A stretch of DNA of 64,000 nt, from contig OY969814.1 of NCBI GenBank assembly GCA_963703345.1, positions 1,024,001 through 1,088,000 on the forward strand, given 5' to 3'. Both the position numbers and the translations under genes were made by a program. This DNA comes from an uncultured Chloroflexia bacterium (lineage in GTDB: Bacteria > Chloroflexota > Dehalococcoidia > DSTF01 > JALHUB01). Position 1 is the first letter of the stretch, and each line of letters starts with the position of its first letter. Below are positions 1 through 64,000 of this stretch, one piece after another. Below the pieces are notes generated by a model. It had not been told where the DNA came from and made no database searches. It saw only the letters and a list, made by a program, of their open reading frames with translations.

Positions 1-640
1 CGACGGCCAACAGCCAGCGCCAGGAGCTCCCTCGGCCCACAAACAGTCCCGCCGTGGCTGCCAGGCTGACCACGAGGAAGGCACCCAGCACATCGGGTTG
101 GCCAAACGTGGAGCCAACGCGGCCCTCTGGAATCTGTACCCACTCAATCCAGTCCAGCCCTAGCCGTTGGATCAGCGCATAGCCGGCCACCGCTGTCCCT
201 GAGACAAACATGCCGCCCAGCACTATGCTCAAGTCCCGGCGCGATCGTACGAAAGCGGCCGAAACCAAGAAGAGCGCAACGTAGAGAAGAGTAGGAAGCA
301 GACCTTGGTACCGCTCACTCTCGCCGAGAAGGCTAGCCCGTCGGTCAACGGCGAATGCGACGGCAACTACGTTGGCGATGATGAAGGCCAGAAGAGGCAA
401 GACAACCGCTGCCCGAAGGCTCCAGTCCTCGCCCTTGCCACGGGCCGCCATGTATGCGATCCACAAGAGCCCGCCGCCGACGAACGCAGCGGTCGCGGCC
501 AGCCGAGGCAGCACCAGTTGGTCAGCCAGTGGCTCCACAACCACAAGCGGAACCACCACCGCCAAGAGGGCCAGCCAGAGAGCGCCCGTGACACCAGGCG
601 ATGCGCCGGCGAGATCACGCAGTCTCAGCGAGGTACGCAA
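1..640 (-). CDS. O-antigen ligase / Wzy_C-family polytopic membrane protein (runs off the window edge)
   Basis: Not in the ORF track. Manual minus-strand translation gives multiple TM helices plus SLLGESERYQGL and GRVGSTFGQPDVLGAFL motifs. The TTG start at 640 is tentative; there is an in-frame stop at 668-670. Confidence 0.7.
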   Translation of the reverse strand, partial: MRTSLRLRDLAGASPGVTGALWLALLAVVVPLVVVEPLADQLVLPRLAATAAFVGGGLLWIAYMAARGKGEDWSLRAAVVLPLLAFIIANVVAVAFAVDRRASLLGESERYQGLLPTLLYVALFLVSAAFVRSRRDLSIVLGGMFVSGTAVAGYALIQRLGLDWIEWVQIPEGRVGSTFGQPDVLGAFLVVSLAATAGLFVGRGSSWRWLLAV

Positions 641-757
641 GACGTGTATGCGCCCAACGAATAGGTATTAGCGGAGAGCCGGCACACTCGAGCGACAGCC
701 AATGCCGAAGTCCGAGAGCTCCTCACCAAAGAGGTGCGGTAAGCCAGCGCCAGCAGG

Positions 758-1144
758 TCACCAAGGCCACCACCGTCGAACAAGGCCCGGCGGCGACGGC
801 GCGTGTGGCGGTGACACATGGCCCGGCGGCGACACCTGGCCCGGTGCCGACACTTGGCCCGGCGATGACACATGGCCCGGCGGTGACACTTGGCCCGGCG
901 GTGACACTTGGCCCGGCGATGACACATGGCCCGGCGGCGACAGATGGCCCGGCGGCGACACTTGGCCCGGCGATGACACATGGCCCGGCGGCGACACATG
1001 ACCCATCTGAGCTGCTGCGTTCCCCGTGGGCCCATTTAAGGAGGGCACGATTATCGCCATTGCCACCGTGCCAACCAGTGCCGCGAGGACGAGCGCAACC
1101 ACCACGAGGAGCCTAGCTGGGATCCGAAAAGCGGATAACTTCAT
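758..1144 (-). CDS. Secreted/membrane-anchored protein with ~11 tandem G(H/Q)VS(P/S)P hexapeptide repeats
   Basis: ATG start, basic N-terminus plus hydrophobic signal/TM segment, and an upstream sigma70-like promoter on the same strand. Confidence 0.7.
   Translation of the reverse strand: MKLSAFRIPARLLVVVALVLAALVGTVAMAIIVPSLNGPTGNAAAQMGHVSPPGHVSSPGQVSPPGHLSPPGHVSSPGQVSPPGQVSPPGHVSSPGQVSAPGQVSPPGHVSPPHAPSPPGLVRRWWPW
813..1004. repeat. 18-bp tandem repeat, ~10.7 copies (consensus GACACWTGGCCCGGCGRY)
   Basis: Directly visible; unit length is a multiple of 3 and it lies inside ORF 758-1144. Confidence 0.95.
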
Positions 1145-1213
1145 GGCGCGACCTTTCTGTCGGCGGCGATGCCATTGGGCGAGGAGTTCTATGGATGAGC
1201 CACCAGCAGCGAA

Positions 1214-1241
1214 AGTGTAGCATAGGTTAGGGGATTGTCAA
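1214..1241 (-). promoter_or_regulatory. Sigma70-like promoter for the repeat protein
   Basis: Minus strand TTGACA-16bp-TACACT with an extended -10 TG. Confidence 0.55.
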
Positions 1242-1571
1242 GCAGCGATATTCATCGTCCTCCGCACAGGAATCGGGGAATCGGGCCGAATTCGCAGGCT
1301 AGTCGGAGTCTATGCAAACACCATGGGGACTTAGTGTCGGGTCCAAGGGTTCTTGCGCGCTCGCCAATGGCGTGAGATCCGAGGAGTGACCGCGGCGCGG
1401 GGGCAAGGCGGCAAAAGGGCGGAGAGCCCCCTTTTCGGAAGGCTCTCCGCCGACTAGCGTTGCTTGCCTGGAGTTTGCCGGTTGTCCTCACGAGGAGCGC
1501 GTCAGCCGGGCCTAATGCCCCTTCAGCAATGACAGGAACTGATTCGACGCGGCGCGTTCCATTGGTCATTC

Positions 1572-1600
1572 TTGTCGCAGCCGCCGCCGTCTGATAGGAT
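1572..1600 (+). promoter_or_regulatory. Sigma70-like promoter upstream of the tRNA-Pro 5' half
   Basis: TTGTCG-17bp-TAGGAT, 9 nt before the tRNA-like sequence. Confidence 0.5.
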
Positions 1601-1609
1601 TCCAGCGGT

Positions 1610-1644
1610 TGGGGCGTAACGCAGCCCGGTAGCGCACGTGAATG
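1610..1644 (+). tRNA. Degenerate 5' half of tRNA-Pro (fragment, ends in the anticodon loop)
   Basis: TGGGGCGTAACGCAGCCCGGTAGCGCACGTGAATG. The acceptor 5' strand complements CGCCCCG of the downstream 3' halves, it has a Pro-type D-arm, and it breaks at the anticodon. Confidence 0.7.
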
Positions 1645-1781
1645 CGGGGTATCCCCGAGAATGCAAGCTAGTTAGGTGCACGCCCCAAGTCTGATTTCGT
1701 ATCTAAGACCCTTGCGAAGCCAGTCTATTTGGGCGCACTCATGAGAACAGGACTCATTGACGCTGGCGCTACGATCTTTCT

Positions 1782-1900
1782 GTGAGAAGGAATACCCCAT
1801 CCCGCTGCCCGCGCTGTCGCGGCTTCCTCACTGTCGACGGCTACGAACGCAACGGCACATTGTACGCATCAACTGCGGCCATGTCGCGTGGCCGGCCCGA
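1782..1900 (+). pseudogene. Small Zn-ribbon protein remnant, frameshifted
   Basis: CPRCRGFL... in one frame continues as (C)INCGHV in another after a 1-nt deletion near 1866. Confidence 0.4.
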
Positions 1901-2038
1901 GTCTTGGGACCTTCTGGGTGTGAAGCATCTGAGCATGAGCGCTGTGCATCAGAATCAGCACCCCCCCAGCGAAAACGCGGAAGTTATCATCTGGAAAATG
2001 GGCCATTAGGCGCGACTGCGACTAGTCCCAGCTGTACG

Positions 2039-2425
2039 TCACTGCTGAGAAATAATGTCCTTGAATGTTACAGGGTCTGTCGCATAGAGAACCGCTCGTT
2101 CCAAGGCTTCTTCGCGGAAACTATGAACCTTGAGATAGTCGGGGTTGTTGACCATTTTGAGGAACGCCTTGCGGGACGGATATTGGACGAGAATCACAGT
2201 ATCCCACGTCTCTATTCCATAAAGTAACTCCTTTGCATTGCCGAAATAGAGCAGCTTGGCGCCGACGTTTTCGAGGAATGGGCCCGATTCCTTGATGTAC
2301 CGAGAATAAGCCTCCCAGCCTCCTTCGTTCTTAAACTTCAGGAGATTGAGCATGACAACTGGTCTTTCATTCGTATTAGCGGCTAATTCCTGGAATTGAT
2401 CTTCGTTGGTTTTTATGCCAGTCAT
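2039..2425 (-). CDS. DUF1330-family protein
   Basis: PVVMLNLLKF...WDTVILVQYPSRKAF...HSFREEAL motifs; GAGGAG RBS; visibly AT-richer than its flanks. Confidence 0.8.
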   Translation of the reverse strand: MTGIKTNEDQFQELAANTNERPVVMLNLLKFKNEGGWEAYSRYIKESGPFLENVGAKLLYFGNAKELLYGIETWDTVILVQYPSRKAFLKMVNNPDYLKVHSFREEALERAVLYATDPVTFKDIISQQ

Positions 2426-2455
2426 CCTATTCTCTCTCCTCGGTGTTGCCGGGCT

Positions 2456-2507
2456 TGGTGGGCGATGCAGGGCTCGAACCTGGGCCCTTCTGGGTGTAAA
2501 GCAGATG
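2456..2507 (-). tRNA. 3' half of tRNA-Val(TAC), degenerate fragment
   Basis: Reverse complement reads ATCTGCTTTACACCCAGAAGGGCCCAGGTTCGAGCCCTGCATCGCCCACCA: TAC anticodon loop, T-loop and CCA, with no D-arm. Confidence 0.75.
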
Positions 2508-2642
2508 ACGACCGCAGGTGGGCATCCCGTAACAGACCCCCAAGTCCACTCGTTATCAGTGTAGAGGCTACGCACCCCAACCTGCGAACGATTGTAGCGC
2601 AAACCGGGGTTAGCGCGGCCCTACTCTTTTGCCTTTGGCCCG

Positions 2643-2840
2643 TGTGGGGTGCCAATATTCCGTCCGTATCCGGGAGAGCGGCGAGTGGCAAACCAGGACC
2701 GCCGAATGCCGGCAGAGGAGCGCAAACCCTCTGCCTGTCACGCAGGGGGTTGACGGCCCGTGGTCTGTGCCGTTCATCAGGCACAAGGGCGACTCAGAGT
2801 GCGAGCTCCACAGATACGGATGGGGCTTTGGCACCCCACA
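2643..2840. mobile_element. MITE-like non-autonomous element (198 bp) related to the IS at 30499-31660
   Basis: Terminal inverted repeats TGTGGGGTGCCAATATTCCGTCCGTATC / GATACGGATGGGGCTTTGGCACCCCACA resemble the IS ends. No transposase and no clear target duplication. Confidence 0.75.
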
Positions 2841-3001
2841 CGTGGGCCGGACTCCTGCCGCCGGGCGATTGTCCTCTCTGGGCAACCCTCGAGCAGAAGA
2901 CGGGCGACTGGGTCCCGGTGGCGACTCAGCACTAGGCCGTCAGCCACCTTGCCGTGACACTGTCATCGTTGTTCGGCTTTGAGCACCTCCGCCCGCGCCG
3001 G

Positions 3002-4304
3002 TCACCCCAGCATGGGTGGCAGGCGCGAGTTGAGCCCGTGCAGCCTAGCGTGCAAGAGGATCCAGAACGAGTGCAAAGGATTCAGGGGCACCATGTCAAG
3101 CGGCCTCACCTTCATCAGGGTGGTCAAGCCGGCGATTATGCCGCGCAGGTCATTGTGGGCGCCCACCTCGATGATCCGGCGACCAGGATAGCGTCGCCGC
3201 AGCTCCGCCCCCCGCTCGCCGATGGCGCATGGCCCCACGACTAGGATGTCGCCGGGCAGGTTCTCCAGGTCGGCGTCCCGGAAGCCCTTGCCGAAGACAA
3301 TAGTAAACCCGCCCTGGCCGGAATAGTCGTTGGTCAGTATCTCCAGGATGACTTCGCTGTTCCCCTTGCAACCCTCGACGCACGCACGCTCGCGGCCCTC
3401 GACAATGCGCACGTCGGGGTGGAAGCGTCGCAGGATGGCATAAGGATAGCGTGTCTGGAAGCGGCCGAGGTCGCCGATGACCTCGATACGCTCCAGCCGT
3501 CCCTCACCCAAGCCCCACTCCGCTGTCAGGCGTAGGTGCTCCACTTCTTCGATGTCGTAGCCCATCACCCTGGCGCCCACCGCGTCCACAGCTACCGTAT
3601 CCTGGCCGCCGACGAGGATATTGAGTTGGGCGCTGCACTCGTCCAGCAGCGTCCGCGGCGGCGCGTTCCCGTGAAACACAGCCGTAATCCCCTCGATGAT
3701 GCAGAAGTCGGGCCGCACCATCCGGTAGAGACTGGCGAGACGGAGGTGCAACGTGTCGTGATTATGGAAGTTCATGCGGTTCTCATGAATCGGGAACGCC
3801 TGCTGATTCTTCACGCCCAGTGTCACCGTCGTCATGGAGTGGGTCTTCAGCTTGGGCAGGCTCAGGTAGAAGTTTCCCGGTCGTTGCGACGGGTCGATGA
3901 ACGTCTCGTAGAGCCGGCGGGAGATGCGTATCGGCGTCTCCTCGCCCCCCAGCGTGTACGGCACCGTCCTTCCCTCGTCCAAGTAGACCAGCTCGGCGCC
4001 GTGGCGGCGGGCGATGTCGGCATAGCCGGTCACCGCGAAGACAAGACGGGTGGCGACACCATGAGAAGAGTTCTCCATCAGGGCCGCGCGACGGTAGCCG
4101 TTGTCACCCAGCCAGCCCAGCAGGGCGTTCGACTACGGCTGGCTCCGTGTACGTCCCCGCAGAGAAGTGCACGCCGTTAGGCTTGACGTAGACCCGGCTT
4201 CCGCTGGGGATGACGTTGGCGATGCCCCCGTAAGGCGCAAAGATCGCCTCCAGCGCGGCGGACACGCCGTTGCTTGTGTCGGCAATGGTGACGGCTGGTC
4301 GCAC
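3002..4304 (-). pseudogene. DUF362-family Fe-S protein, frameshifted near 4128
   Basis: VYVKPN motif in ORF 4104-4304; PKLKTH/TLGVKN/DTVAVDAV motifs in ORF 3002-4078. Removing one base joins them (VV-ALLGWLGDNGYRRAALMEN). GGAGGA RBS. Confidence 0.8.
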
Positions 4305-4522
4305 GGTCGGTACGTCCTCCGGGCTATTCGCCTCAGGTTAACACGGACCTACTCTCGTCGTGAATACGTTCGAGGCGCCAAGGCTCGACCCCCTACGGGC
4401 TCAGGTGACAATGCGGGCCGGCAGGCACGCCCGCGACCCTTTGCCTGGAAAGCAGATGGCCGCCGCTTTGAGGCGAAAGAGGCTGGGCATCCTGCACAGC
4501 CTTCATTAGTGTATGTGTGTTC

Positions 4523-4570
4523 TGGAGCGGGAAACGGGACTCGAACCAGTGACCCTCTGCTTGGGAAGCA
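4523..4570 (-). tRNA. 3' half of tRNA-Gly(CCC), fragment
   Basis: Reverse complement TGCTTCCCAAGCAGAGGGTCACTGGTTCGAGTCCCGTTTCCCGCTCCA. Confidence 0.8.
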
Positions 4571-4619
4571 AAGGCTGCAGCCATCGCCGTCTTGAGACTC
4601 AAGCGGGAACCAGAAAGCC

Positions 4620-4852
4620 TTGACCGACCGCGACCGGCACGTCACAATAGCGCTGCCTGGCGTCGCGCCGTATCAGCTACGAGCTGAGCAGCGGAAGATT
4701 CAGGAGAGACACTCGGCCTAGCCAGATTCTGCACCTGAATCTTCTCCAAGGACGGCCGCCGGCAGATTCGGAATCGGCGCTTTCGGCTGGATTCCCGACC
4801 TGATTGATGGGGTTCAGGAGGTCGTGGGTTCGAATCCCACCGCCCCGACCAG
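4620..4852 (+). repeat. Copy 1 of ~230-bp direct repeat (promoter-like boxes, hairpins, tRNA-Pro 3' half)
   Basis: High identity to 10322-10554, read by eye. Confidence 0.9.
4807..4851 (+). tRNA. 3' half of tRNA-Pro(GGG), att-like fragment, copy 1
   Basis: ATGGGGTTCAGGAGGTCGTGGGTTCGAATCCCACCGCCCCGACCA; begins exactly at the anticodon loop. Confidence 0.85.
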
Positions 4853-4935
4853 TTTCCCTACAAACTGGCACAGAACAGCCCATCATCGGGGTGGCGAATC
4901 GGTTACGAACTGACGACGCCGTGGGCTTCGCCAGC

Positions 4936-6543
4936 CTAGACTTGCGAACCCTTTCGCTGATCCGGGTTGGGGCGGCGTCCTATGCGGCGCGCGATGTCGG
5001 CGGCGAAATTAGCGGCTGTTCCCACGACGCCGCGCTGGTGGGGGATGGGGCGCATCGCGTTCGACAGTTCCGGGTGCTTCTCGGCGTAAGCCCGCACCTC
5101 CTCCAGCGTCACGCCGTAGGCGTCGAGCACGCGCTGCAGCTCCCCACGGGCCTTGTCTTTCGCCTCCTGCAGCTTCATCTGCACCCGGCTCTTGACCAGC
5201 ACCTCGCCGTCTCCTGTCGTCTCGATGGGGATAAAGACCGTGTCGGCCAGGTCGCTCACCACCTTCGCCTGGACGCCATCGCTGATCGTACTGGGCATGC
5301 AGCCGAAAGGCTTGATGGAGATCATCATGTGAGCCTTGGCGTGTCGCACCATGTATATGTGCTTGGTGACCTCCAAGTGACCCTCGCCAGCGATGAGGCG
5401 CTTCTCGTAGTAGCCTTCGGAGTAGCGGTCGAGCATGTCCATCGCTGGGAAACCCTGCGGCTTCATATTCATGATGGCGCGGTAGAAGGTGTAGAGGATC
5501 TCCCCGAAGTGCTTGCCTACACGGAGTCCGAACCAGATGAGCCAGGGGTTGGCCGTGCCCATCCCCTGCGGGTCTGACTTGACGAAGAGGCGGTCCCGCA
5601 CCTTGAGCTCGTTGAGCCAGATCATGTACTCGAACCAGGCCCCGACCGTGTCCAGCATCACCTCGGCGCCCTCGTCCTCCAGCCAGTGCAGGAGACGGTG
5701 GTTCGACTCGTCCTCCGCGTGCTTGAGGAAGAACTCGCCGGTGACCTTCACCCGTGGCTTGACCCTCAGGTAATCGACCTCGATGCGGCCGAGCTTGACC
5801 CTGATAGCCGCCATCGTCTTCGAGATGGAGAGCCCTTCTCTTGCTGCCACACGCAACATCTCGCGGGCCTCCGCCAGCGCCCTGTCGGTTGCCCCGGGGA
5901 CGACCTCGTAGGGCCGGATCTGGCAGGCGAGGTCGCCCAGGAGGTCGGCGGCGATCGCCACCTTGGCGAGGCGCCAGAACACCTTGGGCGTCATCTGCAC
6001 CCCCGCCGACTCCTGATTGATGTCGAGGCCGTGGGCGATATCCAGCATCGCGATCCGGAAGTTGGGGAAGCCGGCCGCCTTGAGCGCCTTGCGCATGTCC
6101 GCCTCGTACATCCCCATCCGGCAGGGCCCGCAGTCGCTGGCCCAAAGGAGGGCAAAGCGCTCTTCGATCTCGCTGTCGGACAGCCCTTCCCGCCGTCGCT
6201 CGAATAGGAACTTGAGCAGGGTGCCGATCGTGTAGTAGGTGGGGTTGCACTGCCCGCGGTTACAGAACTCCTTGCCGATGGCGAGCGACTCCTGATCAGG
6301 GCTGGGAAGTCGCTGCGCTTTGTAGCCGAGCCCCTCCAGCAACCCCAGAAGCACCTCCTGGAGAGTGGCGGGAAGCGCGCAAAAGACGATGGTCGTCTCG
6401 GCCTTGCTTATCGGCGTGCAGGGTTCGGCGGGCCGCTTGAAATGGCGTACCTTCGGTCCCTCGACGCCCATCTCCTGGACGAGAGCGCGCCGGAAGGCCT
6501 CAACCTCCGCCTCGATCTCAGCCACTGACTCTATCGTGGACAC
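4936..6543 (-). CDS. 2-hydroxyacyl-CoA dehydratase-like / CoA-activase partner protein
   Basis: GQCNP, CGPCRMGMY, TGEFF, GEGHLEV and KPFGCMP motifs; overlaps the upstream activase gene. Confidence 0.8.
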   Translation of the reverse strand: MSTIESVAEIEAEVEAFRRALVQEMGVEGPKVRHFKRPAEPCTPISKAETTIVFCALPATLQEVLLGLLEGLGYKAQRLPSPDQESLAIGKEFCNRGQCNPTYYTIGTLLKFLFERRREGLSDSEIEERFALLWASDCGPCRMGMYEADMRKALKAAGFPNFRIAMLDIAHGLDINQESAGVQMTPKVFWRLAKVAIAADLLGDLACQIRPYEVVPGATDRALAEAREMLRVAAREGLSISKTMAAIRVKLGRIEVDYLRVKPRVKVTGEFFLKHAEDESNHRLLHWLEDEGAEVMLDTVGAWFEYMIWLNELKVRDRLFVKSDPQGMGTANPWLIWFGLRVGKHFGEILYTFYRAIMNMKPQGFPAMDMLDRYSEGYYEKRLIAGEGHLEVTKHIYMVRHAKAHMMISIKPFGCMPSTISDGVQAKVVSDLADTVFIPIETTGDGEVLVKSRVQMKLQEAKDKARGELQRVLDAYGVTLEEVRAYAEKHPELSNAMRPIPHQRGVVGTAANFAADIARRIGRRPNPDQRKGSQV

Positions 6544-9500
6544 GTCCCCCTCCTACCAGAAGTATCTCTTCCTGCAGACGCTTGCGATAGCTCGCCACCC
6601 GCCGCTCGATCTCCTGCTCTGTCTCACGGCGACGTTGCATATCCTCCAGCCGACGGCGGAGGAAATAGTCGATCGTCTCCACCCGCAGCTTGATGGAGCC
6701 GACCGGCCGGTTCTCGTCGAGGTCATGGAAGGCGAAGTAAGGCGTACCGGCCGCCTCGAGTATCCCTTCGATCACGTGGTAGATAGGGGAGTCGAGGCCG
6801 CACTTGAAGGAGGAGAAATCGATACCGGCCAGGTTGGGATGGCGAGCGACGAACTTCGCCGCCCAGACCTTGCGGCTGGTGTTCTCGCTGAAGGTATGTT
6901 TCCAGACATCGTGGATGTCCCGGGGGTCGCCGATCTCCCCCCAGCGCACCTCCTCGCCGAAGAGCCGGTCGAGGATATCATCGTCCATGGGCAGCGAGTC
7001 GATGGTGAAGACGGGGTATCCCAGCCGCTGGATCAGCTCCGGTATGTCGTGATTCACGCCCGGGTCGTTGTGGTAGGGGCGACCAAGCAGTACTATCCCG
7101 AGACGGCCCTCGTCCTCGAGCCGGTCGAGGACCTCCCGCGCCCGTCTCCTCAGGCTGCCGCGGAACGCTGCCAGCGCTCGGTAGCCCTCCCGCATCGCCG
7201 CCGCATTCTCCTCCGGGCTCACGCCGAGGATCGGGCGGACGAAGGTCAACATCTGCTGCTCGAAAAGGTTGGGCTCGGCCATGTGGAGCACGGGGGCGTA
7301 GAAGCAAGCTCCTTTCTCGGCGAAGGCGTCTTTCTCCGTGGTGAAGGCAGCCTTTACCACCTCCGGTATCCCCTGCACCGTGGGACAACTCCAGCCTGCC
7401 TGGCACTCATAGATGTCACTGGGCACGTTCATCATCTCCGGGAAGAACACAATGTCCGGCTGCTTCTTGGTGAGGAGGTTGTGAACGTGGGAGACAGCGA
7501 TCTTCGCCGGGTAACACGGGTCGATGGAGCCGCGCCGCGAGCCCTCGCGGAACATCTGGTCGTCCGTGTAGTCGGACCAGAGGATGTTGCGATGCAGCAC
7601 GCCTAGGCTCTCCAGATACGCGGTGAAGAACGGGGCATAGGAGTACATGGTGAGCAGCCGTGGGATGCCGATGCGCACCGTCGCCCGCCGCTCCCGCAGC
7701 CGCGCCACCGTCCCGCTGCCGTCCCAAACCGACAGGAAGCGCCGGCCGCTGCCGTTGGTGGCAGCGACGCTCTGCGGCGAGTAGCTGTGGAACGCCTCGC
7801 GGGCGGCGATCTCGATGAAGTTGGGGTTCGCCTTCTTCACCGCATTCTCGCGGGTGTTGAAGACCCTCACCGCGTCGATGCTCTCCGCCATCCCTCGCTC
7901 GCAGGTGGCGGAGATGAAGCGGGTCGTGTGTTCGGGCGAGGTCCTGATGTCGACGAAAGTGCGGAGGCACTTGTTCTTGCAGAACGAGCAGCGGGTCGAT
8001 TCGTCGCGGGTGGTGGTGAAGGTGAGCGCCTCCACCCGGTCGAACCCGATGAACGAGCTCTCCCCGCCGTCGCTCACGCGGATCGCCTCGCTGGCAGCGC
8101 CGAGGGCGCCGCTCTCACCGGCGTGCGGATGGACGTGGATCTTCGCGTCCGGCACGCGAGCCTTGATGAAGTCGTACTGCGCCTTGACCACGGCGAGGTT
8201 GTAGTGCGTCCCTCCCTGCAGGAGGAAGGTCTTGCCGAAGCGGGCCAGGTTCGTCTCCTGGACGACGTAGAGCCAGACGTTCTTGGGCAGGGTGAGAGCA
8301 AGGCCGGCCATGATCTCGGACGGCTGCCAGCCGAGCTGCTGGAAGTGCGAGATGTCCTGCTCCAGGAAGACGGCGCAACCGTAGTGAAACGCCGGCGCCC
8401 GCTCGGCGCTGAGGGCGACATCGGCCCACTGATTGAGGTCGTAGCCGAAGCGGGCGGTCGTGCTCTGGAGGAAATAGCCGTTGCCGGCCGAGCACTGCGT
8501 GTTGAGCTTGAAATCCTTGACGGCGCCCGCCTTCATGATGATGACCTTGATGTCCTGCCCCCCAACGTCGGCGATGACGTCCACGTCGGGGTAGTAGCGG
8601 AGGGCGGACCGGGCGTGGGCGACTGTCTCCGGGATCGCCAGGTCGGCGCCGAGCGCCTCCTTCAGTAGGTCCTTGGCGTAGCCCGTCGTGGCCATGCCGA
8701 GGATGCGCAGGCGCGCGCCCTGCCCCTCCACCTGGCGGCGCAGCTCGCCCAGTATCTCCTTGGCATCCTGGAGCGGGTTACCTTTGCAGAGCTGGTAGGC
8801 CTTCGCCAGCAGATTGCCTCCAACGTCCGTGAGGACGGCCTTCGTCGAGGTTGAACCGCCGTCCAGCCCCATGTATGCTTCCACAACCTGGCCGGGCGAG
8901 AAGGCGAGAGGGGTGAACGGTTTAGTGCCGTAAAGACGGCGGAACTCCTCGAGGTCTTCGCCGGGGGCGAGAGGACCCCGCTGGCCGGTGTGCTGCTTCG
9001 CCTTCCGCCGACCGAGGTCGATGTACTCCTCCAGCGCCGCCGTCCCGGCGTAAGTGCCGGCGAGTCCCTCCTCCTGCTGGCCGTAGAGAGCCGTCCCCAA
9101 GGCGGCATAGTACAGGGAGTGCTCCGGCACAACGATTAGCTCCTCGGCGGTGGAGCCGGCGGGCAGCGCCAGCCCCCGTTCCTCCCAGAGGCGCGGCACA
9201 TGTCGCCGCCATGCCTCCTGCAGACAGGGGAAGAAGGTGTTGGGGCCGCCCAGGAGGAGCACCTTGGGGCGCAGAACGTTGCCGCGGGTGAGCACGCTGA
9301 GGTTCTGCTGGACAATCGCCTCAAACAGGGAGACCATCAGATCCTCGGGGGGGACGCCCTGCTTCTGAAGGCTGTTCATATCGGTCTCCGCGAAGACGCC
9401 GCACTTGCCGGCGACGGGGTACACCTTCGCGCTGGCATACCGCATTTCCCGGAGCTGCGCCGGGCTCAGGTGCAGCTTCGCCGCGATGCGGTCGATGACA

Positions 9501-10000
9501 GCGCCCGTGCCGCCGGCGCACTTATCGTTCATGTTGGCGAGCTTCCGCTTGCGGCCCGTCTTCGGGTCCTCCCGCCAGATGATGATCTTGGCGTCCTGCC
9601 CTCCCAACTCGATGACTGAGCCCACGTCCGGCTGCAGTGCCTCCGCGGCCAGGGAGACGGCGTTGACCTCCTGCACGAACCGCGCCCCAATGTGAGGGGC
9701 GAGCGTCGCGCCGCCGCTTCCGGTGACGAAGATGCGGAACTGCTCGACGGGCAAGAGGAAGCGCTCTTCTATCTCCTTGAGGACCTCGAGGACCTTCTCC
9801 GGCTGGCACGTCTCATGGAGGCGGTAGTCGGCGCAGAGGATCTCCTTGCTGTCGGGCGCGACGACCACGTACTTGACGGCTGTCGAGCCAACGTCAAGCC
9901 CGATGATGAGCTCGCAGTGAGACGAGCCGTCGCCGTCCTGATGCGGTGTCAAGACCGAGGACGACAAAGCATGTGTGGTACCGTCACCCTCAACCTCCAA
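6518..10000 (-). CDS. CoA-substrate-specific enzyme activase (two BadF/BadG/BcrA/BcrD ATPase domains + DUF2229-like)
   Basis: GLDVGST and GLDGGST, GGQDAK/GGQDIK, CAGGTG/CSAGNG, DPCYPAK and GRPYH motifs. Start codon uncertain. Confidence 0.9.
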   Translation of the reverse strand: MEVEGDGTTHALSSSVLTPHQDGDGSSHCELIIGLDVGSTAVKYVVVAPDSKEILCADYRLHETCQPEKVLEVLKEIEERFLLPVEQFRIFVTGSGGATLAPHIGARFVQEVNAVSLAAEALQPDVGSVIELGGQDAKIIIWREDPKTGRKRKLANMNDKCAGGTGAVIDRIAAKLHLSPAQLREMRYASAKVYPVAGKCGVFAETDMNSLQKQGVPPEDLMVSLFEAIVQQNLSVLTRGNVLRPKVLLLGGPNTFFPCLQEAWRRHVPRLWEERGLALPAGSTAEELIVVPEHSLYYAALGTALYGQQEEGLAGTYAGTAALEEYIDLGRRKAKQHTGQRGPLAPGEDLEEFRRLYGTKPFTPLAFSPGQVVEAYMGLDGGSTSTKAVLTDVGGNLLAKAYQLCKGNPLQDAKEILGELRRQVEGQGARLRILGMATTGYAKDLLKEALGADLAIPETVAHARSALRYYPDVDVIADVGGQDIKVIIMKAGAVKDFKLNTQCSAGNGYFLQSTTARFGYDLNQWADVALSAERAPAFHYGCAVFLEQDISHFQQLGWQPSEIMAGLALTLPKNVWLYVVQETNLARFGKTFLLQGGTHYNLAVVKAQYDFIKARVPDAKIHVHPHAGESGALGAASEAIRVSDGGESSFIGFDRVEALTFTTTRDESTRCSFCKNKCLRTFVDIRTSPEHTTRFISATCERGMAESIDAVRVFNTRENAVKKANPNFIEIAAREAFHSYSPQSVAATNGSGRRFLSVWDGSGTVARLRERRATVRIGIPRLLTMYSYAPFFTAYLESLGVLHRNILWSDYTDDQMFREGSRRGSIDPCYPAKIAVSHVHNLLTKKQPDIVFFPEMMNVPSDIYECQAGWSCPTVQGIPEVVKAAFTTEKDAFAEKGACFYAPVLHMAEPNLFEQQMLTFVRPILGVSPEENAAAMREGYRALAAFRGSLRRRAREVLDRLEDEGRLGIVLLGRPYHNDPGVNHDIPELIQRLGYPVFTIDSLPMDDDILDRLFGEEVRWGEIGDPRDIHDVWKHTFSENTSRKVWAAKFVARHPNLAGIDFSSFKCGLDSPIYHVIEGILEAAGTPYFAFHDLDENRPVGSIKLRVETIDYFLRRRLEDMQRRRETEQEIERRVASYRKRLQEEILLVGGGRVHDRVSG

Positions 10001-10212
10001 GATCTGCCCGCGATGCCGTCCCCAGAAAAGGATGAGCCCCGCCGGCGTAAGACGCGCTGTAGAGTGGAAGCTCGGCTCCTGCGATCTCTAATAATACCAG
10101 TGACCCCCTTCAAGAGCGCTACCCCAGTCTATGTTAGTGCGACCACCACCCCAAGCCGTAACGAGTCGGAGCATCTGCTCGGGAATCGGATGGTTGCCGC
10201 GTCGGAAACGCG

Positions 10213-10238
10213 AAAGGCTGGGCAAAATGCCCAGCCTT
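10213..10238 (-). terminator. Intrinsic terminator-like hairpin downstream of the tRNA-Gly fragment
   Basis: AAGGCTGGGC-AAAAT-GCCCAGCCTT; related hairpins lie at ~4478-4503 and 38607-38632. Confidence 0.55.
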
Positions 10239-10257
10239 GCCTCTGTATGTCAACGGC

Positions 10258-10294
10258 GGAGCGGGAAACGGGACTCGAACCCGCGACCCTCTGC
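10258..10294 (-). tRNA. 3' fragment of tRNA-Gly, copy 2
   Basis: GGAGCGGGAAACGGGACTCGAACCCGCGACCCTCTGC on the plus strand; matches the other Gly fragments. Confidence 0.75.
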
Positions 10295-10321
10295 CCGGAA
10301 TCAGCTGCCGCACGCATCTTC

Positions 10322-10554
10322 TTGACTGGCAGCAGCCAGCACGCCACAATAGCGCTGCCTGGCGCCGCGCCGTATCAGCTACGAGCTGAGCAGCGGAAGA
10401 TTCAGGAGAAACACTCGGCCTGGTCAGATTCTCCGCCTGAATCTTCTCCAATGGCGGCCGCTGGCAGATTCGGGATCGGCGCTTTCGGCGGGATTCCCGC
10501 CCTCAATGATGGGGTTCAGGAGGTCGTGGGTTCGAATCCCACCGCCCCGACCAG
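10322..10554 (+). repeat. Copy 2 of ~230-bp direct repeat
   Basis: High identity to 4620-4852. Confidence 0.9.
10509..10553 (+). tRNA. 3' half of tRNA-Pro(GGG), copy 2
   Basis: Identical 45-mer to 4807-4851. Confidence 0.85.
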
Positions 10555-10690
10555 AATGAAATCAGAGGGTCGCTTTCGAAGCTGGAGAAAAGGCAGCGCG
10601 GCTCTTTTTAGGTGGACGCACCAACGCCTAACGAGTGGGTTCAGGAGGTCGGTCTGGCAAAGGCGACCTCCTGAATGGTATCGGACCAGA

Positions 10691-10715
10691 TCACATTACG
10701 TCACACCTGCTCACA
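10691..10715 (+). repeat. Helically phased TCACA direct repeats (10-bp period)
   Basis: TCACA at 10691, 10701 and 10711; homologous array at 16982-17016. Confidence 0.65.
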
Positions 10716-10998
10716 GCTTGTCTCGCGCCTGAACACCAGAGAAGCGCGATAAGGTGTCAGGCGATAGTAAGAGTTGCTACTTGCCCACCCTCATCCGCCC
10801 CTGCAGTTGACCTCGGTTGTCTCTCTGGCCTCGGTGGGTCGCTTGTGTGGTGGCCCTCTTCTTGTCGCAGTCCTCCAACGAGGACTAGCCCATTTCCACC
10901 TCAGGGGGCAAACCCGGCGCCTCCCCCACCGGGGTGACACGAACCGCTTTACGTCTCAAGCGGCCGAGAGATAGGCTGGCGATTGCTTATCAAGAGAG

Positions 10999-12663
10999 AT
11001 GATGGACACCTCAGGCACACAGTCGCAGTGCGCCGCCCGGTACTACCTTGTGAGCGAACAGAGAACGAGCCTCAGAAACCACAGAGGCCTCCTGCGCCTT
11101 CGAGGGCGAGGCCGCCTGCTGTCGTTGCTCGAGATGCCGGCCATCCTCACCCGACTGAACGTCGCGCCCGATGGACGCTTCGTTCCCGAGATGCAGGATT
11201 GGGAGTCTTTCTGGGCACCGGCGCATGAGCTAGCCAACCCGCAGATCGATCACGTCCTGGAGAGGCTTCACGCTTCCTGGCAGGACTACATCCGATCTCG
11301 CTTCGACCGATCGCTGCAGCGGGAGTACTGCCTCTGGTACTTCTCCCTCCTGGATCTCATCTTGGCGACGCCCGTTGGCCGGCGGGATTCCCTCCCCTGG
11401 CAGCGGGCGCTACGGGCCGTCGTGGGCTTCGAGTGTTTCGGCATAAGGGCACCAGCCCTCGGCGCGGAGGCTCTGGCTGCGGGCACGATGACCCTTCGCA
11501 ACCCCTGTTACGTCCTTGCCAAGCTCAGATGGCCGGACGCCTTGGACGATACCCAGTTCCTTCCCCTCATCGGCCCACCACACGGCAAGCCTGCCAGCCT
11601 CTACTACCACTACCGGCAGTACCGGCTCTCAAAGGATTCACCTATGTCGCTTCTTCTGTATGTGGCGGCCGCTCCCACGCATCGCTTGACGAGCTTCAGA
11701 CTCGTTGAGTCGTTGGCGCGGGGCGTCAGTTCAGGCGGCGATCCTCGCACTGGGCAGCGGGCGCGACGCCTGTGGGAGAAGGTTCTCAGGCCGATCGTCC
11801 AAACTGCCCGCACCGATGCAACGACAGCAATGCCCGTTGAGTTAGTTGACGTCGGCGCGGGCAGTGGCGCCCTGACCGCTGCTCTCTGCCATAGGCTCCT
11901 GGCCTGGGGCGTGGCAAACGGACTCTTGCCTCGGCTTCGCGTATGGTTTGTGGACTTGTGCCTCTCCGACCCGGCGCGGTTCTTTCGGGCCGCTGGCCTG
12001 AGAAACCGCATCGACAGTCTGACGTTCCTGGGCGACGACTATCGCCGTTGGCTGGCGCGGCCGGGGCCGCTGCCCGAATCCTCAGGTATTCGAGTGGCGC
12101 TAATCTCGAAGCTCTTCAACAACTTGAGCCGTTTCTCAGTTTGCCGTTGTCGCACAGATGTGCTATCCTCCTCGTCAACTGGCACACCGTTCATCGACGG
12201 GCGAAGGCACCTGCCGTCTTTCTGTTTGGCGCCCGACGGTGCGGGTCCGGAGGCTCTCGTGATCTCCACTTCACGCCTTGGCTTGGCTGAGGGCCGGACC
12301 TTTGCCCAAGCCTCACTCTCAGACTACTACCGTGCGCTCCAGCTGGCGCTCGCGGACGGCAAAGAGGAGGAGGTATCGGAGGACGGAGCCTGGCTGCCAC
12401 TGAGGGCCCTCGATCCTGGATGCCTCATCGCCGCCGACGGGACGAGTGTACTCGCGCGGCTCTTGGAGCACTGCGACTACCTCATCGTTGAGGACGCCGA
12501 TCTGAGGCCGAAGGACATCGTCAAACACCTGCGAGCGTTCTCGCTGGATGGGCTGGCCGCCCTTGACATGACCAAGACGCTGGGCCTCATCGGGAACCAC
12601 GCATACCTACTCTCAAGCAAGGGTGAAAAGAAGACTTCACTACCGGGGGAGCGAATATGGTAG
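10999..12663 (+). CDS. Hypothetical protein with a class I SAM-dependent methyltransferase-like C-terminal region
   Basis: LVDVGAGSG motif I followed by WFVD (acidic end of strand 2); N-terminal half not recognised. Confidence 0.65.
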   Translation: MMDTSGTQSQCAARYYLVSEQRTSLRNHRGLLRLRGRGRLLSLLEMPAILTRLNVAPDGRFVPEMQDWESFWAPAHELANPQIDHVLERLHASWQDYIRSRFDRSLQREYCLWYFSLLDLILATPVGRRDSLPWQRALRAVVGFECFGIRAPALGAEALAAGTMTLRNPCYVLAKLRWPDALDDTQFLPLIGPPHGKPASLYYHYRQYRLSKDSPMSLLLYVAAAPTHRLTSFRLVESLARGVSSGGDPRTGQRARRLWEKVLRPIVQTARTDATTAMPVELVDVGAGSGALTAALCHRLLAWGVANGLLPRLRVWFVDLCLSDPARFFRAAGLRNRIDSLTFLGDDYRRWLARPGPLPESSGIRVALISKLFNNLSRFSVCRCRTDVLSSSSTGTPFIDGRRHLPSFCLAPDGAGPEALVISTSRLGLAEGRTFAQASLSDYYRALQLALADGKEEEVSEDGAWLPLRALDPGCLIAADGTSVLARLLEHCDYLIVEDADLRPKDIVKHLRAFSLDGLAALDMTKTLGLIGNHAYLLSSKGEKKTSLPGERIW

Positions 12664-13628
12664 ACGTCATCAGGGCGGGCCGCAGGTCGGCGGTCCTGAC
12701 GCCGTCCGACCTCCCTTGCCTCTCGACGATCCCAACCATCAACCTCACCGCCGGCTGTCTCCACGGCTGCGCCTACTGCTACATCCGCGGCTACAGCACG
12801 TTCCCCGGCGAGGGTCGGGTGGTCCTGTACGAGAACACGCTGGAGAAGCTCCAGCATGAACTTGTGCGACGGCGGGCGAAACCGCGTGCGGTCTACTTCA
12901 GCCCCTCCAGCGACCCCTTCCAGCCAGCACCGGAGGTTCTCGAGCTCGCCCGGGCGGTGCTTGCGTTTCTGCTCAGGGAGGGGATCGGCGTTGCCTTCTT
13001 GACCAAGGGCCGCATTCCCGACAATATAATGCGGCTTCTCGTCGAGCACGCCGAGTTGGTGCGGGCCCAGGTCGGCATCACCACCTTGGACGACGCTGTC
13101 TCGCGGGCGTTCGAGCCCAACTCCGCCAGCCCCGAACAACGCCTGGCGCAGATGCAGGCGCTCATCGCCGCCAACGTGCCGACGGAGGCGCGGCTCGACC
13201 CTGTCCTGCCGGGTCTGACGGACGACCCGCGGTCGATGGATCGCCTCTTCGCCGCCCTGACCCGGATCGGCGTCAGGCGGGCGGCGGCGAGCGTGCTCTT
13301 CCTCAGACCGGCCATCGTGCAATCTCTTCGATGGAACGTGCCCGACAAGGAGATGCTGGCGCGGCTCCTCAGCGCCTACCAGGGGAGCGAGCGTATAGGG
13401 CTCCGCGGCACCGGATCACACGTCCAGACGCTGCCGTCCGCGGTCAGAGGCGAACTCTTCGCGCGGATGCGGGAGATAGCGTTGGCGCACAGCATCGAGT
13501 TGAGTATCTGCGCCTGCAAGAACCCTGACCTGGCGAGCGGCTCCTGCAATATCGCCGGCAGATGGCCCAAGCAGGAGGCCTGGTCCGTTCAGCCTGTCCT
13601 TGCAGGTGAGTTTGCCAGCAGGCAGTGA
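12657..13628 (+). CDS. Radical SAM protein, spore-photoproduct-lyase-like family
   Basis: GCLHGCAYCY (CxxxCxxC), SSDPFQP, LTKG, FEP and PVLPGLTD motifs; start overlaps the upstream stop. Confidence 0.9.
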   Translation: MVDVIRAGRRSAVLTPSDLPCLSTIPTINLTAGCLHGCAYCYIRGYSTFPGEGRVVLYENTLEKLQHELVRRRAKPRAVYFSPSSDPFQPAPEVLELARAVLAFLLREGIGVAFLTKGRIPDNIMRLLVEHAELVRAQVGITTLDDAVSRAFEPNSASPEQRLAQMQALIAANVPTEARLDPVLPGLTDDPRSMDRLFAALTRIGVRRAAASVLFLRPAIVQSLRWNVPDKEMLARLLSAYQGSERIGLRGTGSHVQTLPSAVRGELFARMREIALAHSIELSICACKNPDLASGSCNIAGRWPKQEAWSVQPVLAGEFASRQ

Positions 13629-13640
13629 AAAGGTGAACGC

Positions 13641-14274
13641 ATGCTTCAGGATATCCCTATTGATAGCCTTGTCGCCCATCCTGACAACAGCAACCACATG
13701 AGCACCGAGATGCTCAAGAAGCTGCGTCGGCATATCGAACGGACGGGAAGATACGAGCCGCTGACTGTCCGCCCGCACCCGAGCGCGGAGGACAAGTATG
13801 AGGTTCTCAACGGTCACAACCGGCTGCGCGTCCTTCGGGCTATCGGACGAAACTCGGCGTGCTGTGTCGTGTGGGATGTCGACGACTCCCAGGCCAGGCT
13901 CTATCTCGCCACACTCAACCGCCTCGCCGGCAGCGATACTCCGGAACGGCGGGCGGCTCTTCTGGAGAACCTTCTAGGCACCTTCGATATGACGGAGCTT
14001 TTGGGGGTTGCTCCCTGATAGTCAACGCCAAATCGAGGAGCTCCAGCGGCTGTCACGCCTGGACACAGAAGAACTCATCTCTTCCGGCATGACTGACAGA
14101 GACGAATCTGGCGTGCCCGTTATCCTAGACTTCGTTCTGGAGGAGTCCGAGGCCAAGGAAGTGAACCTCGCCCTGGACATGGTCCGAGCCCCTGAAGGAC
14201 AGAGCATCTCCAGCGGCCAGGCGCTTGTCCGGCTCGCACGCTTCTATCTCGCTGGCTGCAAGCCAAGCTGCTGA
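13641..14274 (+). pseudogene. ParB/Srx N-terminal-domain protein split by a 1-nt insertion in the G run at 14003-14007
   Basis: HPDNSN, PLTVR, YEVLNGHNRLR and LNRLAG motifs. Dropping one G gives ...TELLGLLPDSQRQIEEL..., joining ORFs 13641-14018 and 14008-14274. Could be a sequencing error. Confidence 0.75.
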
Positions 14275-14317
14275 GAGTAGGCCGCCGCTCCATGCTCCCA
14301 ATCTGAGGCAGGCTTCT

Positions 14318-14716
14318 ATGGGGAACGACCACTTTTCAGAGCTGCTGCGGCACTTCAAGCGGAGTGAGGCTCCCGAGGCCGTCCTCCTCGTAGCCGACGA
14401 CCCAACGCTTACCAAGATCGTCGTGGCATGGAACAATCTTGACCTACGGCCGGGCAAGAAGCCTAGGCGATCCCCCGGAGAGTCGGAGCATGACCAGTGG
14501 GACTGGCTCTGGGCCAACGTCAGCTATTCCCTCGAGGACTTGGCCGAGAGAAGCGGTCTCACTGTCGCTCTCATCGAGCGGAAGCTTAAGCCGCTCATCG
14601 GGAACCGCATTCTGTATCCCGACGGTTCTGTGAACTCGTTCGTGCAGCGGTATCTGCGGGAACGGGTACTCAAGCTGTTCGATGCGAAACCGAGGAAGCC
14701 GGCCAAAACCGGTTGA
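14318..14716 (+). CDS. Hypothetical protein, possible winged-HTH C-terminus
   Basis: Same strand as the operon. YSLEDLAERSGLTVALIERKLKPL is HTH-like. Start taken at ATG 14318. Confidence 0.65.
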   Translation: MGNDHFSELLRHFKRSEAPEAVLLVADDPTLTKIVVAWNNLDLRPGKKPRRSPGESEHDQWDWLWANVSYSLEDLAERSGLTVALIERKLKPLIGNRILYPDGSVNSFVQRYLRERVLKLFDAKPRKPAKTG

Positions 14717-14968
14717 CACTCTTCACAACGGCCGCAGGCGCCATTCCGCCAGCGCAGTACCTACGGCTGTTTGCTCGATCCGCTGTGTCTGACCTACAAG
14801 CACATGCGGCCGGAGGACTCAGCCCATCTCATTAGTCTACGCCACCCTCGCCACAATCCGTGGCTGGCCGACTAACCGCCCCGCCGCGGATTTGCGGGTC
14901 ACACCAGGAATACAGGCGGCGGGGGCAGCTACGGACAGCGTTTTGCCTCCACACCTCTGGCGCCCCAC

Positions 14969-15002
14969 TTGCATGTCATCGGAATGTCAAATATAGTTTG
15001 AC
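14969..15002 (+). promoter_or_regulatory. Sigma70-like promoter with palindromic operator for abiEi
   Basis: TTGCAT-17bp-TATAGT. GTCAAA-N5-TTTGAC spans the -10. The ATG is 7 nt after the -10, so the mRNA is probably leaderless. Confidence 0.7.
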
Positions 15003-15004
15003 CT

Positions 15005-15643
15005 ATGAGTGACATCAATGCCGCATCGCGCACCCGCCGACCTGCTTCCCAACCGGATCGCGCCCGACTCTTCGATATCGCTTCAGAGCAGGGTGGCTAC
15101 TTCACGGCTGAGCAAGCCCGGGTTTCTGGTTTTAGCCGATCACTTGTCTCGCATCACGTGAAGAGCGGCCGGTTCATCAGAGTACGTCGGGGACTGTATC
15201 GCTTTCGTGAGTATCCGGCGTCGCCGCGTGAGCACGTGCTCGCCGCGTGGCTCGCAGTAGGGAAGGACGTAGCCGTCGTCTCGCACGAAAGCGCACTTGA
15301 CCTGCTCGACCTCAGCGACGTGATACCGGATGCGGTACACCTTACTGTTCCTCGGTCGCGGCGCAACGTCCTCACGCTCCCCGGTGTGAAGGTCCACACC
15401 ACTGCTCGATCACCAAGGTCGGAAGACGTTGTCGTGCGCGATGGTATGGCCATCACCTCGGCCACGCGCAGCATCCTCGACGCAGCCGAGATGGGGACAG
15501 CACCGGAGCAGCTTGAGATGGCTGTCATTCAGGCGATTGAGCGCGGCCTGGCCACCCCGCGACAACTGCGGCAGGATGCCGTAGCGCGCGGACGGCGAGT
15601 GGCAACACTGATCGAGGAAGCGCTTCGCAGGTTTCGGCAATGA
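15005..15643 (+). CDS. abiEi: Type IV toxin-antitoxin AbiEi-family antitoxin
   Basis: QGGYFT, RVRRGLYR, VVSHESAL and VHLTVP motifs; ATGA overlap with the next gene. Confidence 0.88.
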   Translation: MSDINAASRTRRPASQPDRARLFDIASEQGGYFTAEQARVSGFSRSLVSHHVKSGRFIRVRRGLYRFREYPASPREHVLAAWLAVGKDVAVVSHESALDLLDLSDVIPDAVHLTVPRSRRNVLTLPGVKVHTTARSPRSEDVVVRDGMAITSATRSILDAAEMGTAPEQLEMAVIQAIERGLATPRQLRQDAVARGRRVATLIEEALRRFRQ

Positions 15644-16524
15644 AATACGCCACTCCCGGCGCATTCCGTAGGGCTCTCGAACAGTGACTCCTGACGATGG
15701 CCAGGGAGACAGATGTCCCACTGATGCGGCTGCGCAAGCTCGTTGTCTTCGACCGCTTGATGGCGCGCCTGGTGGTCGTGGCTCCGAACCGCTGGGTCGT
15801 CAAGGGTGCGGCGGCCCTCCTCTTTCGCCTGGGAGCCAGGTCTCGCACCACGAAAGACCTCGATCTCGGGCGCCAAGATAACGAGGAGGCGGCAACGGCC
15901 GACTTTCTTGCAGCACAGTCGCTCGATCTTGGTGACCACTTCACGTTTGCCATCGAGCGCACGAAGAAGCTGGACGCGATGCTGGAAGGTGTCGCGGTGC
16001 GGTACCACGTTGTCGCAGAGTTCGGCGGGCGCGTGTTTGAGGACGTGACGGTCGACGTCGGCTTCGGGGATCCCGTCGTCGCTGATCCAGAGCTCGTGCG
16101 CGGACCAGATCTACGGAGCTTCGCGGATATCCCTCCCGCCGAAGTGCCGGCGTTGCCTCTGGAACAGCATGTCGCCGAGAAGATTCATGCCTACACCCGG
16201 AGCTACGTCGGCGGCCGCCCGAGCACCCGTGTCAAGGACCTTCTCGACCTCGCCATGATGGGGTCGCTCTTCAGCTTCCAGGCTGGCCGCCTGCGGCGAG
16301 CCCTTGAGGCCACGTTTGCTGCTCGTGATACCCATCTGCTGCCATCTGTGCTTCCTGCGCCACCGCCCCAGTGGGGTGTTGCGTACCGAAGGACGGCTAC
16401 CGAGGTCGGTTTGGACTCTGACATGTCGATGGGGTACGAGCAGGCGGCGGCGTTTCTCAATCCGATCTTGGCGGGGACAACTCCATCTGATGCCCGATGG
16501 GATCCCGTGCAGCGTACCTGGTAG
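15640..16524 (+). pseudogene. abiEii: AbiEii-family nucleotidyltransferase toxin with a premature TGA at codon 16 (possible restart at 15697)
   Basis: MKYATPGAFRRALEQ*LL; KGAAAL (usually KGG), RTTKDLDL, AEKIHA and STRVKDLLDL motifs. Confidence 0.85.
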
Positions 16525-16804
16525 TAGGAGGGGTCACGAGACGGCATGGAGTAGTAGGATAAGGCCTCGCCTCAGACACGAGAATGGGCCCGATAGCGCC
16601 GTCCAGGATCACACGGGAGGACTTGCGCCGAACTTCAAAACCTTGGGTATCGCTTCTTGGCCAGCGCCGCCTGCCCCTTGCACAATATGCTGAAATAGCT
16701 AGAATTAGCTCGAATTAGGTGCGGCGCGACCGCCTGAATAGGCGCCGAAGGCGGTCCGCATCGAATCTGAAAAGGCCGGTTTCGCCTCGAAACTCAGCCT
16801 CCAA

Positions 16805-16849
16805 ATGGGGTTCAGGAGGTCGTGGGTTCGAATCCCACCGCCCCGACCA
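16805..16849 (+). tRNA. 3' half of tRNA-Pro(GGG), copy 3
   Basis: Identical 45-mer; shares downstream GAATGAAATCAG with copy 2. Confidence 0.85.
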
Positions 16850-16863
16850 GAATGAAATCAGGA

Positions 16864-16905
16864 GGTCGGTTTCGAGGCTAACAGCCCGCGAAACCGACCG
16901 TTTTT
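16864..16905 (+). terminator. Intrinsic terminator after the tRNA-Pro 3' half
   Basis: GGTCGGTTTCG...CGAAACCGACC stem followed by GTTTTT. Confidence 0.7.
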
Positions 16906-16981
16906 GCGTTCCTCCAAGGCCGCCTGTAATCAGGAGGTCGCTTCCACAAGCAGGCAGCCTCCGGAGGATCGTCTCACCACA

Positions 16982-17016
16982 TCACACCGCGTCACACCTG
17001 CTCACAACCCGTCACA
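16982..17016 (+). repeat. Helically phased TCACA direct repeats (4 copies, 10-bp period)
   Basis: TCACA at 16982, 16992, 17002 and 17012; shares CGTCACACCTGCTCACA with the 10.7-kb array. Confidence 0.7.
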
Positions 17017-17040
17017 GGGCGCCCCGGCTCAGGCGGAGAG

Positions 17041-17091
17041 TTCGGTTTCCTAAACCGAAGGGCGCAGGTTCGAGTCCTGCCGGGAGTATCA
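17041..17091 (+). tRNA. tRNA-Arg(CCT) fragment/pseudogene
   Basis: Anticodon arm TCGGT-TTCCTAA-ACCGA, T-arm GCAGG-TTCGAGT-CCTGC, degenerate end ATCA; weak D-arm-like traces upstream. Confidence 0.75.
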
Positions 17092-17094
17092 CAC

Positions 17095-17220
17095 CCGAAT
17101 GGATTGTCGGCACACTACAGCGCCGGATCGTCGCTCTACCGGTTCTCGGTGGCCTTCACCACGAGTACGATTGGGTGGCCGCTTGAGGTACGCAGATGGA
17201 TCCAATATTGTTCCCTCACA
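17095..17220 (+). mobile_element. Internally deleted IS remnant (transposase C-terminus + terminal IR)
   Basis: Encodes IVGTLQRRIVALPVLGGLHHEYDWVAA, similar to the 30535-31566 C-terminus; ends ...ATTGTTCCCTCACA. Confidence 0.8.
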
Positions 17221-17326
17221 GGGTGCGGCATGAGCCGCCCGCAGCTCGGATCGGGGTCCTTCGACCCCACAACGGTCTGCGCAGGCCTTAGCGTGGATCT
17301 GAGATAAGCATGCGAACGCCCTGGAA

Positions 17327-18790
17327 TCACCCGCCCCAGCCGCCGCTGCCGGTGGAAGGCGGCAGGATTTCAGCGGAAGGCGGCGCAGACTCCGCGCGGG
17401 AAGGCAGCTGTGGCGACGGTGACTCGGGAGCCGACGAGTTTGCCCCCTCGCAACGCAGCAACACCGGTTCTTCCATGTCCCCCGCCGTCACCACGACCGG
17501 TACACCCTGAAGAACTCCCGACAGAGGAGTGACGGTCGCGACGGCCACGCCATCAACCGTCTTCGCAGTCCTCGGCATCGCAACGCCCAGTGCCTTGATG
17601 TCAAAATGCACCTCATTGCCGTTGACCACCGGATTGCCCTCGGCATCAGTGACGGCCACAGACACCGTCGAGCTGGCGGCGCCGTCACAGACAAGGTTCC
17701 CCGGTTCCAAAGCGATCTTGAGGTTCGCGGGCGGGCCTCTGACCGTAAACTGGACATGTTTGTGGCTGATTTCGGCCATCGGATCCAGTTCAAAGGGACA
17801 TTCACCGCTTTCGTAGCAGAGGCTGCCGTCCAGGCGCGCCGTTAGGGGGACGGTCCCGGCGGTGACGGTCACGCTGCCGGTCTCGTCCGTACCGCAGAGA
17901 ACGTTCGCTGTGACGATTCCCAGATTACCCATATCGAGCGTAGGCGTAGGGGAATCGGCAACGATTCCCCTACGCCGGTCATCTGTCTTCCAGTCGATAA
18001 AGGCGCCGGCCACCGCAGTGCCCTCCTTGTCGAAGGCCCGCGCGAGGATGACGGTCTTCTCGGGGAGCGGCAGCGCGTCGGCAAAGCCGCTGGTTGTGGT
18101 CTCCAAAGGACAAGTGTCGGCATCAAGCCCCGTCTGAATGGCGTTCTCCGCCGTGACGACCTCTACTCTGCGGGGCTCACCGACGACGGTGAAATCCAGA
18201 CTGGCCGTGCGATTTCCCTGGCTTACGGTGACCGTCCCCGGGCCAAGGTTCGATGTCTGAGGACATGTTCCCGCTGCCGGATTGCCGTCCGCGCAAGGCC
18301 AGAGCCAGGCAACCACGACACCGTCATCCCGTACGCCATCGCCGTCGCAGTCCTCGTCCTGGCTATCGCATACCCATTCGCGGCCCTCATCGCCCCATAG
18401 GGCCGTGCTGTCAAACATGCCCGCGCTCGTCTTGAACGTCACAGGCTCATCACTCTTCACGAATGCCAGGATGAATAGCTGTCCGTCCTTGTTGTGCATC
18501 TGGTTTGCGTCCAAGTCGATTGCCGCGAAGTCATCCGGCTTGAGAGGGGGAGCGCTATCGGGGTTCGCCAGTGCGGCGACGCTCTGGAGGCTCAGCGGGA
18601 GATTCATTGAGTAGCAGTCGAGAGGGATAGGAGTGTTGTCCTTCATAAGCAGCGCGAGGCAGATTGAGGGTGACAGCGCCAGGAGTTCGGGCGATCTAGC
18701 CGCTTCCCCTGTCCCCAGCCCGGGCAATCCTCCGAGAAAGACGGCGCCCGACACGGCCAGAGACACCGCGACACGCTTACAGAGTCTCAT
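17327..18790 (-). CDS. Secreted protein with Ig-like/invasin-type domains
   Basis: Signal-like N-terminus, VSVAVTDAEGNPVVNGNEVHF Ig-like motif, C-terminal PPSTG. Confidence 0.7.
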   Translation of the reverse strand: MRLCKRVAVSLAVSGAVFLGGLPGLGTGEAARSPELLALSPSICLALLMKDNTPIPLDCYSMNLPLSLQSVAALANPDSAPPLKPDDFAAIDLDANQMHNKDGQLFILAFVKSDEPVTFKTSAGMFDSTALWGDEGREWVCDSQDEDCDGDGVRDDGVVVAWLWPCADGNPAAGTCPQTSNLGPGTVTVSQGNRTASLDFTVVGEPRRVEVVTAENAIQTGLDADTCPLETTTSGFADALPLPEKTVILARAFDKEGTAVAGAFIDWKTDDRRRGIVADSPTPTLDMGNLGIVTANVLCGTDETGSVTVTAGTVPLTARLDGSLCYESGECPFELDPMAEISHKHVQFTVRGPPANLKIALEPGNLVCDGAASSTVSVAVTDAEGNPVVNGNEVHFDIKALGVAMPRTAKTVDGVAVATVTPLSGVLQGVPVVVTAGDMEEPVLLRCEGANSSAPESPSPQLPSRAESAPPSAEILPPSTGSGGWGG

Positions 18791-18914
18791 GAGACAGATC
18801 CCTTGCAAAAGCTTTCATGCCTCGCCCAGTGGCGGTCCTCCTCGTTGCTGGATGGCACGCCTCGCTCGCGGCTCGATCTTCGCCGTTCCCGGCGAGCGCG
18901 CCTAGCGGCTCGTC

Positions 18915-21900
18915 TCACCCTGGTCCCCCTATCGACTGCAGCAGCCCTTCGATTTGCCGCCGCACATCGGGGATTTCGACGAGCTTGCGAGCCTCGTCGA
19001 TCTCCGCCCGCGCGTCATCAAGGTGACCCTGCGCCTGGGACAGGAGCGCTCGGTGATAGTACAGCTCAGCGCCCGCCTCCGGAGGAAGCGTCTCAAGGCC
19101 GCGCAGCGCCTCATCGAGGTCCGCCGCCGCACGTTGATAATCGCCGAGCACAAAGTACGCATACCCGCGTCGGTCATAACCCGGCGTGTACGTTGGGTCG
19201 AGTGCGAGCGCCGCATTGATGTCCTCCAACCCAAGTTGGACCTGGCCAGAATCAACGTAGGCCTGCCCTCGGCTGCTCAGCAGATAAGCAGTCGGCTGTC
19301 CCTCCTGTAGCAGCGTGGTGGCGTCTTCTATCGCGGTTTCGTACTGTCCTGAGTAGCGGGCGACATACAGGCGGGTGTAGAGCTCGCTCTGATCTAGCTC
19401 TACAGCGCGGTTCGCATCGGCCATCGCTTCCGGCTTGAGGTCAAGGTACAGGCGCGCGATGGCTCGATTGCTGTAGGCGCCGGCCTTGTCAGAGTCGAGG
19501 GCGATAGCCTGCGACAGGTCCGACTCCGCCTCCTGATAACGACCCATGTCTCTGTAAGCAGTGCCCCGGTTGAGCCACACGGTTGCGTTGCCTGGCTGAA
19601 TCGCTAGTTGCTTTGTCGTATATTCAACCGCGGCCCCGTAGTCACCGCGACTGAACGCTATGTCCGTGAGTTCGTCGAGGGAGACCATATGGTCCGGGTT
19701 CAGCTCAAGAACACGCTGGCAGTCGGGCTCAGCCCGCTCGTAGTCTTTGACAGCAGCAAGAGCCAGACAGCGGACGAAATAGGCGTCCCAGGCTTCGGAA
19801 CCAGCAGGGAGAGGCTGAGTTGCTGCGTCGAAATCCGCGGCAGCGGAAGTCAGATCCCCCTGCTTTGCTTCCGCCCATGCTCGAATGGCATGACCGGCTG
19901 GATGGTCAGGCCGCAGCTCTACGAGGCGATCGCCGTCAGCCTTGGCAGCTTCTAGATCGCCCTCTTGTATCAGCACGCGGCCTCGCGCCAGGTAGCTGGC
20001 AGGGAACCCGTCATCAAGCTCTATCGCCCGGTCAAGATCGACGCGTGCATGTTCGAAATCGCCTTCGGCCAGGTAGCGCTCGCCCCGCAAATAGTAGGCC
20101 ATGCTCACGTCTGGGAATATCTTGACCAGTCGATTGAAAGCTCCAATGTTCCCCGGCGTGTCGACCTCGTTCGCGGAGACTATGACCGCCTGCCTCATTC
20201 CAAACCAGACCACAAGCCCGAAGACTATCGCCAAGATCAGCGGCACCTCGAATCCAAAGAGGCCGAGGTGGCGGACGGCTATCTTCGCGCGCAGCCGACG
20301 GCTGGCCAGCGACGTGGCGACCACGCCGGCAGCCATCGCCGCTGACGCAGCAACCAGGACACCGGCGAACAGTCCCGGCGATAGACCCACTTGCGCGCCA
20401 GCATCTGGCAATACGCGAAACTGGTAACACGTCAGCAACGCCCAGGCTAGTGCCCCGCCGCCGGCTACCAGCAACCCCAGTTGCCGCACAGAAGCCCAGC
20501 GCCGTCCCTCTTCGATCTGGCGCGGGCCCAAAGGCGTCCGGCGAACGCTCGCCCAGCCTCGTGCCTGCGACCGCAGCAGCGCTGTCCAGGCAACGGCCAC
20601 GAGGAGAGTGCCGATGACGACAGCGATTACCAGTGAGTGGTCACCAAGCAACAGCCGCAGCGTTGCCGCGCCAACGTACATCGACGATAGCCGATCGAGC
20701 GCACCGAACCGCAGCAGTCCGACGAGCGCCCCGAACCCTAGGAGAACCGACGCCAGGCCCAACAACCAGCCGCTCAACGCCACACGGATGAGAAGTGGCA
20801 GGGAGACCTTCCGACGCATCAGGATCGGCACTGCCAGGTGCGCAAAAGCGATCCCCGCGAGAAGCAAGGGCAGCCCTCCCAGGGCGACGGCCAGCAGCAC
20901 CGACGAGAGATTGAAATCGATTACCTCAAGGGGCAGGCCGAGCGTAAGCAAATTGGGTTGCGGGCGGCGGGTTGCGAAAAGCAGGAACTCGGGGAGAACC
21001 AGCAGCAGCGCAAGCGATGCCTGGACCGCCGCCGCCGCCGCGCGGGTCACTCCCGCGGGCCGCCTGTGGCCGCTATACACTCCTGCTAGAGAAGCCATAT
21101 TCAAGAGGCGGCTGGCAGTCCGGCGATAATTCCTCGCCTCCGAGGGCGCTTGCAGTCTGTCGGCGCGCTCTCCGGCAGCCAGGTAGTATGCTGCGGCCCG
21201 CTCCGTGTGCCCGGCTTCGCGATAGTGGAAAGCCATCTGTTCCGGCTCTACCTCTATTCCTTCCTCTCGCACCAGCTCCAGGGATTCCGCTGCCCTCAGG
21301 TGCAGTTCCGCACGCTTGCGCCGCAGCACCGCCTCATAGAGCGCCTGCTGCACTACAGAGTGCCGGAATCGGTAGCCACGGTGATCGGTGCCGGGCAGCT
21401 CGTCGAGCAACCCGACTTCGCACAGTTGGGCCAGAGACTCGTGCAGCCGTTCGCTGACTGTCGCGACTATCTTCAACGGTTCCTCGTAGAACATCTGCCC
21501 AAAGATACTCGCGTCCAGGAGTAGCTGGCGGCTCGTTTCGTCCAGCTCGTCAACGCGGGCGACCACCGCCGTTTCAAGGGACTCGGGAAGGCGCGCTTCT
21601 TCGGGTGCCGCAATGGCGGCGGCCGCAAGCAGCTCCAAGTAGAGGGGATTTCCACCCGCCTGCGAGAGAATATCCGTTGCTCTTTCCACGGATACCCCGG
21701 GAGCGGCGGCGAGCACTAATCCGCGTGCCTCCTCCTCGGCAAGAGGCTCCAGCGTGATGGAGTCCTCCGTGGGCAAACGGTGGAGCTGGCGACCCTTGGG
21801 CTGCCGGAGCAGCACACTCAGCACCGGCAACGCAGCCAGGCGTGGCAAGAGCTTCTGGACCACAGCGACGGTGGCGCCGTCGGCGCGGTGCATGTCATCG

Positions 21901-22907
21901 AGAACGAAGGCAACGGGGCCGTTTCTCGTCAGCGCTTCGATTACTTCGGCCAGCCCATCGACCAGCCAACCGGGCTCAACCTCAGGGACCTCCGCCAGCT
22001 CGTGGGCGCGCGCCAGCGCCTCCAGCCGCTCGCGGAAACTCGGCGCCAGGTTGTCCCTCAGGGAAGGAAGCAGCTGCAACAACGGTCCAAACGTCCGAGG
22101 TGGCGTATCCGCGCGAGCGTAGAGGATCTGCTCGGGAGCTGTCCCGGCCATCGCGAAGTGATGCGCCAGTAGTCTCGTCTTACCGACGCCGGCCTCTCCA
22201 ACGACTTGCAGCACGCGCGCGGGCCCCGCTTTGGTCGCGGACCATAACTCCCGTATACGCCGCAAGTACTGCTCGCGACCCACGAAGGGCGTCTCGCTCG
22301 GCGCGGGGACCAGCCCGATGTGGGCCGGGGCCAGCGCTTCCACGCCGTAACAGATGACCGGCTCTGCGCGGCCTTTGACGGTGAGCTCGCGTCCATTGCC
22401 CCACTGGAACCGACGACGCGCCAGACGCCGGGTCATGTCGCCCACCATCACTGCGCCCGGCTGGGCCGCCTTCTCCAAACGCGCGGCGACGTTCACGGCA
22501 TCGCCCGTGACCGTGTACCCACCCGGGCCGACCGCGCCGGTCACCACAAGCCCGGTGTTGATCCCGATCCTAATGCTCAATCCATGGCCGAGTCGTTCGG
22601 TGAGCTGCGGCGTCAGATCGTCGAGCGCATGGTGCATCGCCAGCGCTGCCGCCACCGCCTTGCCGGCGTCGTCCTCCTGCGCCTTTGGAGCGCCGAAGAG
22701 CGCCATTATCTCGTCGCCGACGACCTTGTTAACGTAGCCACCGAACCGTTTGATCTCGGCGGAAAGGCGGTCGAAGCAGATACTCAACGTGGATTGAACC
22801 AGCTCGGGGTCGCGCGTCTCGGAGACGGACGTGTAGCCGACCAGGTCAGCGAAGAGGATCGTTACGAGCCTGCGCTCTTGCGGATGGTCTGCACGCTCTT
22901 GGCTCAT
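18915..22907 (-). CDS. Class III adenylate/guanylate cyclase + STAND-type ATPase + multi-TM + TPR protein
   Basis: LFADLVGYT, VGDEIMALFGAP, IGINTG and GDAVNVAARL cyclase motifs; FVGRE, GEAGVGKT, LDDMHRAD and GGNPLYL; about 7 TM segments; C-terminal TPRs. Start uncertain. Confidence 0.88.
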   Translation of the reverse strand: MSQERADHPQERRLVTILFADLVGYTSVSETRDPELVQSTLSICFDRLSAEIKRFGGYVNKVVGDEIMALFGAPKAQEDDAGKAVAAALAMHHALDDLTPQLTERLGHGLSIRIGINTGLVVTGAVGPGGYTVTGDAVNVAARLEKAAQPGAVMVGDMTRRLARRRFQWGNGRELTVKGRAEPVICYGVEALAPAHIGLVPAPSETPFVGREQYLRRIRELWSATKAGPARVLQVVGEAGVGKTRLLAHHFAMAGTAPEQILYARADTPPRTFGPLLQLLPSLRDNLAPSFRERLEALARAHELAEVPEVEPGWLVDGLAEVIEALTRNGPVAFVLDDMHRADGATVAVVQKLLPRLAALPVLSVLLRQPKGRQLHRLPTEDSITLEPLAEEEARGLVLAAAPGVSVERATDILSQAGGNPLYLELLAAAAIAAPEEARLPESLETAVVARVDELDETSRQLLLDASIFGQMFYEEPLKIVATVSERLHESLAQLCEVGLLDELPGTDHRGYRFRHSVVQQALYEAVLRRKRAELHLRAAESLELVREEGIEVEPEQMAFHYREAGHTERAAAYYLAAGERADRLQAPSEARNYRRTASRLLNMASLAGVYSGHRRPAGVTRAAAAAVQASLALLLVLPEFLLFATRRPQPNLLTLGLPLEVIDFNLSSVLLAVALGGLPLLLAGIAFAHLAVPILMRRKVSLPLLIRVALSGWLLGLASVLLGFGALVGLLRFGALDRLSSMYVGAATLRLLLGDHSLVIAVVIGTLLVAVAWTALLRSQARGWASVRRTPLGPRQIEEGRRWASVRQLGLLVAGGGALAWALLTCYQFRVLPDAGAQVGLSPGLFAGVLVAASAAMAAGVVATSLASRRLRAKIAVRHLGLFGFEVPLILAIVFGLVVWFGMRQAVIVSANEVDTPGNIGAFNRLVKIFPDVSMAYYLRGERYLAEGDFEHARVDLDRAIELDDGFPASYLARGRVLIQEGDLEAAKADGDRLVELRPDHPAGHAIRAWAEAKQGDLTSAAADFDAATQPLPAGSEAWDAYFVRCLALAAVKDYERAEPDCQRVLELNPDHMVSLDELTDIAFSRGDYGAAVEYTTKQLAIQPGNATVWLNRGTAYRDMGRYQEAESDLSQAIALDSDKAGAYSNRAIARLYLDLKPEAMADANRAVELDQSELYTRLYVARYSGQYETAIEDATTLLQEGQPTAYLLSSRGQAYVDSGQVQLGLEDINAALALDPTYTPGYDRRGYAYFVLGDYQRAAADLDEALRGLETLPPEAGAELYYHRALLSQAQGHLDDARAEIDEARKLVEIPDVRRQIEGLLQSIGGPG

Positions 22908-23003
22908 CTGGGCTGTCCGGAGTGAACCCCAAGCCGGCATGGGACGGGCGAAGAATCGAGAGTAACTATACCACAGCCTTGCCAATTTGTAACACGAATC
23001 CTC

Positions 23004-23031
23004 TTGACAGAATGCATGAGGGTGCTATAAT
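23004..23031 (+). promoter_or_regulatory. Consensus sigma70 promoter
   Basis: TTGACA-16bp-TATAAT with an extended -10 TG, upstream of the large surface protein. Confidence 0.75.
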
Positions 23032-23112
23032 TCTGTCCGCATCCCCCCGTCCTCGAAGGTGGTGGCTCACCTAGGCACGTTAGGGCCCCTTGTGGCGGGC
23101 AAAGGGGATCCC

Positions 23113-26100
23113 ATGGACAGCAGGACGCTTCCAGCGGCCAAAGTTACGGGCAAGATGCCTTCCGAAGCCTCAGGCGGGCGGATTAGGCGCCGATTCCTCG
23201 CGCCCTTGCGATTCCGCATTTCGGCTTCATCCACGCGCGGGCGGCTGCACATAGCCGCGGCGCTCGTGCTCGCGCTGCTGGCGGGGATCCTGCTCACCGA
23301 CGGCGCCGCCGCGGCCACACCCACCCCCGACGCCACCTCCATCCCCACACCCACCCCCGTCGCCACCTCCATCCCCACACCCGCACACGAGGGCACCATC
23401 GTGACCCTTGACACCGTAGGAGATGTGGGCCAGTACACCTCGCTGAAGCTGGACGCCGGCGGCAGGCCCGTGGTCAGCTACTACGACGCCACCAAAGGCG
23501 ACCTGAAGGTGCTGCACTGCGGCTATGCCGATTGCTCCGCCGGCAACGTCATCACCTCTCCCGACACGGCGGGCGATGTGGGCCGGTACACGTCGCTGGT
23601 TCTGGACGCCGCCGACAAGCCGGTAGTCAGCTACTACGACGTGACCAACGGCAACCTGAAGGTGCTCCACTGCGGCAACGCCAACTGCACGGCCGGGGCC
23701 GGCAACGTCATCACCTCTCCCGACACGGCAGGCGATGTGGGCCAGCACACCTCGCTGGTGCTGGACGCCGCCGGCTTCCCGGTGGTCAGCTACGACGACG
23801 TGACTAACGGCAACCTGAAGGTGTTGCACTGCGGCAACGCCAACTGCACCGCCGGCAATAGCATCAGCTCTCCCGATACGGCACCGCTGGTCGCCACCGT
23901 AGCGGCCGGAACTCACCCCTGGGGCGTTGCCGTCAACCCCAGCACGAACCGCATCTACGTGGTGAACGAATACAGCAACAACATCTCCGTCATCGACGGC
24001 GCCGGCAACACGGTCGTCGGCACCCCCGTACCGGTCGGGAGTTACCCCTTAGGCGTGACCGTCAACCCCACCACGAACCGCATCTACGTGGCAAACAGTG
24101 GCAGCAACAACGTCACCGTCATCAACGGCGCCACCAACACCGTCGTCGGCACCCCCGTGCCGGTCGGGAGTCACCCTGTAGGCGTGGCCGTCAACCCCAG
24201 CACGAACCGCATCTACGTGGCGAACTCGCACGACAACAACGTCTCCGTCATCGACGGCGGCAGCAACAGCGTCGTCGGCACCCCCGTGCCGGTCGGGAGT
24301 TGGCCCGAGGGCGTGGCCGTCAACCCCAGCACGAACCGCATCTACGTGTCGAACGATAACAGCAACAACCTCACCGTCATCGACGGCGCCACCAACACCG
24401 TCGTCGGCACCCCCGTGCCGGTCGGGAGTTGGCCCGAGGGCGTGGCCGTCAACCCCAGCACGAACCGCATCTACGTGGCGAACTATGGCAGCAACAGCGT
24501 CTCCGTGATCGACGGCGCCAGCAACACGCTGGTCGGTACCCCCGTACCGGTCGGCACTAACCCCGGCGACGTGGCCGTCAACCCCAGCGCGAACCTCATC
24601 TACGTCGCGAATGAGGGCAGCAACAACGTCACCGTCATCGACGGCGCCAGCAACACCGTCGTCGGCACCCCCGTGCCGGTCGGGAGTTCCCCCGAGGGCG
24701 AGGGCGTGGCCGTCAACCCCAACACGAACCTCATCTACGTGGCGAACTACAGCAGCAACAACGTGTCCGTCATCAATGGCGCCAGCACCGGCGATGTCGG
24801 CCAGCACACCTCGCTGGTTCTGGACGCCGGCGGCAACCCTGTGGTCAGCTATTACGACAGCACCAACGGCGACCTGAAGGTGCTGCACTGCGGCAACGCC
24901 AACTGCACCGCCGAACCCGTCAGCCAGGTCAGTGCGGGCGACATGCACACCTGCGGGGTGAAGACGGACGGCACCCTGGCCTGCTGGGGGGCCAACACCG
25001 TCGGGCAGGCGAGCCCACCCGCCGGCACCTTCAGCCAGGTCAGCGCGGGCGGTGGTTTCACCTGCGGCGTGAGGACGGACGGCACCCTGGCCTGCTGGGG
25101 GGTCAACAACTTCGGGCAGACAAGTCCCCTCCCCGCCGGCACCTTCAGCCAGGTCAGCGCGGGCACTTTCCACACCTGCGCGGTGAAGACAGACGGCACC
25201 CTAGCCTGCTGGGGGCACAACGGCAACGGGCAGGCGAGCCCACCCGCCGGCACCTTCAGCCAGGTCAGCGCGGGCGGTTTCCACACCTGCGGGCTCAGGA
25301 CGGACGGCACCGTGGCCTGCTGGGGGTGGTACGACGACTATGGGCCGCCGACGGCCCCCGCCGGCACCTTCAGCCAGGTCAGCGCGGGCTACGGTCACAC
25401 CTGCGGGGTGAAGACGGACGGCACCCTGGCCTGCTGGGGGGACGACACCTACCACCAGACGGAGGCCCCGGGCGGCACCTTCAGCCAGGTCAGCGCGGGC
25501 TGGGGCCACACCTGCGGGGTGAAGACGGACGGCAGCCTGGCCTGCTGGGGGGACAACAGCTACGGGCAGTTGAACAACATCCCCACCGGCACCTTCAGCC
25601 AGGTCGACGCGGGCGGCTATCACACCTGCGGGGTGAAGACGGACGGCACCCTGGCCTGCTGGGGGTGGAACGCCTACCCCCAGGCGACGCCCCCCGCCGC
25701 CGACAGCATCACCTCTCCCGATACGGCAGGCGATGTGGGACAGTACACCTCGCTTGCCCTGGACGCCGGCGGCAACCCCGTGGTCAGCTATTTCGACGAG
25801 AACAACGGCTACCTCAAGGTGCTGCACTGCGCCGACGCCGGCTGCACCGCCGGCACCTTCAGCCAGGTCAGCACGGGCTACGAGTTCACCTGCGGAGTGA
25901 AGACGGACGGCAGCCTGGCCTGCTGGGGGGACAACTCCTACGGGCAGACGGCGCCCCTCCCCACCGGCGCCTTCAGCCAGGTCAGCGCGGGCCTCTATCA
26001 CACCTGCGGGGTGAAGGCGGACGGCAGCCTGGCCTGCTGGGGATGGAACAACTACGGGCAGTCAACACCGCCCGACGGCGCCTTCACCCAGGTTAGCGCG

Positions 26101-28188
26101 GGTACACGTCACACTTGTGGGGTGAAGACGGATGGTACGCTGGCCTGCTGGGGGTGGAACCTCTACGGGCAGGCGCCTCCATCGCCCTTCCCCAACGACA
26201 CCTTCAGCCAGGTCAGCGCGGGCGGCGACTACACCTGCGGACTGAAGACGGACGGCAGCCTGGCCTGCTGGGGGATCAACAACTTCGGGCAGTTGAACAA
26301 CATCCCCACCGGCACCTTCAGCCAGGTCAGCGCGGGCGGCGACCACACCTGCGGGGTGAGGACGGACGGGACCCTGGCCTGCTGGGGATACAACTACTAT
26401 GGGCAGGCGACACCACCCAGCGGCACCTTCAGCCGGGTCAGCGCGGGCGACGTGCACACCTGCGGGCTGAGGACGGACGGCACCCTGGCCTGCTGGGGGT
26501 GGAACGCCTACGGGCAGTCAACGCCCCCCGCCGGCACCTTCAGCCAGGTCAGCGCGGGCTTAGAGTACACCTGCGGGTTGAGGACGGACGGGACCCTGGC
26601 CTGCTGGGGGTGGAACCAGGCGACGCCCCCCGCCGCCGACAGCATCACCTCTCCCGACACAACAGGCAACGTGGGCCAGTACACCTCGCTCGCGCTAGAC
26701 ACCTCAGGCAACCCCGTGGTCAGCTACTACGAGGCCCCCGACGGCGGCGGCGGCCTGAAGGTGCTGCACTGCGGCGATGCCGACTGCGCCACCGGCAACA
26801 GCATCACCTCCCCCGACACAACAGGCGATGTGGGCGAGTACACGTCGCTGGCCCTGGGCGCCGGCGGCTACCCCGTGGTCAGCTACTACGACCACAACAA
26901 CGGCGACCTGAAGGTACTGCACTCCGACACCCCGACCGGCGGGCCGCCCATCATCAGCACCATGGCCGGCAAAAACGGCACAGCAGGCTTCGTTGACGGC
27001 GCCACAGCAGACTCGCGGTTCGACTCCCCGCATGGCATGACAGAATCGGCGGATGGAAACCTCCTGGTAGCCGACACGAGTAACGACGCGATCCGCAAGA
27101 TAGACGCTGCGACGGGGAGCGTCAGCACCGTCGCCGGTATCCCGCCGGGCGGCAGCGCTGGCTGCGTGGGCCACACGTCGCCGCCCTACGACGGCTGTCT
27201 GGCGATAAACGCGACTCTCTCTGCACCTAGGGATGTCTTCGATCTAAACCCGCCGGGTGACACCTACATTGCGGATACGGGCGACAACCGCATCCGCAAG
27301 GTAGACGGAGCGGGCGTCATCACCACCGTCGCCGGCAACGGTACCCCAGGGTACACCGGAGACGACGTTCTGGCGACTGCTACCGAACTGAACGGCCCCA
27401 GCGGCGTCGCCGTCGACTCCGCAGGCAACATCTACATCGCCGATACGGGGAACAACCGCATCCGCAAGGTAGACGCGGCAACCAGCATTATCACCACCAT
27501 CGTCGGCAACGGCAGCGGCTGTGACGCGAACCACACAGCGCCTTACGATGGCTGCCTGGCGACTCAAGCCACGCTCAGCAGCCCACGCGACGTTTTTCCC
27601 TGGGGCTCAATGTACGCGGGAACGACCGACCTGCTCATCGCCGACACGGGCAACAACGTCGTCCGCTGGGTCCATGGCCCTTCCGGCCTGATCGGTACCC
27701 TTGCCGGCACGGGAAGCCCCGGTTTCTCCGGCGACGGCGTTGCCGTTCAGGTCAAGCTCGACGGCCCGGAGGCGGTGGCGTCCGATGGTTCCCTCGCTGT
27801 CCTCATCGCCGATACTCAGAACAACCGCCTGCGCCGCGTCACCTTCGGTGATGCCACCATCACCACCGTCGCCGGCGGCGGCAGCGGCTGCGATGCGAAT
27901 CAGACGGCGCCCTACGACGGCTGCCCGGCGACGGACGCTGTCCTCGATCATCCAGCGGGAGTCGCTCTCGGGAGTTGCCAGACGTCGGACACCGGCAGTC
28001 AGGCTATCCGCGGGATAGATTCCTGCACCGGGTTGCCGGTCGGCGGCTTCACCGGGTCCACGGGTTGCACATACGGCACCACTGCAACCATCGACTTGGC
28101 CTTCATGCTCTTACCCCTCGGACTAATCCTCAGCCGAAGGCGGATTCGGATTGCGTTTAGACAGATTCGGAGGGTGGGAAGGCCATGA
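23113..28188 (+). CDS. Large cell-surface multi-beta-propeller protein (YVTN, RCC1-like and NHL repeats; C-terminal TM)
   Basis: Signal-like segment; 7 YVTN-type repeats, 2x7 RCC1-like repeats, 7 '[21 protein letters not shown]' repeats, NHL repeats, then TM + basic tail. AAAGGGGA RBS before ATG 23113. Confidence 0.9.
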
Positions 28189-30233
28189 CATTCATGCGCG
28201 GGAAGACAACGGGATCGGCCCGCCGCCAGGAGTCGGCCATGTCCGCATGCCGTCACGGCGCGAAGGAACGCGCTCCCACGAGGCGCAGGATGTCGGCAGG
28301 CGGTCTTGGGCTCATCGTCTTGGTCGCGTTGTTCCTGGCCCCGGGCAACGCTAACAGCGCCCTTGCTGCCTATTCCAGCACCCTGAGTTGGGACGTGTCC
28401 ATGACCGCCGCCGGCTCGCCGTGTCCCAATGACGGCGACAGCAACATCGATCCAGGCGAGTGTCCCAATGTGACCACCAGCTTCCAGATTCAACCTGCGG
28501 GCGGACCGGGCGGCAGCCAGTCGATGTTTGACAGGGCCAACGTCATCTGGACCACGGGGCCCCTTTCTGGGGATGGGAGCGATGTGACGGCGCCGCAAGA
28601 CGGCTTGGCCCCTAAGCGGGTCAATACGGTGGGCGCCAAGGTGGGCATGGTCAGCATTCAGATGCAGTCGAACATGTTCACGGGAACGTTGACCCAGAAC
28701 AACGTTGACGATGTCGCCAATGCAAGGGACCCTACTGTCGCGGGCCAACCCCCGCGCTGCGGGGCCGACATCAACGGCGATCACCTGGCAGACACGCTGT
28801 CACTCGCGGACTCCTTCGAGCTCTGGAACGCCGTATTCCGTCAGGATGGCAAGGACCCCATCATCGACTACTGGAACACGCAGGCGCCGGACCCCAACCA
28901 CCCCTACCCCCTCGGCTGTGATCCGACAGGTAAGATTGCCGGCCAAGCCTGCGCACCTCAGGGGGTAACCTATCTACCGAGGCCCATACTGGCCCTCGAG
29001 ACCGCCATGGGCTTGACGTCGGCTTCCAGGGTGAGTCGCGCCTACGGTATCGCCAAGCTTCCCATCGTCGGCGGCATCACCAGTAATCTCGACGTCAACT
29101 TCCTGGTCTACAGCCTGCATAACAAAGGGACAAACGGCTACTTGAGTGTCACCCTCATCCAGTATCCGGGCCTGCCCTCAGCAGATCCAACCAACGCGAA
29201 CTACAACCCGCTGTCGCAGAGCGTCCAGACCTGTCCTCCCTATTGGAGCTCGGCCACCGTCTACGGCGTCACTTCCAGCCCTGATTTCGATGAGGACGGA
29301 GTGTCTGACCTAGCCGTGACGTCGGAGATCAACCGCCTAGTTCAGCCGCAAACGGTGACGGGGAAGTCCTACGACTACTACATCGAGACCTCCATGGCCG
29401 CCGACTACGACGGCGATGGGATTCCCGCCTATGCCGACCGCTGTCGCACCGATCCCGCTTCGGGCAGCGCCACCAGCGACAGCGACGGCGACGGCCTATC
29501 GGGGACCTGCGACACGAACGGCCAGAACAACACTCCAGCGAGTGGGAGCTGGAAGAGTAAGCCGCCCTGGGACGACAACCAGGACGTGGACCATGACGGG
29601 ATCCTGAACTCTGTGGACAACTGCCCGACCGCCTGGAACCCCGACCAGAAGGACACAGACGGCGACAGCGTGGGGGATGCCTGTGACCCTGCCCCCACAA
29701 TCCCGGGCGACGGGCACGGCTACGCTAGCCCGGCCCCCGGCATGTTCGTCCGCTATGTCAACATCTGCCGGGATCCGTGGACTGTCGGCCAGCCTGAGCT
29801 GAGCGGCAGCGGCGACCCCGGTCGACAGTGCTTGAAACAAGACGGCGTGATCACGAACTGGCAGGACTCCAATAATGACGGCGTGCCCGACTACCTAGAC
29901 ATGAGATCCTTAACCCCACCCGGCCCCCTTCTGGCTGACTGCCACAGCGATAGCGACCACGACGGATTCGTGGATGCAATGGAGGCGGCGCCCACTAATG
30001 TGGAGCCCTGTCCGGCATTCGGGTTTGCCAAAGCCAGCGACCCACTCGATGCCTCCTCTCCAGGAGGTGGGGTAGCTGTTGGCGGGATAGCGGAGCCACC
30101 CGATGAATACGGCTCCAGCGCTGCGCAGTCGGGCGGACCGCCCCTGGGTGTCCTCACCATCGCGGTGCTGGCGGCGGGCGCACTCTTGTTCGCAGCCGGT
30201 GGGCAGTACAGCCGCAAACGCTGGCGCCGCTAA
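28185..30233 (+). CDS. Secreted/surface protein with thrombospondin type-3 Ca-binding repeats and C-terminal anchor
   Basis: [24 protein letters not shown] and DxDGDG motifs; VGGIAEPP-linker-TM-RKRWRR tail. Confidence 0.82.
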
Positions 30234-30235
30234 GG

Positions 30236-30498
30236 ATTTCCCCGCTCAGGAAGACCAGAGCCGGGAAAGAACCATCTCGCAGCGAGCATCGCTTGTTCTC
30301 GAAGAAGTCCCCCTGTTCCTGTCTTCCCTTATGAGCAACGTGCCGTGTTCGACGACGGTGCGAGCGATCACCAATAGTGAGGCCTGGTTCATCGAGCGGG
30401 CGGATTTTGCAGATCTCGTGGAGCACTGCCCGGGGCTCTGGCGCAATCTGTGCCGCATATTGAGTCACAGGCTAGCTCAGACAAGTCACAGATTGGGC
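30236..30498 (+). pseudogene. Cyclic-nucleotide-binding domain remnant cut by the IS
   Basis: PCSTTVRAITNSEAWFIERADFADLVEHCP...LSHRL resembles the cNMP-binding C-terminal part; abuts the IS end. Confidence 0.55.
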
Positions 30499-31660
30499 TG
30501 TGGGGCCCAAGAATCTCATCCGTATCTACGCAAGTCAAGCGGCCACCCACTCGTACTCGTGATGGAGGCCACCAAGCACGGGCCGGGCAACGATGCGGCC
30601 GGAAGCGAGCCGGACGACAGGCCGGCCGTCGGGGGAGTCCAGCGCGAGCGCGCGATGGGGGCGCGCCGCATTGTAATGCGCGACGTACTCCGCCAGCAGC
30701 GCCCGCAGGTGCCGCTCGTTCACAACGATCAGGTGGTCCAGACACTCGCGCCGCAGCGTCCCGACGAGGCGCTCGGCGATCGCGTTCGCCTTCGGCGCCC
30801 GGACCGGCGTGAGCAGGGTTCGGATGCCGATGCTGGCGGCGCGCGGGATGAACGCGCCGCCGTAGCAGCGGTCGCGGTCGTGGATGAGGTAGCGCGGCTG
30901 CTCACCCCACGGCGTCGCCGCGATCAGCTGGCGCCAGACCCACTCGGCGGTCGGATGCGCGGTGACGTTCAGATGGATGATCCGCCGCCGGTCATGCGTA
31001 ATAAAGAAGAAGACGTACAGGGTGTGGAAGGTGACCGTCGGTGCGGTGAAAAAGTCGGCGGCCCAGATGTGCGGTGCATGATTGCGGAGGAAGGTGCGCC
31101 AAGACTGTGATGGCGGCCGCCGCAGGGCGGAGCGGCGGTAACAACGGACAGTTTCGGCGCTGACCTCGAAGCCCAGCTTTCGGAGCTCACCTTGAATCCG
31201 CACGCTCCCCCAGCGCGGGTTCTCGCGGGCGAGGCGCTGAATGAGCAGTCGAAGCTCAGGGGAGAGGCGTGGGCGGCCCGGCCCGCGGCGTCGGCTCTTC
31301 CAGGCCCAGTAGCGTCGCCAGCCGGTGCGGTGCCAGCGGACCACAGTGTCCGGCTGGACGATGACGAGCGCCGATCGCCAGCGAGGCCAGGCACGCGAGA
31401 GCCACGACCAGAACAGGCGGTCCGCCCTCGTGAGGCGCGGCCGTCGGGGCGAGCGCGTGAGCACCACGAGCTGCTGCCGCAGGGCGAGGTTCTCCAGGGT
31501 GACGTCGCACCGCGAGCGTACGGCGCTGCGCAGGAAGTGGCAGGCGAGCCAGAGGTAGGTGAACAAGGCGCGGCCTCCTTCAGGACGGATGCGGTAAGGC
31601 TCGCGCGGACGCCGTCTTGGGTCAATCAGTCAGATACGGATGAGATTCTTGGCCCTCACA
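30499..31660 (-). mobile_element. Complete insertion sequence (1162 bp, rve/DDE integrase-core transposase, TGT...ACA ends)
   Basis: 29-bp near-perfect TIRs TGTGGGGCCCAAGAATCTCATCCGTATCT / AGATACGGATGAGATTCTTGGCCCTCACA; no evident TSD. Confidence 0.9.
30535..31566 (-). CDS. Transposase (integrase core domain)
   Basis: ENPRWG..RIQGEL, AADFF, HDRD, ANAIAERLVGTLRRECLD and HYNAARPH motifs. Confidence 0.92.
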   Translation of the reverse strand: MFTYLWLACHFLRSAVRSRCDVTLENLALRQQLVVLTRSPRRPRLTRADRLFWSWLSRAWPRWRSALVIVQPDTVVRWHRTGWRRYWAWKSRRRGPGRPRLSPELRLLIQRLARENPRWGSVRIQGELRKLGFEVSAETVRCYRRSALRRPPSQSWRTFLRNHAPHIWAADFFTAPTVTFHTLYVFFFITHDRRRIIHLNVTAHPTAEWVWRQLIAATPWGEQPRYLIHDRDRCYGGAFIPRAASIGIRTLLTPVRAPKANAIAERLVGTLRRECLDHLIVVNERHLRALLAEYVAHYNAARPHRALALDSPDGRPVVRLASGRIVARPVLGGLHHEYEWVAA

Positions 31661-31713
31661 GGAAGGTGGGCTCGTTTTCGGGGGGCAGGTCAAGTGTCGG
31701 AACTGGAGGACGA

Positions 31714-33054
31714 CTAGGGAGTCTCGACGTACTGGGCGTCCCTCCCCACTTTGGGCTGCTTGTCGAAATCAGCGGGGGGATTCGGCGCGGTGCAGCTCTT
31801 GGTCAACTCGTAGCTGACGATGTCGCCGACGGCCACCCACTTGCCGTTCTCGACCTTGTTGATGACGAGTGCCTCGCTGATCTTGTGATCGGTTGGGCTT
31901 GTGCTCACCGGCGCAAAGCAGGTCGAGCACCAGAAGTCGCACGCCGACTCGGCAGCGTCAAGGAAGGTCTCGCGGGTGAGGTTCTTCCCGGCCATCTCCA
32001 GGTCCCATACGGTTGCCTCGGCCATAGCCATCCCGTACAGCTCGAAGTTGTTCATGGGCCCGCTGGCGCCGTTCTGGAACTTGTCCCAAATCTTCTCGTA
32101 CTTCTGAACACCGGGCACATCCGTGTTATACGCTTGATAGCCGAAGGTGGAGCTTATTATGCCCTCCGAGTTCTTTCCGGCCAGTGCCAGGAAGATATCG
32201 CTGGCGTTGATGGCGCTCACGACGATGGGAACTTGCCAGTTGAGAGTGTCGCGTGCGGTGGTGACGAGGCTGGCAGCCTGAGGCGGGATGGCGAAGACAG
32301 CAAGTATGTCGGCGCCGGCGTTCTTCAGCCGCTGAGTTTGGGCAGAGACATCAGACTGAACGACGTCGTACTTCTCCACGGCGACGATACTGACGTCGCT
32401 GCTCTCGATTCCCGCCCGCAGGCCCTTCTCGCCGTCCTGACCGAGCTCGTCGCTTTGCTCCAGGATGCCCAGCTTGGCGCCGGGGTAGGTCTTGGCTATC
32501 CACTGGCCGAGGAACGTGCCCTCGGTGATGTAGTCGGGATTGCCCGCAAAGCGGTTCTTGGAGAGGGGATTCGTCCACAAGTCCAGGCCTGTCGACAGAT
32601 ACATGTCGGGGATGCCCTTCTCCTCAAGATACTTGTACACCGCCGCATGAGTCTCCTCACCCAGGCCGCTGATGATGCCGAAGACTTTGTCCTGCTCCAC
32701 CAGCATCCGCACGACCTCAACGGTGTCCGGCGGGTTGTAGTGGTCGTCGGCGATGATGAAGTTGATCTTTCGACCGTAGACGCCGCCCTGGGCATTGATA
32801 TAGTCGAAGAAGGCTTTCATGCCGTAGGCGATGGGCGCGTAGACGGCGGCAGGATTCCCGCTGAGAGGATAGTGTGTGCCCAGCTTGATCTCCGTGTCGG
32901 ACACGCCCGTCGAATCGCCGGCACCTACGGGGGTGCCTCCAGGAGTAGTTGCGGCCTTCTCCTTGGCCCCTCCAGCGCAAGCGCTCGCCATCAGCACGAT
33001 GGCGATGAGGACCACGCTCAGCGCGGTCCAGCCCAGCTTCTTGAGCGATGACAT
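31714..33054 (-). CDS. ABC-type branched-chain-amino-acid-family (Liv-like) substrate-binding lipoprotein
   Basis: Lipobox-like ASAC, INAQGGVYGRKI and DDHYNP motifs; no permease nearby. Confidence 0.88.
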   Translation of the reverse strand: MSSLKKLGWTALSVVLIAIVLMASACAGGAKEKAATTPGGTPVGAGDSTGVSDTEIKLGTHYPLSGNPAAVYAPIAYGMKAFFDYINAQGGVYGRKINFIIADDHYNPPDTVEVVRMLVEQDKVFGIISGLGEETHAAVYKYLEEKGIPDMYLSTGLDLWTNPLSKNRFAGNPDYITEGTFLGQWIAKTYPGAKLGILEQSDELGQDGEKGLRAGIESSDVSIVAVEKYDVVQSDVSAQTQRLKNAGADILAVFAIPPQAASLVTTARDTLNWQVPIVVSAINASDIFLALAGKNSEGIISSTFGYQAYNTDVPGVQKYEKIWDKFQNGASGPMNNFELYGMAMAEATVWDLEMAGKNLTRETFLDAAESACDFWCSTCFAPVSTSPTDHKISEALVINKVENGKWVAVGDIVSYELTKSCTAPNPPADFDKQPKVGRDAQYVETP

Positions 33055-33368
33055 TGTTCACCCACTGGTGATGAATAAAGACCGCAGGCACCGGAGGGTC
33101 TCCGGTGATGCATGACAGAATACTAACATTATCAGTCTGTTACGGAGCGTGCAATTGGCTCTAGTTAGTCGATAGCTGAGCGACAAACCCTGCCACAGGT
33201 GGGCCAGTGTGACTGACGCGAAGTCTTGCCCAATCACCTGAATCCCTTTCAGGCGGTCGAGTACGGATCGAGAAGACCTGACAGTGTCGGGGCGCTTGGC
33301 GCTCAACGCCAGCTAACGGGTCCAACGAAATACGAGGCGGGCCGCGGCGCCGGCAACCAACAGTGTTC

Positions 33369-33700
33369 CTACCAGCGCCATCGCTCTCCGTAATCTCCCA
33401 AGTGTGGCTCTGTCCCCATCAGGCCAGTCCCGACTGTTGGTCCAGTGATGACAGGCCCGGGAATGTGCTCTGCCGTCGCGGCAGGGATTGATGTTGCCAC
33501 GACCGCAGGCTCGGGCACGGCGCCAGGTTGGTCCTCCATAGCTGAGAGGCCGTTGCCCAGCCCATCCGTGGCGTAGACGCGATCGGTCGTCGGGTTGGCC
33601 GCGACGGCACTGGGATGGTGGCCGAGAGGGACTGTGGCCACGATCGCGTTGGTAGCACCGTCTATCACCGAGACGCCGTCAAGAGAGTGAGAGCATGTGT
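33369..33700 (-). pseudogene. C-terminal remnant of a YVTN-repeat protein
   Basis: VSVIDGATNAIVATVPLGHHPSAVAANPTTDRVY; no credible start. Confidence 0.65.
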
Positions 33701-33702
33701 AA

Positions 33703-33958
33703 TGCGCTGTGATTGGCCTTCCCGACCCCATCTGGGGCGAAGAGGTGGTGGCCATCATCGTGCGCCAGCCCGGTGAGACACTAACCCCCGAGGAGGTGCA
33801 GGAGTTCTGCAAGGAGCGCCTGGCCCAGCTACAAGACGCCGCGCGAGGTGAGGTTCCGCGAGGAACTCCCTAAGATTCTCGCGGGCAAGGTGATCAAGAA
33901 GGCCCTAAGGGAAGAGCTGATGCAGGAGCGCGGAAAGGGGCAGAGTACTTCCACCTGA
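33703..33958 (+). pseudogene. Acyl-CoA synthetase C-terminal fragment, frameshifted
   Basis: AVIGLPDPIWGEEVVA...FCKERLA / YKTPREVRFREELPK..AGKVIKKAL. Confidence 0.8.
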
Positions 33959-33971
33959 CGTCGCTCCTCAG

Positions 33972-35174
33972 CTAACCCCGCGGCAGGTCGAGGCCCGCCC
34001 GCGCGATGATGTCACGCATGACCTCCGACGCACCGGCACCGATTGTCCCCTGCACGGCGTCAAGATAGCCGTGGGCGACGATGCCACCGAGCACCGTCCT
34101 CGCCGACGCCGGCAGGAGTCCGCCGTACAGTCCGACGACCTCCATTGCGACCGCTCCGAGTCGCTGCGTCATCTCGGTGTTGAACGCTTTGACCAGCGCC
34201 GCCTCGTAAGTCAGCGTACGGCCCTGACTGCGCAGCCACTGCGCCCGATACGTCAGCAGGCGCGCCACCTCGAACTCGACCGCCAGGTCGGCGAGGCGCT
34301 GGCGCAACGTTGTGTCTTTGCCAAGCGGCCGGCCGTCCTTCTGCACGCGCTTCGCGTACTCGAGGACCGACTCGAACAGGCGGCGCTGACTGCACCAGTG
34401 ATAGAGCGCCAGCCGCTCCGATGCCAGCGCCGACGTCACGATCTGCCATGCCCGGTTCTCCTCGCCCACCAGCCAGCGACGGGGCACGCGCACGTCCTCG
34501 AACGTCACTTCCGTGAACCAGCAAATATCCAACAGGTTAGGGAGAGAGCGAACGGAGACGCCGGGCACGTCCATCGGCGTCAGGAAGAGGGAGAGAGCCC
34601 GATGCCGGGGGGCATCGGGGTCGGTGCGCGCCAGCAGCCAGCAGTATTGAGAGACGTCGGCGCCGCTGGTGTAGACCTTCGCCCCGTTTATCACGTAGTC
34701 GTCGCCGTCGAGCACCGCCCGCGTCCGCAGCGACGCTAGGTCAGAGCCCGCTTCCGGCTCCGTGTAGCCGAGGCATACGTCGGCCTCGCCGCGTGCGATT
34801 CTTGGCAGGACCTCTTTCTTCAGCTCTTCGTTGCCCCAGGCCAGCAGTGTCGGCGCGATTATCGTCCGGCCCATGCTCTCCGCGCCGGGCACGTTGTGGT
34901 ACGCGAGCTCCTCATCGACGATCATCTGGTAGACCAGGGGCTTGCCGCCGCCGCCGTACTCGATAGGCCAGCTCAGAGCCAGCCAGCCCTTGGCTCCGAG
35001 CTTCAGCTCAGCCTCCCGCGACGGCATATAGCCCGGGACGTGCGGCTCCGGCGTGGGCAGGCTCGAACCGTCGGGGAGGGTGCCGGAGTGACGGTCGAGC
35101 GGGTACTCCCGGTCCAGGTATTCGCGAACCTCGCGCCTGAAGGCTTCTTCTTCCGGAGAAAACCTGAAGTCCAT
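33972..35174 (-). CDS. Acyl-CoA dehydrogenase
   Basis: GYTEPEAGSDLASLRT, INGAKVYTS and IGAGASEV motifs; start MDFRFS. Confidence 0.92.
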   Translation of the reverse strand: MDFRFSPEEEAFRREVREYLDREYPLDRHSGTLPDGSSLPTPEPHVPGYMPSREAELKLGAKGWLALSWPIEYGGGGKPLVYQMIVDEELAYHNVPGAESMGRTIIAPTLLAWGNEELKKEVLPRIARGEADVCLGYTEPEAGSDLASLRTRAVLDGDDYVINGAKVYTSGADVSQYCWLLARTDPDAPRHRALSLFLTPMDVPGVSVRSLPNLLDICWFTEVTFEDVRVPRRWLVGEENRAWQIVTSALASERLALYHWCSQRRLFESVLEYAKRVQKDGRPLGKDTTLRQRLADLAVEFEVARLLTYRAQWLRSQGRTLTYEAALVKAFNTEMTQRLGAVAMEVVGLYGGLLPASARTVLGGIVAHGYLDAVQGTIGAGASEVMRDIIARAGLDLPRG

Positions 35175-35197
35175 CGGCCGGCAATCCTTCCTGGATG

Positions 35198-35644
35198 CTA
35201 CCCGGTAGGCACGAACACCACGTCGTTCGGCGTCCAGTCCACCAGGCGGCGGAACTTGGCGCGCACGGGCATGCCGATGTAGACTTCCTCCGGTTTGCAT
35301 CCCGTCACGCGGGAGAGGAAGACGGTGTCGATCCCCTCAAGCTCGATGTAGGCGAGGACGAACGGCACGTCAGCCATGAAGGCCTCGGCGGCGAAGTGGA
35401 GAACCGAGAAGCTATGGACCTTGCCCGCCTGAGGCGCCTCGAACCATTCAGTCGGCTTACCGCAGACACCGCAGTCGCGTCGCGGCGGCAGCCACGTGCG
35501 CCCACAACTCGGGCAGCGGGTGGCCAGGAGCTTCCTCTTCTGTAGACCGAGGAAGAAATCGGTCACCTCGCCGTAGCTGTGGATCGAATCGATCTCGTAG
35601 TGGCGGCCCACCTGCAGCGGGTTCGTGTTGTAAACGTGCGTCAT
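35198..35644 (-). CDS. Zn-ribbon/OB-fold (DUF35) protein
   Basis: CPSCG...PPR..CGVC, adjacent to a thiolase-fold gene. Confidence 0.88.
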   Translation of the reverse strand: MTHVYNTNPLQVGRHYEIDSIHSYGEVTDFFLGLQKRKLLATRCPSCGRTWLPPRRDCGVCGKPTEWFEAPQAGKVHSFSVLHFAAEAFMADVPFVLAYIELEGIDTVFLSRVTGCKPEEVYIGMPVRAKFRRLVDWTPNDVVFVPTG

Positions 35645-35692
35645 AATGCGCCCCCTATCTTCGCAAACCTAAACGACAAGCCTTGTCCCGAC

Positions 35693-36976
35693 CTAGGCTC
35701 GTTCCAATATGTTCACGGCTATGTACGTGCCGGTACCGGCGTGGCTATGGATAAGGCCACGCTTGGCGTTCTCGACCTGGATCTTCGAGCCGTCTATTCC
35801 CGCCGCGGGGTCGCCGCAGTGCCGTGAAATTGAGCCCTGAAGTTGCCACAGTGCGAAGACGCCCTGCATGATGCCGGTGGCGCCCACGGGGTGGCCGCAG
35901 GCCAGCAGGCCTCCGGAGGGGTTGACCGGCAGCGTGCCGCCGACGTAAGGATGACCCTCCTCCACGAAGCGGCCTCCCTGCCCGTAAAGGGCAAAGCCCA
36001 TATCCTCGTAGGTCTGGAGTTCGCTGGAGGCGTAGGCATCGTGCACTTCTGCGAAGTCGATCTGCTCAAGCGGCCTGGTGATGTTCGCCTGCTGGTACGC
36101 CTGGCGTGCCGCCTCTCGCCCTCCGCGGAATGAGGCTACCCCTGGCCAGCGGCCGGCAAGGTAGTCGTATTTTCCGGGCTCGTCGCCGGGCAGGGGTATA
36201 ACATCACCGCGGGGCCTGTCGCCCAGCCGCATCGTGTCGGTGCCGCAACCCAGGCCAGCGATGACAACGTAGTCGCCATCCGGGCGCAACCGCTTCGCCC
36301 ACTCCTCCGTGCACAGTATCAGGCAGGCGGCGCCGTCGCTCATCACGCAGACCATCGGCCTGGTGAGCGGCGTGGCGATGATGGGTGCCTTAATGACCTC
36401 TTCGACTGTCCAGCGCTCGTGCTTCTGCGCCCAGCGGTTGTGGAAGGCGTTGTCGTAGTTCTTCACCGCGATCTTCGCCATTTGCTCCGACGTCGTGCCG
36501 AACTCGTGCATGTGGCGCTGGGCCATGTTCGCGTAGTAGCCGGAGTAGTAACCCCCCACGGGGAAGTCGAAGTCGGTATCCGAGGCAAGGGCGATGAACT
36601 CGTTGCCTTTCTCCGTGTTGACCTCGCTCATCTTCTCAAAGCCATAGACGAGGCAGACCTCGGAGAGGCCGGAGGCTATGTCCATGTAACCTGCCCGAAT
36701 TCCCAGGCCACCGGTGGCGCCGCCGCCCTCGATGCGCATGGACGGCTTCGGGCACATGGCAAGGTAGTCTTGAGTGAGAGAGTCGAACAGAAGCTGGCTG
36801 TTGAAGTGGTCGGAGAAGTAGGTGCAGATGGTAGTTTGGATATCCCGCAATTCGAGCCGTCCGTTGAGATCATTGAGGGCATAATCCAGGGCATCCTTAC
36901 ACATCGCTTCCTGGGTCAGCAGGTTCGCCTTAGCGAACTTGGTTATCCCGCCAGAGACAATGCAAACCCTTGACAT
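35693..36976 (-). CDS. SCP2-type thiolase-fold protein lacking the nucleophilic Cys
   Basis: EVHDAY and NPSGGLLACGHPVGATG motifs; EGGGATGG where thiolases have the Cys. Confidence 0.85.
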   Translation of the reverse strand: MSRVCIVSGGITKFAKANLLTQEAMCKDALDYALNDLNGRLELRDIQTTICTYFSDHFNSQLLFDSLTQDYLAMCPKPSMRIEGGGATGGLGIRAGYMDIASGLSEVCLVYGFEKMSEVNTEKGNEFIALASDTDFDFPVGGYYSGYYANMAQRHMHEFGTTSEQMAKIAVKNYDNAFHNRWAQKHERWTVEEVIKAPIIATPLTRPMVCVMSDGAACLILCTEEWAKRLRPDGDYVVIAGLGCGTDTMRLGDRPRGDVIPLPGDEPGKYDYLAGRWPGVASFRGGREAARQAYQQANITRPLEQIDFAEVHDAYASSELQTYEDMGFALYGQGGRFVEEGHPYVGGTLPVNPSGGLLACGHPVGATGIMQGVFALWQLQGSISRHCGDPAAGIDGSKIQVENAKRGLIHSHAGTGTYIAVNILERA

Positions 36977-37168
36977 AGCGGTATCGGTCTCCTTCCTTGA
37001 CTGGGTTGCCCCAGTTGAGCAAATAATAGCCCGCCAGTCTTCAAATGGGCTAGCGCTCGCGGCCTCATGCTACCGTGGCCGGGGCGATAGGCTCAACAGG
37101 TGGCGGATCGCGTCGCCCGATTGTCCTTCAGCAGTCTTGGGGCTGGCGTCAGCAGGAGACCCATCGCC

Positions 37169-37858
37169 ATGAAAAAGGTCTATGCCACCGCCGCGGAGGC
37201 GATTGCCGACGTTGATGACGGCGCCGTCATCATGTTCGGCGGCTTCTTCTCGAACGGCAGTCCCACCAACCTCATCCTGGCCCTTGCAGAGAGGGGCACC
37301 AAGAATATCACAGCCATGTCCAACAACATCGGTCTGGTAGACCGGCTGGACATCCTCTGCCAGAACAAGCAGTTGCGTAAGTTCATCGGCGCCTTCCCAT
37401 TCCGCGCCACTAGCCAGGGGCGCCCCCTTATCCAGGAGGCGTTCATGGCCAAAGAGGTCGAGGTGGAGATAGTGCCGATGGGTACATTCATAGAGCGGAT
37501 AAGGGCTGGCGGCGCCGGCATCGGCGGCTTCTACACGCCGACAGGCATTGGCACCGTGGTTGCGGAAGGCAAGGAAGAGAGGACCATAAACGGCGTGCGC
37601 TACCTGCTGGAGATGCCCCTCAAGGCCGACTTCGCCTTCATCAAGGCCTTCAAGGCCGACACAATGGGCAATCTGATCTACCGCGGGTCCATGCGGAACT
37701 TCAACCCGGTCATGGCCACCGCAGCCCGTATCACCATCGCTGACGTCGAGGAGATCGTGGAGGTGGGGGAACTGGACCCGGAAACAATCATTACCCCCGG
37801 CATCTTCGTGGATAGAATAGTGAAGGGGCCCAAACATGACCCAGATGGGTTTGACTAG
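37169..37858 (+). CDS. 3-oxoacid CoA-transferase subunit A
   Basis: MFGGF, PMGTFIERIRAGGAG and RNFNP motifs. Confidence 0.92.
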   Translation: MKKVYATAAEAIADVDDGAVIMFGGFFSNGSPTNLILALAERGTKNITAMSNNIGLVDRLDILCQNKQLRKFIGAFPFRATSQGRPLIQEAFMAKEVEVEIVPMGTFIERIRAGGAGIGGFYTPTGIGTVVAEGKEERTINGVRYLLEMPLKADFAFIKAFKADTMGNLIYRGSMRNFNPVMATAARITIADVEEIVEVGELDPETIITPGIFVDRIVKGPKHDPDGFD

Positions 37859-38504
37859 GGAGCAGATCGCGCGTAGGGTGGCGCGGGAGCTCCAGGACGG
37901 CATGATCGTGAACCTGGGCATCGGCATCCCAACGCTCGTGTCTGACTACACTCCCGACGGCGTCAACGTTATCTTTCAGGCGGAGAACGGCATCCTCGGC
38001 TACGGGCCCATCTCGGCCGATGAGAGCCGTATCGACTGGGACCGCATAAACGCCAGCGGCCAGCCCGTCACCCTCCTGCCGGGAGCCTGCTTCTTTCACA
38101 GCGCCGATTCCTTCACAATGATCCGGGGCGGCCACGTCGACCTCGCCGTTCTCGGCGGCCTCCAGGTGTCCGAGAAGGGCGACCTCGCCAACTGGATGGT
38201 GCCGTCGCGGGGAATGGGCAGCATAGGCGGCGCCATGGATCTCGCAGTGGGAGCCAAGCGGGTGGTCATCGCCATGGAGCACGCCACCAAGACGGGCGAG
38301 CCGCGCATTGTCATTGAATGCTCCTACCCGCTCACGGGCGCTAGCGTCGTCGACCTCATCGTCACCAACCTCGCGGTCATCCAGGTTACGCCGGCAGGCC
38401 TCCTGCTCAAGGAGCTAGCTCACGGCGTGAGCCCCGAGTACGTGCAGTCGCTCACGGAGCCGGTACTCATTCCCGCGCCGGATCTGCGGGAGATGGATCT
38501 GTAG
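37836..38504 (+). CDS. 3-oxoacid CoA-transferase subunit B
   Basis: VNLGIGIPT, AENG and GGAMDL motifs. Confidence 0.92.
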   Translation: MTQMGLTREQIARRVARELQDGMIVNLGIGIPTLVSDYTPDGVNVIFQAENGILGYGPISADESRIDWDRINASGQPVTLLPGACFFHSADSFTMIRGGHVDLAVLGGLQVSEKGDLANWMVPSRGMGSIGGAMDLAVGAKRVVIAMEHATKTGEPRIVIECSYPLTGASVVDLIVTNLAVIQVTPAGLLLKELAHGVSPEYVQSLTEPVLIPAPDLREMDL

Positions 38505-38659
38505 AGGCTGTGAGTAAGCCTGGGCAGGCCAATTCATTGGCGGCTGGTGCGCCTAAGGCGCATCACCCGCTGCCTGGAAAACAGATGGTCACCGATCTGC
38601 GGCACGAAAAGGCCGGGCTCAACGCCCGGCTTCCTATCTAGTGTACCGTGAGAAAACGT

Positions 38660-38705
38660 TGGAGCGGGAAACGGGACTCGAACCCGCGACCCTCTGTTTG
38701 GGAAG
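38660..38705 (-). tRNA. 3' half of tRNA-Gly(CCC), copy 3
   Basis: TGGAGCGGGAAACGGGACTCGAACCCGCGACCCTCTGTTTGGGAAG on the plus strand, with a hairpin at 38607-38632. Confidence 0.8.
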
Positions 38706-38793
38706 GATGGAGTCTTAACACCCACAGATAAGCCCCCATGCTCGGCTCACTTCAACACCACTACCAAGAACTTGCCTAGCGCCTCCGGCGAGG

Positions 38794-39555
38794 TCAGCTG
38801 CGGACGTACGCGCCGCCGGTTATGCAGAACACTTCGCCTGTCATGTAGCTCGACTGATCACTGGCGATGAACAGCGCGAGATTCGCGATGTCCTCCGGCG
38901 CCCCCAGTCGTCCGAGCAAGGTTCCCCGCCGCCAGTCCTCGAAGAACTCCGGCGAATACACCCGCCTCAAGAACTCGTTGTAGATTAGCCCGGGAGCGAT
39001 CGCGTTGACCCGAACGCCTTTGCCGGCGACCTCGGCGGCTACAGCTCGCGTGAACGCCATAATCCCCGCCTTCGCCGCGCAATAGTGCGCCTCGCCTTCA
39101 TTCGACGCCATCCAGCCGACCGACGATGACATGTTGATGATGTTGCCGCTGCCGCGCCCCATCATGTGGGGAAGGACGGCGCGCGTGCAATGGAAGGTGC
39201 CTCTGAGGTTGACGCCGATCACCAGGTCCCACGTCTCATCGCTCATTTCCCAGACTGGCTGCAGCCGGTTGATGCCGGCATTGTTCATTAGGATGTTGAC
39301 TCTACCGTACTTGTCAACCGCGGCGTCGACCATCTGCTGCACTTGGGTCGTGCTGGTGACATTGACCTCGAGGCCCACGACCTCGCGCCCGGCCTCTTTG
39401 CTCATTGCCTCTGCCTGCTCCTGGACGCGCCGGGCGTGCGCATCGCTGATGACCACCTCAGCTCCCTCTTGCAGAAACCGGCGCGCAACCGCTTGCCCGA
39501 TTCCGGCACCGGCTGCCCCTGTCACGATGGCTACCTGTCCGTCTAGCTGGCCCAT
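38794..39555 (-). CDS. Short-chain dehydrogenase/reductase
   Basis: TGAAGAGIG, NNAG and YCAAK motifs. Confidence 0.92.
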   Translation of the reverse strand: MGQLDGQVAIVTGAAGAGIGQAVARRFLQEGAEVVISDAHARRVQEQAEAMSKEAGREVVGLEVNVTSTTQVQQMVDAAVDKYGRVNILMNNAGINRLQPVWEMSDETWDLVIGVNLRGTFHCTRAVLPHMMGRGSGNIINMSSSVGWMASNEGEAHYCAAKAGIMAFTRAVAAEVAGKGVRVNAIAPGLIYNEFLRRVYSPEFFEDWRRGTLLGRLGAPEDIANLALFIASDQSSYMTGEVFCITGGAYVRS

Positions 39556-39557
39556 GG

Positions 39558-40391
39558 CTAGGCCTCCTTTGCCCTGTAGACGCCGCCCCTCCGTGGGTAC
39601 TGCCGGTAGTCGGGATCCCGGCGCTCCAGGAACGCCTTCTTGCCTTCATCGGCCTCGCCGCTCTTGAAGAAGTCAGGCGCGAACTCGCCGATCCAGTCGC
39701 GCAGCGATGCCTCCCGCAGTGGGTCGTAGACGGAGCGGAACGTGGCCTTGAGGATCTTGAGGCAGCTCGGGCTCTTCGCCATCAGCTCCCCGCACCATTG
39801 ATCGACTTCTTCGTCCAACTTCTCCTTGGGTACCACAGCGTTCACTAACCCCATCTGCAGCGCCTCCTGGGCCGAGTAGGTCCGGCAGAGCATCCATATC
39901 TCCCGCGCCTTCTTGTGACCAACGACCCACGTAAGGAACGACACCCAGTGCCCCGAAGCGGGGCTGCCCACGCGCGGGCCGACCTGCCGGAAGGTGGCGT
40001 GCTCGGCGGCGATGGTGAGGTCGCAGAAGTAGGCCAGGTGGTTGCCGCCGCCGACCGCGTGCCCGTTAACCCGCGCGATCACCGGCTTGAGGCAATCCTC
40101 GATGCCCGAGTGGGGGTCGAAATCTGGGCTGCCCCACGTGCCCTCCTGTTGGAACTCCGCCAGCCACTTCACGTCCGCCCCCGCGCAGAAAGCTCGTTCC
40201 CCCGCACCCGTCATGACTATCACCCCCACGCTCTCATCAGCGTTGGCGTCGTCGACGGCCTGTCGCATCTCCGCCAGCGTCTCGCCGGTGAAGGAGTTCA
40301 TGGCATCTGGCCGGTTGATGGTGATCCACGCAGCCCCGCGGACGCGATCGTGCTTCCGGTAGAGGATGTCCTTGAAACCTAAGTCAGCCAT
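39558..40391 (-). CDS. Crotonase-family protein, MenB/BadI-like
   Basis: AFCAGAD, AVGGGN, QVGPRVGS, KKAREIW and EGKKAFLERR motifs. Confidence 0.85.
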   Translation of the reverse strand: MADLGFKDILYRKHDRVRGAAWITINRPDAMNSFTGETLAEMRQAVDDANADESVGVIVMTGAGERAFCAGADVKWLAEFQQEGTWGSPDFDPHSGIEDCLKPVIARVNGHAVGGGNHLAYFCDLTIAAEHATFRQVGPRVGSPASGHWVSFLTWVVGHKKAREIWMLCRTYSAQEALQMGLVNAVVPKEKLDEEVDQWCGELMAKSPSCLKILKATFRSVYDPLREASLRDWIGEFAPDFFKSGEADEGKKAFLERRDPDYRQYPRRGGVYRAKEA

Positions 40392-40578
40392 GTCAGAAAC
40401 CTCCCTGTCGTTACCCTCCATCACGTCGACCCGGGGTGATAGGCGTAGCGCCAACCGATACACAAACGCGCTCAGCCACCCTCGCCTAGGGTATCACACT
40501 AACGAGTGAAGGCTGCAGATGGCGCCGGAACTCAGCGGCCCCACGGAATGACGACCGGTGTCTCCGCCTGGTCCTGCC

Positions 40579-40700
40579 CGTGGGGCAACAATATTGGATC
40601 CGTATCTGCGGAGGTCAGCGCCGGCCCACTCGTACTCGTGGCGGAGACCACCGAGAACCGGTGGGCCGATCTTCCCTCAGGCCTTGTCGCCCGGGCTCCA
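40579..40700 (-). mobile_element. IS end remnant of the same family
   Basis: IR-like CGTGGGGCAACAATATTGGATCCGTATCT; minus strand encodes PVLGGLRHEYEWA. Confidence 0.75.
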
Positions 40701-40779
40701 CCTCGCATGAGCCGGGGTGCCCTCAAAGGTCGTTATTTCGAAACTAACTGGTCGATGTTCTTGAATCGACCGACGTCCT

Positions 40780-41010
40780 GCGACGGCGACGGCGTGTGCG
40801 TGAGCAAGACCGTGGGCGGAAGTGACCCTCCCATATCTGTACGACCGCGAGGTCGGCCTGCCGGTGCTCATCGACGACGGCGGCCCGCTGGTCCGAGATC
40901 GAGGACCTGGGCGTGACGAAGTACCTGCTGAACAATGCTCTCGGCTCCGTGCGCGGGCTGACGGACGCAAGCGGAGCGCTTTCTGGCACGGTCAACTCCC
41001 ACGTCTTCGT
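40780..41010 (+). pseudogene. RHS/YD-repeat remnant
   Basis: Across frameshifts: DGDGVCVSKTVG / YLYDREVGLPVLIDDG / YLLNNALGSVRGLTDASG. Confidence 0.65.
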
Positions 41011-41230
41011 CGCCTGGGACGACCGGGCCGGCGGTTCTTCTGTCGGTAGGACAATTGGTCGCGGAGTTTCGCGGTGCTGCCCAGGGCGCGGCGCGACGGA
41101 CTGTCAGAGCACATGCGTGGAGTTGTCTTGTCCACGCGGGTCACGCTATGTTGGCGGCAGCATATCCCATTACACGAAGGCCGCCCGGCGTCGTTAGACC
41201 AGAACGACCGTATGAAGAAAGGGGGCACGA

Positions 41231-42700
41231 GTGGTGACAGCTCAGACTGAAGTCAAGAAGTACAATCTTCTCATCAACGGAGAGCGGCGGGAAGCGAGCA
41301 CTCGGGAGACCTCCGAGCGGCGGAATCCCGCGGATCAGACGCTGGTTGCAGTGCTCCCGATGGCTAGTGAAGGCGACCTCGATCTCGCGGTTGAGGCCGC
41401 GCGCAAGGCTTTCGACGGGGGCGCCTGGTCGGCAAGAGCAGCGCAAAGGGCGTCGGTTTTGCGCAAGGCGGCTGCGCTAATCAGGGCGGAATCTGAGATG
41501 CTTGTCCCGCTTCTCAGTCGGGAGGTCGGGAAGCCTCTGTTTGAGTCGAGAATCGAGGTTCTCGGCATGGCCAATGTCTATGATACGTACGCGAACATGG
41601 CTGAGAACATCCGGGGCAGGGTGATCACGAACGCCAGCCCCACCGTTGTCGGTATGGTTCTCAAGGAGCCTGTGGGTGTGGTCGGCCTCATCACTCCCTG
41701 GAACTGGCCTCTCCTTTTGCTCACCTGGAAACTGGGAGCCGCCCTGGCCGCCGGTTGCACCACGGTCATCAAACCGTCGATCCTCACCGGTGCCACGACT
41801 TATGAGGTCGCGCGCATCTTCATTGAGGCAGGAGTGCCGCCGGGTGTCATTAACGTGATCACGGGGAAGGCGAGCGTCGTCGGCGAAAAGCTCGTCGCCC
41901 ACGAGGGGGTCGACAAGATCTGCTTCACCGGGTCCACCGCAACCGGGCGCCACATCATGGAGGTCGCGGCCGGGAACGTCAAGAAGATATCGCTTGAGCT
42001 GGGCGGGAAGTCGCCGAACGTGGTCTTCGCCGACGCGGACATCAATGCGGCCGTTACCGGCTCACTGACGGGGGCGTTCCTGAACTGCGGTCAGACGTGC
42101 CAGGCCGGGACGAGGCTGCTGCTGCAGCGCCAGATTCACGACGAGTTCATGGAGAAGTTCCTGGCGCTGGTCGGAAACATGAAGGTCGGGAACCCGGTGG
42201 ATCCCACTACCAACCTTGGCCCCCTGGTATCAGAAGACCAGATGAATATCGTGACCGGCTACATCGAGCTTGGGAAGAAGGAAGGCGCCAAGCTGGTGAA
42301 AGGCGGGGACCGCCTCGCCGGCGAGCCCTACGATAGTGGCTTTTTCGTCGAGCCGACGGTCTTCGACAACGTCGACAACAAGATGCGCATCGCCCAGGAA
42401 GAGATCTTCGGGCCCGTAGTCTCGGTTATGACATTCGATGACGCGGAAGAGGCGCTGGCGATCTCCAACGACACGGTCTATGGGCTGGCGGCCGCCGTCT
42501 GGTCGAAGGACCTGAGCATCGTGATGAAGTTCGTTAGAGGCTTCAGAGCAGGTACGGTCTGGGTAAACTGCTACCACTCCTCCGGCGTCAACAACATGCC
42601 CTTCGGCGGCTACAAACAGAGCGGGATCGGGCGAGAATGGGGGATGGAGGGTCTCGAGATATTCATGGAGACTAAGAGCGTCCACATCAACCACGCGTAG
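41231..42700 (+). CDS. Aldehyde dehydrogenase
   Basis: PWNWP, FTGST, LELGGKSP, GQTC, EEIFGP and PFGGYKQSG motifs. Confidence 0.95.
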   Translation: MVTAQTEVKKYNLLINGERREASTRETSERRNPADQTLVAVLPMASEGDLDLAVEAARKAFDGGAWSARAAQRASVLRKAAALIRAESEMLVPLLSREVGKPLFESRIEVLGMANVYDTYANMAENIRGRVITNASPTVVGMVLKEPVGVVGLITPWNWPLLLLTWKLGAALAAGCTTVIKPSILTGATTYEVARIFIEAGVPPGVINVITGKASVVGEKLVAHEGVDKICFTGSTATGRHIMEVAAGNVKKISLELGGKSPNVVFADADINAAVTGSLTGAFLNCGQTCQAGTRLLLQRQIHDEFMEKFLALVGNMKVGNPVDPTTNLGPLVSEDQMNIVTGYIELGKKEGAKLVKGGDRLAGEPYDSGFFVEPTVFDNVDNKMRIAQEEIFGPVVSVMTFDDAEEALAISNDTVYGLAAAVWSKDLSIVMKFVRGFRAGTVWVNCYHSSGVNNMPFGGYKQSGIGREWGMEGLEIFMETKSVHINHA

Positions 42701-42802
42701 AAAGCGTGGCGGGAGCCTCGACGACCCGGGTGACGGGCGCGAATGCGACGCGTGCCGGTGCGATAGGCGAGGGTTCGCGTCCAATGCGTGCGGAGGGCAG
42801 AA

Positions 42803-42858
42803 GATTTCGAGACGGGCGTTGGTGCCCCCCAAAGGTCGCCATTTCGAAATCGTGACGG
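42803..42858 (+). repeat. Dispersed direct repeat, copy 1 (att-like)
   Basis: GATTTCGA...TTGGTGCCCCCCAAAGGTCGCCATTTCGAAATCGTGACGG; matches 57896-57954. Confidence 0.7.
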
Positions 42859-43242
42859 ATCCGCTTCGCGCGACTACGTGCGGAGCGAGGCATTGTGGGA
42901 CGTCCGCCGCATTTAACTCGACGACGAAGCTGCACGGGGATGGCCCGAGCGCCGAAGAGCCTCCCTTGCGGATCTCCTACGCTGGCACCTCTTGCTGCTC
43001 GACCGGAACAGCTGCCCTCCCCCACTGCCGCGGCAATGCCCAACATAGTCCCACACCGCCATCAAATGTGAGCATAAACACGGGGGCCTTTCTCGTTCAC
43101 GATAGGAATTAACCCCGCCGGCCAATGCGTTGTCTCCCGCAGCCTCGATGGGGAGGAGCTAGGGCGTGCAGCAGGACGCTCGATAGGTCCGCGAGAACAA
43201 GGTCAGGTCGCGTCTCTCGCCACTCGCTGTCCTCGCCGGAGA

Positions 43243-44484
43243 CTACTGGATGACCCTATCGCGCTGGAGCGCGTCCAGCTCCGCCTCGGTCATCCCCAAG
43301 AGCTCCCGGAACACATAGTCATTGTGTTCGCCGAGCAGAGGAGCATGCCGCGCCTCCACTTCGCCCCCCGACATCTTCCAGGGTGGGCCGGCGACCAGGC
43401 GACGTCCCAACTCCGGGTGGTCGATTTCGATCCAGGCGCCGCGAGCGCGAAGGTGCGGGTCATAGAACAGGTCCTCGGCATTGCGCGACGGCGCTGCGGC
43501 GATCCCCTGCCCGGCAAGCGCGTTCGCCACGAAATCGCGGTCACGAGCGCGCGTCCACTCAGAGATAATGCGGTCGAGCTCAGCCTCATTCTTCTTTCGA
43601 GAAGCGGCATCGGCGAATCGGGGATCGGCGGCAAGCTCGCCATGTCCGATAACGCGCGCCAGGGCGGCGAACTCCTCGTCGGTCTGCACGGCGATGGCCA
43701 CCCAGCGGTCGACTCCCCAGCATCGATAGACGTTGTGCGGCGCCAGCAACTCATCGGCGTTGCCCGAACGGCCGGGGCTGCGACCGTTCATCTCGTAGTC
43801 GAGCAGCACTTCCCCAATGAGAGAACTCACACCCTCGCACTGCGAGTAGTCGATGAACTGGCCTTCGCCGGTATCGGCGCGGTGGTGCAGGGCGGCGATG
43901 ACAGCGAATGCCGCCCCGGTGGCGTTCATCACGTCCACGTCAGGGGTGGTAGTGCTGGGCGGGCCGTCGGGATGGCCCGTGATGTGGGAGGCGCCGCCCA
44001 CGGCGTGATGAACCATAGCGTAGCCGGCGTACTGGCTTTCCGGGCCGGTCGCGCCGCGCGAGCTGGAGGACAGCATGATGATCTTCGGATTGACCTGCCG
44101 CAGAGCCTCGTAGCCAAGGCCGATCCTCTCCATCGTGCCCGCCCGCATGTTCTCAATCACGACGTCACTTACGCCTACGAGCCGCTTCACCAGGTCGATC
44201 CCCTCCGTCCGATCGAGATTTATCGTGATGCCCAGCTTGTTGACGTTGAACGAGTTGAAGGCCATGCCCTGATTGGGCGGAATCGTCCGCGGCGCTGGCG
44301 CGAACAGCGGCCAGACAATGGCGCGACGCGTCAGGTCCATGCGCTCTTCACTCTCGATCTTGATGACCTCCGCGCCCAGCAGAGCAAACAGGAATGTTGC
44401 GTGCGGTCCGGCAGCGACCCAGGTGAAATCGAGCACCCGCACGCCCCTTAGAGGAGGAGAGTTCGCTTCCGGTGGTTGGGTCAA
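43243..44484 (-). CDS. Family III (CaiB/BaiF) CoA-transferase
   Basis: RVLDFTWVAAGP, GAEVIKIE and APLLGEHN motifs; TTG start overlapping the upstream TGA. Confidence 0.92.
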   Translation of the reverse strand: MTQPPEANSPPLRGVRVLDFTWVAAGPHATFLFALLGAEVIKIESEERMDLTRRAIVWPLFAPAPRTIPPNQGMAFNSFNVNKLGITINLDRTEGIDLVKRLVGVSDVVIENMRAGTMERIGLGYEALRQVNPKIIMLSSSSRGATGPESQYAGYAMVHHAVGGASHITGHPDGPPSTTTPDVDVMNATGAAFAVIAALHHRADTGEGQFIDYSQCEGVSSLIGEVLLDYEMNGRSPGRSGNADELLAPHNVYRCWGVDRWVAIAVQTDEEFAALARVIGHGELAADPRFADAASRKKNEAELDRIISEWTRARDRDFVANALAGQGIAAAPSRNAEDLFYDPHLRARGAWIEIDHPELGRRLVAGPPWKMSGGEVEARHAPLLGEHNDYVFRELLGMTEAELDALQRDRVIQ

Positions 44485-45704
44485 GGCTCGCTCACCTTCC
44501 ACACCGCTCCCGTCTGGCAAAGGCTCGTGAACTCATCAGGAGAGTATCCAAGCATGTCTTCAAGCACTTCCTTGTTGTGCTGGCCGAGCAAGGGCGCCGG
44601 TCGCCCCACCGCAGGCGGCGAAGTCGGCATCTTGTAGGGCCAGCCGGCGTAGCGCAACCTGCCCGCCCGTGGGTGATCGACCTCGACAAAGTACTCACGG
44701 GCAAGGTACTGTCTGTAGTTCATCACCTCCTCGGCGCTGTAGACCGAGCCGATGGCGAATCCCTTGGCCGCCCCTCGGTGGTGCACGTCTTCTTTGCTCT
44801 GCTGCGCCGCCCATTCAGCGATTCGGTCTGCTATCTCCATCAGGTGTCCGGAACGATAGACGAGAGTGCCCCATTCTGGGCCCGAGGCCCAATCCGGATT
44901 CCCCATCAGGTCGACGAAAGCGCGCCAGTGGCGGTCCTCGATGAGCAAGGCGATAACGTAGCCGTCCTTGCACCGCAGCCGGCCTTGGGCGGGCGGACGG
45001 TCAGGAACGCGACTCCAATTGGCGTGGTCATAGATCGACGAAGCGACGTTCGTCCTCACCAACGCCAGGATGGCCTCCTGCTCTGATACGTCGATCAGCC
45101 GCCCAGCACCGTTAGCTTTGCGCCCATACAGGGCGGCAGCGACGGCAGCGGCGGCGGTGAGGCCGGTGTGGTAGCCGGTAGGATAGCTACCCGCCTTGAT
45201 AGGAGCGCGGCTGGTGTCCTCCGACCGGGCTGGCAGGAGGTTGCCCAAACCGCCGGCGTGATAGGAGGTGAGCTCGCTGCCTCTCTGGCGCGCGCGAGGG
45301 CCAGTGCGGCCGTAAGGCGTAAGCGATGCGAGGATAAGGCCCGGATTGTGCTGGCGTACGTCTTCCCAGCCGAAGCCGAGAGACTCCAGCCTGTCGGGAC
45401 TGTGGTTGTCAATGAGTACGTCGGCCCACGAGAGGAGACGGCGGAATGCTTCTTTTCCGGCGGGACGCTCGAGGTCAAGGCTGACGCCGCGTTTGCTCGT
45501 GTTCAGGTACAGGAAGAGGCCGCTTCGCTCCGGGTCAGGCTCATCGCCGAGAAAAGGGCCGCGCTGCCGCGCCGGGTCGCCGTCCGGCGGCTCTTCCACC
45601 TTGATGACATCGGCTCCCATGTCGGCGAAGAGCTTGCCGCAGTAAGGGCCGGAGACCATTGTTGCGTATTCAACTATTCTGACGTTGCCAAAAGCCTGTC
45701 GCAT
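44481..45704 (-). CDS. Family III (CaiB/BaiF) CoA-transferase
   Basis: GPYCGKLFADMGADVIKVE, LNTSKR and APLLGQHN motifs. Confidence 0.92.
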   Translation of the reverse strand: MRQAFGNVRIVEYATMVSGPYCGKLFADMGADVIKVEEPPDGDPARQRGPFLGDEPDPERSGLFLYLNTSKRGVSLDLERPAGKEAFRRLLSWADVLIDNHSPDRLESLGFGWEDVRQHNPGLILASLTPYGRTGPRARQRGSELTSYHAGGLGNLLPARSEDTSRAPIKAGSYPTGYHTGLTAAAAVAAALYGRKANGAGRLIDVSEQEAILALVRTNVASSIYDHANWSRVPDRPPAQGRLRCKDGYVIALLIEDRHWRAFVDLMGNPDWASGPEWGTLVYRSGHLMEIADRIAEWAAQQSKEDVHHRGAAKGFAIGSVYSAEEVMNYRQYLAREYFVEVDHPRAGRLRYAGWPYKMPTSPPAVGRPAPLLGQHNKEVLEDMLGYSPDEFTSLCQTGAVWKVSEP

Positions 45705-45888
45705 CAAACGGTGTCCCCGTTGCAAGATGAAGAAATCTTACTATGGAGAGCGGAAACGGCGCTAGACATTCCGCGGCGGTCTGTCGCGCACCAGCGGAAG
45801 ACCTTGACATGACAGAATCACCGCGATATAGACTGAATGCGGTTCGAGAGCGGGGTCTCCTCCTCAGCCCCGTCGAAAGGAGCGGCCG

Positions 45889-46665
45889 GTGAGTTACGAG
45901 ACGCTGATAGTCACCAAGGACGAACACATCACCACCGTCCGGTTCAACCGTCCTGACCGCCTGAACGCCATCGACAGAATGCTCACGCGTGAGCTAACCG
46001 ACGCTATTCGCGAGATCGCGGACGACGCTGAGACCCGCGTCGTCATTCTGACCGGCGGCGACAAGGTCTTCTGCGTGGGCGCCGACATTAAGGAACAGGC
46101 GTCAGCCGACACCAGCCGTGGCCCGACGCTCCGGCGGAAAGCAACCGTTTTCGACGAGATCGAGCGGTTGGACCGTGTTGTCATCGCCGCTATCGCCGGC
46201 TACGCGCTCGGCGGCGGCCTGGAGTTCGCCCTGACGTGCGACCTGCGTATCGCCGCCAGCAACGCGAAGTTCGGTCTGCCGGAAGTCAAACTCGGCGTGA
46301 TCCCTTCCCGCGGAGGCACGCAGCGTCTCCCGCGACTCATCGGCGCGGCCAGGGCCAAGGAGTTCATGCTGTTGGGCGAGACCATCGACGCGAAACGTGC
46401 CGAGGAGATCGGGCTCGTAAGCCGGGTGGTCGAACCTGAGGCGCTGATGGATGAGGCGCTAGCGATTGCGCGGACGCTGGCCGAACTGCCGCCTCTGGCT
46501 GTTCGCGCCATCAAGAGCTGCGTGAACACCGGCATGGATACAAGTCTTGCCGTGGGGCTCGAGCACGAGGCGCGAATCGTGAGCATGCTTCATACCTCTG
46601 AGGACAGGGCGGAGGGAATGCGGGCTTTCGTCGAGAAGAGGAAGCCCGTGTTCAAGGGGCGTTGA
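45889..46665 (+). CDS. Enoyl-CoA hydratase
   Basis: FCVGAD, GGGLE and GLPEVKLG motifs; both catalytic Glu present. Confidence 0.92.
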   Translation: MSYETLIVTKDEHITTVRFNRPDRLNAIDRMLTRELTDAIREIADDAETRVVILTGGDKVFCVGADIKEQASADTSRGPTLRRKATVFDEIERLDRVVIAAIAGYALGGGLEFALTCDLRIAASNAKFGLPEVKLGVIPSRGGTQRLPRLIGAARAKEFMLLGETIDAKRAEEIGLVSRVVEPEALMDEALAIARTLAELPPLAVRAIKSCVNTGMDTSLAVGLEHEARIVSMLHTSEDRAEGMRAFVEKRKPVFKGR

Positions 46666-46871
46666 GGTCTCGCATAACCACCAGGACGCCGCGCTCCTGG
46701 TTTCGGAGTGGTGGAATTCGGCGGAGACCAGGGAATGGCACGGCTGCTGGGACACCCGCGTGCGCACCGCTGCACCTGCTGGGTTGCTGTCCCACCGGAG
46801 TTGCTGGCCTGAAAGAAAGCGTTCTCGCCTCGACAGGATGAGAGCTGCTCTTGACTTTAGAGGAGAGAGGA

Positions 46872-47309
46872 ATGAGTGAGACTGAAGAGAGTCCGAAGAC
46901 CAAGCGCATGGTGCCCCTTGAGGAGGGGCTATTCCGCCTTCCGGAACGGTCCGACGGCAAGCCGGTATTGCTGGGGAGCCGTTGTCCAGGCTGCGGTGCG
47001 CACTTCTTCCCGCAGCGGCAGATCTGCCTGGCGTGCGGTCGCAACGGCCTCGAAGAAGCGGAATTGAGCGGCCGCGGCAAGGTGTGGACATACACCATAG
47101 CCCGTCAGACGCCGCCCTGCTCCCTCATCGAGGCCCCATACGCTGTCGTCGTCGTAGAGCTTCCTGAGAATGTGTCAGTGGAGACGGTGCTAACCGATTG
47201 CGACCTGGACTCGGTGCAAGTGGGTATGGCGGTGGAAGCGGTTCTGGCCAAGATGACGGAGGACGAGGAAGGCAACGACGTCGTGTCCTTCAAGTTCAGG
47301 CCGGTCTAG
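46872..47309 (+). CDS. Zn-ribbon/OB-fold (DUF35, BbsA-like) protein
   Basis: GSRCPGCG..FFP...CLAC motif; strong RBS. Confidence 0.88.
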   Translation: MSETEESPKTKRMVPLEEGLFRLPERSDGKPVLLGSRCPGCGAHFFPQRQICLACGRNGLEEAELSGRGKVWTYTIARQTPPCSLIEAPYAVVVVELPENVSVETVLTDCDLDSVQVGMAVEAVLAKMTEDEEGNDVVSFKFRPV

Positions 47310-47373
47310 AATCAGGAGTGCTCTTCAACTGAAACTAGTCTAGTCGCCTGGTCTTGGCCTGGGGAGGCATGCT

Positions 47374-48507
47374 ATGAGCAATGACAAGAGGGTTGTGATA
47401 TTGGGCGTGGGGCTTCACCCCTTTGGTCGGTTTCCGACAGAGAGCCGGAACGACCTAGGTCGCACGGCCGGCTTGGAGGCACTGAAGGATGCCGGGGTCG
47501 ACTTCCGGGACATCGAGGCCGGCTTCTGCGGACGGGTGCAGCCGCCAACAGGCGGTGGCGTGGGCGTGTTCGGCGAGCTGGGGAAGACGGGCATCCCCGT
47601 CACAAACGTGGAGTTGGCCTGCGCCAGCTCATCCCGTGCTGCAGGGCTCGCGGCCGATGCCATCATCGCGGAAAGGCACGAGATGTGCATGGTCATCGGC
47701 GTGGAGAAGATGCGCCGGGGCATGATCGCCGTCGGCGTGGGTCCGGGCGGCGAGGTGAGCTTCAAGGCCGCGATGGGGATGGCCCTGATGCCCGGCGAAT
47801 ACGCCCTGATGGCCCGGCGACACATGTCCCTCTACGGCACGAAGCCGGAGCACTTCGCCCAGGTGTCGGTCAAGTCGCACAAGAACGGCGCCCTGAATCC
47901 CAACGCTCAGTACCAGACGGAGATAGCCCTGGAAGAGGTCATGAATTCGCGGATGATCGCCGACCCGATCACCCTGTATCAGTGCTGCCCCACCAGCGAG
48001 GGAGCGTCGTCGGTGGTCCTGTGCTCTGAGAAGAAGGCGCGCCAGTACACGACCAAGCCTGTCTATCTCACCGCCTGGGGCGGCGGCACTCCCATGTACA
48101 CGCCGGGCGAGATCACCCTGGGCGAGGGCCCTACGGAATATGTGGCGCAGAAGGTATACAAGATGGCGGGCCTGGGGCCCGAGGACGTGGATGTGGCCCA
48201 GGTGCACGATGCCTTCACCGCCGGCGAGATCTTCACCGTCGAGAACCTGGGGTTCTGCAAGAAGGGGGAGGGCGGTCCCTTTGTCTGGGAGGGGAACACC
48301 GAGATAGGCGGCAGCAAGCCCGTCAACACCGACGGCGGCCTCCTGAGCAGGGGACATCCCATGGGGGCAACAGGCGGCGCGATGATCACTGAGATCGTGC
48401 GGCAGCTACGCGGTCAGGCGGGACCGCGCCAGGTAGCGAATCCGAAGGTGGGCATGCTGCACAACGCCGGGATCGGCGGCGTCCAGATAATGACCTTTCA
48501 GGTCTGA
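47374..48507 (+). CDS. SCP2-type thiolase
   Basis: ELACASS (Cys present), HDAF, GHPMGATG and HNAG motifs. Confidence 0.9.
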   Translation: MSNDKRVVILGVGLHPFGRFPTESRNDLGRTAGLEALKDAGVDFRDIEAGFCGRVQPPTGGGVGVFGELGKTGIPVTNVELACASSSRAAGLAADAIIAERHEMCMVIGVEKMRRGMIAVGVGPGGEVSFKAAMGMALMPGEYALMARRHMSLYGTKPEHFAQVSVKSHKNGALNPNAQYQTEIALEEVMNSRMIADPITLYQCCPTSEGASSVVLCSEKKARQYTTKPVYLTAWGGGTPMYTPGEITLGEGPTEYVAQKVYKMAGLGPEDVDVAQVHDAFTAGEIFTVENLGFCKKGEGGPFVWEGNTEIGGSKPVNTDGGLLSRGHPMGATGGAMITEIVRQLRGQAGPRQVANPKVGMLHNAGIGGVQIMTFQV

Positions 48508-48616
48508 GCATAGTCGCCCGTACGCCTATCCCACGGCCGGCGTCCGACTGTGGGTTTCGCAAGAGGCCTTCATACGACCTCGTCGCACTGAGAGAACGAA
48601 CAGGAGGCCAGTTGAA

Positions 48617-49402
48617 ATGGACCTTGGACTCACTGATCGGGTAGCGCTGGTCACCGGCGCGGGCCGTGGGATCGGCCGCCAGATTTGCGCGACGCTCGCC
48701 GGGGAGGGCGCGCGCGTGGCAGTAAACGACTTCTTCCAGGAGCGGGCGGAGGAGGTTGCCCAAGAGCTCCGAGAGGCAGGCGGTAAGGCTATCGGCGTGA
48801 CGGCAGATGTGACGGACTCCGATTCGGTACGACAAATGACCAAACAGGTGCTCGACGAATTCGGACAACTGGACATCCTGGTGAACAACGCGGGCATCCC
48901 GGTGTCTCCTGCCGAGGAATCAGGAGGGCCGTACTTCGCGCAGAGCACGCGGAACCAATGGGACAGAACGATGCACGTGATCATCTACGGGGTGATGAAC
49001 TGCAGCCGGGCGGTCATCGAGCACATGTGTGAGCGTCGGTGGGGCCGCGTCATCAGTATCATCTCCGACGCCGGGCGCGTCGGTGAGCCGCGCCTAGTGG
49101 CGTACTCTGCGGCTAAGGGGAGCGTGGTGGCCTTCACGAAGGCTCTGGCCAAGGAGGTTGGCCGGGATTGCGTCACGGTCAACTGCGTGTCGCCGGCCAC
49201 GACTGAGACTGAGGCAACCGCCGCGTGGATTCTCCCCCGAATAGAACAACTGGTACGTCAGTATCCGATGGGAAAGGGGCTAAACCGCCTCGGCCGTCCT
49301 GATGACATAGCCAACGCGGTAGCCTTTCTGGCTTCTGAGCGCGCGGAGTGGATCACCGGGCAGGTGCTGAGCGTCAACGGCGGGTACTCAATGGTGGACT
49401 AG
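48617..49402 (+). CDS. Short-chain dehydrogenase/reductase
   Basis: TGAGRGIG, NNAG and YSAAK motifs. Confidence 0.92.
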   Translation: MDLGLTDRVALVTGAGRGIGRQICATLAGEGARVAVNDFFQERAEEVAQELREAGGKAIGVTADVTDSDSVRQMTKQVLDEFGQLDILVNNAGIPVSPAEESGGPYFAQSTRNQWDRTMHVIIYGVMNCSRAVIEHMCERRWGRVISIISDAGRVGEPRLVAYSAAKGSVVAFTKALAKEVGRDCVTVNCVSPATTETEATAAWILPRIEQLVRQYPMGKGLNRLGRPDDIANAVAFLASERAEWITGQVLSVNGGYSMVD

Positions 49403-49419
49403 GAACTGTCGGCGCTCTG

Positions 49420-50648
49420 CGGCCCTTGTACTCCGCCGGTACGGTCGACTCGTCCGCGCCGTACGCGTGCGAGACCTGCCGGCAGAGCGAATTGACCAGC
49501 GCCCGTCCGTCCGAGGAGGCCGGCGTTGCGCCGATGAAGCGGACGACTCTCTCCGCCCCGGGATGCGCGGCGCGCGCTTCCTCCGCTGCTTTCGCCATCA
49601 GCGCCGATTTGCCTGAACCGGGCTCACCGAGCAAGGCCAGCGGACTATGATCGGTCCCCTCTATGTAGTTGCCGATGGCATTCAGGATGCTGGCCCAGCC
49701 GGTGAAGAATTCGGCGCGCTTCTCGCCAAAGGCATCATGCTCCGCGGTCTCCTTGTCCAGCGGGTCAGCCTCCAGCCGCGCGACCTCTTCCTCGATGATC
49801 CGGGAGAGGGCGTTGAACACATCATCGCATAGCTGAGGCACGTGGTCGGTGGTCACGCCGCTGCCTGTCCATCCCGCCTCGTAGTCGTGGATGTTGCCGG
49901 GGGGAAGACAGTGCAGCTTCTCCTTTAGGTCGTCCCCCCGCGCGGCGGCCTCGATATCCGGATTGCCGCTGGTGTCCAGATCCACGAAGTCCTTCGCGCT
50001 CAGATCCTGGGGCAGGTCCTTGATCGTCCGGAAGAAGCAGAAGACGCGCTCGGGGGCATCCGCAACCCGTAGCGCCCCCTGGGCGATCTCCTGCTCGGTG
50101 GCCGACGCCTCGTACTTCATGCGGTCGTAGGCCTCCAGCGGCATCCCCTGCACGGCTCGGAGCAGGATGGAACGGATCTCGCGTTCGACCACCTCCCATG
50201 CGTCGAAGTCCTCGTACTCTTCTCCACGTGGCTTCAAGCAGTACTCGGGCCGCACCGCGTTGTCGTCTCTCTCGTACCATTCCCTAAGGCGCTCCTGCTC
50301 CTCCGCGGAAATGCGCCGACAGATCTCTTCGAACTCCTCAGCGACGATCTGTGGCGGCAACGGGCGCCAGCCGTAGCGGTCACCCAGGAGCACGATGAAG
50401 TTGGGACGTGGCGTAATCCTCCGACACCGTTGGATCTCGCCCAGGCAGATGTTCATGGCCTGCTGGTCGAGGGCCGCCTCCTCGCTAACCCCCTAGCGCA
50501 GGTCGATCGCCTGGAACCGGGCGCCGTGCTGCATGCAGAGCTCGCGCAGCCTGGGGAAGGCCCGCTCCTGGAGTGCGTTGCGCTCCTCCTTGAGGTCGCC
50601 GAAGGTGGAGCTCACGAAGATGCGGAATGTCCTGCCTAGCCGTGCCAC
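49420..50648 (-). pseudogene. DUF4062 + NACHT/AAA (NWD/TEP1-like) protein, in-frame TAG and 3' truncation
   Basis: FRIFVSSTFGDLKEERN, DLR*GV (TAG at 50493-50495 where DLRWG is typical), LLGDRYGW, Walker A GEPGSGKS. Ends abruptly at the convergent SDR. Confidence 0.85.
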
Positions 50649-50708
50649 CTCATGCCTCCTTCTGAGCGGTCCGCCTAGGCGCGGTCACTTGCGCCGCCGG
50701 AACCGCCA

Positions 50709-52439
50709 CTAGGATCTCCCGCCCGACGGGGCGTCTGCCGGCATTCGGGTGACGAACGGGTTGACCCGCATGCGGCCCTTGCGGCCCGGCTGCGGGCAGT
50801 CGACGACCTGGCCGAGCCAGCTTCTCTCCGACGGGAATTGCTCAAAGCAGGCAGGGCAGCGCACCTTTGGCCCGTGCCCAAAGTCCGCCGCTGTCACAAT
50901 AATAGGCTCATACGCAATGCCCACCGGGTCGATGAAGTAAACGTTTCCACCCGCGTCGCCGCAGAACGTGAACGGAAGGCGCGGGTGGATAGCGACGCAA
51001 AACAGGGCACCGAGAAGTACCAGGGTCACCCGCTCCTTGCCCGTCGCCGCGTCCCAGATCTTCAGGGTCTCGTCCATGCTGGCCGAGACGGTGAAGGAGC
51101 CGTCTGGGCTAATCACGCAGGCGTTGACGTAACCGGTGTGGCCGCTGAGGGTCAGCCGCTCCCTGCCATTCGCCGCGTCCCAGATCTTGAGGGTCTTGTC
51201 GCTGCTCGCGGAGACGACGAAGGAGGAGTCAGCGCTTATCGCGCAGGCGGTGACCTCGTCGGTGTGGCCGGTGAGGGTCAGCCGCTCCTTGCCCGTCGCC
51301 GCGTCCCAGATCTTCAGGGTCTTGTCCATGCTGGCCGAGACGATGAAGGAGGAGTCGGGGCTGATCGCGCAGGCGAGGACGTGACCGGTGTGGCCGATGA
51401 GGGTCGGCAGCCCCTAGCCCGTCGCCGCGTCCCAGATCTTCAGGGTCTTGTCCATGCTGGCCGAGACGACGAAGGAGGAGTCGGGACTGATCGCGCAGGA
51501 GACCCCACCGGTGTGGCCGGTGAGGGTCAGCCGCTCCTTGCCCGTCGCCGCGTCCCAGATCTTCAGAGTTCCGTCGTGGCCCGCCGAGACGACGAAGGAG
51601 GAGTCGGGGCTGATCGCGCAGGCGCCGACCTGACCGGTGTGGCCGCTGAGGGTCGCCCGCTCCTTGCCCGTCGCCGCGTCCCAGATCTTCAGGGTCTCGT
51701 CCATGCTGGCCGAGACGACGAAGGAGGAGTCGGGGCTGATCGCGCAGGCCCAGACCTGACCGGTGTGGCCGCTGAGGGTCAGCCGCTCCTTGCCCGTCGC
51801 CGCGTCCCAGATCTTCAGGGTCTTGTCCAGGCTCGCCGAGACGGTGAAGGAGCCGTCTGGGCTAATCACGCAGGCGTTGACGTAACCGGTGTGGCCGCTG
51901 AGGGTCAGCCGCTTCTTGCCCGTCGTCGCGCCCCAGATCTTCAGGGTGTTGTCCCAGCTTCCGGAGACGACGAAGGAGCAGTCGGGGCTGATCGCGCAGG
52001 CGCTGACCCAATTGGTGTGGCCGGTGAGGGTCAGCCGCTCCCTGCCCTTCGCCGCGTCCCAGATCTTTAGGGTCTTGTCCCTGCTCGCGGAGACGACGAA
52101 GGAGGAGTCAGCGCTTATCGCGCAGGCGTCGACCGGAGCGGTGTGGCCGCTGAGGGTCGCCCGCTCCTTGCCCTTCGCCGCGTCCCAGATCTTCAGGGTT
52201 CCGTCGTGGCTCGCCGAGACGACGAAGGAGGAGTCGGGGCTGATCGCGCAGGCGTAGACCGGACCGGTGTGGCCGCTGAGGGTCAGCCGCTCCTTGCCCG
52301 TCGCCGCGTCCCAGATCTTCAGGGTCTTGTCCCAGCTCGCCGAGACGATGAAAGAGGAGTCGGGGCTGATCGCGCAGGCCAAGACACTACCGGTGTGGCC
52401 GGTGAGGGTCCAGGTTGGGAAAACACCACCGGTACTCAT
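50709..52439 (-). pseudogene. WD40-repeat protein (11 near-identical repeats + degenerate repeat + Cys-rich tail) with one in-frame TAG
   Basis: ORFs 51414-52439 and 50709-51329 are in the same frame; TAG replaces AAG of the repeat consensus; AGGAGG RBS. Confidence 0.88.
51035..52410. repeat. 126-bp high-identity tandem repeats (WD40 coding)
   Basis: Recurring CCCAGATCTTCAGGGT...GATCGCGCAGGC...GTGTGGCC units. Confidence 0.92.
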
Positions 52440-52611
52440 TGATCCCTCCTATCCCCAGGTGGGAACTTCCTCCGCGCCGACGGAAAGTCTTCAAGGAGAG
52501 AGACACGGTCCGAGGCGCGATGGAAAACTGTTGCCGCCCCTAGGCTCGGGCCAACGTTTGCCTAGCAGCCTGCTGGGGATCAGTTTCTGCCCGCCTGGAG
52601 GCTGCACGAGT

Positions 52612-52639
52612 ATTCTAGTCTTGATGGGGGACTTGTCAA
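52612..52639 (-). promoter_or_regulatory. Sigma70-like promoter for the WD40 gene
   Basis: Minus strand TTGACA-16bp-TAGAAT. Confidence 0.6.
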
Positions 52640-52993
52640 GTGAGAGAATATGCAGGCTGTGGAAACCGATTGCGCGAGATGGTGGGCGGAGGAAGCATTG
52701 GCTCGGTCTGCACGTAGACCTTGAGCAGTTAGAGGACGGGACCCACTATGTGCGCCCGTGGGCCGCCGGGGCGCTGGCATTAAGCACGCATGGTGTTACA
52801 GGCCGCTCAATCTAGGGCCTTAGATGGAGAGTACTCACGGATAGCCAGCTTGCCGTCAGCCACCCGTCACAACTGGCGCAATGCGGCGTAGCACTGCGCA
52901 GCCCCTGAGTTGGCGGCGCCGCTAATTAACCCAGCGTTCTGGACGCGCCGGTCGAGACTATTCGGCGATGTTCAGCCGTCAGCGGCGGAGGTG

Positions 52994-53206
52994 CTAGCCT
53001 TCCTCGTACTTGAACGAGAGCTTGATCCTCGCGCGGTAAAGGACCACCTTGTTCTTGTCGACAGTCATGTCGAGGTTCTCGACCTCCGCGATCCGTAGAT
53101 CGCGCAGAGTGCTGCTGGCCCGCTCGACCGCACTGCGGGCTGCCGCTTCCCACGACTCCGTGCTGGTTCCCACGAGTTCTATGATTTTGTAGGCACTCTC
53201 CGCCAT
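52994..53206 (-). CDS. Dodecin-family flavin-binding protein
   Basis: YKIIELVGTSTESWEAAA...YRARIKLSFKYE; GGAGG RBS. Confidence 0.92.
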   Translation of the reverse strand: MAESAYKIIELVGTSTESWEAAARSAVERASSTLRDLRIAEVENLDMTVDKNKVVLYRARIKLSFKYEEG

Positions 53207-53244
53207 AACCGGCACCTCCGTGCGCTCTACTCAGATTCGCAATC

Positions 53245-53325
53245 GTACGCCCGCCGCAGCGCTGGAGCAACTGCGTCATGGGGATGGTACGCTCGCCGCA
53301 GCGCTGGAGCAACTGCGTCATGGGA
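53245..53325. repeat. 42-bp tandem duplication upstream of dodecin
   Basis: GTACGC(C/T)CGCCGCAGCGCTGGAGCAACTGCGTCATGGG at 53245 and 53287. Confidence 0.9.
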
Positions 53326-53666
53326 CGTTGTTGGTCAGTGATTCTGCCCAGGGCCCCCAGGTCGAATTGCCCAGCCTTCCTTGTTCCCAACGCGATGACC
53401 ATCTGCTTTCCGGGAAGATGCCCTGAAGATTCCTTGCCCCCCCGGTGCCGTCTTGCACTAGCGTGTAGGGAAGTCGGGCAGGCAGGCGACATCGGTAGGC
53501 TGGAGTCGCCCTGGCGTGTCGAGGGGGCTTGGTACGCAGACACCAATGGGTTCCCATCTCCCATCCGCGGTCTTCCAGATGTCGATAAGTCTTTAGTAAG
53601 CTTCATTGTCTGCGAAAGGCTGCCGATAATGACTAGTGGGATGCCCATAGAAGAGGCAAGTTCGCT

Positions 53667-55808
53667 ATGCCCGAGAATTGGGGCCAGCAGTCTTCCGGCG
53701 ATGTAGCACCTGCGCGCGGCCACGCGGATCTCGATGAGGTCCTGGGCTCCTCCATCAGGTTTGCCTGCGAGATCCTCAAGAGTGATGCGGCGACGATAGC
53801 TCTACTTGATGAGAAGGGCCTTCTCGGGTTCCGCAGCCAGCACGGCCTATCACTGCAGTTGGGGGAGGGCTGGCACCGCCATCCCGCGGAGAGCGTAATA
53901 GGCATCGTGTTCCGGACCGGCCGGCCACACGTCATCTCCGATCTACTTGCTGAGAGGGAGTACGCTGGGGGGCCACTGGCCCGCGAGAGGCTACGTAGCG
54001 TCATAATACTGCCGTTGAAGACTGGGGAGGCCGTGACGGGCTGCCTTTGCGTTGGAGACAGGAGGCCGGGCCATTTCTCACCAATCGATGTGCGGCTGGC
54101 AGGCCTCTTCGCCGATCAGGTGGCGATGTCGATTGAGAACGCCCGCCTGTACCAGGCAGAACGGCGGGAGCGCCAAACAACGGAAGCGCTGCTAGACGTG
54201 CTGACAACCGCCACCTCCAGTCTGAGTTTGAGGAAGGTAATGGCCAGTGTATGCGAGACGGTGATTAGCCTCAGCGTCGGCGAGCGCTGCAGCATCTTCC
54301 TGATGGACGCCGAACATCGCCGTTTGGAGCCCGTCATGTCTCTGGGCACTCGGGACGAGGAACTATGGCAGAAGTTCCTTCAACCGCCCGCCGGGGTGAG
54401 GCGTGACCCGGCAGAGCACCGCTTCTGGCAGGCCGCAGCCAACCAGGAAGGCCCCGTAGTCATCGAGGACGCGGAGAATTCACCGATTCTGCCTCGCTGG
54501 TGGGTGGAGACCTTCGCTCTGAAGTCACTCGTCCAGTACCCGCTGCGGGTCAAGGACAAGACGATCGGGGTGATGACGGTGGACACCTCCCGTAACCGGG
54601 TTAACTTCCCTCAGGAGGAAGTCGAGACGCTCGCTGCTGTCGCCAAACAGGCGGCGATCACAATTGAGAACGCTCAGTTATACGAGAGGCTGGAGGAGCA
54701 GGCAACCACCGATCCCTTGACTGGCCTCTGCAATCACCGACAGATTCATGAGCGGTTGGAGGAGGAGTTCGCGCGAGCCTCGCGCAGCGGCCGGCCGCTC
54801 GCTGTCATGATGCTGGACATGGACAACCTCAAATACTTCAACGACAGCTGTGGCCATCTTGTTGGTGATGAGGTACTTAGGTTCGTCGCCGGTCTTTTCG
54901 TCAAAACGCTGCGGATTTCCGACGTCCTCGGCCGGTACGGCGGGGACGAATTCCTGGCCGTGTTGCCGGAGACCGGCCGCGCGCTGGCAAAGCAGTTGGG
55001 GCAGCGCATAGTGTCCCTTCTTGCCGAACATCCATTCTCACCGGCCGACTCGGCGCAGCAGGTGCCCGTTGGAGTTAGCATCGGCGTAGCCTGCTACCCT
55101 GAGGATGGCGCCGAGGCTCGGAAGCTTCTAGCCCTCGCCGACGCAGCGCTTTACGAGGCGAAACGGTTGGGTGGGGGACGAGTCATATCGGCGCACAGCG
55201 ATATCAGGGAGCAGGAAGCGTCATCGGGCATGGGTTTTGGCTTCCTGCGGAGTTTGCTCAACGCTTTGGCGTACAAGGACCCATCCACGAGAAAGCACTG
55301 CGATGACAATGTCCGTTACGCAGACCGGCTGGCAGAGCAGTTACATCTCCCCGCGGAGGCCAAGGACTCACTGCGCAAAGCCGCTCTCCTGCACGATGTG
55401 GGGAAGATCGCGATACCCGATAGTACGCTCCTCAAGCCGGGACCTCTGGACAGTGGGGAGTGGGAGGTCATGCGCCAGCACGTGCAGTTCGGGGAGGCTA
55501 TCGTAAAAGGCATCGCCGAGATCTCTGACGCTATCGAGCCCGTGGCCACTCATCACGAACGTTACGACGGCGCCGGGTACCCGAAGGGGCTGAAAGGGGA
55601 GGAGATTCCTCTACTAGGACGGCTCCTGGCGGTAGTGGACGCCTATTCGGCGATGACCCTGGACCGTCCCTACCGCAAGGCGTTAAGCCACGAAGAGGCG
55701 AAGGAGGAACTGCGGAAAGGGTCGGGCAGCCAGTTCGACCCCGCGGTGGCGGAGGCGTTCCTAGCGGTAATCGAGGCAGAAGAGCAGGCGGGGGCAAAGG
55801 CAGCATGA
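53667..55808 (+). CDS. GAF-GAF-GGDEF-HD-GYP c-di-GMP signalling protein
   Basis: Two IENA(R/Q)LY GAF ends; TDPLTGL, RYGGDEF, LHDVGK and HHERYDGAGYP motifs. Confidence 0.93.
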   Translation: MPENWGQQSSGDVAPARGHADLDEVLGSSIRFACEILKSDAATIALLDEKGLLGFRSQHGLSLQLGEGWHRHPAESVIGIVFRTGRPHVISDLLAEREYAGGPLARERLRSVIILPLKTGEAVTGCLCVGDRRPGHFSPIDVRLAGLFADQVAMSIENARLYQAERRERQTTEALLDVLTTATSSLSLRKVMASVCETVISLSVGERCSIFLMDAEHRRLEPVMSLGTRDEELWQKFLQPPAGVRRDPAEHRFWQAAANQEGPVVIEDAENSPILPRWWVETFALKSLVQYPLRVKDKTIGVMTVDTSRNRVNFPQEEVETLAAVAKQAAITIENAQLYERLEEQATTDPLTGLCNHRQIHERLEEEFARASRSGRPLAVMMLDMDNLKYFNDSCGHLVGDEVLRFVAGLFVKTLRISDVLGRYGGDEFLAVLPETGRALAKQLGQRIVSLLAEHPFSPADSAQQVPVGVSIGVACYPEDGAEARKLLALADAALYEAKRLGGGRVISAHSDIREQEASSGMGFGFLRSLLNALAYKDPSTRKHCDDNVRYADRLAEQLHLPAEAKDSLRKAALLHDVGKIAIPDSTLLKPGPLDSGEWEVMRQHVQFGEAIVKGIAEISDAIEPVATHHERYDGAGYPKGLKGEEIPLLGRLLAVVDAYSAMTLDRPYRKALSHEEAKEELRKGSGSQFDPAVAEAFLAVIEAEEQAGAKAA

Positions 55809-55890
55809 CGGGCTGTGAACTGCCAAGAAAGCCTATTGGCGTCCTTCAAAGCGTGCGCTGGGAGCGGCCTGTCTCCCTAACGAGAGAACG

Positions 55891-57705
55891 ATGCTCAAAG
55901 TGAGACCATCTCGAAATCAAGCCCTGCTAACGAGTGTGGCGTTGCTGGCGCTAGTAGTCAGCGTGGTAGCGCTCGCAGCCTGGCGTGACCAGCATGCTAA
56001 GGAAGCGGCCCGCTCGGTCGATCGCCACTCTGCAGTGGCTGCCGCCATGGACGATGCCCGCGTCCAGACCTCCCTCCTGGCCGCCCAGATTGCGTCCTCC
56101 ACGCTCTCAGGCAACGCGACCCCCATCGCAGACCTGTACCCTCAAGCCGCCGCGGCGATAGACGGAGATATGCAGGTGGCTGAAGCCGGGCTATCCGCCA
56201 TGGGCGAAATGGACGAATTCGCCGCACTGAACGCGGCGGATTCAGAGATGGAGCAGTTAACGCAAGATCCAGACGTGGTCGCCCTTGTCACGTCCCCGAA
56301 CAGTGGAGACAAGACGGAGTTGGGGCGGCAGTACTATTCACGGATCTGGCCCGGGGTCGAGAGTGTGATGGCCGAGCTGCAGCAACTTGCCAGCGGAGAG
56401 CGTGACAAACTGGCAGCCGAGCAAGCGACCGCGAGCCGCGTCTCGGACCACACATTCGGACTGTTGACCGGGCTTAGCCTGCTCGCCTTTCTCGGGGGAG
56501 CGGCGATGCTGATCAGGCTTGTCCCGCTGGTGGTGCGCCCCCTTTCTGTCCGGGACCGCAACAAGATGGCCAGCCAGCGCATCCGGGTGGAGCAGGCACT
56601 GAAGCGCCAGGCAGCCACGGACAGACTGACCGGACTTCGTAGCCACCGTTCTCTACACGAAGAGCTGGCCAAGGAGGTGGAACGCAGTCTGCGCTACGGT
56701 CGGCCCGTGACCATCATGATGATGGACATCGATGGATTCAGGCTCTTCAATGACACTTATGGTTACCAAGAGGGAGACCGCGTGTTGAAGCAGGTGGCGA
56801 AGGTGCTCGAACGCGAATTTGGATCCGTCGATATCGTCGGTCGCTATGGCGGTGATGAGTTCGTGGCTATCCTGCCAGAGACCGACCGTGACGAGGGTGT
56901 CGCGCGCGCGAACCGGCTCTTTGAAGCGCTCTCCCACGAACGTGTCCAGCCTCGCTTCGGGGAGAGCGTGCCTCTCGTGCTGAGCATGGGTATCGCCGTC
57001 TGTCCCGACGATAGCAGGCACCGGGAAGAATTGATCGCTTACGCAGACGCGTCGCTGACGGAGGCGAAGCAAGTCTCCGGAAACGCCCTGGTGGTCGGGC
57101 AACGGGAGCCAGGCGAAATCATCACCAGAGAACGCTCGCCGTTCGGGGTCCTTGATGCTCTCGTGAGGGCGGTCGACAGAAAGGATCGCTACACGCGTCG
57201 GCACTCGCAGCAGAACGCTGAGTTCGCTGTGGAGCTTGGGAAGGCGGTAGGGCTAACCGAGGGTGCCGTGAGCGCACTGCGTATCGCGGGCCTCCTGCAC
57301 GATGTCGGCAAGATCGGAGTCCCGGATGACATACTGAAGAAACCCGGCCCGCTATCTGACGAGGAACGGGCTCTGATGCGCGAGCATGTGGTGTTGAGCA
57401 ACCTTATCGTTCATGGTATCCCAAACCTGGAGGACGTGTCCGACGCGGTCTACTGCCACCACGAACGCTGGGACGGTACGGGCTATCCTCGGGGCTTGAA
57501 GGGGGCAGAGATACCTCTCCCAGGTCGCATAATGGCGCTTGTAGATGCATACTCGGCAATGATCCTCGATCGGCCGTACCGAAAGGCCCTAACGAATGAG
57601 GGAGCCACAGCAGAGTTGAGGCGCAACGCCGGCACCCAATTCGACCCAGAGCTTGTCGAGCCCTTCATCCAACTACTGGAATCCAGCGAAGCGGCGGCCG
57701 CCTAG
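55891..57705 (+). CDS. Membrane-anchored GGDEF-HD-GYP protein
   Basis: Two TM segments around a helical extracellular region; RYGGDEF, LHDVGK and HHERWDGTGYP motifs. Confidence 0.92.
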   Translation: MLKVRPSRNQALLTSVALLALVVSVVALAAWRDQHAKEAARSVDRHSAVAAAMDDARVQTSLLAAQIASSTLSGNATPIADLYPQAAAAIDGDMQVAEAGLSAMGEMDEFAALNAADSEMEQLTQDPDVVALVTSPNSGDKTELGRQYYSRIWPGVESVMAELQQLASGERDKLAAEQATASRVSDHTFGLLTGLSLLAFLGGAAMLIRLVPLVVRPLSVRDRNKMASQRIRVEQALKRQAATDRLTGLRSHRSLHEELAKEVERSLRYGRPVTIMMMDIDGFRLFNDTYGYQEGDRVLKQVAKVLEREFGSVDIVGRYGGDEFVAILPETDRDEGVARANRLFEALSHERVQPRFGESVPLVLSMGIAVCPDDSRHREELIAYADASLTEAKQVSGNALVVGQREPGEIITRERSPFGVLDALVRAVDRKDRYTRRHSQQNAEFAVELGKAVGLTEGAVSALRIAGLLHDVGKIGVPDDILKKPGPLSDEERALMREHVVLSNLIVHGIPNLEDVSDAVYCHHERWDGTGYPRGLKGAEIPLPGRIMALVDAYSAMILDRPYRKALTNEGATAELRRNAGTQFDPELVEPFIQLLESSEAAAA

Positions 57706-57756
57706 GTTATCCTCGGCGCGTGGAAGACATCTCGCGTCGAAATGAGATTCGAAAAC

Positions 57757-57790
57757 TGGAGGAAGTGAGGGGTTCGAACCCTCGACTCCC
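57757..57790 (-). tRNA. Possible tRNA 3'-end remnant (Ser-like; identity uncertain)
   Basis: Reverse complement GAGGG-TTCGAAC-CCCTC-ACTTCCTCCA: T-arm + CCA, but no recognisable anticodon arm. Confidence 0.4.
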
Positions 57791-57895
57791 GGATTCGCTG
57801 CCTCTCGGTCACTCGTTGAGCCTGCCGCATCACCATGGGGACATGGTGCCTCAAGGCTGGCCCATATGCCCTGCAGGGGATGAAGGGGGACGGAG

Positions 57896-57954
57896 GATTT
57901 CGAAATCGGACGGTTTGGTGCCCCCAAATGTCGCCATTTCGAAAATCGTGACGG
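57896..57954 (+). repeat. Dispersed direct repeat, copy 2 (att-like)
   Basis: GATTTCGA...TTGGTGCCCCCAAATGTCGCCATTTCGAAAATCGTGACGG. Confidence 0.7.
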
Positions 57955-58027
57955 CTCGGCCCGTAGAATCACGACCATATTCGCTTATTGTGCGCGGAAG
58001 TCAAGTCGAGAAGGGCCGGTACGAGAG

Positions 58028-58831
58028 TTAATCGAAGCTCCAGACTTCGAGAGAGTACGAGACATGTCGCATCAGCTCCTCTTCCATGTTGCCGTAGTGG
58101 TGCCTATACCATTGTTCGAACTCCGCGAGGCACTCCTGGAACAGATCATCGGGGATCTCCCACGTCCACGAGTGGCTGCGGCTGCGAATTCGTTCCAGAT
58201 TCTGTTCCGGCGTCCGACGAACCTCCCCCTCGGCGAAGGTTACCACCCGGCATGACCCTCCAAGGGCACGCAGTGCACTATGGATCTCGTCAGCACTGGG
58301 TCTGGCGCGTGGAGCTAAGTTTCGGGCCGCCATTAGCTCCCTCCACTTGGCCGAGCCCACGCTCCACTCCCCCGACGTCTGTGATCTCGTGTTGTCGCCG
58401 ATTAGAACGCCGCCCGGCGCCACCACCCGGCGCAATTCCTCCAGCGCCGTCTGCCAGGGGGATACGAGGTGCAACACATGAATGACCAGCACGGCTCGGA
58501 AGGATGCTGAGACAAGCGGCAGCCGGGTCGCGTCGCCCATCATCAGGTCTGGCGGCGTGTGCTGTGGCCCAAGCTGTTCTCGCAGCCGCGCAAGCATGCG
58601 GGGAGCAATGTCGACGCCCAAGACCCTGACGCCGCGCTCGGCCAGGGGGCGAGCAATCCGCCCTGTGCCGACGCCCACCTCAAGGATGCTATCAGCGCCC
58701 ACGGCTGCAATCTCGGAGAGAAGGGCATCCGTGAGTTTCTGAGCTACATCTTCGGGCAGGGCTCGCGTCACGTCATAGGTGTCCGCGGCGCGGTCGAAGC
58801 TGATGCTTCCCATCATGATCTGATTCATCAT
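58028..58831 (-). CDS. Class I SAM-dependent methyltransferase
   Basis: SFDRAADTYD, LEVGVGTGR, GVDIAPRML and GDATRLP motifs; start among several nearby ATGs. Confidence 0.88.
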   Translation of the reverse strand: MMNQIMMGSISFDRAADTYDVTRALPEDVAQKLTDALLSEIAAVGADSILEVGVGTGRIARPLAERGVRVLGVDIAPRMLARLREQLGPQHTPPDLMMGDATRLPLVSASFRAVLVIHVLHLVSPWQTALEELRRVVAPGGVLIGDNTRSQTSGEWSVGSAKWRELMAARNLAPRARPSADEIHSALRALGGSCRVVTFAEGEVRRTPEQNLERIRSRSHSWTWEIPDDLFQECLAEFEQWYRHHYGNMEEELMRHVSYSLEVWSFD

Positions 58832-59063
58832 GGCACAGTTCGCCAATGGCTTCCACCTTGGAGCCCCCGGGCGTGTGTGCGCTAACGATGATCGCACACG
58901 ATGATGCATTAGTGTGCGAGGAAGTCAAGCGGTCGGCGGCGCAGTGCGCTCTCATAGCGGAGCCCGATCCTTGCCCATGAGTCAGCGCCGGAGAGGGAAG
59001 TCTTGCTTAGCCGAGAGTAGCCTCAGGGGTTACTGGTCGGTGGTGTCTGCCCAAGTTGTAGAC

Positions 59064-60623
59064 CTACGCCGGCGCGTCCTTTGCCCGCTCCTTGTCGATG
59101 AGCTCTCGCCGTAGTATCTTGCCGGTCAGGCTCTTCGGTATGACGTCGATGAATTCCAGTTCGCGCACCTTCTTGTAGGGGGCCACCCTTTCCTCGATGA
59201 ACCCTCGTATCTCCTCGGCACTGGCAGTGGCGCCTGGCCGGAGGACGACGAACGCCTTGGGGAAATCGCTGCCGTCCACCTGGCGCTTGGGGATGACGGC
59301 GGCGTCGAGCACGGCGGGATGGGTCGTGAGGAGGGCCTCGAGCTCAGCGGGAGCTATCTGATAGCCCTTGTACTTTATCAGTTCCTTCTTGCGATCGACG
59401 ATGTGGACGTAGCCGTCCTCGTCGACATAACCGATGTCGCCGGTTCGCAGCCAGCCGTCCTCGGTCAGGGTATCGGCGGTTGCCTGCGGCTGGTTCCAGT
59501 AGCCCTTCATGATCTGCGGCCCCTTCACCAGAAGCTCTCCCTCCTTTCCCGCTGGCAGCTCTTCGTCGGTGTCCAGGTCAACCACCTTCTCCAGAGTGTC
59601 GGAAACGGGAGCGCCCACGGCGTCAAGCTTGATCATGTGGATAATCTGGGTGTTGATGAGGGGGCTGGTCTCGGTCAGGCCGTAGCCATTGATTAGGGGG
59701 CAGTTGAAGGCTCGGGTGGCCTGCTCGGCCAGTTCCAACGGCAGGGGCGCGGCCCCGGAATAAATGAAGCGCAGAGACGACTTGTCGTATTGGGAGAAGC
59801 TGGGATGATTCAGCATGATGAGCAGGGCAGGAGGAACGGTGAACACGTCGGTCGCCTTGTACTTCTGGATGAGGGCCAGGATCTGCTCTGGGTTGAAGCC
59901 GGGCACCACTACCTGGGTCCCGCCGCTGGCAAAACCCGCGTTCATAAGCATGTTCATTCCGTAGATGTGAAAGAAAGGCAAGAAGTGGAGCCCGACGCTG
60001 TCGGAACTGGTGTAGCCTACGGCCAGCATTTGGTGGATGTTACTGGTGAGGTTGAAGTGAGTCAGCATGACCCCTTTGGGTAGGCCGGTGGTGCCGCTGG
60101 AGTAGGGGAGGACGGCGAGGTCTTCAACGGGATCGATCTCGACGGGCAGCGGCTCCGGCGGGGTGTCCTTCGCCCATTCCCAGAGGTCCTCCATGCAGTA
60201 GACTCGCTTTACGTTGGGGAGCTTCTCGACGGTCGATTGGGCCACGGGCATCAGAACATGGGCGACAAGAAGAACGACAGCGCCTGAATCCTCGAGTTGG
60301 TGGTGAACCTCTCCTTCCTTGTACATGGAGTTCAGAGTGGTCGCAACGGCACCGGCGCGAAGGATGCCCTGTACGGCGACGAGGTACTCGGGACAGTTGG
60401 GGGAAAAGATGCCCACGCGGTCCCCCTTGACTACACCCTCATCCTGAAGAAAGCGAGCGACCTTCTTCGACCAGTGAATTATCTGCCCAAAGGTGTGCTC
60501 CTTGCCGTCGGGTGATATCGCGGCCGCCTTGTCCCCGAACCCGGCGCCACAAGCTTCCAGGAAGTGGGCCAGGTTCATCTTGGGATAGGGCTCCAGGGTC
60601 ATCCAGGGACTTGTGATGGGCAT
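59064..60623 (-). CDS. Acyl-CoA synthetase (4-coumarate-CoA-ligase-like AMP-binding protein)
   Basis: YSSGTTGLPKG, GYGLTE, GWLRTGDIG, DRKKELIKYKG and GKILRR motifs. Confidence 0.95.
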   Translation of the reverse strand: MPITSPWMTLEPYPKMNLAHFLEACGAGFGDKAAAISPDGKEHTFGQIIHWSKKVARFLQDEGVVKGDRVGIFSPNCPEYLVAVQGILRAGAVATTLNSMYKEGEVHHQLEDSGAVVLLVAHVLMPVAQSTVEKLPNVKRVYCMEDLWEWAKDTPPEPLPVEIDPVEDLAVLPYSSGTTGLPKGVMLTHFNLTSNIHQMLAVGYTSSDSVGLHFLPFFHIYGMNMLMNAGFASGGTQVVVPGFNPEQILALIQKYKATDVFTVPPALLIMLNHPSFSQYDKSSLRFIYSGAAPLPLELAEQATRAFNCPLINGYGLTETSPLINTQIIHMIKLDAVGAPVSDTLEKVVDLDTDEELPAGKEGELLVKGPQIMKGYWNQPQATADTLTEDGWLRTGDIGYVDEDGYVHIVDRKKELIKYKGYQIAPAELEALLTTHPAVLDAAVIPKRQVDGSDFPKAFVVLRPGATASAEEIRGFIEERVAPYKKVRELEFIDVIPKSLTGKILRRELIDKERAKDAPA

Positions 60624-61044
60624 TGTCTTTCCCCTTCTGAAGAGGTATCTCCTCCGGAATTCCGCATTTCAACGTGGCGAGCCGGAAATTGGGACTGCTC
60701 CCGACTGATGAGATACTACTCTGAGCTGAATACCGCATCAACCTTCCTCTTTGCCAATGAGAGGAGAGTTCCTTTGCCCCTCCTATCGTGACCTGCGTCC
60801 TAGACCCTCTGTGTGCCAGGCATATCGCCCTAAGCGCCGTGTTAGCGCATGCCACAAACGGCCAGCGGCGCGAGCGAAAGCACGCAGTTGTCGTCTGAAA
60901 ACAAGCTCCTTGACACAGCGTTGCGGCGGGCCTCGGCACGAGTAGGGGAAGCGTCATCAATTGCGCCACGACGTTGTGGCACACCCCTCCGCGGTCCCGG
61001 CCCTTCCTGATGCTCCGCCTTCCACACGGTGGCCATTGGCGCCG

Positions 61045-61079
61045 TTGACGCGCCCGACGGATGCCCCTACAATCGCCGC
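61045..61079 (+). promoter_or_regulatory. Sigma70-like promoter, repeat copy 1
   Basis: TTGACG-17bp-TACAAT; 32/35 identical to 61879-61913. Confidence 0.7.
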
Positions 61080-61138
61080 GACGAGCGTTTTGCATGGAAT
61101 GTTGGCTCGACCTCGGGGCCGGTCAGGGGACTCGCAGG

Positions 61139-61846
61139 ATGCCGCTATTCTCGAAGAAGCCAGAGGTCAACCTGGAGACCTTCTGCTCCGAGTTCTTCGA
61201 TTCGCAGATTCTCGCCCCGGTGATCGCAGGGGTAGATGGTGCCGTTTTCGTAGAAACCCTCTTGGAATCCGTTGGAAGCGCTGATCCTTCGTTCGGGCGC
61301 GCGACTTTGCCCGCTTTTCGACGAGAAATCAACGCGCTCCACACCGAACTGTTCGGCCTCGCGTTTGACTTAGTCGTGAAGAAGGCTCCTCTTTGTTTGA
61401 AGGTGAGTGCCTGGACCAAGCGGTACCTTGAGGAAAAGGGCGCAACTGACATGTGGGCGGGTGCCGAGGTGTACAATCAGACGATTGCACGTTCCAGCCA
61501 TGAGATCTTTCAGCGGGAGCGAATTCGAAGGGCGAACATCACCTTCTTGAACTCATTCCGCTTTAGAAGCGCAAAGAAATGGTACGAAGCCGCCACCGCG
61601 GCTGATGCCTCGTTCGCCGGAACAGATCCAGAATGCATGGTTCGTGTCGCGAACCGTTTAGGCACTGAGGTGGCTTGGAGGAAGGGAATCACTCTCGCCA
61701 TGCTGGTAGGTACGTTGCTTCAGCAACTCGGAGTCGAAGTGAATGCCGAGGCGCGCTTCCGCCTTCAGACTATCGTGTCCGGTCTGTACGAAGGCGCTCG
61801 GGAGACTGTTGCGTCAGTGTCCTTCGATGTCCCTCGTGGGGGATAA
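61139..61846 (+). CDS. Hypothetical protein
   Basis: 235-aa ORF with natural composition downstream of a promoter; no recognised motif. Confidence 0.7.
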   Translation: MPLFSKKPEVNLETFCSEFFDSQILAPVIAGVDGAVFVETLLESVGSADPSFGRATLPAFRREINALHTELFGLAFDLVVKKAPLCLKVSAWTKRYLEEKGATDMWAGAEVYNQTIARSSHEIFQRERIRRANITFLNSFRFRSAKKWYEAATAADASFAGTDPECMVRVANRLGTEVAWRKGITLAMLVGTLLQQLGVEVNAEARFRLQTIVSGLYEGARETVASVSFDVPRGG

Positions 61847-61878
61847 TCAGTGCGTGCGAATGGCACAAGATAGGGGCA

Positions 61879-61913
61879 TTGACGCGCCCGGCGGACGCCC
61901 CTACAATCACCGC
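61879..61913 (+). promoter_or_regulatory. Sigma70-like promoter, repeat copy 2
   Basis: TTGACG-17bp-TACAAT. Confidence 0.65.
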
Positions 61914-62053
61914 ATTGCCAGCCTGCTTACCACGGCCAGCATCATCGCCTCGGGCCGCCCGCGGCGCATCGGTGCTCATCTGATCCGCCGACAACTCTAC
62001 AAGCAAACCAGCCGCATCATTCGCAAGATCAAATAGCGAAGGGCGGTTGCCGC

Positions 62054-62080
62054 TGTGGGGTGGCAAAACTCCATCCGTAT
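62054..62080. mobile_element. Solo terminal IR of the same IS family
   Basis: TGTGGGGTGGCAAAACTCCATCCGTAT. Confidence 0.6.
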
Positions 62081-62552
62081 GGGCAGCGCCAGCAGGTCTC
62101 ACGCGGATCGACCTTGTGGTCCAGGTACACCCACCCGCCGCAATGGGCACAGCGGCGGCACCTGATACTAGGCACACGCGACAAGCTCACTCTCCAAGCT
62201 TAGGAATTGCCCATTTTTTCGCGCAAGACGCCGATTATGAAGGTGCCCCGTCGGGGGAGCCCGGAGGTAAACAGGCTCGTTGCGGCCAGCGGCGGCCAAG
62301 AGCAAGAATCACGCCAGCACACCCCAGCGGGGCCATAGCAGGAATGGGGCAGAGAAGGCACGCGCGGATTGGCGTCACGATGTTCGGGTCGTGTGTGTTG
62401 AAGGGCGTAACGGTGAGCGCTAGATCTGCCAGTACACTTCGTAAAGCCACAGGGGTTCTCGAAGCCGCGCAGCGCACCGTAGCGTCTTGCAGCTTGATGG
62501 GCCGCGCATCATGATGCAATCGAAGATTCGCCAAGGTCAGGGGGAAACTGGC

Positions 62553-64000
62553 TTGAACAGCGGCAGCCGGGGTTTTCGTAGCGCCATCCGCACCATCTGG
62601 GGCCGCCGCCACAAGCAGGGGGTCGAGCCGGCACGGAGCGGCGACGACCTGCCACCGCTGCGCGCCGAGCTGCTCAGCCTCGAGCAGCTTAAGGGCCACG
62701 CGAAAGAGCTTGCGGCGAGGCACGCCGTCGAGGAGAAGCGGGGGCCGGATCTTCTGCTCCCACAGCTCAATGAGAACGAGCGTGTCCTCCTCAATGCCTA
62801 CCGGCTCATGACGGACGAGGGGGAAGAACAGGTTCGTGTCACTCCGGCCGCCGAGTGGCTGCGCGACAACTTCTACCTTATCGAGGAGCAAATACGGGCC
62901 GCGCGGGCCCACCTGCCCAAGGGGTACAGTCAGGAGCTCCCCCGCCTGCTGGGCGGCACCTCGGCCGGCTACCCCGTCGTCTACGCCATCGCCTTAGAGC
63001 TTGTCTCCCACGGAGACGGGCGCGTCGACGCGGGCAGTCTGAGCGCTTTCGTCTCTGCCTACCAGGCAATCAGACCGCTAAAGTTGGGCGAGCTTTGGGC
63101 GATTCCGATCATGCTGCGCCTGGCGCTGATTAACAACCTTCGCCGCGTCGCGGCTCGCATCGCCGCCGACCGACTCGCGCGCAACCAGGCGAACCATTGG
63201 GCCGACCGGATGATCGAGGTGGCGGGGAAAGAGCCGACGAGCCTGATCCTCACCCTAGCGGACATGGCGCGGTCCCGGCCGCAGATGTCCAGTGCCTTTG
63301 TAGCTGAACTCGCCCGCCGGCTCCAGGGCCAAGGCCCCGCGCAGGCGATGCCGCTTACCTGGCTGGAGCAACGGCTCACCGAGATGAGCCTGACGATCGA
63401 GCGGCTGATCCAGCTTGAGGGCCAGCAGCAAGCAGAGGGCCAGGTTTCGATCAGCAACAGTATCGGCAGCCTCCGCTTCCTCGACGCCACCGACTGGCGT
63501 GAGTTCGTGGAGACGATGAGTGTCGTCGAGGACACGCTCCGTGACGACCCGGCCGGCGTCTACAGTCAGATGGACTTCGCCACGCGCGACCGCTACCGGC
63601 ACGTCGTCGAACGCGCGGCCCGCCGAGGCGGCCTCGCGGAGCGAGAGGTGGCGCAGAAAGCGGTGGACTTGGCAGCGGCCGCGCGGACGCAGGCCGGCTC
63701 CCAGGACCGGACGGCCCACGTCGGCTACTACCTGATCGACCGGGGCGTCCCGCTTTTCGAGCGCGCCGCTCAGGTCCGCCTCTCGCCCCTTGAGCGACTT
63801 CGGCGAGCGGCAGGCCGCATACCCCTGCTCCTCTACCTCGGTTCGATCTGGCTGATCGCCGCGACCGTAACGTTCGCGGTGCTGGTGCAGGCCATGGCCT
63901 TCGGTACCCGGGGCTGGGGGCTGCTACCGCTCGGCGCGCTCATCCTCCTTTGCGCCAGCTCGCTCGGGATCGCAGTCGTGAACTGGCTGGCGACGATTCT
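62553..64000 (+). CDS. ndvB: Cyclic beta-1,2-glucan synthase (NdvB/ChvB-like), N-terminal part
   Basis: Not in the ORF track (no stop in the window). TPAAEWLRDNFYLIEEQ, LKLGELWAIPIMLR and DPAGVYSQMDFATRDRYRH motifs. Start TTG 62553 or ATG 62511. Confidence 0.88.
   Translation, partial: MNSGSRGFRSAIRTIWGRRHKQGVEPARSGDDLPPLRAELLSLEQLKGHAKELAARHAVEEKRGPDLLLPQLNENERVLLNAYRLMTDEGEEQVRVTPAAEWLRDNFYLIEEQIRAARAHLPKGYSQELPRLLGGTSAGYPVVYAIALELVSHGDGRVDAGSLSAFVSAYQAIRPLKLGELWAIPIMLRLALINNLRRVAARIAADRLARNQANHWADRMIEVAGKEPTSLILTLADMARSRPQMSSAFVAELARRLQGQGPAQAMPLTWLEQRLTEMSLTIERLIQLEGQQQAEGQVSISNSIGSLRFLDATDWREFVETMSVVEDTLRDDPAGVYSQMDFATRDRYRHVVERAARRGGLAEREVAQKAVDLAAAARTQAGSQDRTAHVGYYLIDRGVPLFERAAQVRLSPLERLRRAAGRIPLLLYLGSIWLIAATVTFAVLVQAMAFGTRGWGLLPLGALILLCASSLGIAVVNWLATI

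Follow-up and report, generated by a model that had tools for sequence, protein, structure and literature searches.

Probable accretion of integrase-less, CIME-type units behind tRNA-Pro(GGG) in a Dehalococcoidia genome

The stretch analysed (the window, 64,000 nucleotides of contig OY969814.1, genome G000) belongs to a single-contig assembly that is 95.9% complete. It contains three tRNA-Pro(GGG) 3' halves, R1-R3, which are 45 bp long, identical, and begin at the first base of the anticodon loop. Their positions (4807, 10509 and 16805), given in a preliminary description, were confirmed by matching them to the genome (E 7e-20 each). The genome search also found an intact tRNA-Pro(GGG) at genome positions 1016600-1016676, 7.4 kb upstream of the window. 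Directly behind it is an open reading frame for a tyrosine integrase (genome 1016832-1018013) with a PF00589 match; the catalytic R-K-H-R-H-Y set is present in the translation when inspected by eye. The order of the array is tRNA-Pro, unit 1 (12.2 kb, with the integrase), R1, unit 2 (5.7 kb), R2, unit 3 (6.3 kb), R3, unit 4 (55.5 kb) and R4. R4, the fourth Pro half (genome 1096377-1096421), lies 8.4 kb beyond the end of the window and is flipped by a local 143-bp inversion.

The earlier statement that the window lacks an integrase and an intact tRNA is correct; the locus has both. No tyrosine or serine recombinase was found across the window, where ARAGORN reported only a degenerate tRNA-Arg(CCT) at 17019-17088 and no intact tRNA-Pro; a relaxed run gave noise only. 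Units 2 and 3 span 4852-10508 and 10554-16804 and have arm-like ends. They gave no match to PF00589, PF07508 or PF00239 and no relaxase among the scanned ORFs, and an integrase is absent from units 2-4. An IS3-type transposase lies at 30535-31566 of the window. The features from unit 1 to R3 are as follows.

1571..1739, + strand: promoter-like site, decayed tRNA-Pro 5' half (1611-1644, +; 91% to tRNA positions 2-35, three substitutions) and an arm resembling a 5'-replacing Pro element (72% identical across 171 bp to the 5'-half junction of G002:C23); passenger inside unit 1.
1905..2505, - strand: tRNA-Val-type mini-cassette with Val 3' half (2505-2456), DUF1330 gene (2353-2039; PF07045) and a Val arm whose core is decayed (2031-1905, -); over 531 bp the cassette is 93% identical to the final unit in the tRNA-Val array of this genome.
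3002..4078, - strand: DUF362 gene (PF04015, E 3.7e-23), cargo of unit 1.
4523..4570, - strand: tRNA-Gly(CCC) 3' half, 96% to tRNA-Gly positions 29-76, adjoining the Pro arm back to back; the junction recurs in G006, L099, L103 and L105.
4571..4806, + strand: right arm of unit 1; a sigma-70-like promoter (4620-4648) points outward, and, counted from the anticodon loop, motifs lie at -110, -73, -44 and -8.
4807..4894, + strand: R1, tRNA-Pro 3' half (4807-4851, 100%) and 43 bp in common with the sequence behind the intact tRNA (97.7%); right end of unit 1 and left end of unit 2.
4936..10000, - strand: cargo of unit 2, an acyl-CoA dehydratase activase-type gene (6518-10000; PF01869, PF09989, TIGR00241, BcrAD_BadFG/DUF2229) and an unannotated partner (4936-6543; in 8 of 17 other family genomes at 75-95% identity); no recombinase.
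10258..10294, - strand: tRNA-Gly-type 3' half that travels with the activase genes; 4931-10300 is 92% identical to a unit of the G008 tRNA-Gly(TCC) array.
10321..10508, + strand: right arm of unit 2, of the unit-1 arm family (91% to the R1 arm), promoter at 10322-10350.
10509..10760, + strand: R2, tRNA-Pro 3' half (10509-10553, 100%) and the left arm of unit 3, which over 207 bp is 89% identical to the DNA that follows the intact tRNA-Pro in G015.
10999..16524, + strand: cargo of unit 3, a possible methyltransferase (10999-12663), radical SAM (12657-13628), ParB-N (13641-14018), small ORFs, AbiEi (15005-15643) and AbiEii (15697-16524); no recombinase.
16679..16804, + strand: right arm of unit 3, a second arm type, whose one other occurrence is at the fourth site (genome 1096163-1096280; 86% over 118 bp).
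16805..17088, + strand: R3, tRNA-Pro 3' half (16805-16849), R2-like left arm and Arg-type arm, closed by the degenerate tRNA-Arg(CCT) (17019-17088, +).

The order of Pro half, Arg arm and Arg half at R3 recurs in G007, G008, G012, L103 and L105. The inverted Gly halves (4523, 10258), the Val half (2456) and the fourth Pro half had been overlooked in the first reading. The cargo named there is upheld for DUF1330, DUF362, activase, radical SAM, ParB_N and AbiEi/AbiEii. The methyltransferase label of 10999-12663 is weak, with no Pfam match, a PrmC match at E 0.0025, and 0.92 for Atlas neighbours that bear the name SAM-dependent methyltransferase, the recognition score being below threshold.

The description of a promoter-linked 5' half also stands, and the -10-like TAGGAT upstream of it is found at the real tRNA gene as well. 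The idea of a split tRNA does not, because the 3' halves do not have their partner in the decayed 5' half, which sits within the integrase-bearing unit 1; a split or trans-spliced gene is rejected, as the intact isoacceptor gene tRNA-Pro(GGG) is present. The 3' halves had been said to remain identical between diverged neighbours. The identity holds, but a 234-bp arm upstream of R1 recurs upstream of R2 at 91%, and the first half is followed by the 43 bases in common with the intact gene.

The Pro arm is about 240 bp long and has an outward promoter and fixed motif spacing. Among 22 distinct copies from relatives, the -44 motif is found in 21, the -73/-74 motif in 19 and the -110/-111 motif in 18; several of them had been selected by a pattern in which the -8 motif is fixed. 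The promoter pattern is present in 17 of the 22 copies and in 133 of 1488 background windows, and an independent promoter scan had both window arms among its 5 hits in 20 kb. The 3' halves differ by 7 mismatches in 1350 bp over 30 copies, a figure inflated because the copies were gathered by similarity to the tRNA, while the arms average 64% identity. RNA-like covariation is absent from the arm (term -0.07; two-sided change in 1 of 25 predicted pairs). At the left ends, unit 2 has only the 43-bp match to unit 1 and none of the four searched motifs within 250 bp, and the left arm of unit 1 has a terminator after the tRNA, with a -35-like site of the integrase's own. The Pro arm was found in one of 300 other genomes sampled from the class, which is of the same genus, and the unit 3 right arm in no genome but the window's own among 93 searched in the order. 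No description of these Pro arms was found in the part of the literature covered by the search.

Comparison with relatives shows that the cassettes vary and that cargo differs between genomes. Recombinase is lacking in 13 of the 16 fully bounded Pro units examined, which supports the earlier view of integrase-less units that lie in tandem between att sites and differ in cargo. In G015, which belongs to another genus, the left end and first gene of unit 3 stand directly behind the intact tRNA, the gene at a distance of 447 bp. Beginning at the first base of the repeat, 3050 bp of DNA there are 89.6% identical to unit 3, and flanking core proteins of the two genomes are 57-73% identical; the contig ends inside the unit, so that an integrase at its far end is possible. 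The ends of unit 2 recur in G007 beside other neighbours, and activase genes are found at Pro, Gly(TCC), Arg(CCG) and tmRNA/Lys islands of different genomes. Phage carriage found no support, since neither the Pro half nor a Val-arm pattern had an exact match among viral contigs.

Only two close relatives of the unit-1 integrase were found in genome contigs. The element headed by the same integrase in G006 is 63.5 kb long and also carries Replic_Relax, a coupling protein and ParA, its integrase copy being interrupted; unit 1 of G000 has the integrase and no relaxase among the scanned ORFs. Both of these fully assembled elements finish in the same Pro arm. No integrase could be tied to the unit-3 arm or to the Val arm.

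The search for circle junctions that had been proposed gave no well-supported circle or empty-site joint at an att core in 7 distinct runs represented as contigs, which is a weak test. One joint leads from the tRNA end to just past R2 with only 26 letters on its short side. A second contig-joint search was dominated by the tRNAs of other organisms. The Val unit also gave joints leading backwards, for which the paralogous Val arms account.

With a probability of about 0.6, the sequence comparisons indicate a tandem array, built by integrase insertion, whose junctions are the three 3' halves and whose integrase-less units would need a helper integrase. The array likely originated by repeated insertion of tyrosine-integrase elements at the anticodon loop behind tRNA-Pro(GGG), where each incoming circle would restore the tRNA and displace older units outward. 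The arm motifs are putative sites for the recombinase or an accessory protein, and the arm promoter may resemble Pcirc and be a legacy of autonomous elements. Both unit 2 and unit 3 would be of CIME type, derived by deletion or with swapped cargo. Because they have no integrase and retain likely attachment arms, they would depend on a helper for any movement. For the neighbouring integrase the likeliest substrate would be unit 2, since it has both end types in common with unit 1, and unit 3, with the other arm type, would need a related enzyme. Mobilisation in trans may occur; co-excision in cis is equally possible because the candidate helper is part of the same array. Arm conservation across genera and the first position of unit 3 in G015 suggest more than passive decay.

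The units could instead be frozen scars, immobile remnants of older elements with hitch-hiked flanking DNA and arms that are recent leftovers, the cargo having moved between genomes by homologous recombination or co-excision. The inversion of R4, the decay of the 5' half and of distal Val halves, the three units of G008 with no close integrase homolog (best 36%), and activase homology that ends at different points among hosts (4894-4975; 9910-10372) all fit this explanation; McMurdie 2011 (PMC3146451) also allows that some module-less islands may be fixed. It is possible though rather unlikely, given that motifs and spacing are kept between spacers diverged to 64% mean identity, that the halves are nearly invariant and that the boundary in G015 is precise at the repeat. 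Least probable of all is that the repeats are mis-joins. No contig was found that spans the whole stretch, but the genome is a single contig, and the same junctions are found again in G015, G007, G006, G002 and in metagenome contigs, so that assembly joins, named earlier as a possible refutation, are unlikely.

A distinctly unlikely extension would join Pro, Gly, Lys, Val and tmRNA arrays in a network with one accessory factor and a loading site in the Gly loop at the far end of the Pro arm, by which cargo would pass from array to array. Of 30 hand-listed G000 halves, 16 have AGATTC/GAATCT in the 130 nt before the core (Pro -42/-43, Gly -43, Lys -44, tmRNA -46, Val -32), as do 190 of 2336 background windows. 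The distal end of 13 of 22 Pro arms shows by eye a Gly loop or half, with different sequences beyond. Since the copies of one family are related, these counts are not independent. They, the spread of the activase genes over several tRNA islands, and the Val arrays (units of about 0.7-2.5 kb, no adjacent integrase in 9 of 9 Val anchor or array stretches) agree with such a network. However, its reciprocal prediction failed, a Pro arm or inverted Pro half being present at none of 20 other Gly(CCC)-half regions; a second Gly att end is absent inside units 1 and 2, and no shared factor or Val integrase was found. The idea that this family has a genome-wide network of integrase-free units at several tRNAs, recombination-ready through phased arms with one accessory motif in common, dependent on rare helper integrases and exchanging cargo among tRNA families at the Gly loop of the Pro arm, is likewise doubtful. 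A dual-attP element inserting at Pro or Gly was rejected, as the inverted Pro half that it predicts occurs in 0 of 20 Gly regions. That the arm promoter yields a functional leader and 3'-half RNA, alone or paired with the 5' half, is highly improbable: the promoter pattern faces the half in 21 of 30 copies and the halves are conserved and end in CCA, but an intact tRNA-Pro(GGG) exists, the 5' half has its three substitutions and a mobile-element arm behind it, the leader lacks covariation, and no Rfam family was matched past tRNA-clan and sub-threshold hits.

Arrays of this kind are missed by those island finders for which every unit must have an integrase. At this locus an arm that is mapped precisely occurs together with a candidate helper integrase and a likely substrate whose ends match. 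The locus therefore allows a direct test of whether integrase-less CIME-type units are live substrates or fossils, which is undecided for Dehalococcoides; without such tests it is a well-mapped case of known tandem accretion. The shared motif and Gly site, if functional, would be a route for new cargo into such arrays.

An integron is, as the array here may be, a variable stack of gene units served by a recombinase that the units do not encode, with the newest unit beside the anchor. The last property is seen here in some Val arrays. The integron-like mechanism suggested in the preliminary description is nevertheless unsupported, because the unit-1 integrase scores 53.7 bits against TIGR02249 (cut-off 265, C-terminal part only) and the arm has no covarying attC-like hairpin. 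Integrase type and missing covariation rule out an integron; moreover the sites are tRNA-derived and the units multi-gene and in either orientation.

The anticodon loop is a common crossover site of integrases, and Islander, with 3919 islands, has 4 tandems of three or more (PMC4383910). By its rules R1-R3 are displaced 3' fragments downstream of an intact tRNA in the same orientation, the inverted R4 is not, and a tyrosine integrase lies within unit 1 alone. ICEclc likewise has a tRNA target and an outward promoter, Pcirc, at the end far from the integrase, which circularisation places upstream of that gene (PMC5812530). Here, in contrast, a terminator lies between core and integrase and would block read-through of the Pcirc type, and the promoter is kept in integrase-less units. 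Prochlorococcus tycheposons resemble the array in that several tRNAs seed islands, older elements are pushed outward, partial tRNAs are scattered and cargo is metabolic (bioRxiv 10.1101/2020.12.28.424599), yet 474 of 501 are described with a tRNA-associated tyrosine recombinase, which 13 of the 16 bounded units lack.

The pattern of stacked units is already known in Dehalococcoidia. At ssrA of Dehalococcoides, in the same class, islands are stacked in tandem and parted by repeats of the target 3' end; 15 islands that lack an integration module were put forward as cis-mobilizable, and repeated tRNA-Ala 3' fragments are also on record (PMC2764846; PMC3146451). The target there is the T-loop of ssrA with the serine recombinase DsiB and a 15-bp motif, whereas here it is the anticodon loop of tRNA-Pro with a tyrosine integrase and an arm, about 240 bp long, that carries a promoter and phased motifs. 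CIMEs are described as having no integration or transfer genes, both att ends kept, and a tandem position with an integrase-bearing element (PMC5704250). Units 2 and 3 have no such genes either, and unit 1 precedes them at the same site. Of their putative attachment ends, the right arms are conserved, the unit 3 left arm is conserved in G015 and the unit 2 left arm has only the 43-bp match. The best reading of the locus is probably accretion of CIME type, as at ssrA in Dehalococcoides, and not an integron.

The Pro locus is a genuine tandem array of att sites, of an already known kind. The preliminary description reported identical 45-bp 3' halves at window positions 4807, 10509 and 16805 (R1, R2 and R3), and these indeed match each other and positions 33-77 of tRNA-Pro(GGG). 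The 2.28-Mb genome, G000, is a single contig (window = G000:C1:1024001-1088000), and the intact tRNA with an adjacent integrase that the description proposed to look for are both present, outside the window. ARAGORN placed the intact gene at 1016600-1016676; a DUF5656 gene precedes it, as in G003, G007, G008, G013 and G015. A tyrosine integrase ORF of 393 codons begins 155 bp past the tRNA, with the catalytic residues present when read by eye. An integron integrase was ruled out by profile search. Six tyrosine and four resolvase-domain matches were found genome-wide, none of them between the unit-1 integrase gene and the fourth Pro half (R4). The array is ordered as follows:

intact tRNA-Pro(GGG)
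unit 1, 12.2 kb, with the integrase
R1, 3' half
unit 2, 5.7 kb, activase cargo
R2, 3' half
unit 3, 6.3 kb, radical SAM/ParB/AbiE cargo
R3, 3' half
unit 4, 55.5 kb
R4, 3' half, beyond the window

The cargo labels first assigned hold overall, apart from a weak methyltransferase call. R4 is a site of the R3 type, with its central 143 bp (G000:C1:1096287-1096429 = L002:11287-11429; the half plus the next 90 bp) inverted against the order found in G007, G008 and the stretch L105; this is either a genuine inversion or a consensus error. Within 170-450 bp behind the Pro half come an Arg-type arm, in which TCACA words repeat, and a tRNA-Arg(CCT) half (window 16850-17088), an order also seen in G007, G008, G012 and metagenome loci. 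Minus-strand fragments of Gly(CCC) and Lys(TTT) also occur within unit 4 (window 38660-38705 and 57765-57795); the CoA-transferase/thiolase block beside the Gly half is a Pro-bounded unit in G002 and lies behind a Pro half in G012.

The description's cassette-array reading would fall if the repeats were assembly joins or if synteny were fixed across relatives. The variation among relatives speaks against both, as cargo and placement differ. Three Pro halves lie behind the tRNA in G008, seven across two contigs in G006 and two on one contig in G002, with unrelated cargo. In G015, of another genus, the intact tRNA is followed immediately by unit 3 (89.6% identity over 3050 bp from the repeat onward, the contig ending within the unit), while neighbouring core proteins share 57-73% identity. 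The activase partner gene occurs in 8 of 17 other genomes of the family and in none of 43 genomes searched from other families. It is found in the Pro array (G007), between tRNA-Gly(TCC) halves (G008), at tRNA-Arg(CCG) (G003), adjoining tmRNA and Lys fragments (G002), and with no tRNA fragment near (G010, G015, G016). Contigs from seven distinct runs gave no well-supported circle or empty site, and the data fit mobilisation in trans, in cis or not at all.

A tyrosine recombinase was found in 3 of 16 fully bounded Pro units (G000 4, G006 6, G008 3, G002 1, metagenome loci L096 and L101 1 each); 13 have none. The genomes were searched with HMMs, the two metagenome loci with tblastn. Both assembled elements that start with the unit-1-type integrase (G000 and G006) terminate in an R1-type arm, and the G006 element further carries genes for Replic_Relax, a coupling protein and ParA. 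Elsewhere in G006 (C3:8332-39043, L016-L017), five arm-bearing Pro halves have no intact tRNA-Pro within the 60 kb examined, and are either an orphan array or the result of a contig break.

R1 and R2 share an upstream arm of 234 bp with 91% identity. Relatives and one metagenome scan gave 30 distinct Pro 3' halves after removal of three duplicates, and 22 bear an R1-type arm (20 recognised by BLAST similarity to the arm of R1, two by the -44 motif). Counted upstream from the anticodon loop, motifs lie at -110/-111 in 18, at -73/-74 in 19 and at -44 in 21 of these 22. When 20 of the 22 are aligned, the arms average 64% identity, against 98.5% for the halves, a figure biased by how the copies were retrieved; those from metagenomes were obtained with a pattern fixing the -8 motif. 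No covariation was found in the arm alignment. Because motif spacing is fixed and spacers are free, the motifs fit putative protein-binding sites on DNA. On the downstream side, 31 of 42 sites have related motifs within 250 nt, versus 249 of 964 background windows; R1 and R3 have none in that interval. The left arm of unit 2 matches over only 43 bp; for the right arm of unit 3 no match was found in 92 other genomes, and no integrase was tied to it.

In 17 of 22 R1-type arms, and at 4 of the 8 remaining halves, a sigma-70-like promoter pattern points toward the half, compared with 133 of 1488 intergenic windows. A separate 20-kb scan gave five hits, including both window arm promoters, where shuffled sequence gave 2.7. 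The outward promoter recalls Pcirc of ICEclc as outlined in PMC5812530, but in unit 1 a terminator follows the tRNA and counts against simple read-through of that type.

Among 30 Pro, Gly, Lys, Val and tmRNA halves listed by hand, 16 have AGATTC/GAATCT ahead of them, a count inflated by related copies, versus 190 of 2336 background windows. By eye, a Gly loop marks 13 of 22 Pro arms distally; the reciprocal arrangement, with a Pro arm or an inverted Pro half, is missing from all 20 Gly regions.

The 5' half at window 1611-1644 (91% identity to tRNA-Pro(GGG) positions 2-35) is part of unit 1, on the downstream side of the intact tRNA, a configuration that Islander rejects according to the account in PMC4383910. 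Window 1571-1739 shares 72% identity with a junction in G002:C23; there, a 14-kb element is flanked by a native 5' half on one side and a restored tRNA on the other. The window half is best read as the probable decayed end of a second, G002:C23-like element type, a passenger in unit 1. Duplicated 5' halves also lie upstream of tRNA-Gly(TCC) and tRNA-Gly(CCC) (G000:C1:1444001-1476000 and 2237080-2241657, L054-L056), with a divergent integrase or integrase fragment beside the tRNA; these are elements of the kind that contribute the tRNA's 5' half. At tRNA-Asn (G000:C1:1810855-1811088) three copies of the first 28 bases, spaced 103 bp apart, precede the intact gene; 280 bp behind the gene lies a 3' fragment.

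G000 has 49 tRNA/tmRNA fragments outside called genes. At tRNA-Val(TAC) (G000:C1:1252833-1259685, L003:8833-15685) the gene has five 3' halves behind it at intervals of about 1 kb; each carries a conserved arm of 70-130 bp, and together they bound units of 0.8-2.6 kb with no integrase near. The window's DUF1330 unit duplicates the last Val unit at 93% identity. Val arrays without an adjacent integrase are also found in G001, G003, G007, G008, G012, G013, G016 and G017; decay of the distal halves is seen in G008 and G003, not in G000. A second Val group lies at 1919362-1923381. The 47-kb region at tRNA-Arg(CCG) (G000:C1:1895189-1942499; L004, L005, L057) carries a serine recombinase, a XerC-like recombinase and Val, Lys and Gly halves, in a layout resembling the Dsi module.

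Dispersed intergenic repeats (window 2635-2745 and 17122-17222) have several copies elsewhere in G000, often near att sites. An 18-bp unit is tandemly repeated within ORFs without a Pfam match (753-1022), and a gene with 126-bp WD40-like repeats is apparently split into several ORFs (49374-52382).

Tandem islands without an integration module, proposed as CIMEs, are described at Dehalococcoides ssrA in PMC3146451 and PMC2764846; PMC5704250 reviews CIME accretion, and tycheposons, as outlined in bioRxiv 10.1101/2020.12.28.424599, are a model for islands at multiple tRNAs. To this known kind the Pro locus adds a mapped arm, a candidate helper integrase in the same array and cargo common to several tRNA families.

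Follow-up and report, generated by a model that had tools for sequence, protein, structure and literature searches.

Repeat units behind tRNA-Pro in an uncultured Dehalococcoidia genome are the ends of tandemly stacked DNA islands, and their hairpins are likely integrase docking sites rather than a new RNA

The window (the whole 64,000-nt stretch of DNA that was analysed) corresponds to positions 1024001-1088000 of the source genome (G000; 2.28 Mb, one contig); genomes of relatives are numbered G002, G003 and so on, and homologous loci L002, L009 and so on. An intact tRNA-Pro(GGG) gene lies 7.3 kb ahead of the window (genome positions 1016600-1016676), and a tyrosine integrase gene (PF00589) begins about 200 bp behind it, pointing away from the tRNA. 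Downstream of this intact gene and in the same orientation, the window holds three displaced 3' halves of tRNA-Pro, each including the CCA, which we found where the initial annotation had placed them (4807-4851, 10509-10553 and 16805-16849). Each half closes a repeat unit. Copies 1 (4619-4852) and 2 (10321-10554) share 91% identity across 234 nt, and copy 3 (16657-16849, plus strand) has its last 46 bases in common with copies 1 and 2.

Copy 1 starts with a predicted outward-facing sigma-70-type promoter at the element end (4620-4648, plus), which was detected by a promoter scan and is kept in homologues. The promoter boxes claimed in the initial annotation are all present: TTGACC/TTGACT-17-CACAAT at 4620-4648 and 10322-10350, and TTGGCC-18-CACAAT at 16657-16686 in copy 3. 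Further along the plus strand of copy 1 stand site A, GATTCAGG (4697-4704, 110 bp before the crossover), a likely integrase site that echoes the tRNA-Pro anticodon stem; site B, CCTGAATC (4734-4741, 73 bp before the crossover), an inverted copy of A; and site C, CAGATTC (4763-4769, 44 bp before the crossover), a likely accessory-protein site common to Pro, Lys and Gly arms. An element-side core half-site (4796-4806, plus), whose outer six bases mirror in inverted form the tRNA side of the crossover, then leads into the displaced tRNA-Pro(GGG) half (4807-4851, plus), which begins with the 7-nt anticodon loop (4807-4813), the presumed overlap region. Copy 2 (10322-10553, plus) has the promoter, A (10399), B (10436), C (10465) and the tRNA half (10509-10553), and copy 3, whose arm is of a different type and has promoter-like boxes of its own, retains site B (at about -72) and ends in the same tRNA half.

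Behind copy 1 is the truncated left end of the next element (4852-4894, plus). This element, B (4852-10508), is free of integrase genes and carries acyl-CoA dehydratase activase-type genes. Element C (10554-16804, plus) is also integrase-free, encodes radical SAM, ParB-like and AbiEi/AbiEii proteins, and has an inverted pair of the tRNA-side motif in its left end (10640 and 10664). Its genes at 10999-14716 (plus) encode a 554-aa protein without a Pfam match, the radical SAM protein, the ParB-like protein and two unknowns, the start of this cluster being common to G015; the AbiEi/AbiEii type IV toxin-antitoxin pair (15005-16524, plus) is at the end of the element. Behind copy 3, the next left end (16850-16909, plus) contains a terminator-like hairpin, and the same end is found behind the intact tRNA-Pro in G010; the terminator that had been reported here is an 11-bp hairpin and a T run 3' of the half. 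A fourth Pro half (about 1096281-1096429 of the genome, L002) has been flipped by a local inversion of about 150 bp; it has an arm of the copy-3 type on one side and the remainder of its left end on the other. In element A, a decayed copy of the tRNA-Pro promoter region and 5' half (tRNA positions 2-38) is present at 1600-1647 (plus) and resembles a captured left part of attB.

Fragments of other tRNAs are interspersed with the Pro units. An inverted tRNA-Gly(CCC) 3' half (4523-4568, minus) stands back to back with the Pro arm of copy 1, with its own Gly-type left-end arm following on the minus strand, and a second, decayed one (10257-10302, minus) precedes copy 2. Such a Gly half is found just upstream of the Pro arm in 6/20 arms with B and C, and a Lys half in 1/20 (the two window sites and L012, L014, L043, L049 and L051); judged from this arrangement, some element ends may carry att sites for two integrases. 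A tRNA-Val(TAC) 3' half (2456-2503, minus) is an att remnant of a Val-targeting family, and by eye it has the TACAAT box (2591-2596, minus) and upstream hairpin that had been described. A small unit with a DUF1330 gene (about 1900-2503, minus) stands between this half and a Val arm of the standard type whose own half is truncated. A tRNA-Arg(CCT) 3' half (17043-17091, plus; called as tRNA by ARAGORN and Rfam) lies behind GTCACA-type repeats and is an att remnant of another system.

Fragments of tRNA ends are numerous in the genome as a whole, where they form 56 clusters; among these are arrays at tRNA-Val, -Lys, -Gly and -Asn. The tidiest cassette-like array of the genome is at 1252833-1259685, where tRNA-Val(TAC) is followed by five 3' halves spaced 0.8-2.5 kb apart, each behind the same arm of about 100 bp; each unit has one or two small genes, with no match to the Pro integrase. 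A near-identical DUF1330 gene occurs in this array (1252991-1253377), there behind a Lys half. Three further Val halves are at 1919358-1921910, three copies of a tRNA-Asn 5' fragment are spaced about 100 bp apart at 1810855-1811088, and split tRNA-Ser(GCT) copies surround the intact gene at 1147895-1148968. The window also contains an insertion sequence (30498-31661) that encodes a transposase of the rve type and is bounded by 30-bp terminal inverted repeats, with remnants of it at 17122-17222 and 40577-40669; its end fragments recur beside att sites genome-wide. Other features of the window are an 18-bp tandem repeat (753-1040) within a 128-aa ORF and a 1709-aa multi-repeat protein (23059-28188) that is probably secreted. 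At the window end and continuing into L002, an 8.9-kb segment (genome 1086477-1095344) has a gene for a 2769-aa protein, which we take to be of the cyclic beta-1,2-glucan synthase type; the segment recurs in the tRNA-Pro array of G008 and also near tRNA-Pro in G001, in the opposite orientation.

The tRNA halves have the properties of island boundaries. Identity to the tRNA begins exactly at the first anticodon-loop base in 25/32 Pro halves and one base earlier in 5/32, and the loop is flanked by inverted stem sequences, as in islands of the anticodon-loop type. The start of the anticodon loop is a common crossover position of tRNA islands, subsite A (PMC4383910). The bases behind each half are those found behind an intact tRNA-Pro: after copy 1, 39/40 bases equal those behind the intact gene of G000 itself; after copy 2, 37/40 equal those in G015; and after copy 3, 34/40 equal those in G010. 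Overall, the post-half sequence is also found behind some intact tRNA-Pro for 22/31 halves (control, 0/31), and no match behind an intact gene was found for 9/31. For G015, 3050 bp of element C (89.6% identity, up to the contig end) lie directly behind the intact tRNA-Pro. We also found a near-empty site in G003 (contig C8), where about 60 bp separate the tRNA match from the flank match and tRNA-Pro is joined to flank that resumes at about 1108624 in G000. Hence, about 92 kb has accreted at this gene in G000.

Most of the accreted units lack an integrase of their own. An integrase next to its target, as is characteristic of tRNA-targeted islands, was found for the first element of the array only. 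Integrase homologues were absent from 11/11 other intervals checked (three in G000, three in G008, four in G006:C3 and one in G002), and one further G006 interval does carry a homologue; a Pfam scan of 21 chosen proteins identified no recombinase in elements B and C. The att ends are kept while integrase and transfer genes are absent (we saw no conjugation genes), which is the pattern of cis-mobilizable elements known as CIMEs, and an integrase-free unit occupies differing array positions in different genera. Hence, the repeats are the ends of small DNA islands stacked tandemly at tRNA-Pro in uncultured Dehalococcoidia, and the array is a tandem accretion of mostly integrase-free, CIME-like islands, a kind of structure that is already known.

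The integrase is closest to Xer models and scores under their cut-offs. Its catalytic residues R-K-H-R-H-Y are invariant across seven homologues. It has no domain for arm binding at its N-terminus: the core-binding domain starts about 20 residues past the ATG, and the predicted structure (mean pLDDT 76) consists of helices alone from residue 20 on and lacks a beta-sheet arm domain. Homologues stand directly behind tRNA-Pro in G004, G006 and G002 and behind tRNA-Lys in G003, and in G008 they follow two tRNA-Gly genes; a tRNA was present at 9/30 integrase-homologue loci examined.

Homologues of the Pro unit were found in 5/61 close-relative genomes. Across searches, 11 genome and 17 metagenome stretches were matched, duplicates included, and one of the 11 genome matches (Bacteroidales) was dropped as chance since it diverges right past the pattern. 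A class-wide DNA search of 301 genomes returned three: G000, G002 and one with a weak 36-nt match. Viral contigs gave 0 matches to the Pro core.

We aligned 19 units, leaving out copy 3, the flipped fourth copy and the truncated or promoterless L031, L033, L044 and L045; L083 and the G008 arms were found later. The conserved arm parts are short motifs: site A at -110, site B at -73, CAGATTC at -44 and the core half-site. All three of A, B and C are within 1 bp of these positions in 18/31 halves; 10/31 halves came via the junction pattern, which biases the loop-adjacent bases, and of the other 21 halves 11 keep the spacing. None of A-C is present in 7/31 halves, which have other arm types or are decayed. 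The motifs and their spacing are kept in two other genera, where the intervening bases diverge. The distance of the promoter varies more than those of sites A-C: its -10 box is found at -162 to -166 in most arms and, in two arms with deletions, at -155 and -96.

Were A and B copies of the core site of the integrase, one would expect the motif to track the target tRNA and to occur on both sides of the crossover, and both expectations were borne out. By one rule, we took four 7-mers per anticodon stem and counted them with the tRNA halves and 12 crossover-adjacent bases masked and with near-duplicates and metagenome loci removed. We found 87 Pro motifs in Pro arms against 4.1 expected (in 36/52 arms), 61 Gly motifs in Gly arms against 4.8 expected (27/51 arms) and 26 Lys motifs in Lys arms against 4.5 expected (16/51 arms); the homologues are kin, so arm and half counts are not independent. 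Off-diagonal counts were 3-7, except for 14 Pro motifs in Lys arms (about 3-fold enriched), an excess to which a Lys half abutting a Pro arm (L014) contributes at least in part. With motifs picked by hand, the Pro/Gly/Lys pattern was that of the uniform rule. The motif pair recurs in several left ends, where the order of the two is reversed (about +121 and +157). The initial annotation had described an invariant 11-bp stem in this region; the stem GAAGATTCAGG/CCTGAATCTTC exists at 4694/4734, and it is invariant only between copies 1 and 2, homologues keeping the inner 7 bp. Since the motif follows the Pro, Lys or Gly target stem, the 'invariant stem' is likely two inverted integrase sites, A and B.

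The third arm motif, AGATTC, stands at -43 to -45 whether the arm is of the Pro, Lys or Gly type. In addition, the 3' end of 25/45 Pro cores is spanned by CAG(A/T/C)TTC. Together with the arm copy, this makes two copies in direct orientation, 44 and 43 bp away from the centre of the crossover, and this symmetric placement suggests an accessory protein.

The initial annotation had offered a structured RNA of 160-200 nt with a T-arm/CCA end, and we weighed a corresponding alternative in which a stable RNA of about 200 nt ending in T-arm and CCA is the selected function, for example as a tRNA decoy or regulator. This alternative draws on the promoter, which is strongly conserved and faces outward in most Pro arms and in some Lys arms (see below), on terminator-like hairpins after 7/43 cores, and on part of the folding tests. 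In column shuffles, the paired cells were matched by 4/500 controls, the cells changed on both sides by 2/500 and the covariation by 18/500, so the structure scores high, and relatedness alone can beat such shuffles; 3/4 outer stem pairs show double changes, and 3/19 arms fold with z < -3. The remaining tests argue against a conserved fold. The inner seven stem pairs, the stem core, have zero double changes in 19 homologues, the covariation score (0.086) lies within that of slid controls (0.049-0.090), and the RNAalifold covariation term is -0.14. Whole-unit folding gave z of -1.28, -1.11 and -1.36 for copies 1-3, and the 5' region of 23 arms has a mean z of -0.49 in sense against -0.70 in antisense, so there is no strand preference. 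When the first 48 nt are folded locally, copies 1 and 2 have as their minimum-energy fold the three-way junction that had been proposed (z -1.1 and -0.7); it is not in the whole-unit fold, and as a conserved fold it fails, since its helices are 70, 59 and 46% paired in the 19 homologues.

Similarly, searches for a tRNA-like end or a known family did not favour an RNA. By eye, the alignment has no conserved 5' partner of the acceptor strand and thus no tRNA-like acceptor stem. At the Rfam gathering score, the one match in the window is the Arg half (17023), and by E-value the five matches in 4550-4950 are all far under threshold. A permuted tmRNA (18.5 bits against 47) and a tmRNA (12.6 against 47) were rejected as candidates, the tmRNA of the genome being located elsewhere, and a conserved 5' hairpin at the predicted start was tried and also rejected. 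The same motif pair across the crossover, in opposite order, likewise argues against an RNA, and we regard a selected RNA function as very unlikely. From sequence comparison, we read the hairpins as probable sites on DNA where the integrase of the islands docks, and not as a new RNA.

The other half of the original proposal, a folded att site whose stem echoes the anticodon stem, survives in part: the unit forms the arm of an att site on the side of the element, with a motif that repeats the anticodon stem of the target. The folding itself is a different matter. If the arm acted as folded single-stranded DNA, like the integron attC or the CTX phage attP, the A-B stem would be the substrate of the integrase, and the Xer-like character of the integrase, the 11-bp inverted repeat with its variable interior and the lack of an own integrase in most units would all be in keeping with this. 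However, the crossover is in the anticodon loop, 66 bp past site B and outside the A-B repeat, and A folded on B makes one site rather than two around a spacer. The A/B spacing is fixed relative to the crossover, whereas spacing is free in attC loops. The integrase is also not of the IntI type (TIGR02249, 54 bits against a cut-off of 265). The evidence favours double-stranded protein sites over a folded single strand; the latter we consider highly improbable.

Least probable of all is that the arms are dead scars of formerly complete islands, with copies 1 and 2 alike by recent duplication and nothing used now: the truncated left end after copy 1, the decayed Gly halves, the flipped fourth half, the frameshift in the G006 integrase homologue and the IS remnant that lies at the 3' end of the integrase in G000 fit such decay, but the motifs and spacing persist in two other genera amid divergent intervening bases and an integrase-free unit sits at different array positions in different genera. 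On origin this agrees with the island-end reading, and it differs solely on present activity.

The promoter was evaluated in the same way. The scan by itself is not significant in the window, since three promoter-like sites were found in 16 kb against 2.5 expected. Across homologues, an outward promoter-like pair was found in 24/32 Pro halves (3 inward) against 94/3000 random windows, in 9/21 Lys halves and in 4/21 Gly halves (7 inward), the inward Gly pairs being explained at least in part by Gly halves placed back to back with a Pro arm. At L059, behind an intact tRNA, and at L009/L029, behind an arm-half, the integrase begins 37 nt past the CCA, which leaves little room for a promoter of its own. 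Terminator-like hairpins were found in 7/43 left ends, including that of element A in G000, between the half and the integrase. Hence, read-through to the integrase cannot be the use of the promoter everywhere, and a short transcript may arise as a by-product. By analogy, the predicted promoter likely works like Pcirc of ICEclc; its use is the least certain step of what we propose.

We consider it very probable, from sequence comparison, that integrative elements stacked tandemly behind tRNA-Pro(GGG) have this unit as their right-hand end, and that it consists of a likely integrase-binding arm of about 190 bp and a displaced tRNA 3' half. The units are thus largely what the initial annotation had named as the outcome that would count against a novel family, the ordinary attP arm of an island. 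A circle bearing arm, half and left end (attP) would recombine into the anticodon loop, and integration would restore the tRNA gene and shift older elements downstream. The armless integrase would likely use the extra core-site copies A and B, which copy the anticodon stem, to wrap the arm, and the likely accessory-protein site CAGATTC, on either side of the crossover centre, would help the wrapping. The outward promoter would serve to express the integrase or the first cargo gene after the element has formed a circle or where it lies ahead of another one. Integrase-free units would be moved in trans or would travel in cis with a neighbour.

Several parts of this arrangement have precedents in the literature. 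Like the tRNA islands collected by Islander (PMC4383910), the array has an intact tRNA, an adjoining integrase, 3' fragments that keep the orientation of the gene, an attP region spanning about 250 bp, a crossover at subsite A and tandem arrangement; unlike them, its integrase is Xer-like and most units are without one. Since Islander, as described there, excludes Xer-class integrases and demands an integrase per island, it would likely miss most of the tRNA-Pro array. CIMEs of the ICESt1 family (PMC5704250) likewise form tandem units that keep att ends while integration and transfer genes are absent. Tandem arrays are also known from the same host class at ssrA in Dehalococcoides (PMC3146451), 15 of which are reported without integration modules; those arrays use the T-loop and the serine recombinase DsiB, whereas the present one uses the anticodon loop of tRNA-Pro(GGG) and a tyrosine integrase. 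The Pro array differs from both in that its ends often bear halves of other tRNAs and in that we saw no conjugation genes.

The promoter and the integrase also have partial counterparts. Pcirc of ICEclc (PMC5812530) is a far-end promoter that faces out when the element is integrated and sits upstream of the integrase on the circle; the Pro-arm promoter is placed alike, but it is active by prediction only, and in some left ends a terminator precedes the integrase. The simple 'arm-less' integrases Int-Brujita and Int-KX (bioRxiv 10.1101/542381) have no arm-binding domain and yet serve a mobile element, and such elements are said there to perhaps rely on other regulatory means. The Pro-array integrase is like them in domain layout, and its att sites have long arms with target-mimicking sites, of which we saw none in the available part of that account. 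The accessible text on SNJ2 (PMC5861418) describes conserved P arms and says nothing on stem mimics. Island accretion in kind and arm-less integrases on mobile elements (bioRxiv 10.1101/542381) are therefore already known from these sources. Our literature search, which covered papers outside subscription, yielded general precedents but none on an armless integrase with extra core-like attP sites or a target-mimicking arm layout, and none on tRNA-fragment arrays in Chloroflexota.

A wider reading, which we hold only tentatively and think rather doubtful, is that one Dehalococcoidia family operates an integron-like gene collection on tRNA genes. An armless Xer-like clade would have been retargeted to tRNA-Pro, -Lys and -Gly, the arms each time gaining copies of the target stem that replace lambda-type arm sites, together with a shared symmetric accessory site. 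The outward promoter carried by integrase-free cassettes would express the next cassette, and ends with two att sites would let one cassette use either tRNA.

For this organism, the analysis removes a candidate ncRNA family and accounts for the window in its entirety as belonging to accreted islands that total about 92 kb, or about 4% of the genome. If the mechanism is true, armless integrases would control direction via arms that repeat the anticodon-stem motif of their target. The Pro, Lys and Gly versions would then be a natural swap series, and the compact integrase-att pairs are possible tools for Chloroflexota.

Follow-up and report, generated by a model that had tools for sequence, protein, structure and literature searches.

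What does a radical SAM enzyme of the spore photoproduct lyase (SPL) clan do in a small genomic island, packed against a methyltransferase-like protein, a ParB-like protein and a small orphan protein? This arrangement lies in 64,000 nucleotides of an uncultured Chloroflexota genome (the window, meaning the whole stretch analysed), and the original prediction was of a modification, repair or anti-phage system. The best reading of the comparisons described here is a putative SOS-induced DNA-lesion or base-processing module. The open reading frames of the four-gene cassette (A, B, C and D) and of an accompanying AbiE pair were confirmed as first described, and the four genes are indeed tightly packed and co-directional, the first two overlapping (B starts at 12657, before the end of A at 12663).

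10509..10565, forward strand: left att-like direct repeat (tRNA-Pro(GGG) 3' half of 46 nt plus 11 nt)
10999..12663, forward strand: gene A, 554 aa, of an orphan family of ~530 aa; unmatched N-terminal domain and class I SAM-dependent methyltransferase fold
12657..13628, forward strand: gene B, SPL-clan radical SAM enzyme, PA0069/Rv2578c-like, overlapping A, with four extra invariant cysteines
13641..14274, forward strand: gene C, PF02195 ParB/Srx N-terminal domain and a short C-terminal beta-alpha-alpha region, probably RHH-like
14318..14716, forward strand: gene D, conserved 132-aa orphan, possibly winged-helix, with a basic tail
15005..15643, forward strand: AbiEi antitoxin (PF13338; PADLOC AbiEi), a passenger
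15640..16524, forward strand: AbiEii nucleotidyltransferase toxin (PF08843), a passenger, with a premature stop at codon 16
16805..16861, forward strand: right att-like direct repeat, a 57-nt run identical to the copy at 10509

The cassette recurs widely, which disposes of the concern, raised at the outset, that its genes might not co-occur elsewhere. An SPL-clan radical SAM gene adjoins A at 96 of 97 scorable loci, and these A-adjacent enzymes fall into at least three SPL-clan subfamilies with a mutual identity of only 25–33%. Downstream of A, B is found at 90 of 98 loci, C at 48 of 63 and D at 36 of 51, with C and D missing from at least a quarter of loci, and A, B and C are under purifying selection (dN/dS 0.19–0.45). 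In uncultured Chloroflexota the four genes form a conserved cassette that travels as a unit, a small mobile island. Three loci with non-Chloroflexota labels (L003, L010 and L017) may have been misbinned; L003 is almost identical to the metagenome locus L062. Runs with cassette sequence come mostly from sediments and marsh soil, with no RNA datasets among those listed, and relatives of A were absent from the viral contigs, phage records and plasmids searched. No description of the cassette was found in the mainly open-access literature searched, and an earlier bioinformatic mention is possible.

The AbiE pair, which had been taken to belong with the operon as a unit, is a passenger: AbiE is present at 1 of 107 related loci and was rejected as a part of the cassette. 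The premature TGA of AbiEii at codon 16 (15685) is a sense codon in all three of the runs that cover it. Gene C is also disrupted here, as anticipated for a ParB-like gene with a broken frame, and runs from 13641 to 14018 and then, in another frame, from 14008 to 14274, with one extra base near 13999. A programmed frameshift was rejected, since all 46 homologous loci spanning the junction have ParB in one frame; an otherwise identical contig from run X1 is without the extra base. Both the ParB frameshift and the AbiEii stop are private to the window's assembly. Gene D has 1582 homologues, with no Pfam match and no significant PDB match, and its supposed HTH-like nature survives as a lead from Atlas matches to HTH families, all of which score below 0.85.

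The block was said to lie between tRNA-Pro halves, and it is bounded by att-like repeats as claimed; both, however, are 3' halves, carried in 57-nt direct repeats whose 46-nt tRNA part matches the intact tRNA-Pro (genome positions 1016632–1016677) at 46 of 46 positions. The two repeats lie in a tandem array, a third copy is at 4807, and the intact tRNA-Pro(GGG) and a tyrosine integrase are located ~7.4 kb before the window. Direct repeats of at least 18 nt bound the cassette at 13 of the 38 loci with enough flank, and in the relatives the repeat-bounded units measure 2.9–5.9 kb and are found at ten tRNA species, some directly after the intact tRNA. A search with one integrase query found no homologue of the tyrosine integrase inside the 13 bounded units, and no excision joint between the two repeats was seen in the contigs of four runs, although contigs cannot show absence. 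In PMC5704250 and PMC3146451, cis-mobilizable elements (CIMEs) and ssrA islands are described as att-bounded units without integration or transfer genes, lying in tandem at the 3' end of a conserved gene. The cassette has the layout of CIMEs in tandem arrays and of Dehalococcoides ssrA islands, with attL and attR repeats kept and no integrase or transfer genes inside (in the relatives, by the one integrase query), but its minimal cargo recurs at ten tRNA species and not at one site.

That B is an SPL-like radical SAM enzyme was upheld by a match to PF04055 (1.5e-14) and by PDB relatives that are spore photoproduct lyase chains only, some of them mutants at the hydrogen-donor site. Its best family scores are to the SOS-regulated SplB-like genes (COG1533), namely the PA0069 family (NF033668; 3.5e-31, 108.5 of a cut-off of 360) and the Rv2578c family (NF038135; 90 of 430), and these are far below the cut-offs, while those to TIGR04070 (22.5 of 400) and PF20903 (16.2 of 27) also fall short. 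A LexA-type operator is predicted here as well, but B differs from those genes in its mobile cassette, its orphan methyltransferase-fold partner and, in one clade, an operator within the upstream gene. The radical SAM mobile pair TIGR04470/TIGR04471 is likewise mobile and of the SPL clan, but the match is weak (33.8 bits of 410) and the partner genes are different. The CxxxCxxC motif of B (C34, C38 and C41), its flanking tyrosines Y40 and Y42, and four extra cysteines (C21, C285, C287 and C297) are invariant in 60 of 60 aligned homologues; an extra C-terminal CACK...C cluster had been noticed at the outset. In PMC3742179, B. subtilis SPL has the tyrosines Y97/Y99, to which Y40/Y42 of B correspond, and C141 as its hydrogen-donor cysteine, a position that falls on P83 in B in a weak profile alignment (E 0.004). 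B has the radical SAM fold and tyrosine-flanked motif of spore photoproduct lyase (SplB, TIGR04070, PDB 4FHC series), but with no donor cysteine, with four extra cysteines and three partner genes, and in a host that is probably non-sporulating.

Gene A, for which homologues suggest a GTG start at 11050 and a protein of 537 aa, has 169 homologues, and its family comprises 400 clusters at 50% identity (E<=0.001). The expectation of a large methyltransferase-like protein was confirmed for the C-terminal half, whose Rossmann fold (VIA Z 13.9–11 to class I methyltransferases), D-x-G-x-G-x-G motif I and acidic motif II, with D284, G286, G288, G290 and D319 conserved, place it among class I SAM-dependent methyltransferases. 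The N-terminal half is unrecognised, as had also been noted: no Pfam match was found for the window's A, and the domain, folded alone with a pLDDT of 87.9, had no match in Foldseek (E<=0.001), its best VIA Z of 7.8 being to helical bundles and not proof of a new fold. The sequence (D/N/S)PP(Y/F), motif IV of the N6/N4 DNA amino-methyltransferases, is absent from both A consensus sequences, and no N6/N4 Pfam match was found in 84 A members. The folds nearest to A belong to generic methyltransferases that act on small molecules or proteins and not to DNA methylases, with small-molecule enzymes at the top. A prediction of the A–B complex scored 0.00, which is no answer and counts neither way.

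New in this analysis is a predicted LexA-type operator, placed in the cassette at one of two sites, upstream of A in one clade and inside A in the clade of the window.

12141..12169, forward strand: predicted internal sigma-70 promoter in A (-35 TTGCCG, 17-nt spacer, TG, -10 TATCCT)
12152-12163, forward strand: LexA-type box, within the predicted promoter and inside the A coding sequence

This candidate promoter lies 488 nt before B and, with 8 of 12 consensus matches, was not listed by a stock promoter scan. The box pattern, which was derived after the site was seen, has a single match in the window and none in 100 shuffles; 37 of 88 distinct homologous segments have the internal box at identical codons, and it is kept in A homologues down to ~48% protein identity. 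A box upstream of A, sought and not found in the window, is present in 24 of 63 distinct upstream regions (shuffle mean 0.85, maximum 5). The 59 loci scorable for both positions divide into 22 with the internal box only, 21 with the upstream box only, 1 with both and 15 with neither, and the Fisher test (p 1.9e-5) is not relied on because the two positions follow two clades of A, drawn from a quick tree, and so reflect few events and not 43 independent ones. A Dehalococcoides LexA motif served as a lead and was then tested against lexA promoters, and in all six genomes checked, that of the window included, the same palindrome stands 29–58 nt before the lexA match; in the window's genome, lexA lies near position 184000. 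A box upstream of recA was found in 1 of 5 genomes only, and of seven sites with the box-then-minus-10 layout in the window's genome, one, before a Y-family polymerase, precedes a recognisable SOS gene. At two loci of a Planctomycete-centred sample (L152 and L154), lexA is directly upstream of A. An operator that matches the host's lexA autoregulatory palindrome and overlaps a predicted promoter points to membership of the SOS regulon, and SplB/COG1533 and PA0069 are reported as SOS genes in PMC8565304 and bioRxiv 2022.03.14.484287. B often stands without A, and six of eight such loci examined have a LexA-type box (L157, L165, L192, L194, L195 and L196; not L193 and L198). The sister cassettes L080 and L166, also with a LexA-type box, are made up of D, a true SPL-family gene and a ParB-N6/N4 DNA methylase. 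Sister cassettes carry either a DNA methylase or a TAGT-like glycosyltransferase, the latter by a weak match (6.8e-6) below the cut-off.

Carrying such an operator, the cassette is probably turned on by DNA damage, which makes damage-induced action a better fit than constitutive modification or anti-phage defence. We give somewhat better than an even chance to a damage-switched (LexA-type) mobile cassette in which B acts on a damaged or modified base in DNA, by removal or conversion, and A methylates a base in the same pathway. RecA-triggered cleavage of LexA would free the predicted promoter and, since this lies inside A in the window's genome, B, C and D would be induced while a promoter of its own, upstream, would serve A. 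On the model of spore photoproduct lyase, the 5'-deoxyadenosyl radical of B would take hydrogen from the base lesion, and the four extra cysteines would bind a second metal centre that replaces the hydrogen-donor cysteine. A would write a base mark or cap the product of B, the least certain step, which would explain why A is almost never without an SPL-clan partner and B is often alone. C and D would be DNA-binding proteins that load or regulate the enzymes, and excision and insertion of the unit would fall to an integrase from another part of the tRNA array. Counted against this reading were the 15 of 59 loci with neither box, the rarity of a recA box (1 of 5), the closest folds of A not being DNA methylases, the missing SPL donor cysteine in B, and a relevant lesion that is not obvious in sediments and marsh soil. 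A bolder and rather unlikely extension is that A founds a new family of DNA base writers with a new N-terminal fold, that the SOS-induced SPL-type enzyme repairs lesions made by the mark or completes a radical hypermodification, that one lineage uncoupled the two by a LexA promoter inside the writer gene, and that the unit relies on host integrases to pass from one tRNA site to another in the manner of an integron cassette.

An anti-phage or restriction-like role, with A and B installing or attacking a DNA or nucleotide modification upon infection-triggered SOS, would fit the scattered distribution (2 of the 401 Chloroflexota genomes carry true A members, and 13 of 401 genomes in the class carry D), the hotspot insertion at tRNAs, the TIR, BrxL-like, PIN and AbiE genes that neighbour single loci, and the methylase or weak glycosyltransferase match of the sister cassettes. 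We consider it unlikely, as no conserved nuclease or other effector was found in the cassette among the loci compared, B is also found on its own with that operator, in many cases without a tRNA motif in the vicinity, and PADLOC gave no system match. Only AbiEi and AbiEii scored strongly in that run, with weak ParB-domain and methyltransferase matches otherwise (PADLOC 2023 placed the ParB domain of C at 2.2e-6 to a methyltransferase model), in agreement with the early view that the locus matches no named system. The wider proposal of modification, repair or defence is supported in part, by co-occurrence, att-like repeats and pointers to DNA chemistry, but nothing supports a defence phenotype. 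The repeat-bounded units at ten tRNA species might instead suggest a mobility helper, the element excising on SOS and A and B modifying its DNA against the restriction of a new host, like the 210-aa ParB and Mom homologue reported in Dehalococcoides ssrA island integration modules in PMC3146451. This seems improbable given the 13 bounded units without a homologue of the one integrase tested, the loci without C or D, and no conserved replication or transfer gene around the cassette among the loci compared.

It is equally improbable that A methylates or matures proteins in the manner of MidA, with its Fe-S partner B or another protein as the target, and that B alone touches DNA. MidA, NDUFAF7 and COG1565 (PF02636), like A, have an insertion behind strand 4 of their class I fold, and their structures are among the longest alignments, reaching the A C-terminus (5ztz, Z 13.5, 232 residues, rmsd 8.3; 4g67, Z 12.7, 215 residues); PF02636 weakly matches 9 of 84 members (best 3.1e-5; not the window's protein) and occurs in 15% of one Atlas cluster (score 0.92). 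However, unrelated O- and N-methyltransferases reach equal Z scores, identity is 10–13%, and A has an extra N-terminal domain of ~220 aa with no fold match. The MidA motif presumably has an acidic residue after strand 4, where A, compared by eye, has K/R, and B, judged from B-only loci, functions without A in many genomes. Least credible, and very improbable, is a reading that denies the genes any DNA role and sees a small-molecule pathway or the debris of a decaying island, as might be gathered from the ParB frameshift and AbiEii stop of the window copy and from the small-molecule methyltransferases that top the fold matches of A; the purifying selection on A, B and C, the conserved operator, and the lack of any conserved transporter or metabolic gene nearby among the loci compared all argue against it.

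SplB-like radical SAM enzymes include SOS members in many bacteria, yet none but the spore enzyme is known to have an assigned substrate, and none was found for the others in the literature searched. The damage-switched cassette favoured here offers a handle on this question: its partner enzyme is fixed, a true DNA methylase is present in a sister cassette, and its predicted inducible promoter is defined. Its four-gene size suits expression and nucleoside mass spectrometry. A adds an unclassified methyltransferase-fold family of ~400 clusters with an unmatched domain, and the operator kept inside it is a clear case of a predicted promoter built into a coding sequence.

The original prediction of a compact operon beside an AbiE pair was borne out: open reading frames were found in the places proposed, a Pfam-level match confirmed B as a radical SAM protein, and profile matches confirmed the AbiE pair.

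10509: 57-nt direct repeat, first copy
10999-12663: gene A, orphan with a methyltransferase fold
12657-13628: gene B, radical SAM enzyme of the spore photoproduct lyase (SPL) clan
13641-14274: gene C, ParB-domain protein (N-terminal domain at 13641-14018 by Pfam profile)
14318-14716: gene D, 132-aa orphan
15005-16524: AbiEi/AbiEii toxin-antitoxin pair
16805: 57-nt direct repeat, second copy, identical to the first

The tRNA-Pro halves thought to flank the block are indeed tRNA-Pro fragments on both sides, with the refinement that it is the 3′ half of tRNA-Pro(GGG) each time. The complete gene lies at genome position 1016600, a tyrosine integrase directly behind it, and a further copy of the repeat is found at window position 4807, so that the cassette block ranks third among the units of a tandem array. 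The repeat as query gave 3, 4 and 9 matches in three genomes of the same genus, mostly to the same repeat. The preceding unit carries a BadF/BcrAD ATPase-DUF2229 CoA-activase gene pair (4936-10000), and the right ends of two successive array units share a 234-nt repeat (4619-4852 and 10321-10554, 91% identical) that ends in the att site. Further tRNA fragments (Gly-like, Arg) occur at 4523-4568, 10257-10302, 38660-38705, 2456-2501 and 17019-17088, some on the opposite strand, and the genome holds 96 T-arm motifs vs 53 predicted tRNAs. Remnant ends of an IS that has an integrase core domain (17122-17222, 30524-30599, 40577-40669; 30538-31566) are present, the IS being related to one near the tRNA-Pro gene. 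Also in the window are a 1356-aa adenylate cyclase-AAA-membrane-TPR fusion (18915-22985) and a 1709-aa RCC1/NHL repeat surface protein (23059-28188).

Such units are not peculiar to this genome. A unit of 2.9-5.9 kb is bounded by a direct repeat of 21-58 nt in 13 of the 38 loci with enough flank, the repeats being mostly tRNA 3′ halves, and a search with one tyrosine integrase query found no homologue inside any of the 13. An intact tRNA is found no more than 1 kb from the cassette in 14 of 110 loci, with ten tRNA species represented. These bounded units, with no homologue of that integrase, fit the definition of cis-mobilizable elements (PMC5704250); elements of this kind are also reported in Dehalococcoides ssrA arrays (PMC3146451).

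Two lesions mark the window copy. C carries an additional base near 13999 that breaks its frame; the junction is read as a single frame in all 46 related loci spanning it, and a contig from sequencing run X1, otherwise identical across 372 nt, does not have that base. In AbiEii, codon 16 is a stop, a position where 3/3 covering runs have a sense codon. Each lesion is either an assembly error or a recent mutation private to this copy. For A, B and C, dN/dS is 0.19-0.45 against three or four close homologues.

Co-occurrence elsewhere, set beforehand as a test, was found among 107 loci from genome and metagenome scans, near-duplicates included, so that the counts are not independent events: where there was room, B follows A in 90 of 98 loci, C follows in 48/63 and D in 36/51. 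AbiE did not hold up as a companion, being present at a single one of the 107. Some SPL-clan enzyme adjoins A in 96 of 97 loci that have the A C-terminus and 300 nt of room, and these partners fall in at least three subfamilies at 25-33% identity; the reverse dependence is absent, several loci having B without A. B was found in 12/401 genomes of the class, and full-length or near full-length A, which is rare, in 2/401 genomes of the phylum, where the other 20 matches are weak and generic to methyltransferases; A also occurs in 5/351 genomes of the phylum to which a Planctomycete-labelled genome belongs. Downstream of B in one locus (L197:1-370) the translation shows a repeated short motif, probably the edge of a CRISPR array.

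No Pfam family matched A, which, judged by its sequence, founds a family of its own, of ~480-550 aa; a word search gave 169 matches, and a profile search 400 clusters at 50% identity. The predicted structure is confident (pLDDT 84.8), and comparison of the model places residues 206-543 in the class I methyltransferase fold (tied Z scores of 11-14), MidA/COG1565 chains giving some of the longest alignments. Motif I (D284-x-G-x-G-x-G) and D319 are kept in a set of 84 diverse members; so are, in the N-terminal half, W68, W72, Y114, R167, Y205, R206, R229 and R254, an aromatic and arginine set that would suit nucleic-acid binding. Searched by itself, the N-terminal domain gave no match to a solved fold, and the DNA amino-methylase motif is absent from A. 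The codons of its conserved C-terminal GERIW (12645-12660) also supply B with its ribosome-binding site and start, an overlap that suggests the two may be translationally coupled; the B-only loci L192 and L194 retain the GERIW-coding piece.

For B, the best family scores were to PA0069 and Rv2578c, both far under cut-offs, and its only solved relatives are SPL chains. It retains the SPL motif tyrosines but has proline in place of the hydrogen-donor cysteine (PMC3742179), and differs further in four extra invariant cysteines. C is a 210-aa protein whose short C-terminal region looks, by eye, ribbon-helix-helix-like. For D, a conserved orphan, 1582 homologues were found.

The control of the cassette is suggested by a palindrome, G(A/T/C)AC-N4-GT(T/A/G)C, resembling the host lexA operator. 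This box directly follows an extended -10 in 24 of 63 distinct regions upstream of A, vs a mean of 0.85 and a maximum of 5 after shuffling; it also lies upstream of lexA in 6/6 genomes and of recA in only 1/5, and in two loci lexA itself stands in front of A. The window has no box upstream of A; its box is inside A (12152-12163, 488 nt before B), set between TTGCCG as the -35 and TATCCT as the TG-extended -10, a site that the stock promoter scan did not list. It recurs at the same codons in 37/88 distinct segments, several with a perfect TTGACA -35, and L192 retains in front of B just this piece of A. Both positions could be scored in 59 loci: the internal box alone is present in 22, the upstream box alone in 21, both in 1 and neither in 15. 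In a quick tree of 61 A proteins each position keeps to its own clade, which points to about one relocation kept through long divergence. Seven sites in this genome have the box-then-minus-10 layout, and five of them include a TTGAC hexamer. A Y-family polymerase gene follows one of the seven, the genes behind the others not being tied to SOS. SplB/COG1533 and PA0069 have been reported as SOS genes (PMC8565304; bioRxiv 2022.03.14.484287). Upstream of A, most homologues of both clades conserve a GTGACA word ~12 nt ahead of the -35 region (window 10930-10945), and repeats of a similar TCACA type lie on either side of the att sites (10700-10720, 16985-17015); these may be arm sites for an integrase, or C or D may bind there.

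Related cassettes share D. In the sister cassette (L080:5381-8238, L161, L166) a ParB-N6/N4 DNA methylase and a true SPL-family gene (PF20903, 4.2e-31) accompany it; L162 and L164 were grouped here as well. The LexA-type box occurs in L080, L162 and L166, with tRNA-Ala near L080 and tRNA-Ile near L162 and L164. A third cassette ending in D (L160:7461-9894), after tRNA-Arg and with a LexA-type box, has a ParB-like gene (by eye), a weak TAGT glycosyltransferase match and an MgsA C-terminal-like gene. This genome has two other ParB-N6/N4 methylase genes, at 1898555-1899751 and 2263225-2264403, the latter adjoining a tyrosine integrase.

Building on the anatomy, linkage, repeats and operator conservation seen here, we lean towards a damage-induced cassette acting on DNA bases. 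Damage would relieve LexA repression and induce B, C and D in this genome, and the entire operon in the other clade. Using radical chemistry, B would abstract hydrogen from a DNA base, and methylation of a base by A would come either earlier or later. A depends on an SPL-clan partner, whichever its subfamily, B has no need of A, and in the window clade the predicted SOS transcript does not include A; this asymmetry fits a mark-writer with a damage-induced repair enzyme, and fits A acting downstream of B as well. A role in defence is rather unlikely, protection during transfer and methylation of protein are each doubtful in a still higher degree, and some other function would be quite surprising.

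Parts of this have known kin, in SOS-regulated SplB-like genes and in integrase-free, att-bounded elements; the literature searches made turned up no description of the A family, of the unit of four genes or of an operator within A. As read from its genes, the cassette is a real, undescribed variant of an SOS radical-SAM module, carried on a minimal mobile unit and with a predicted chemistry.
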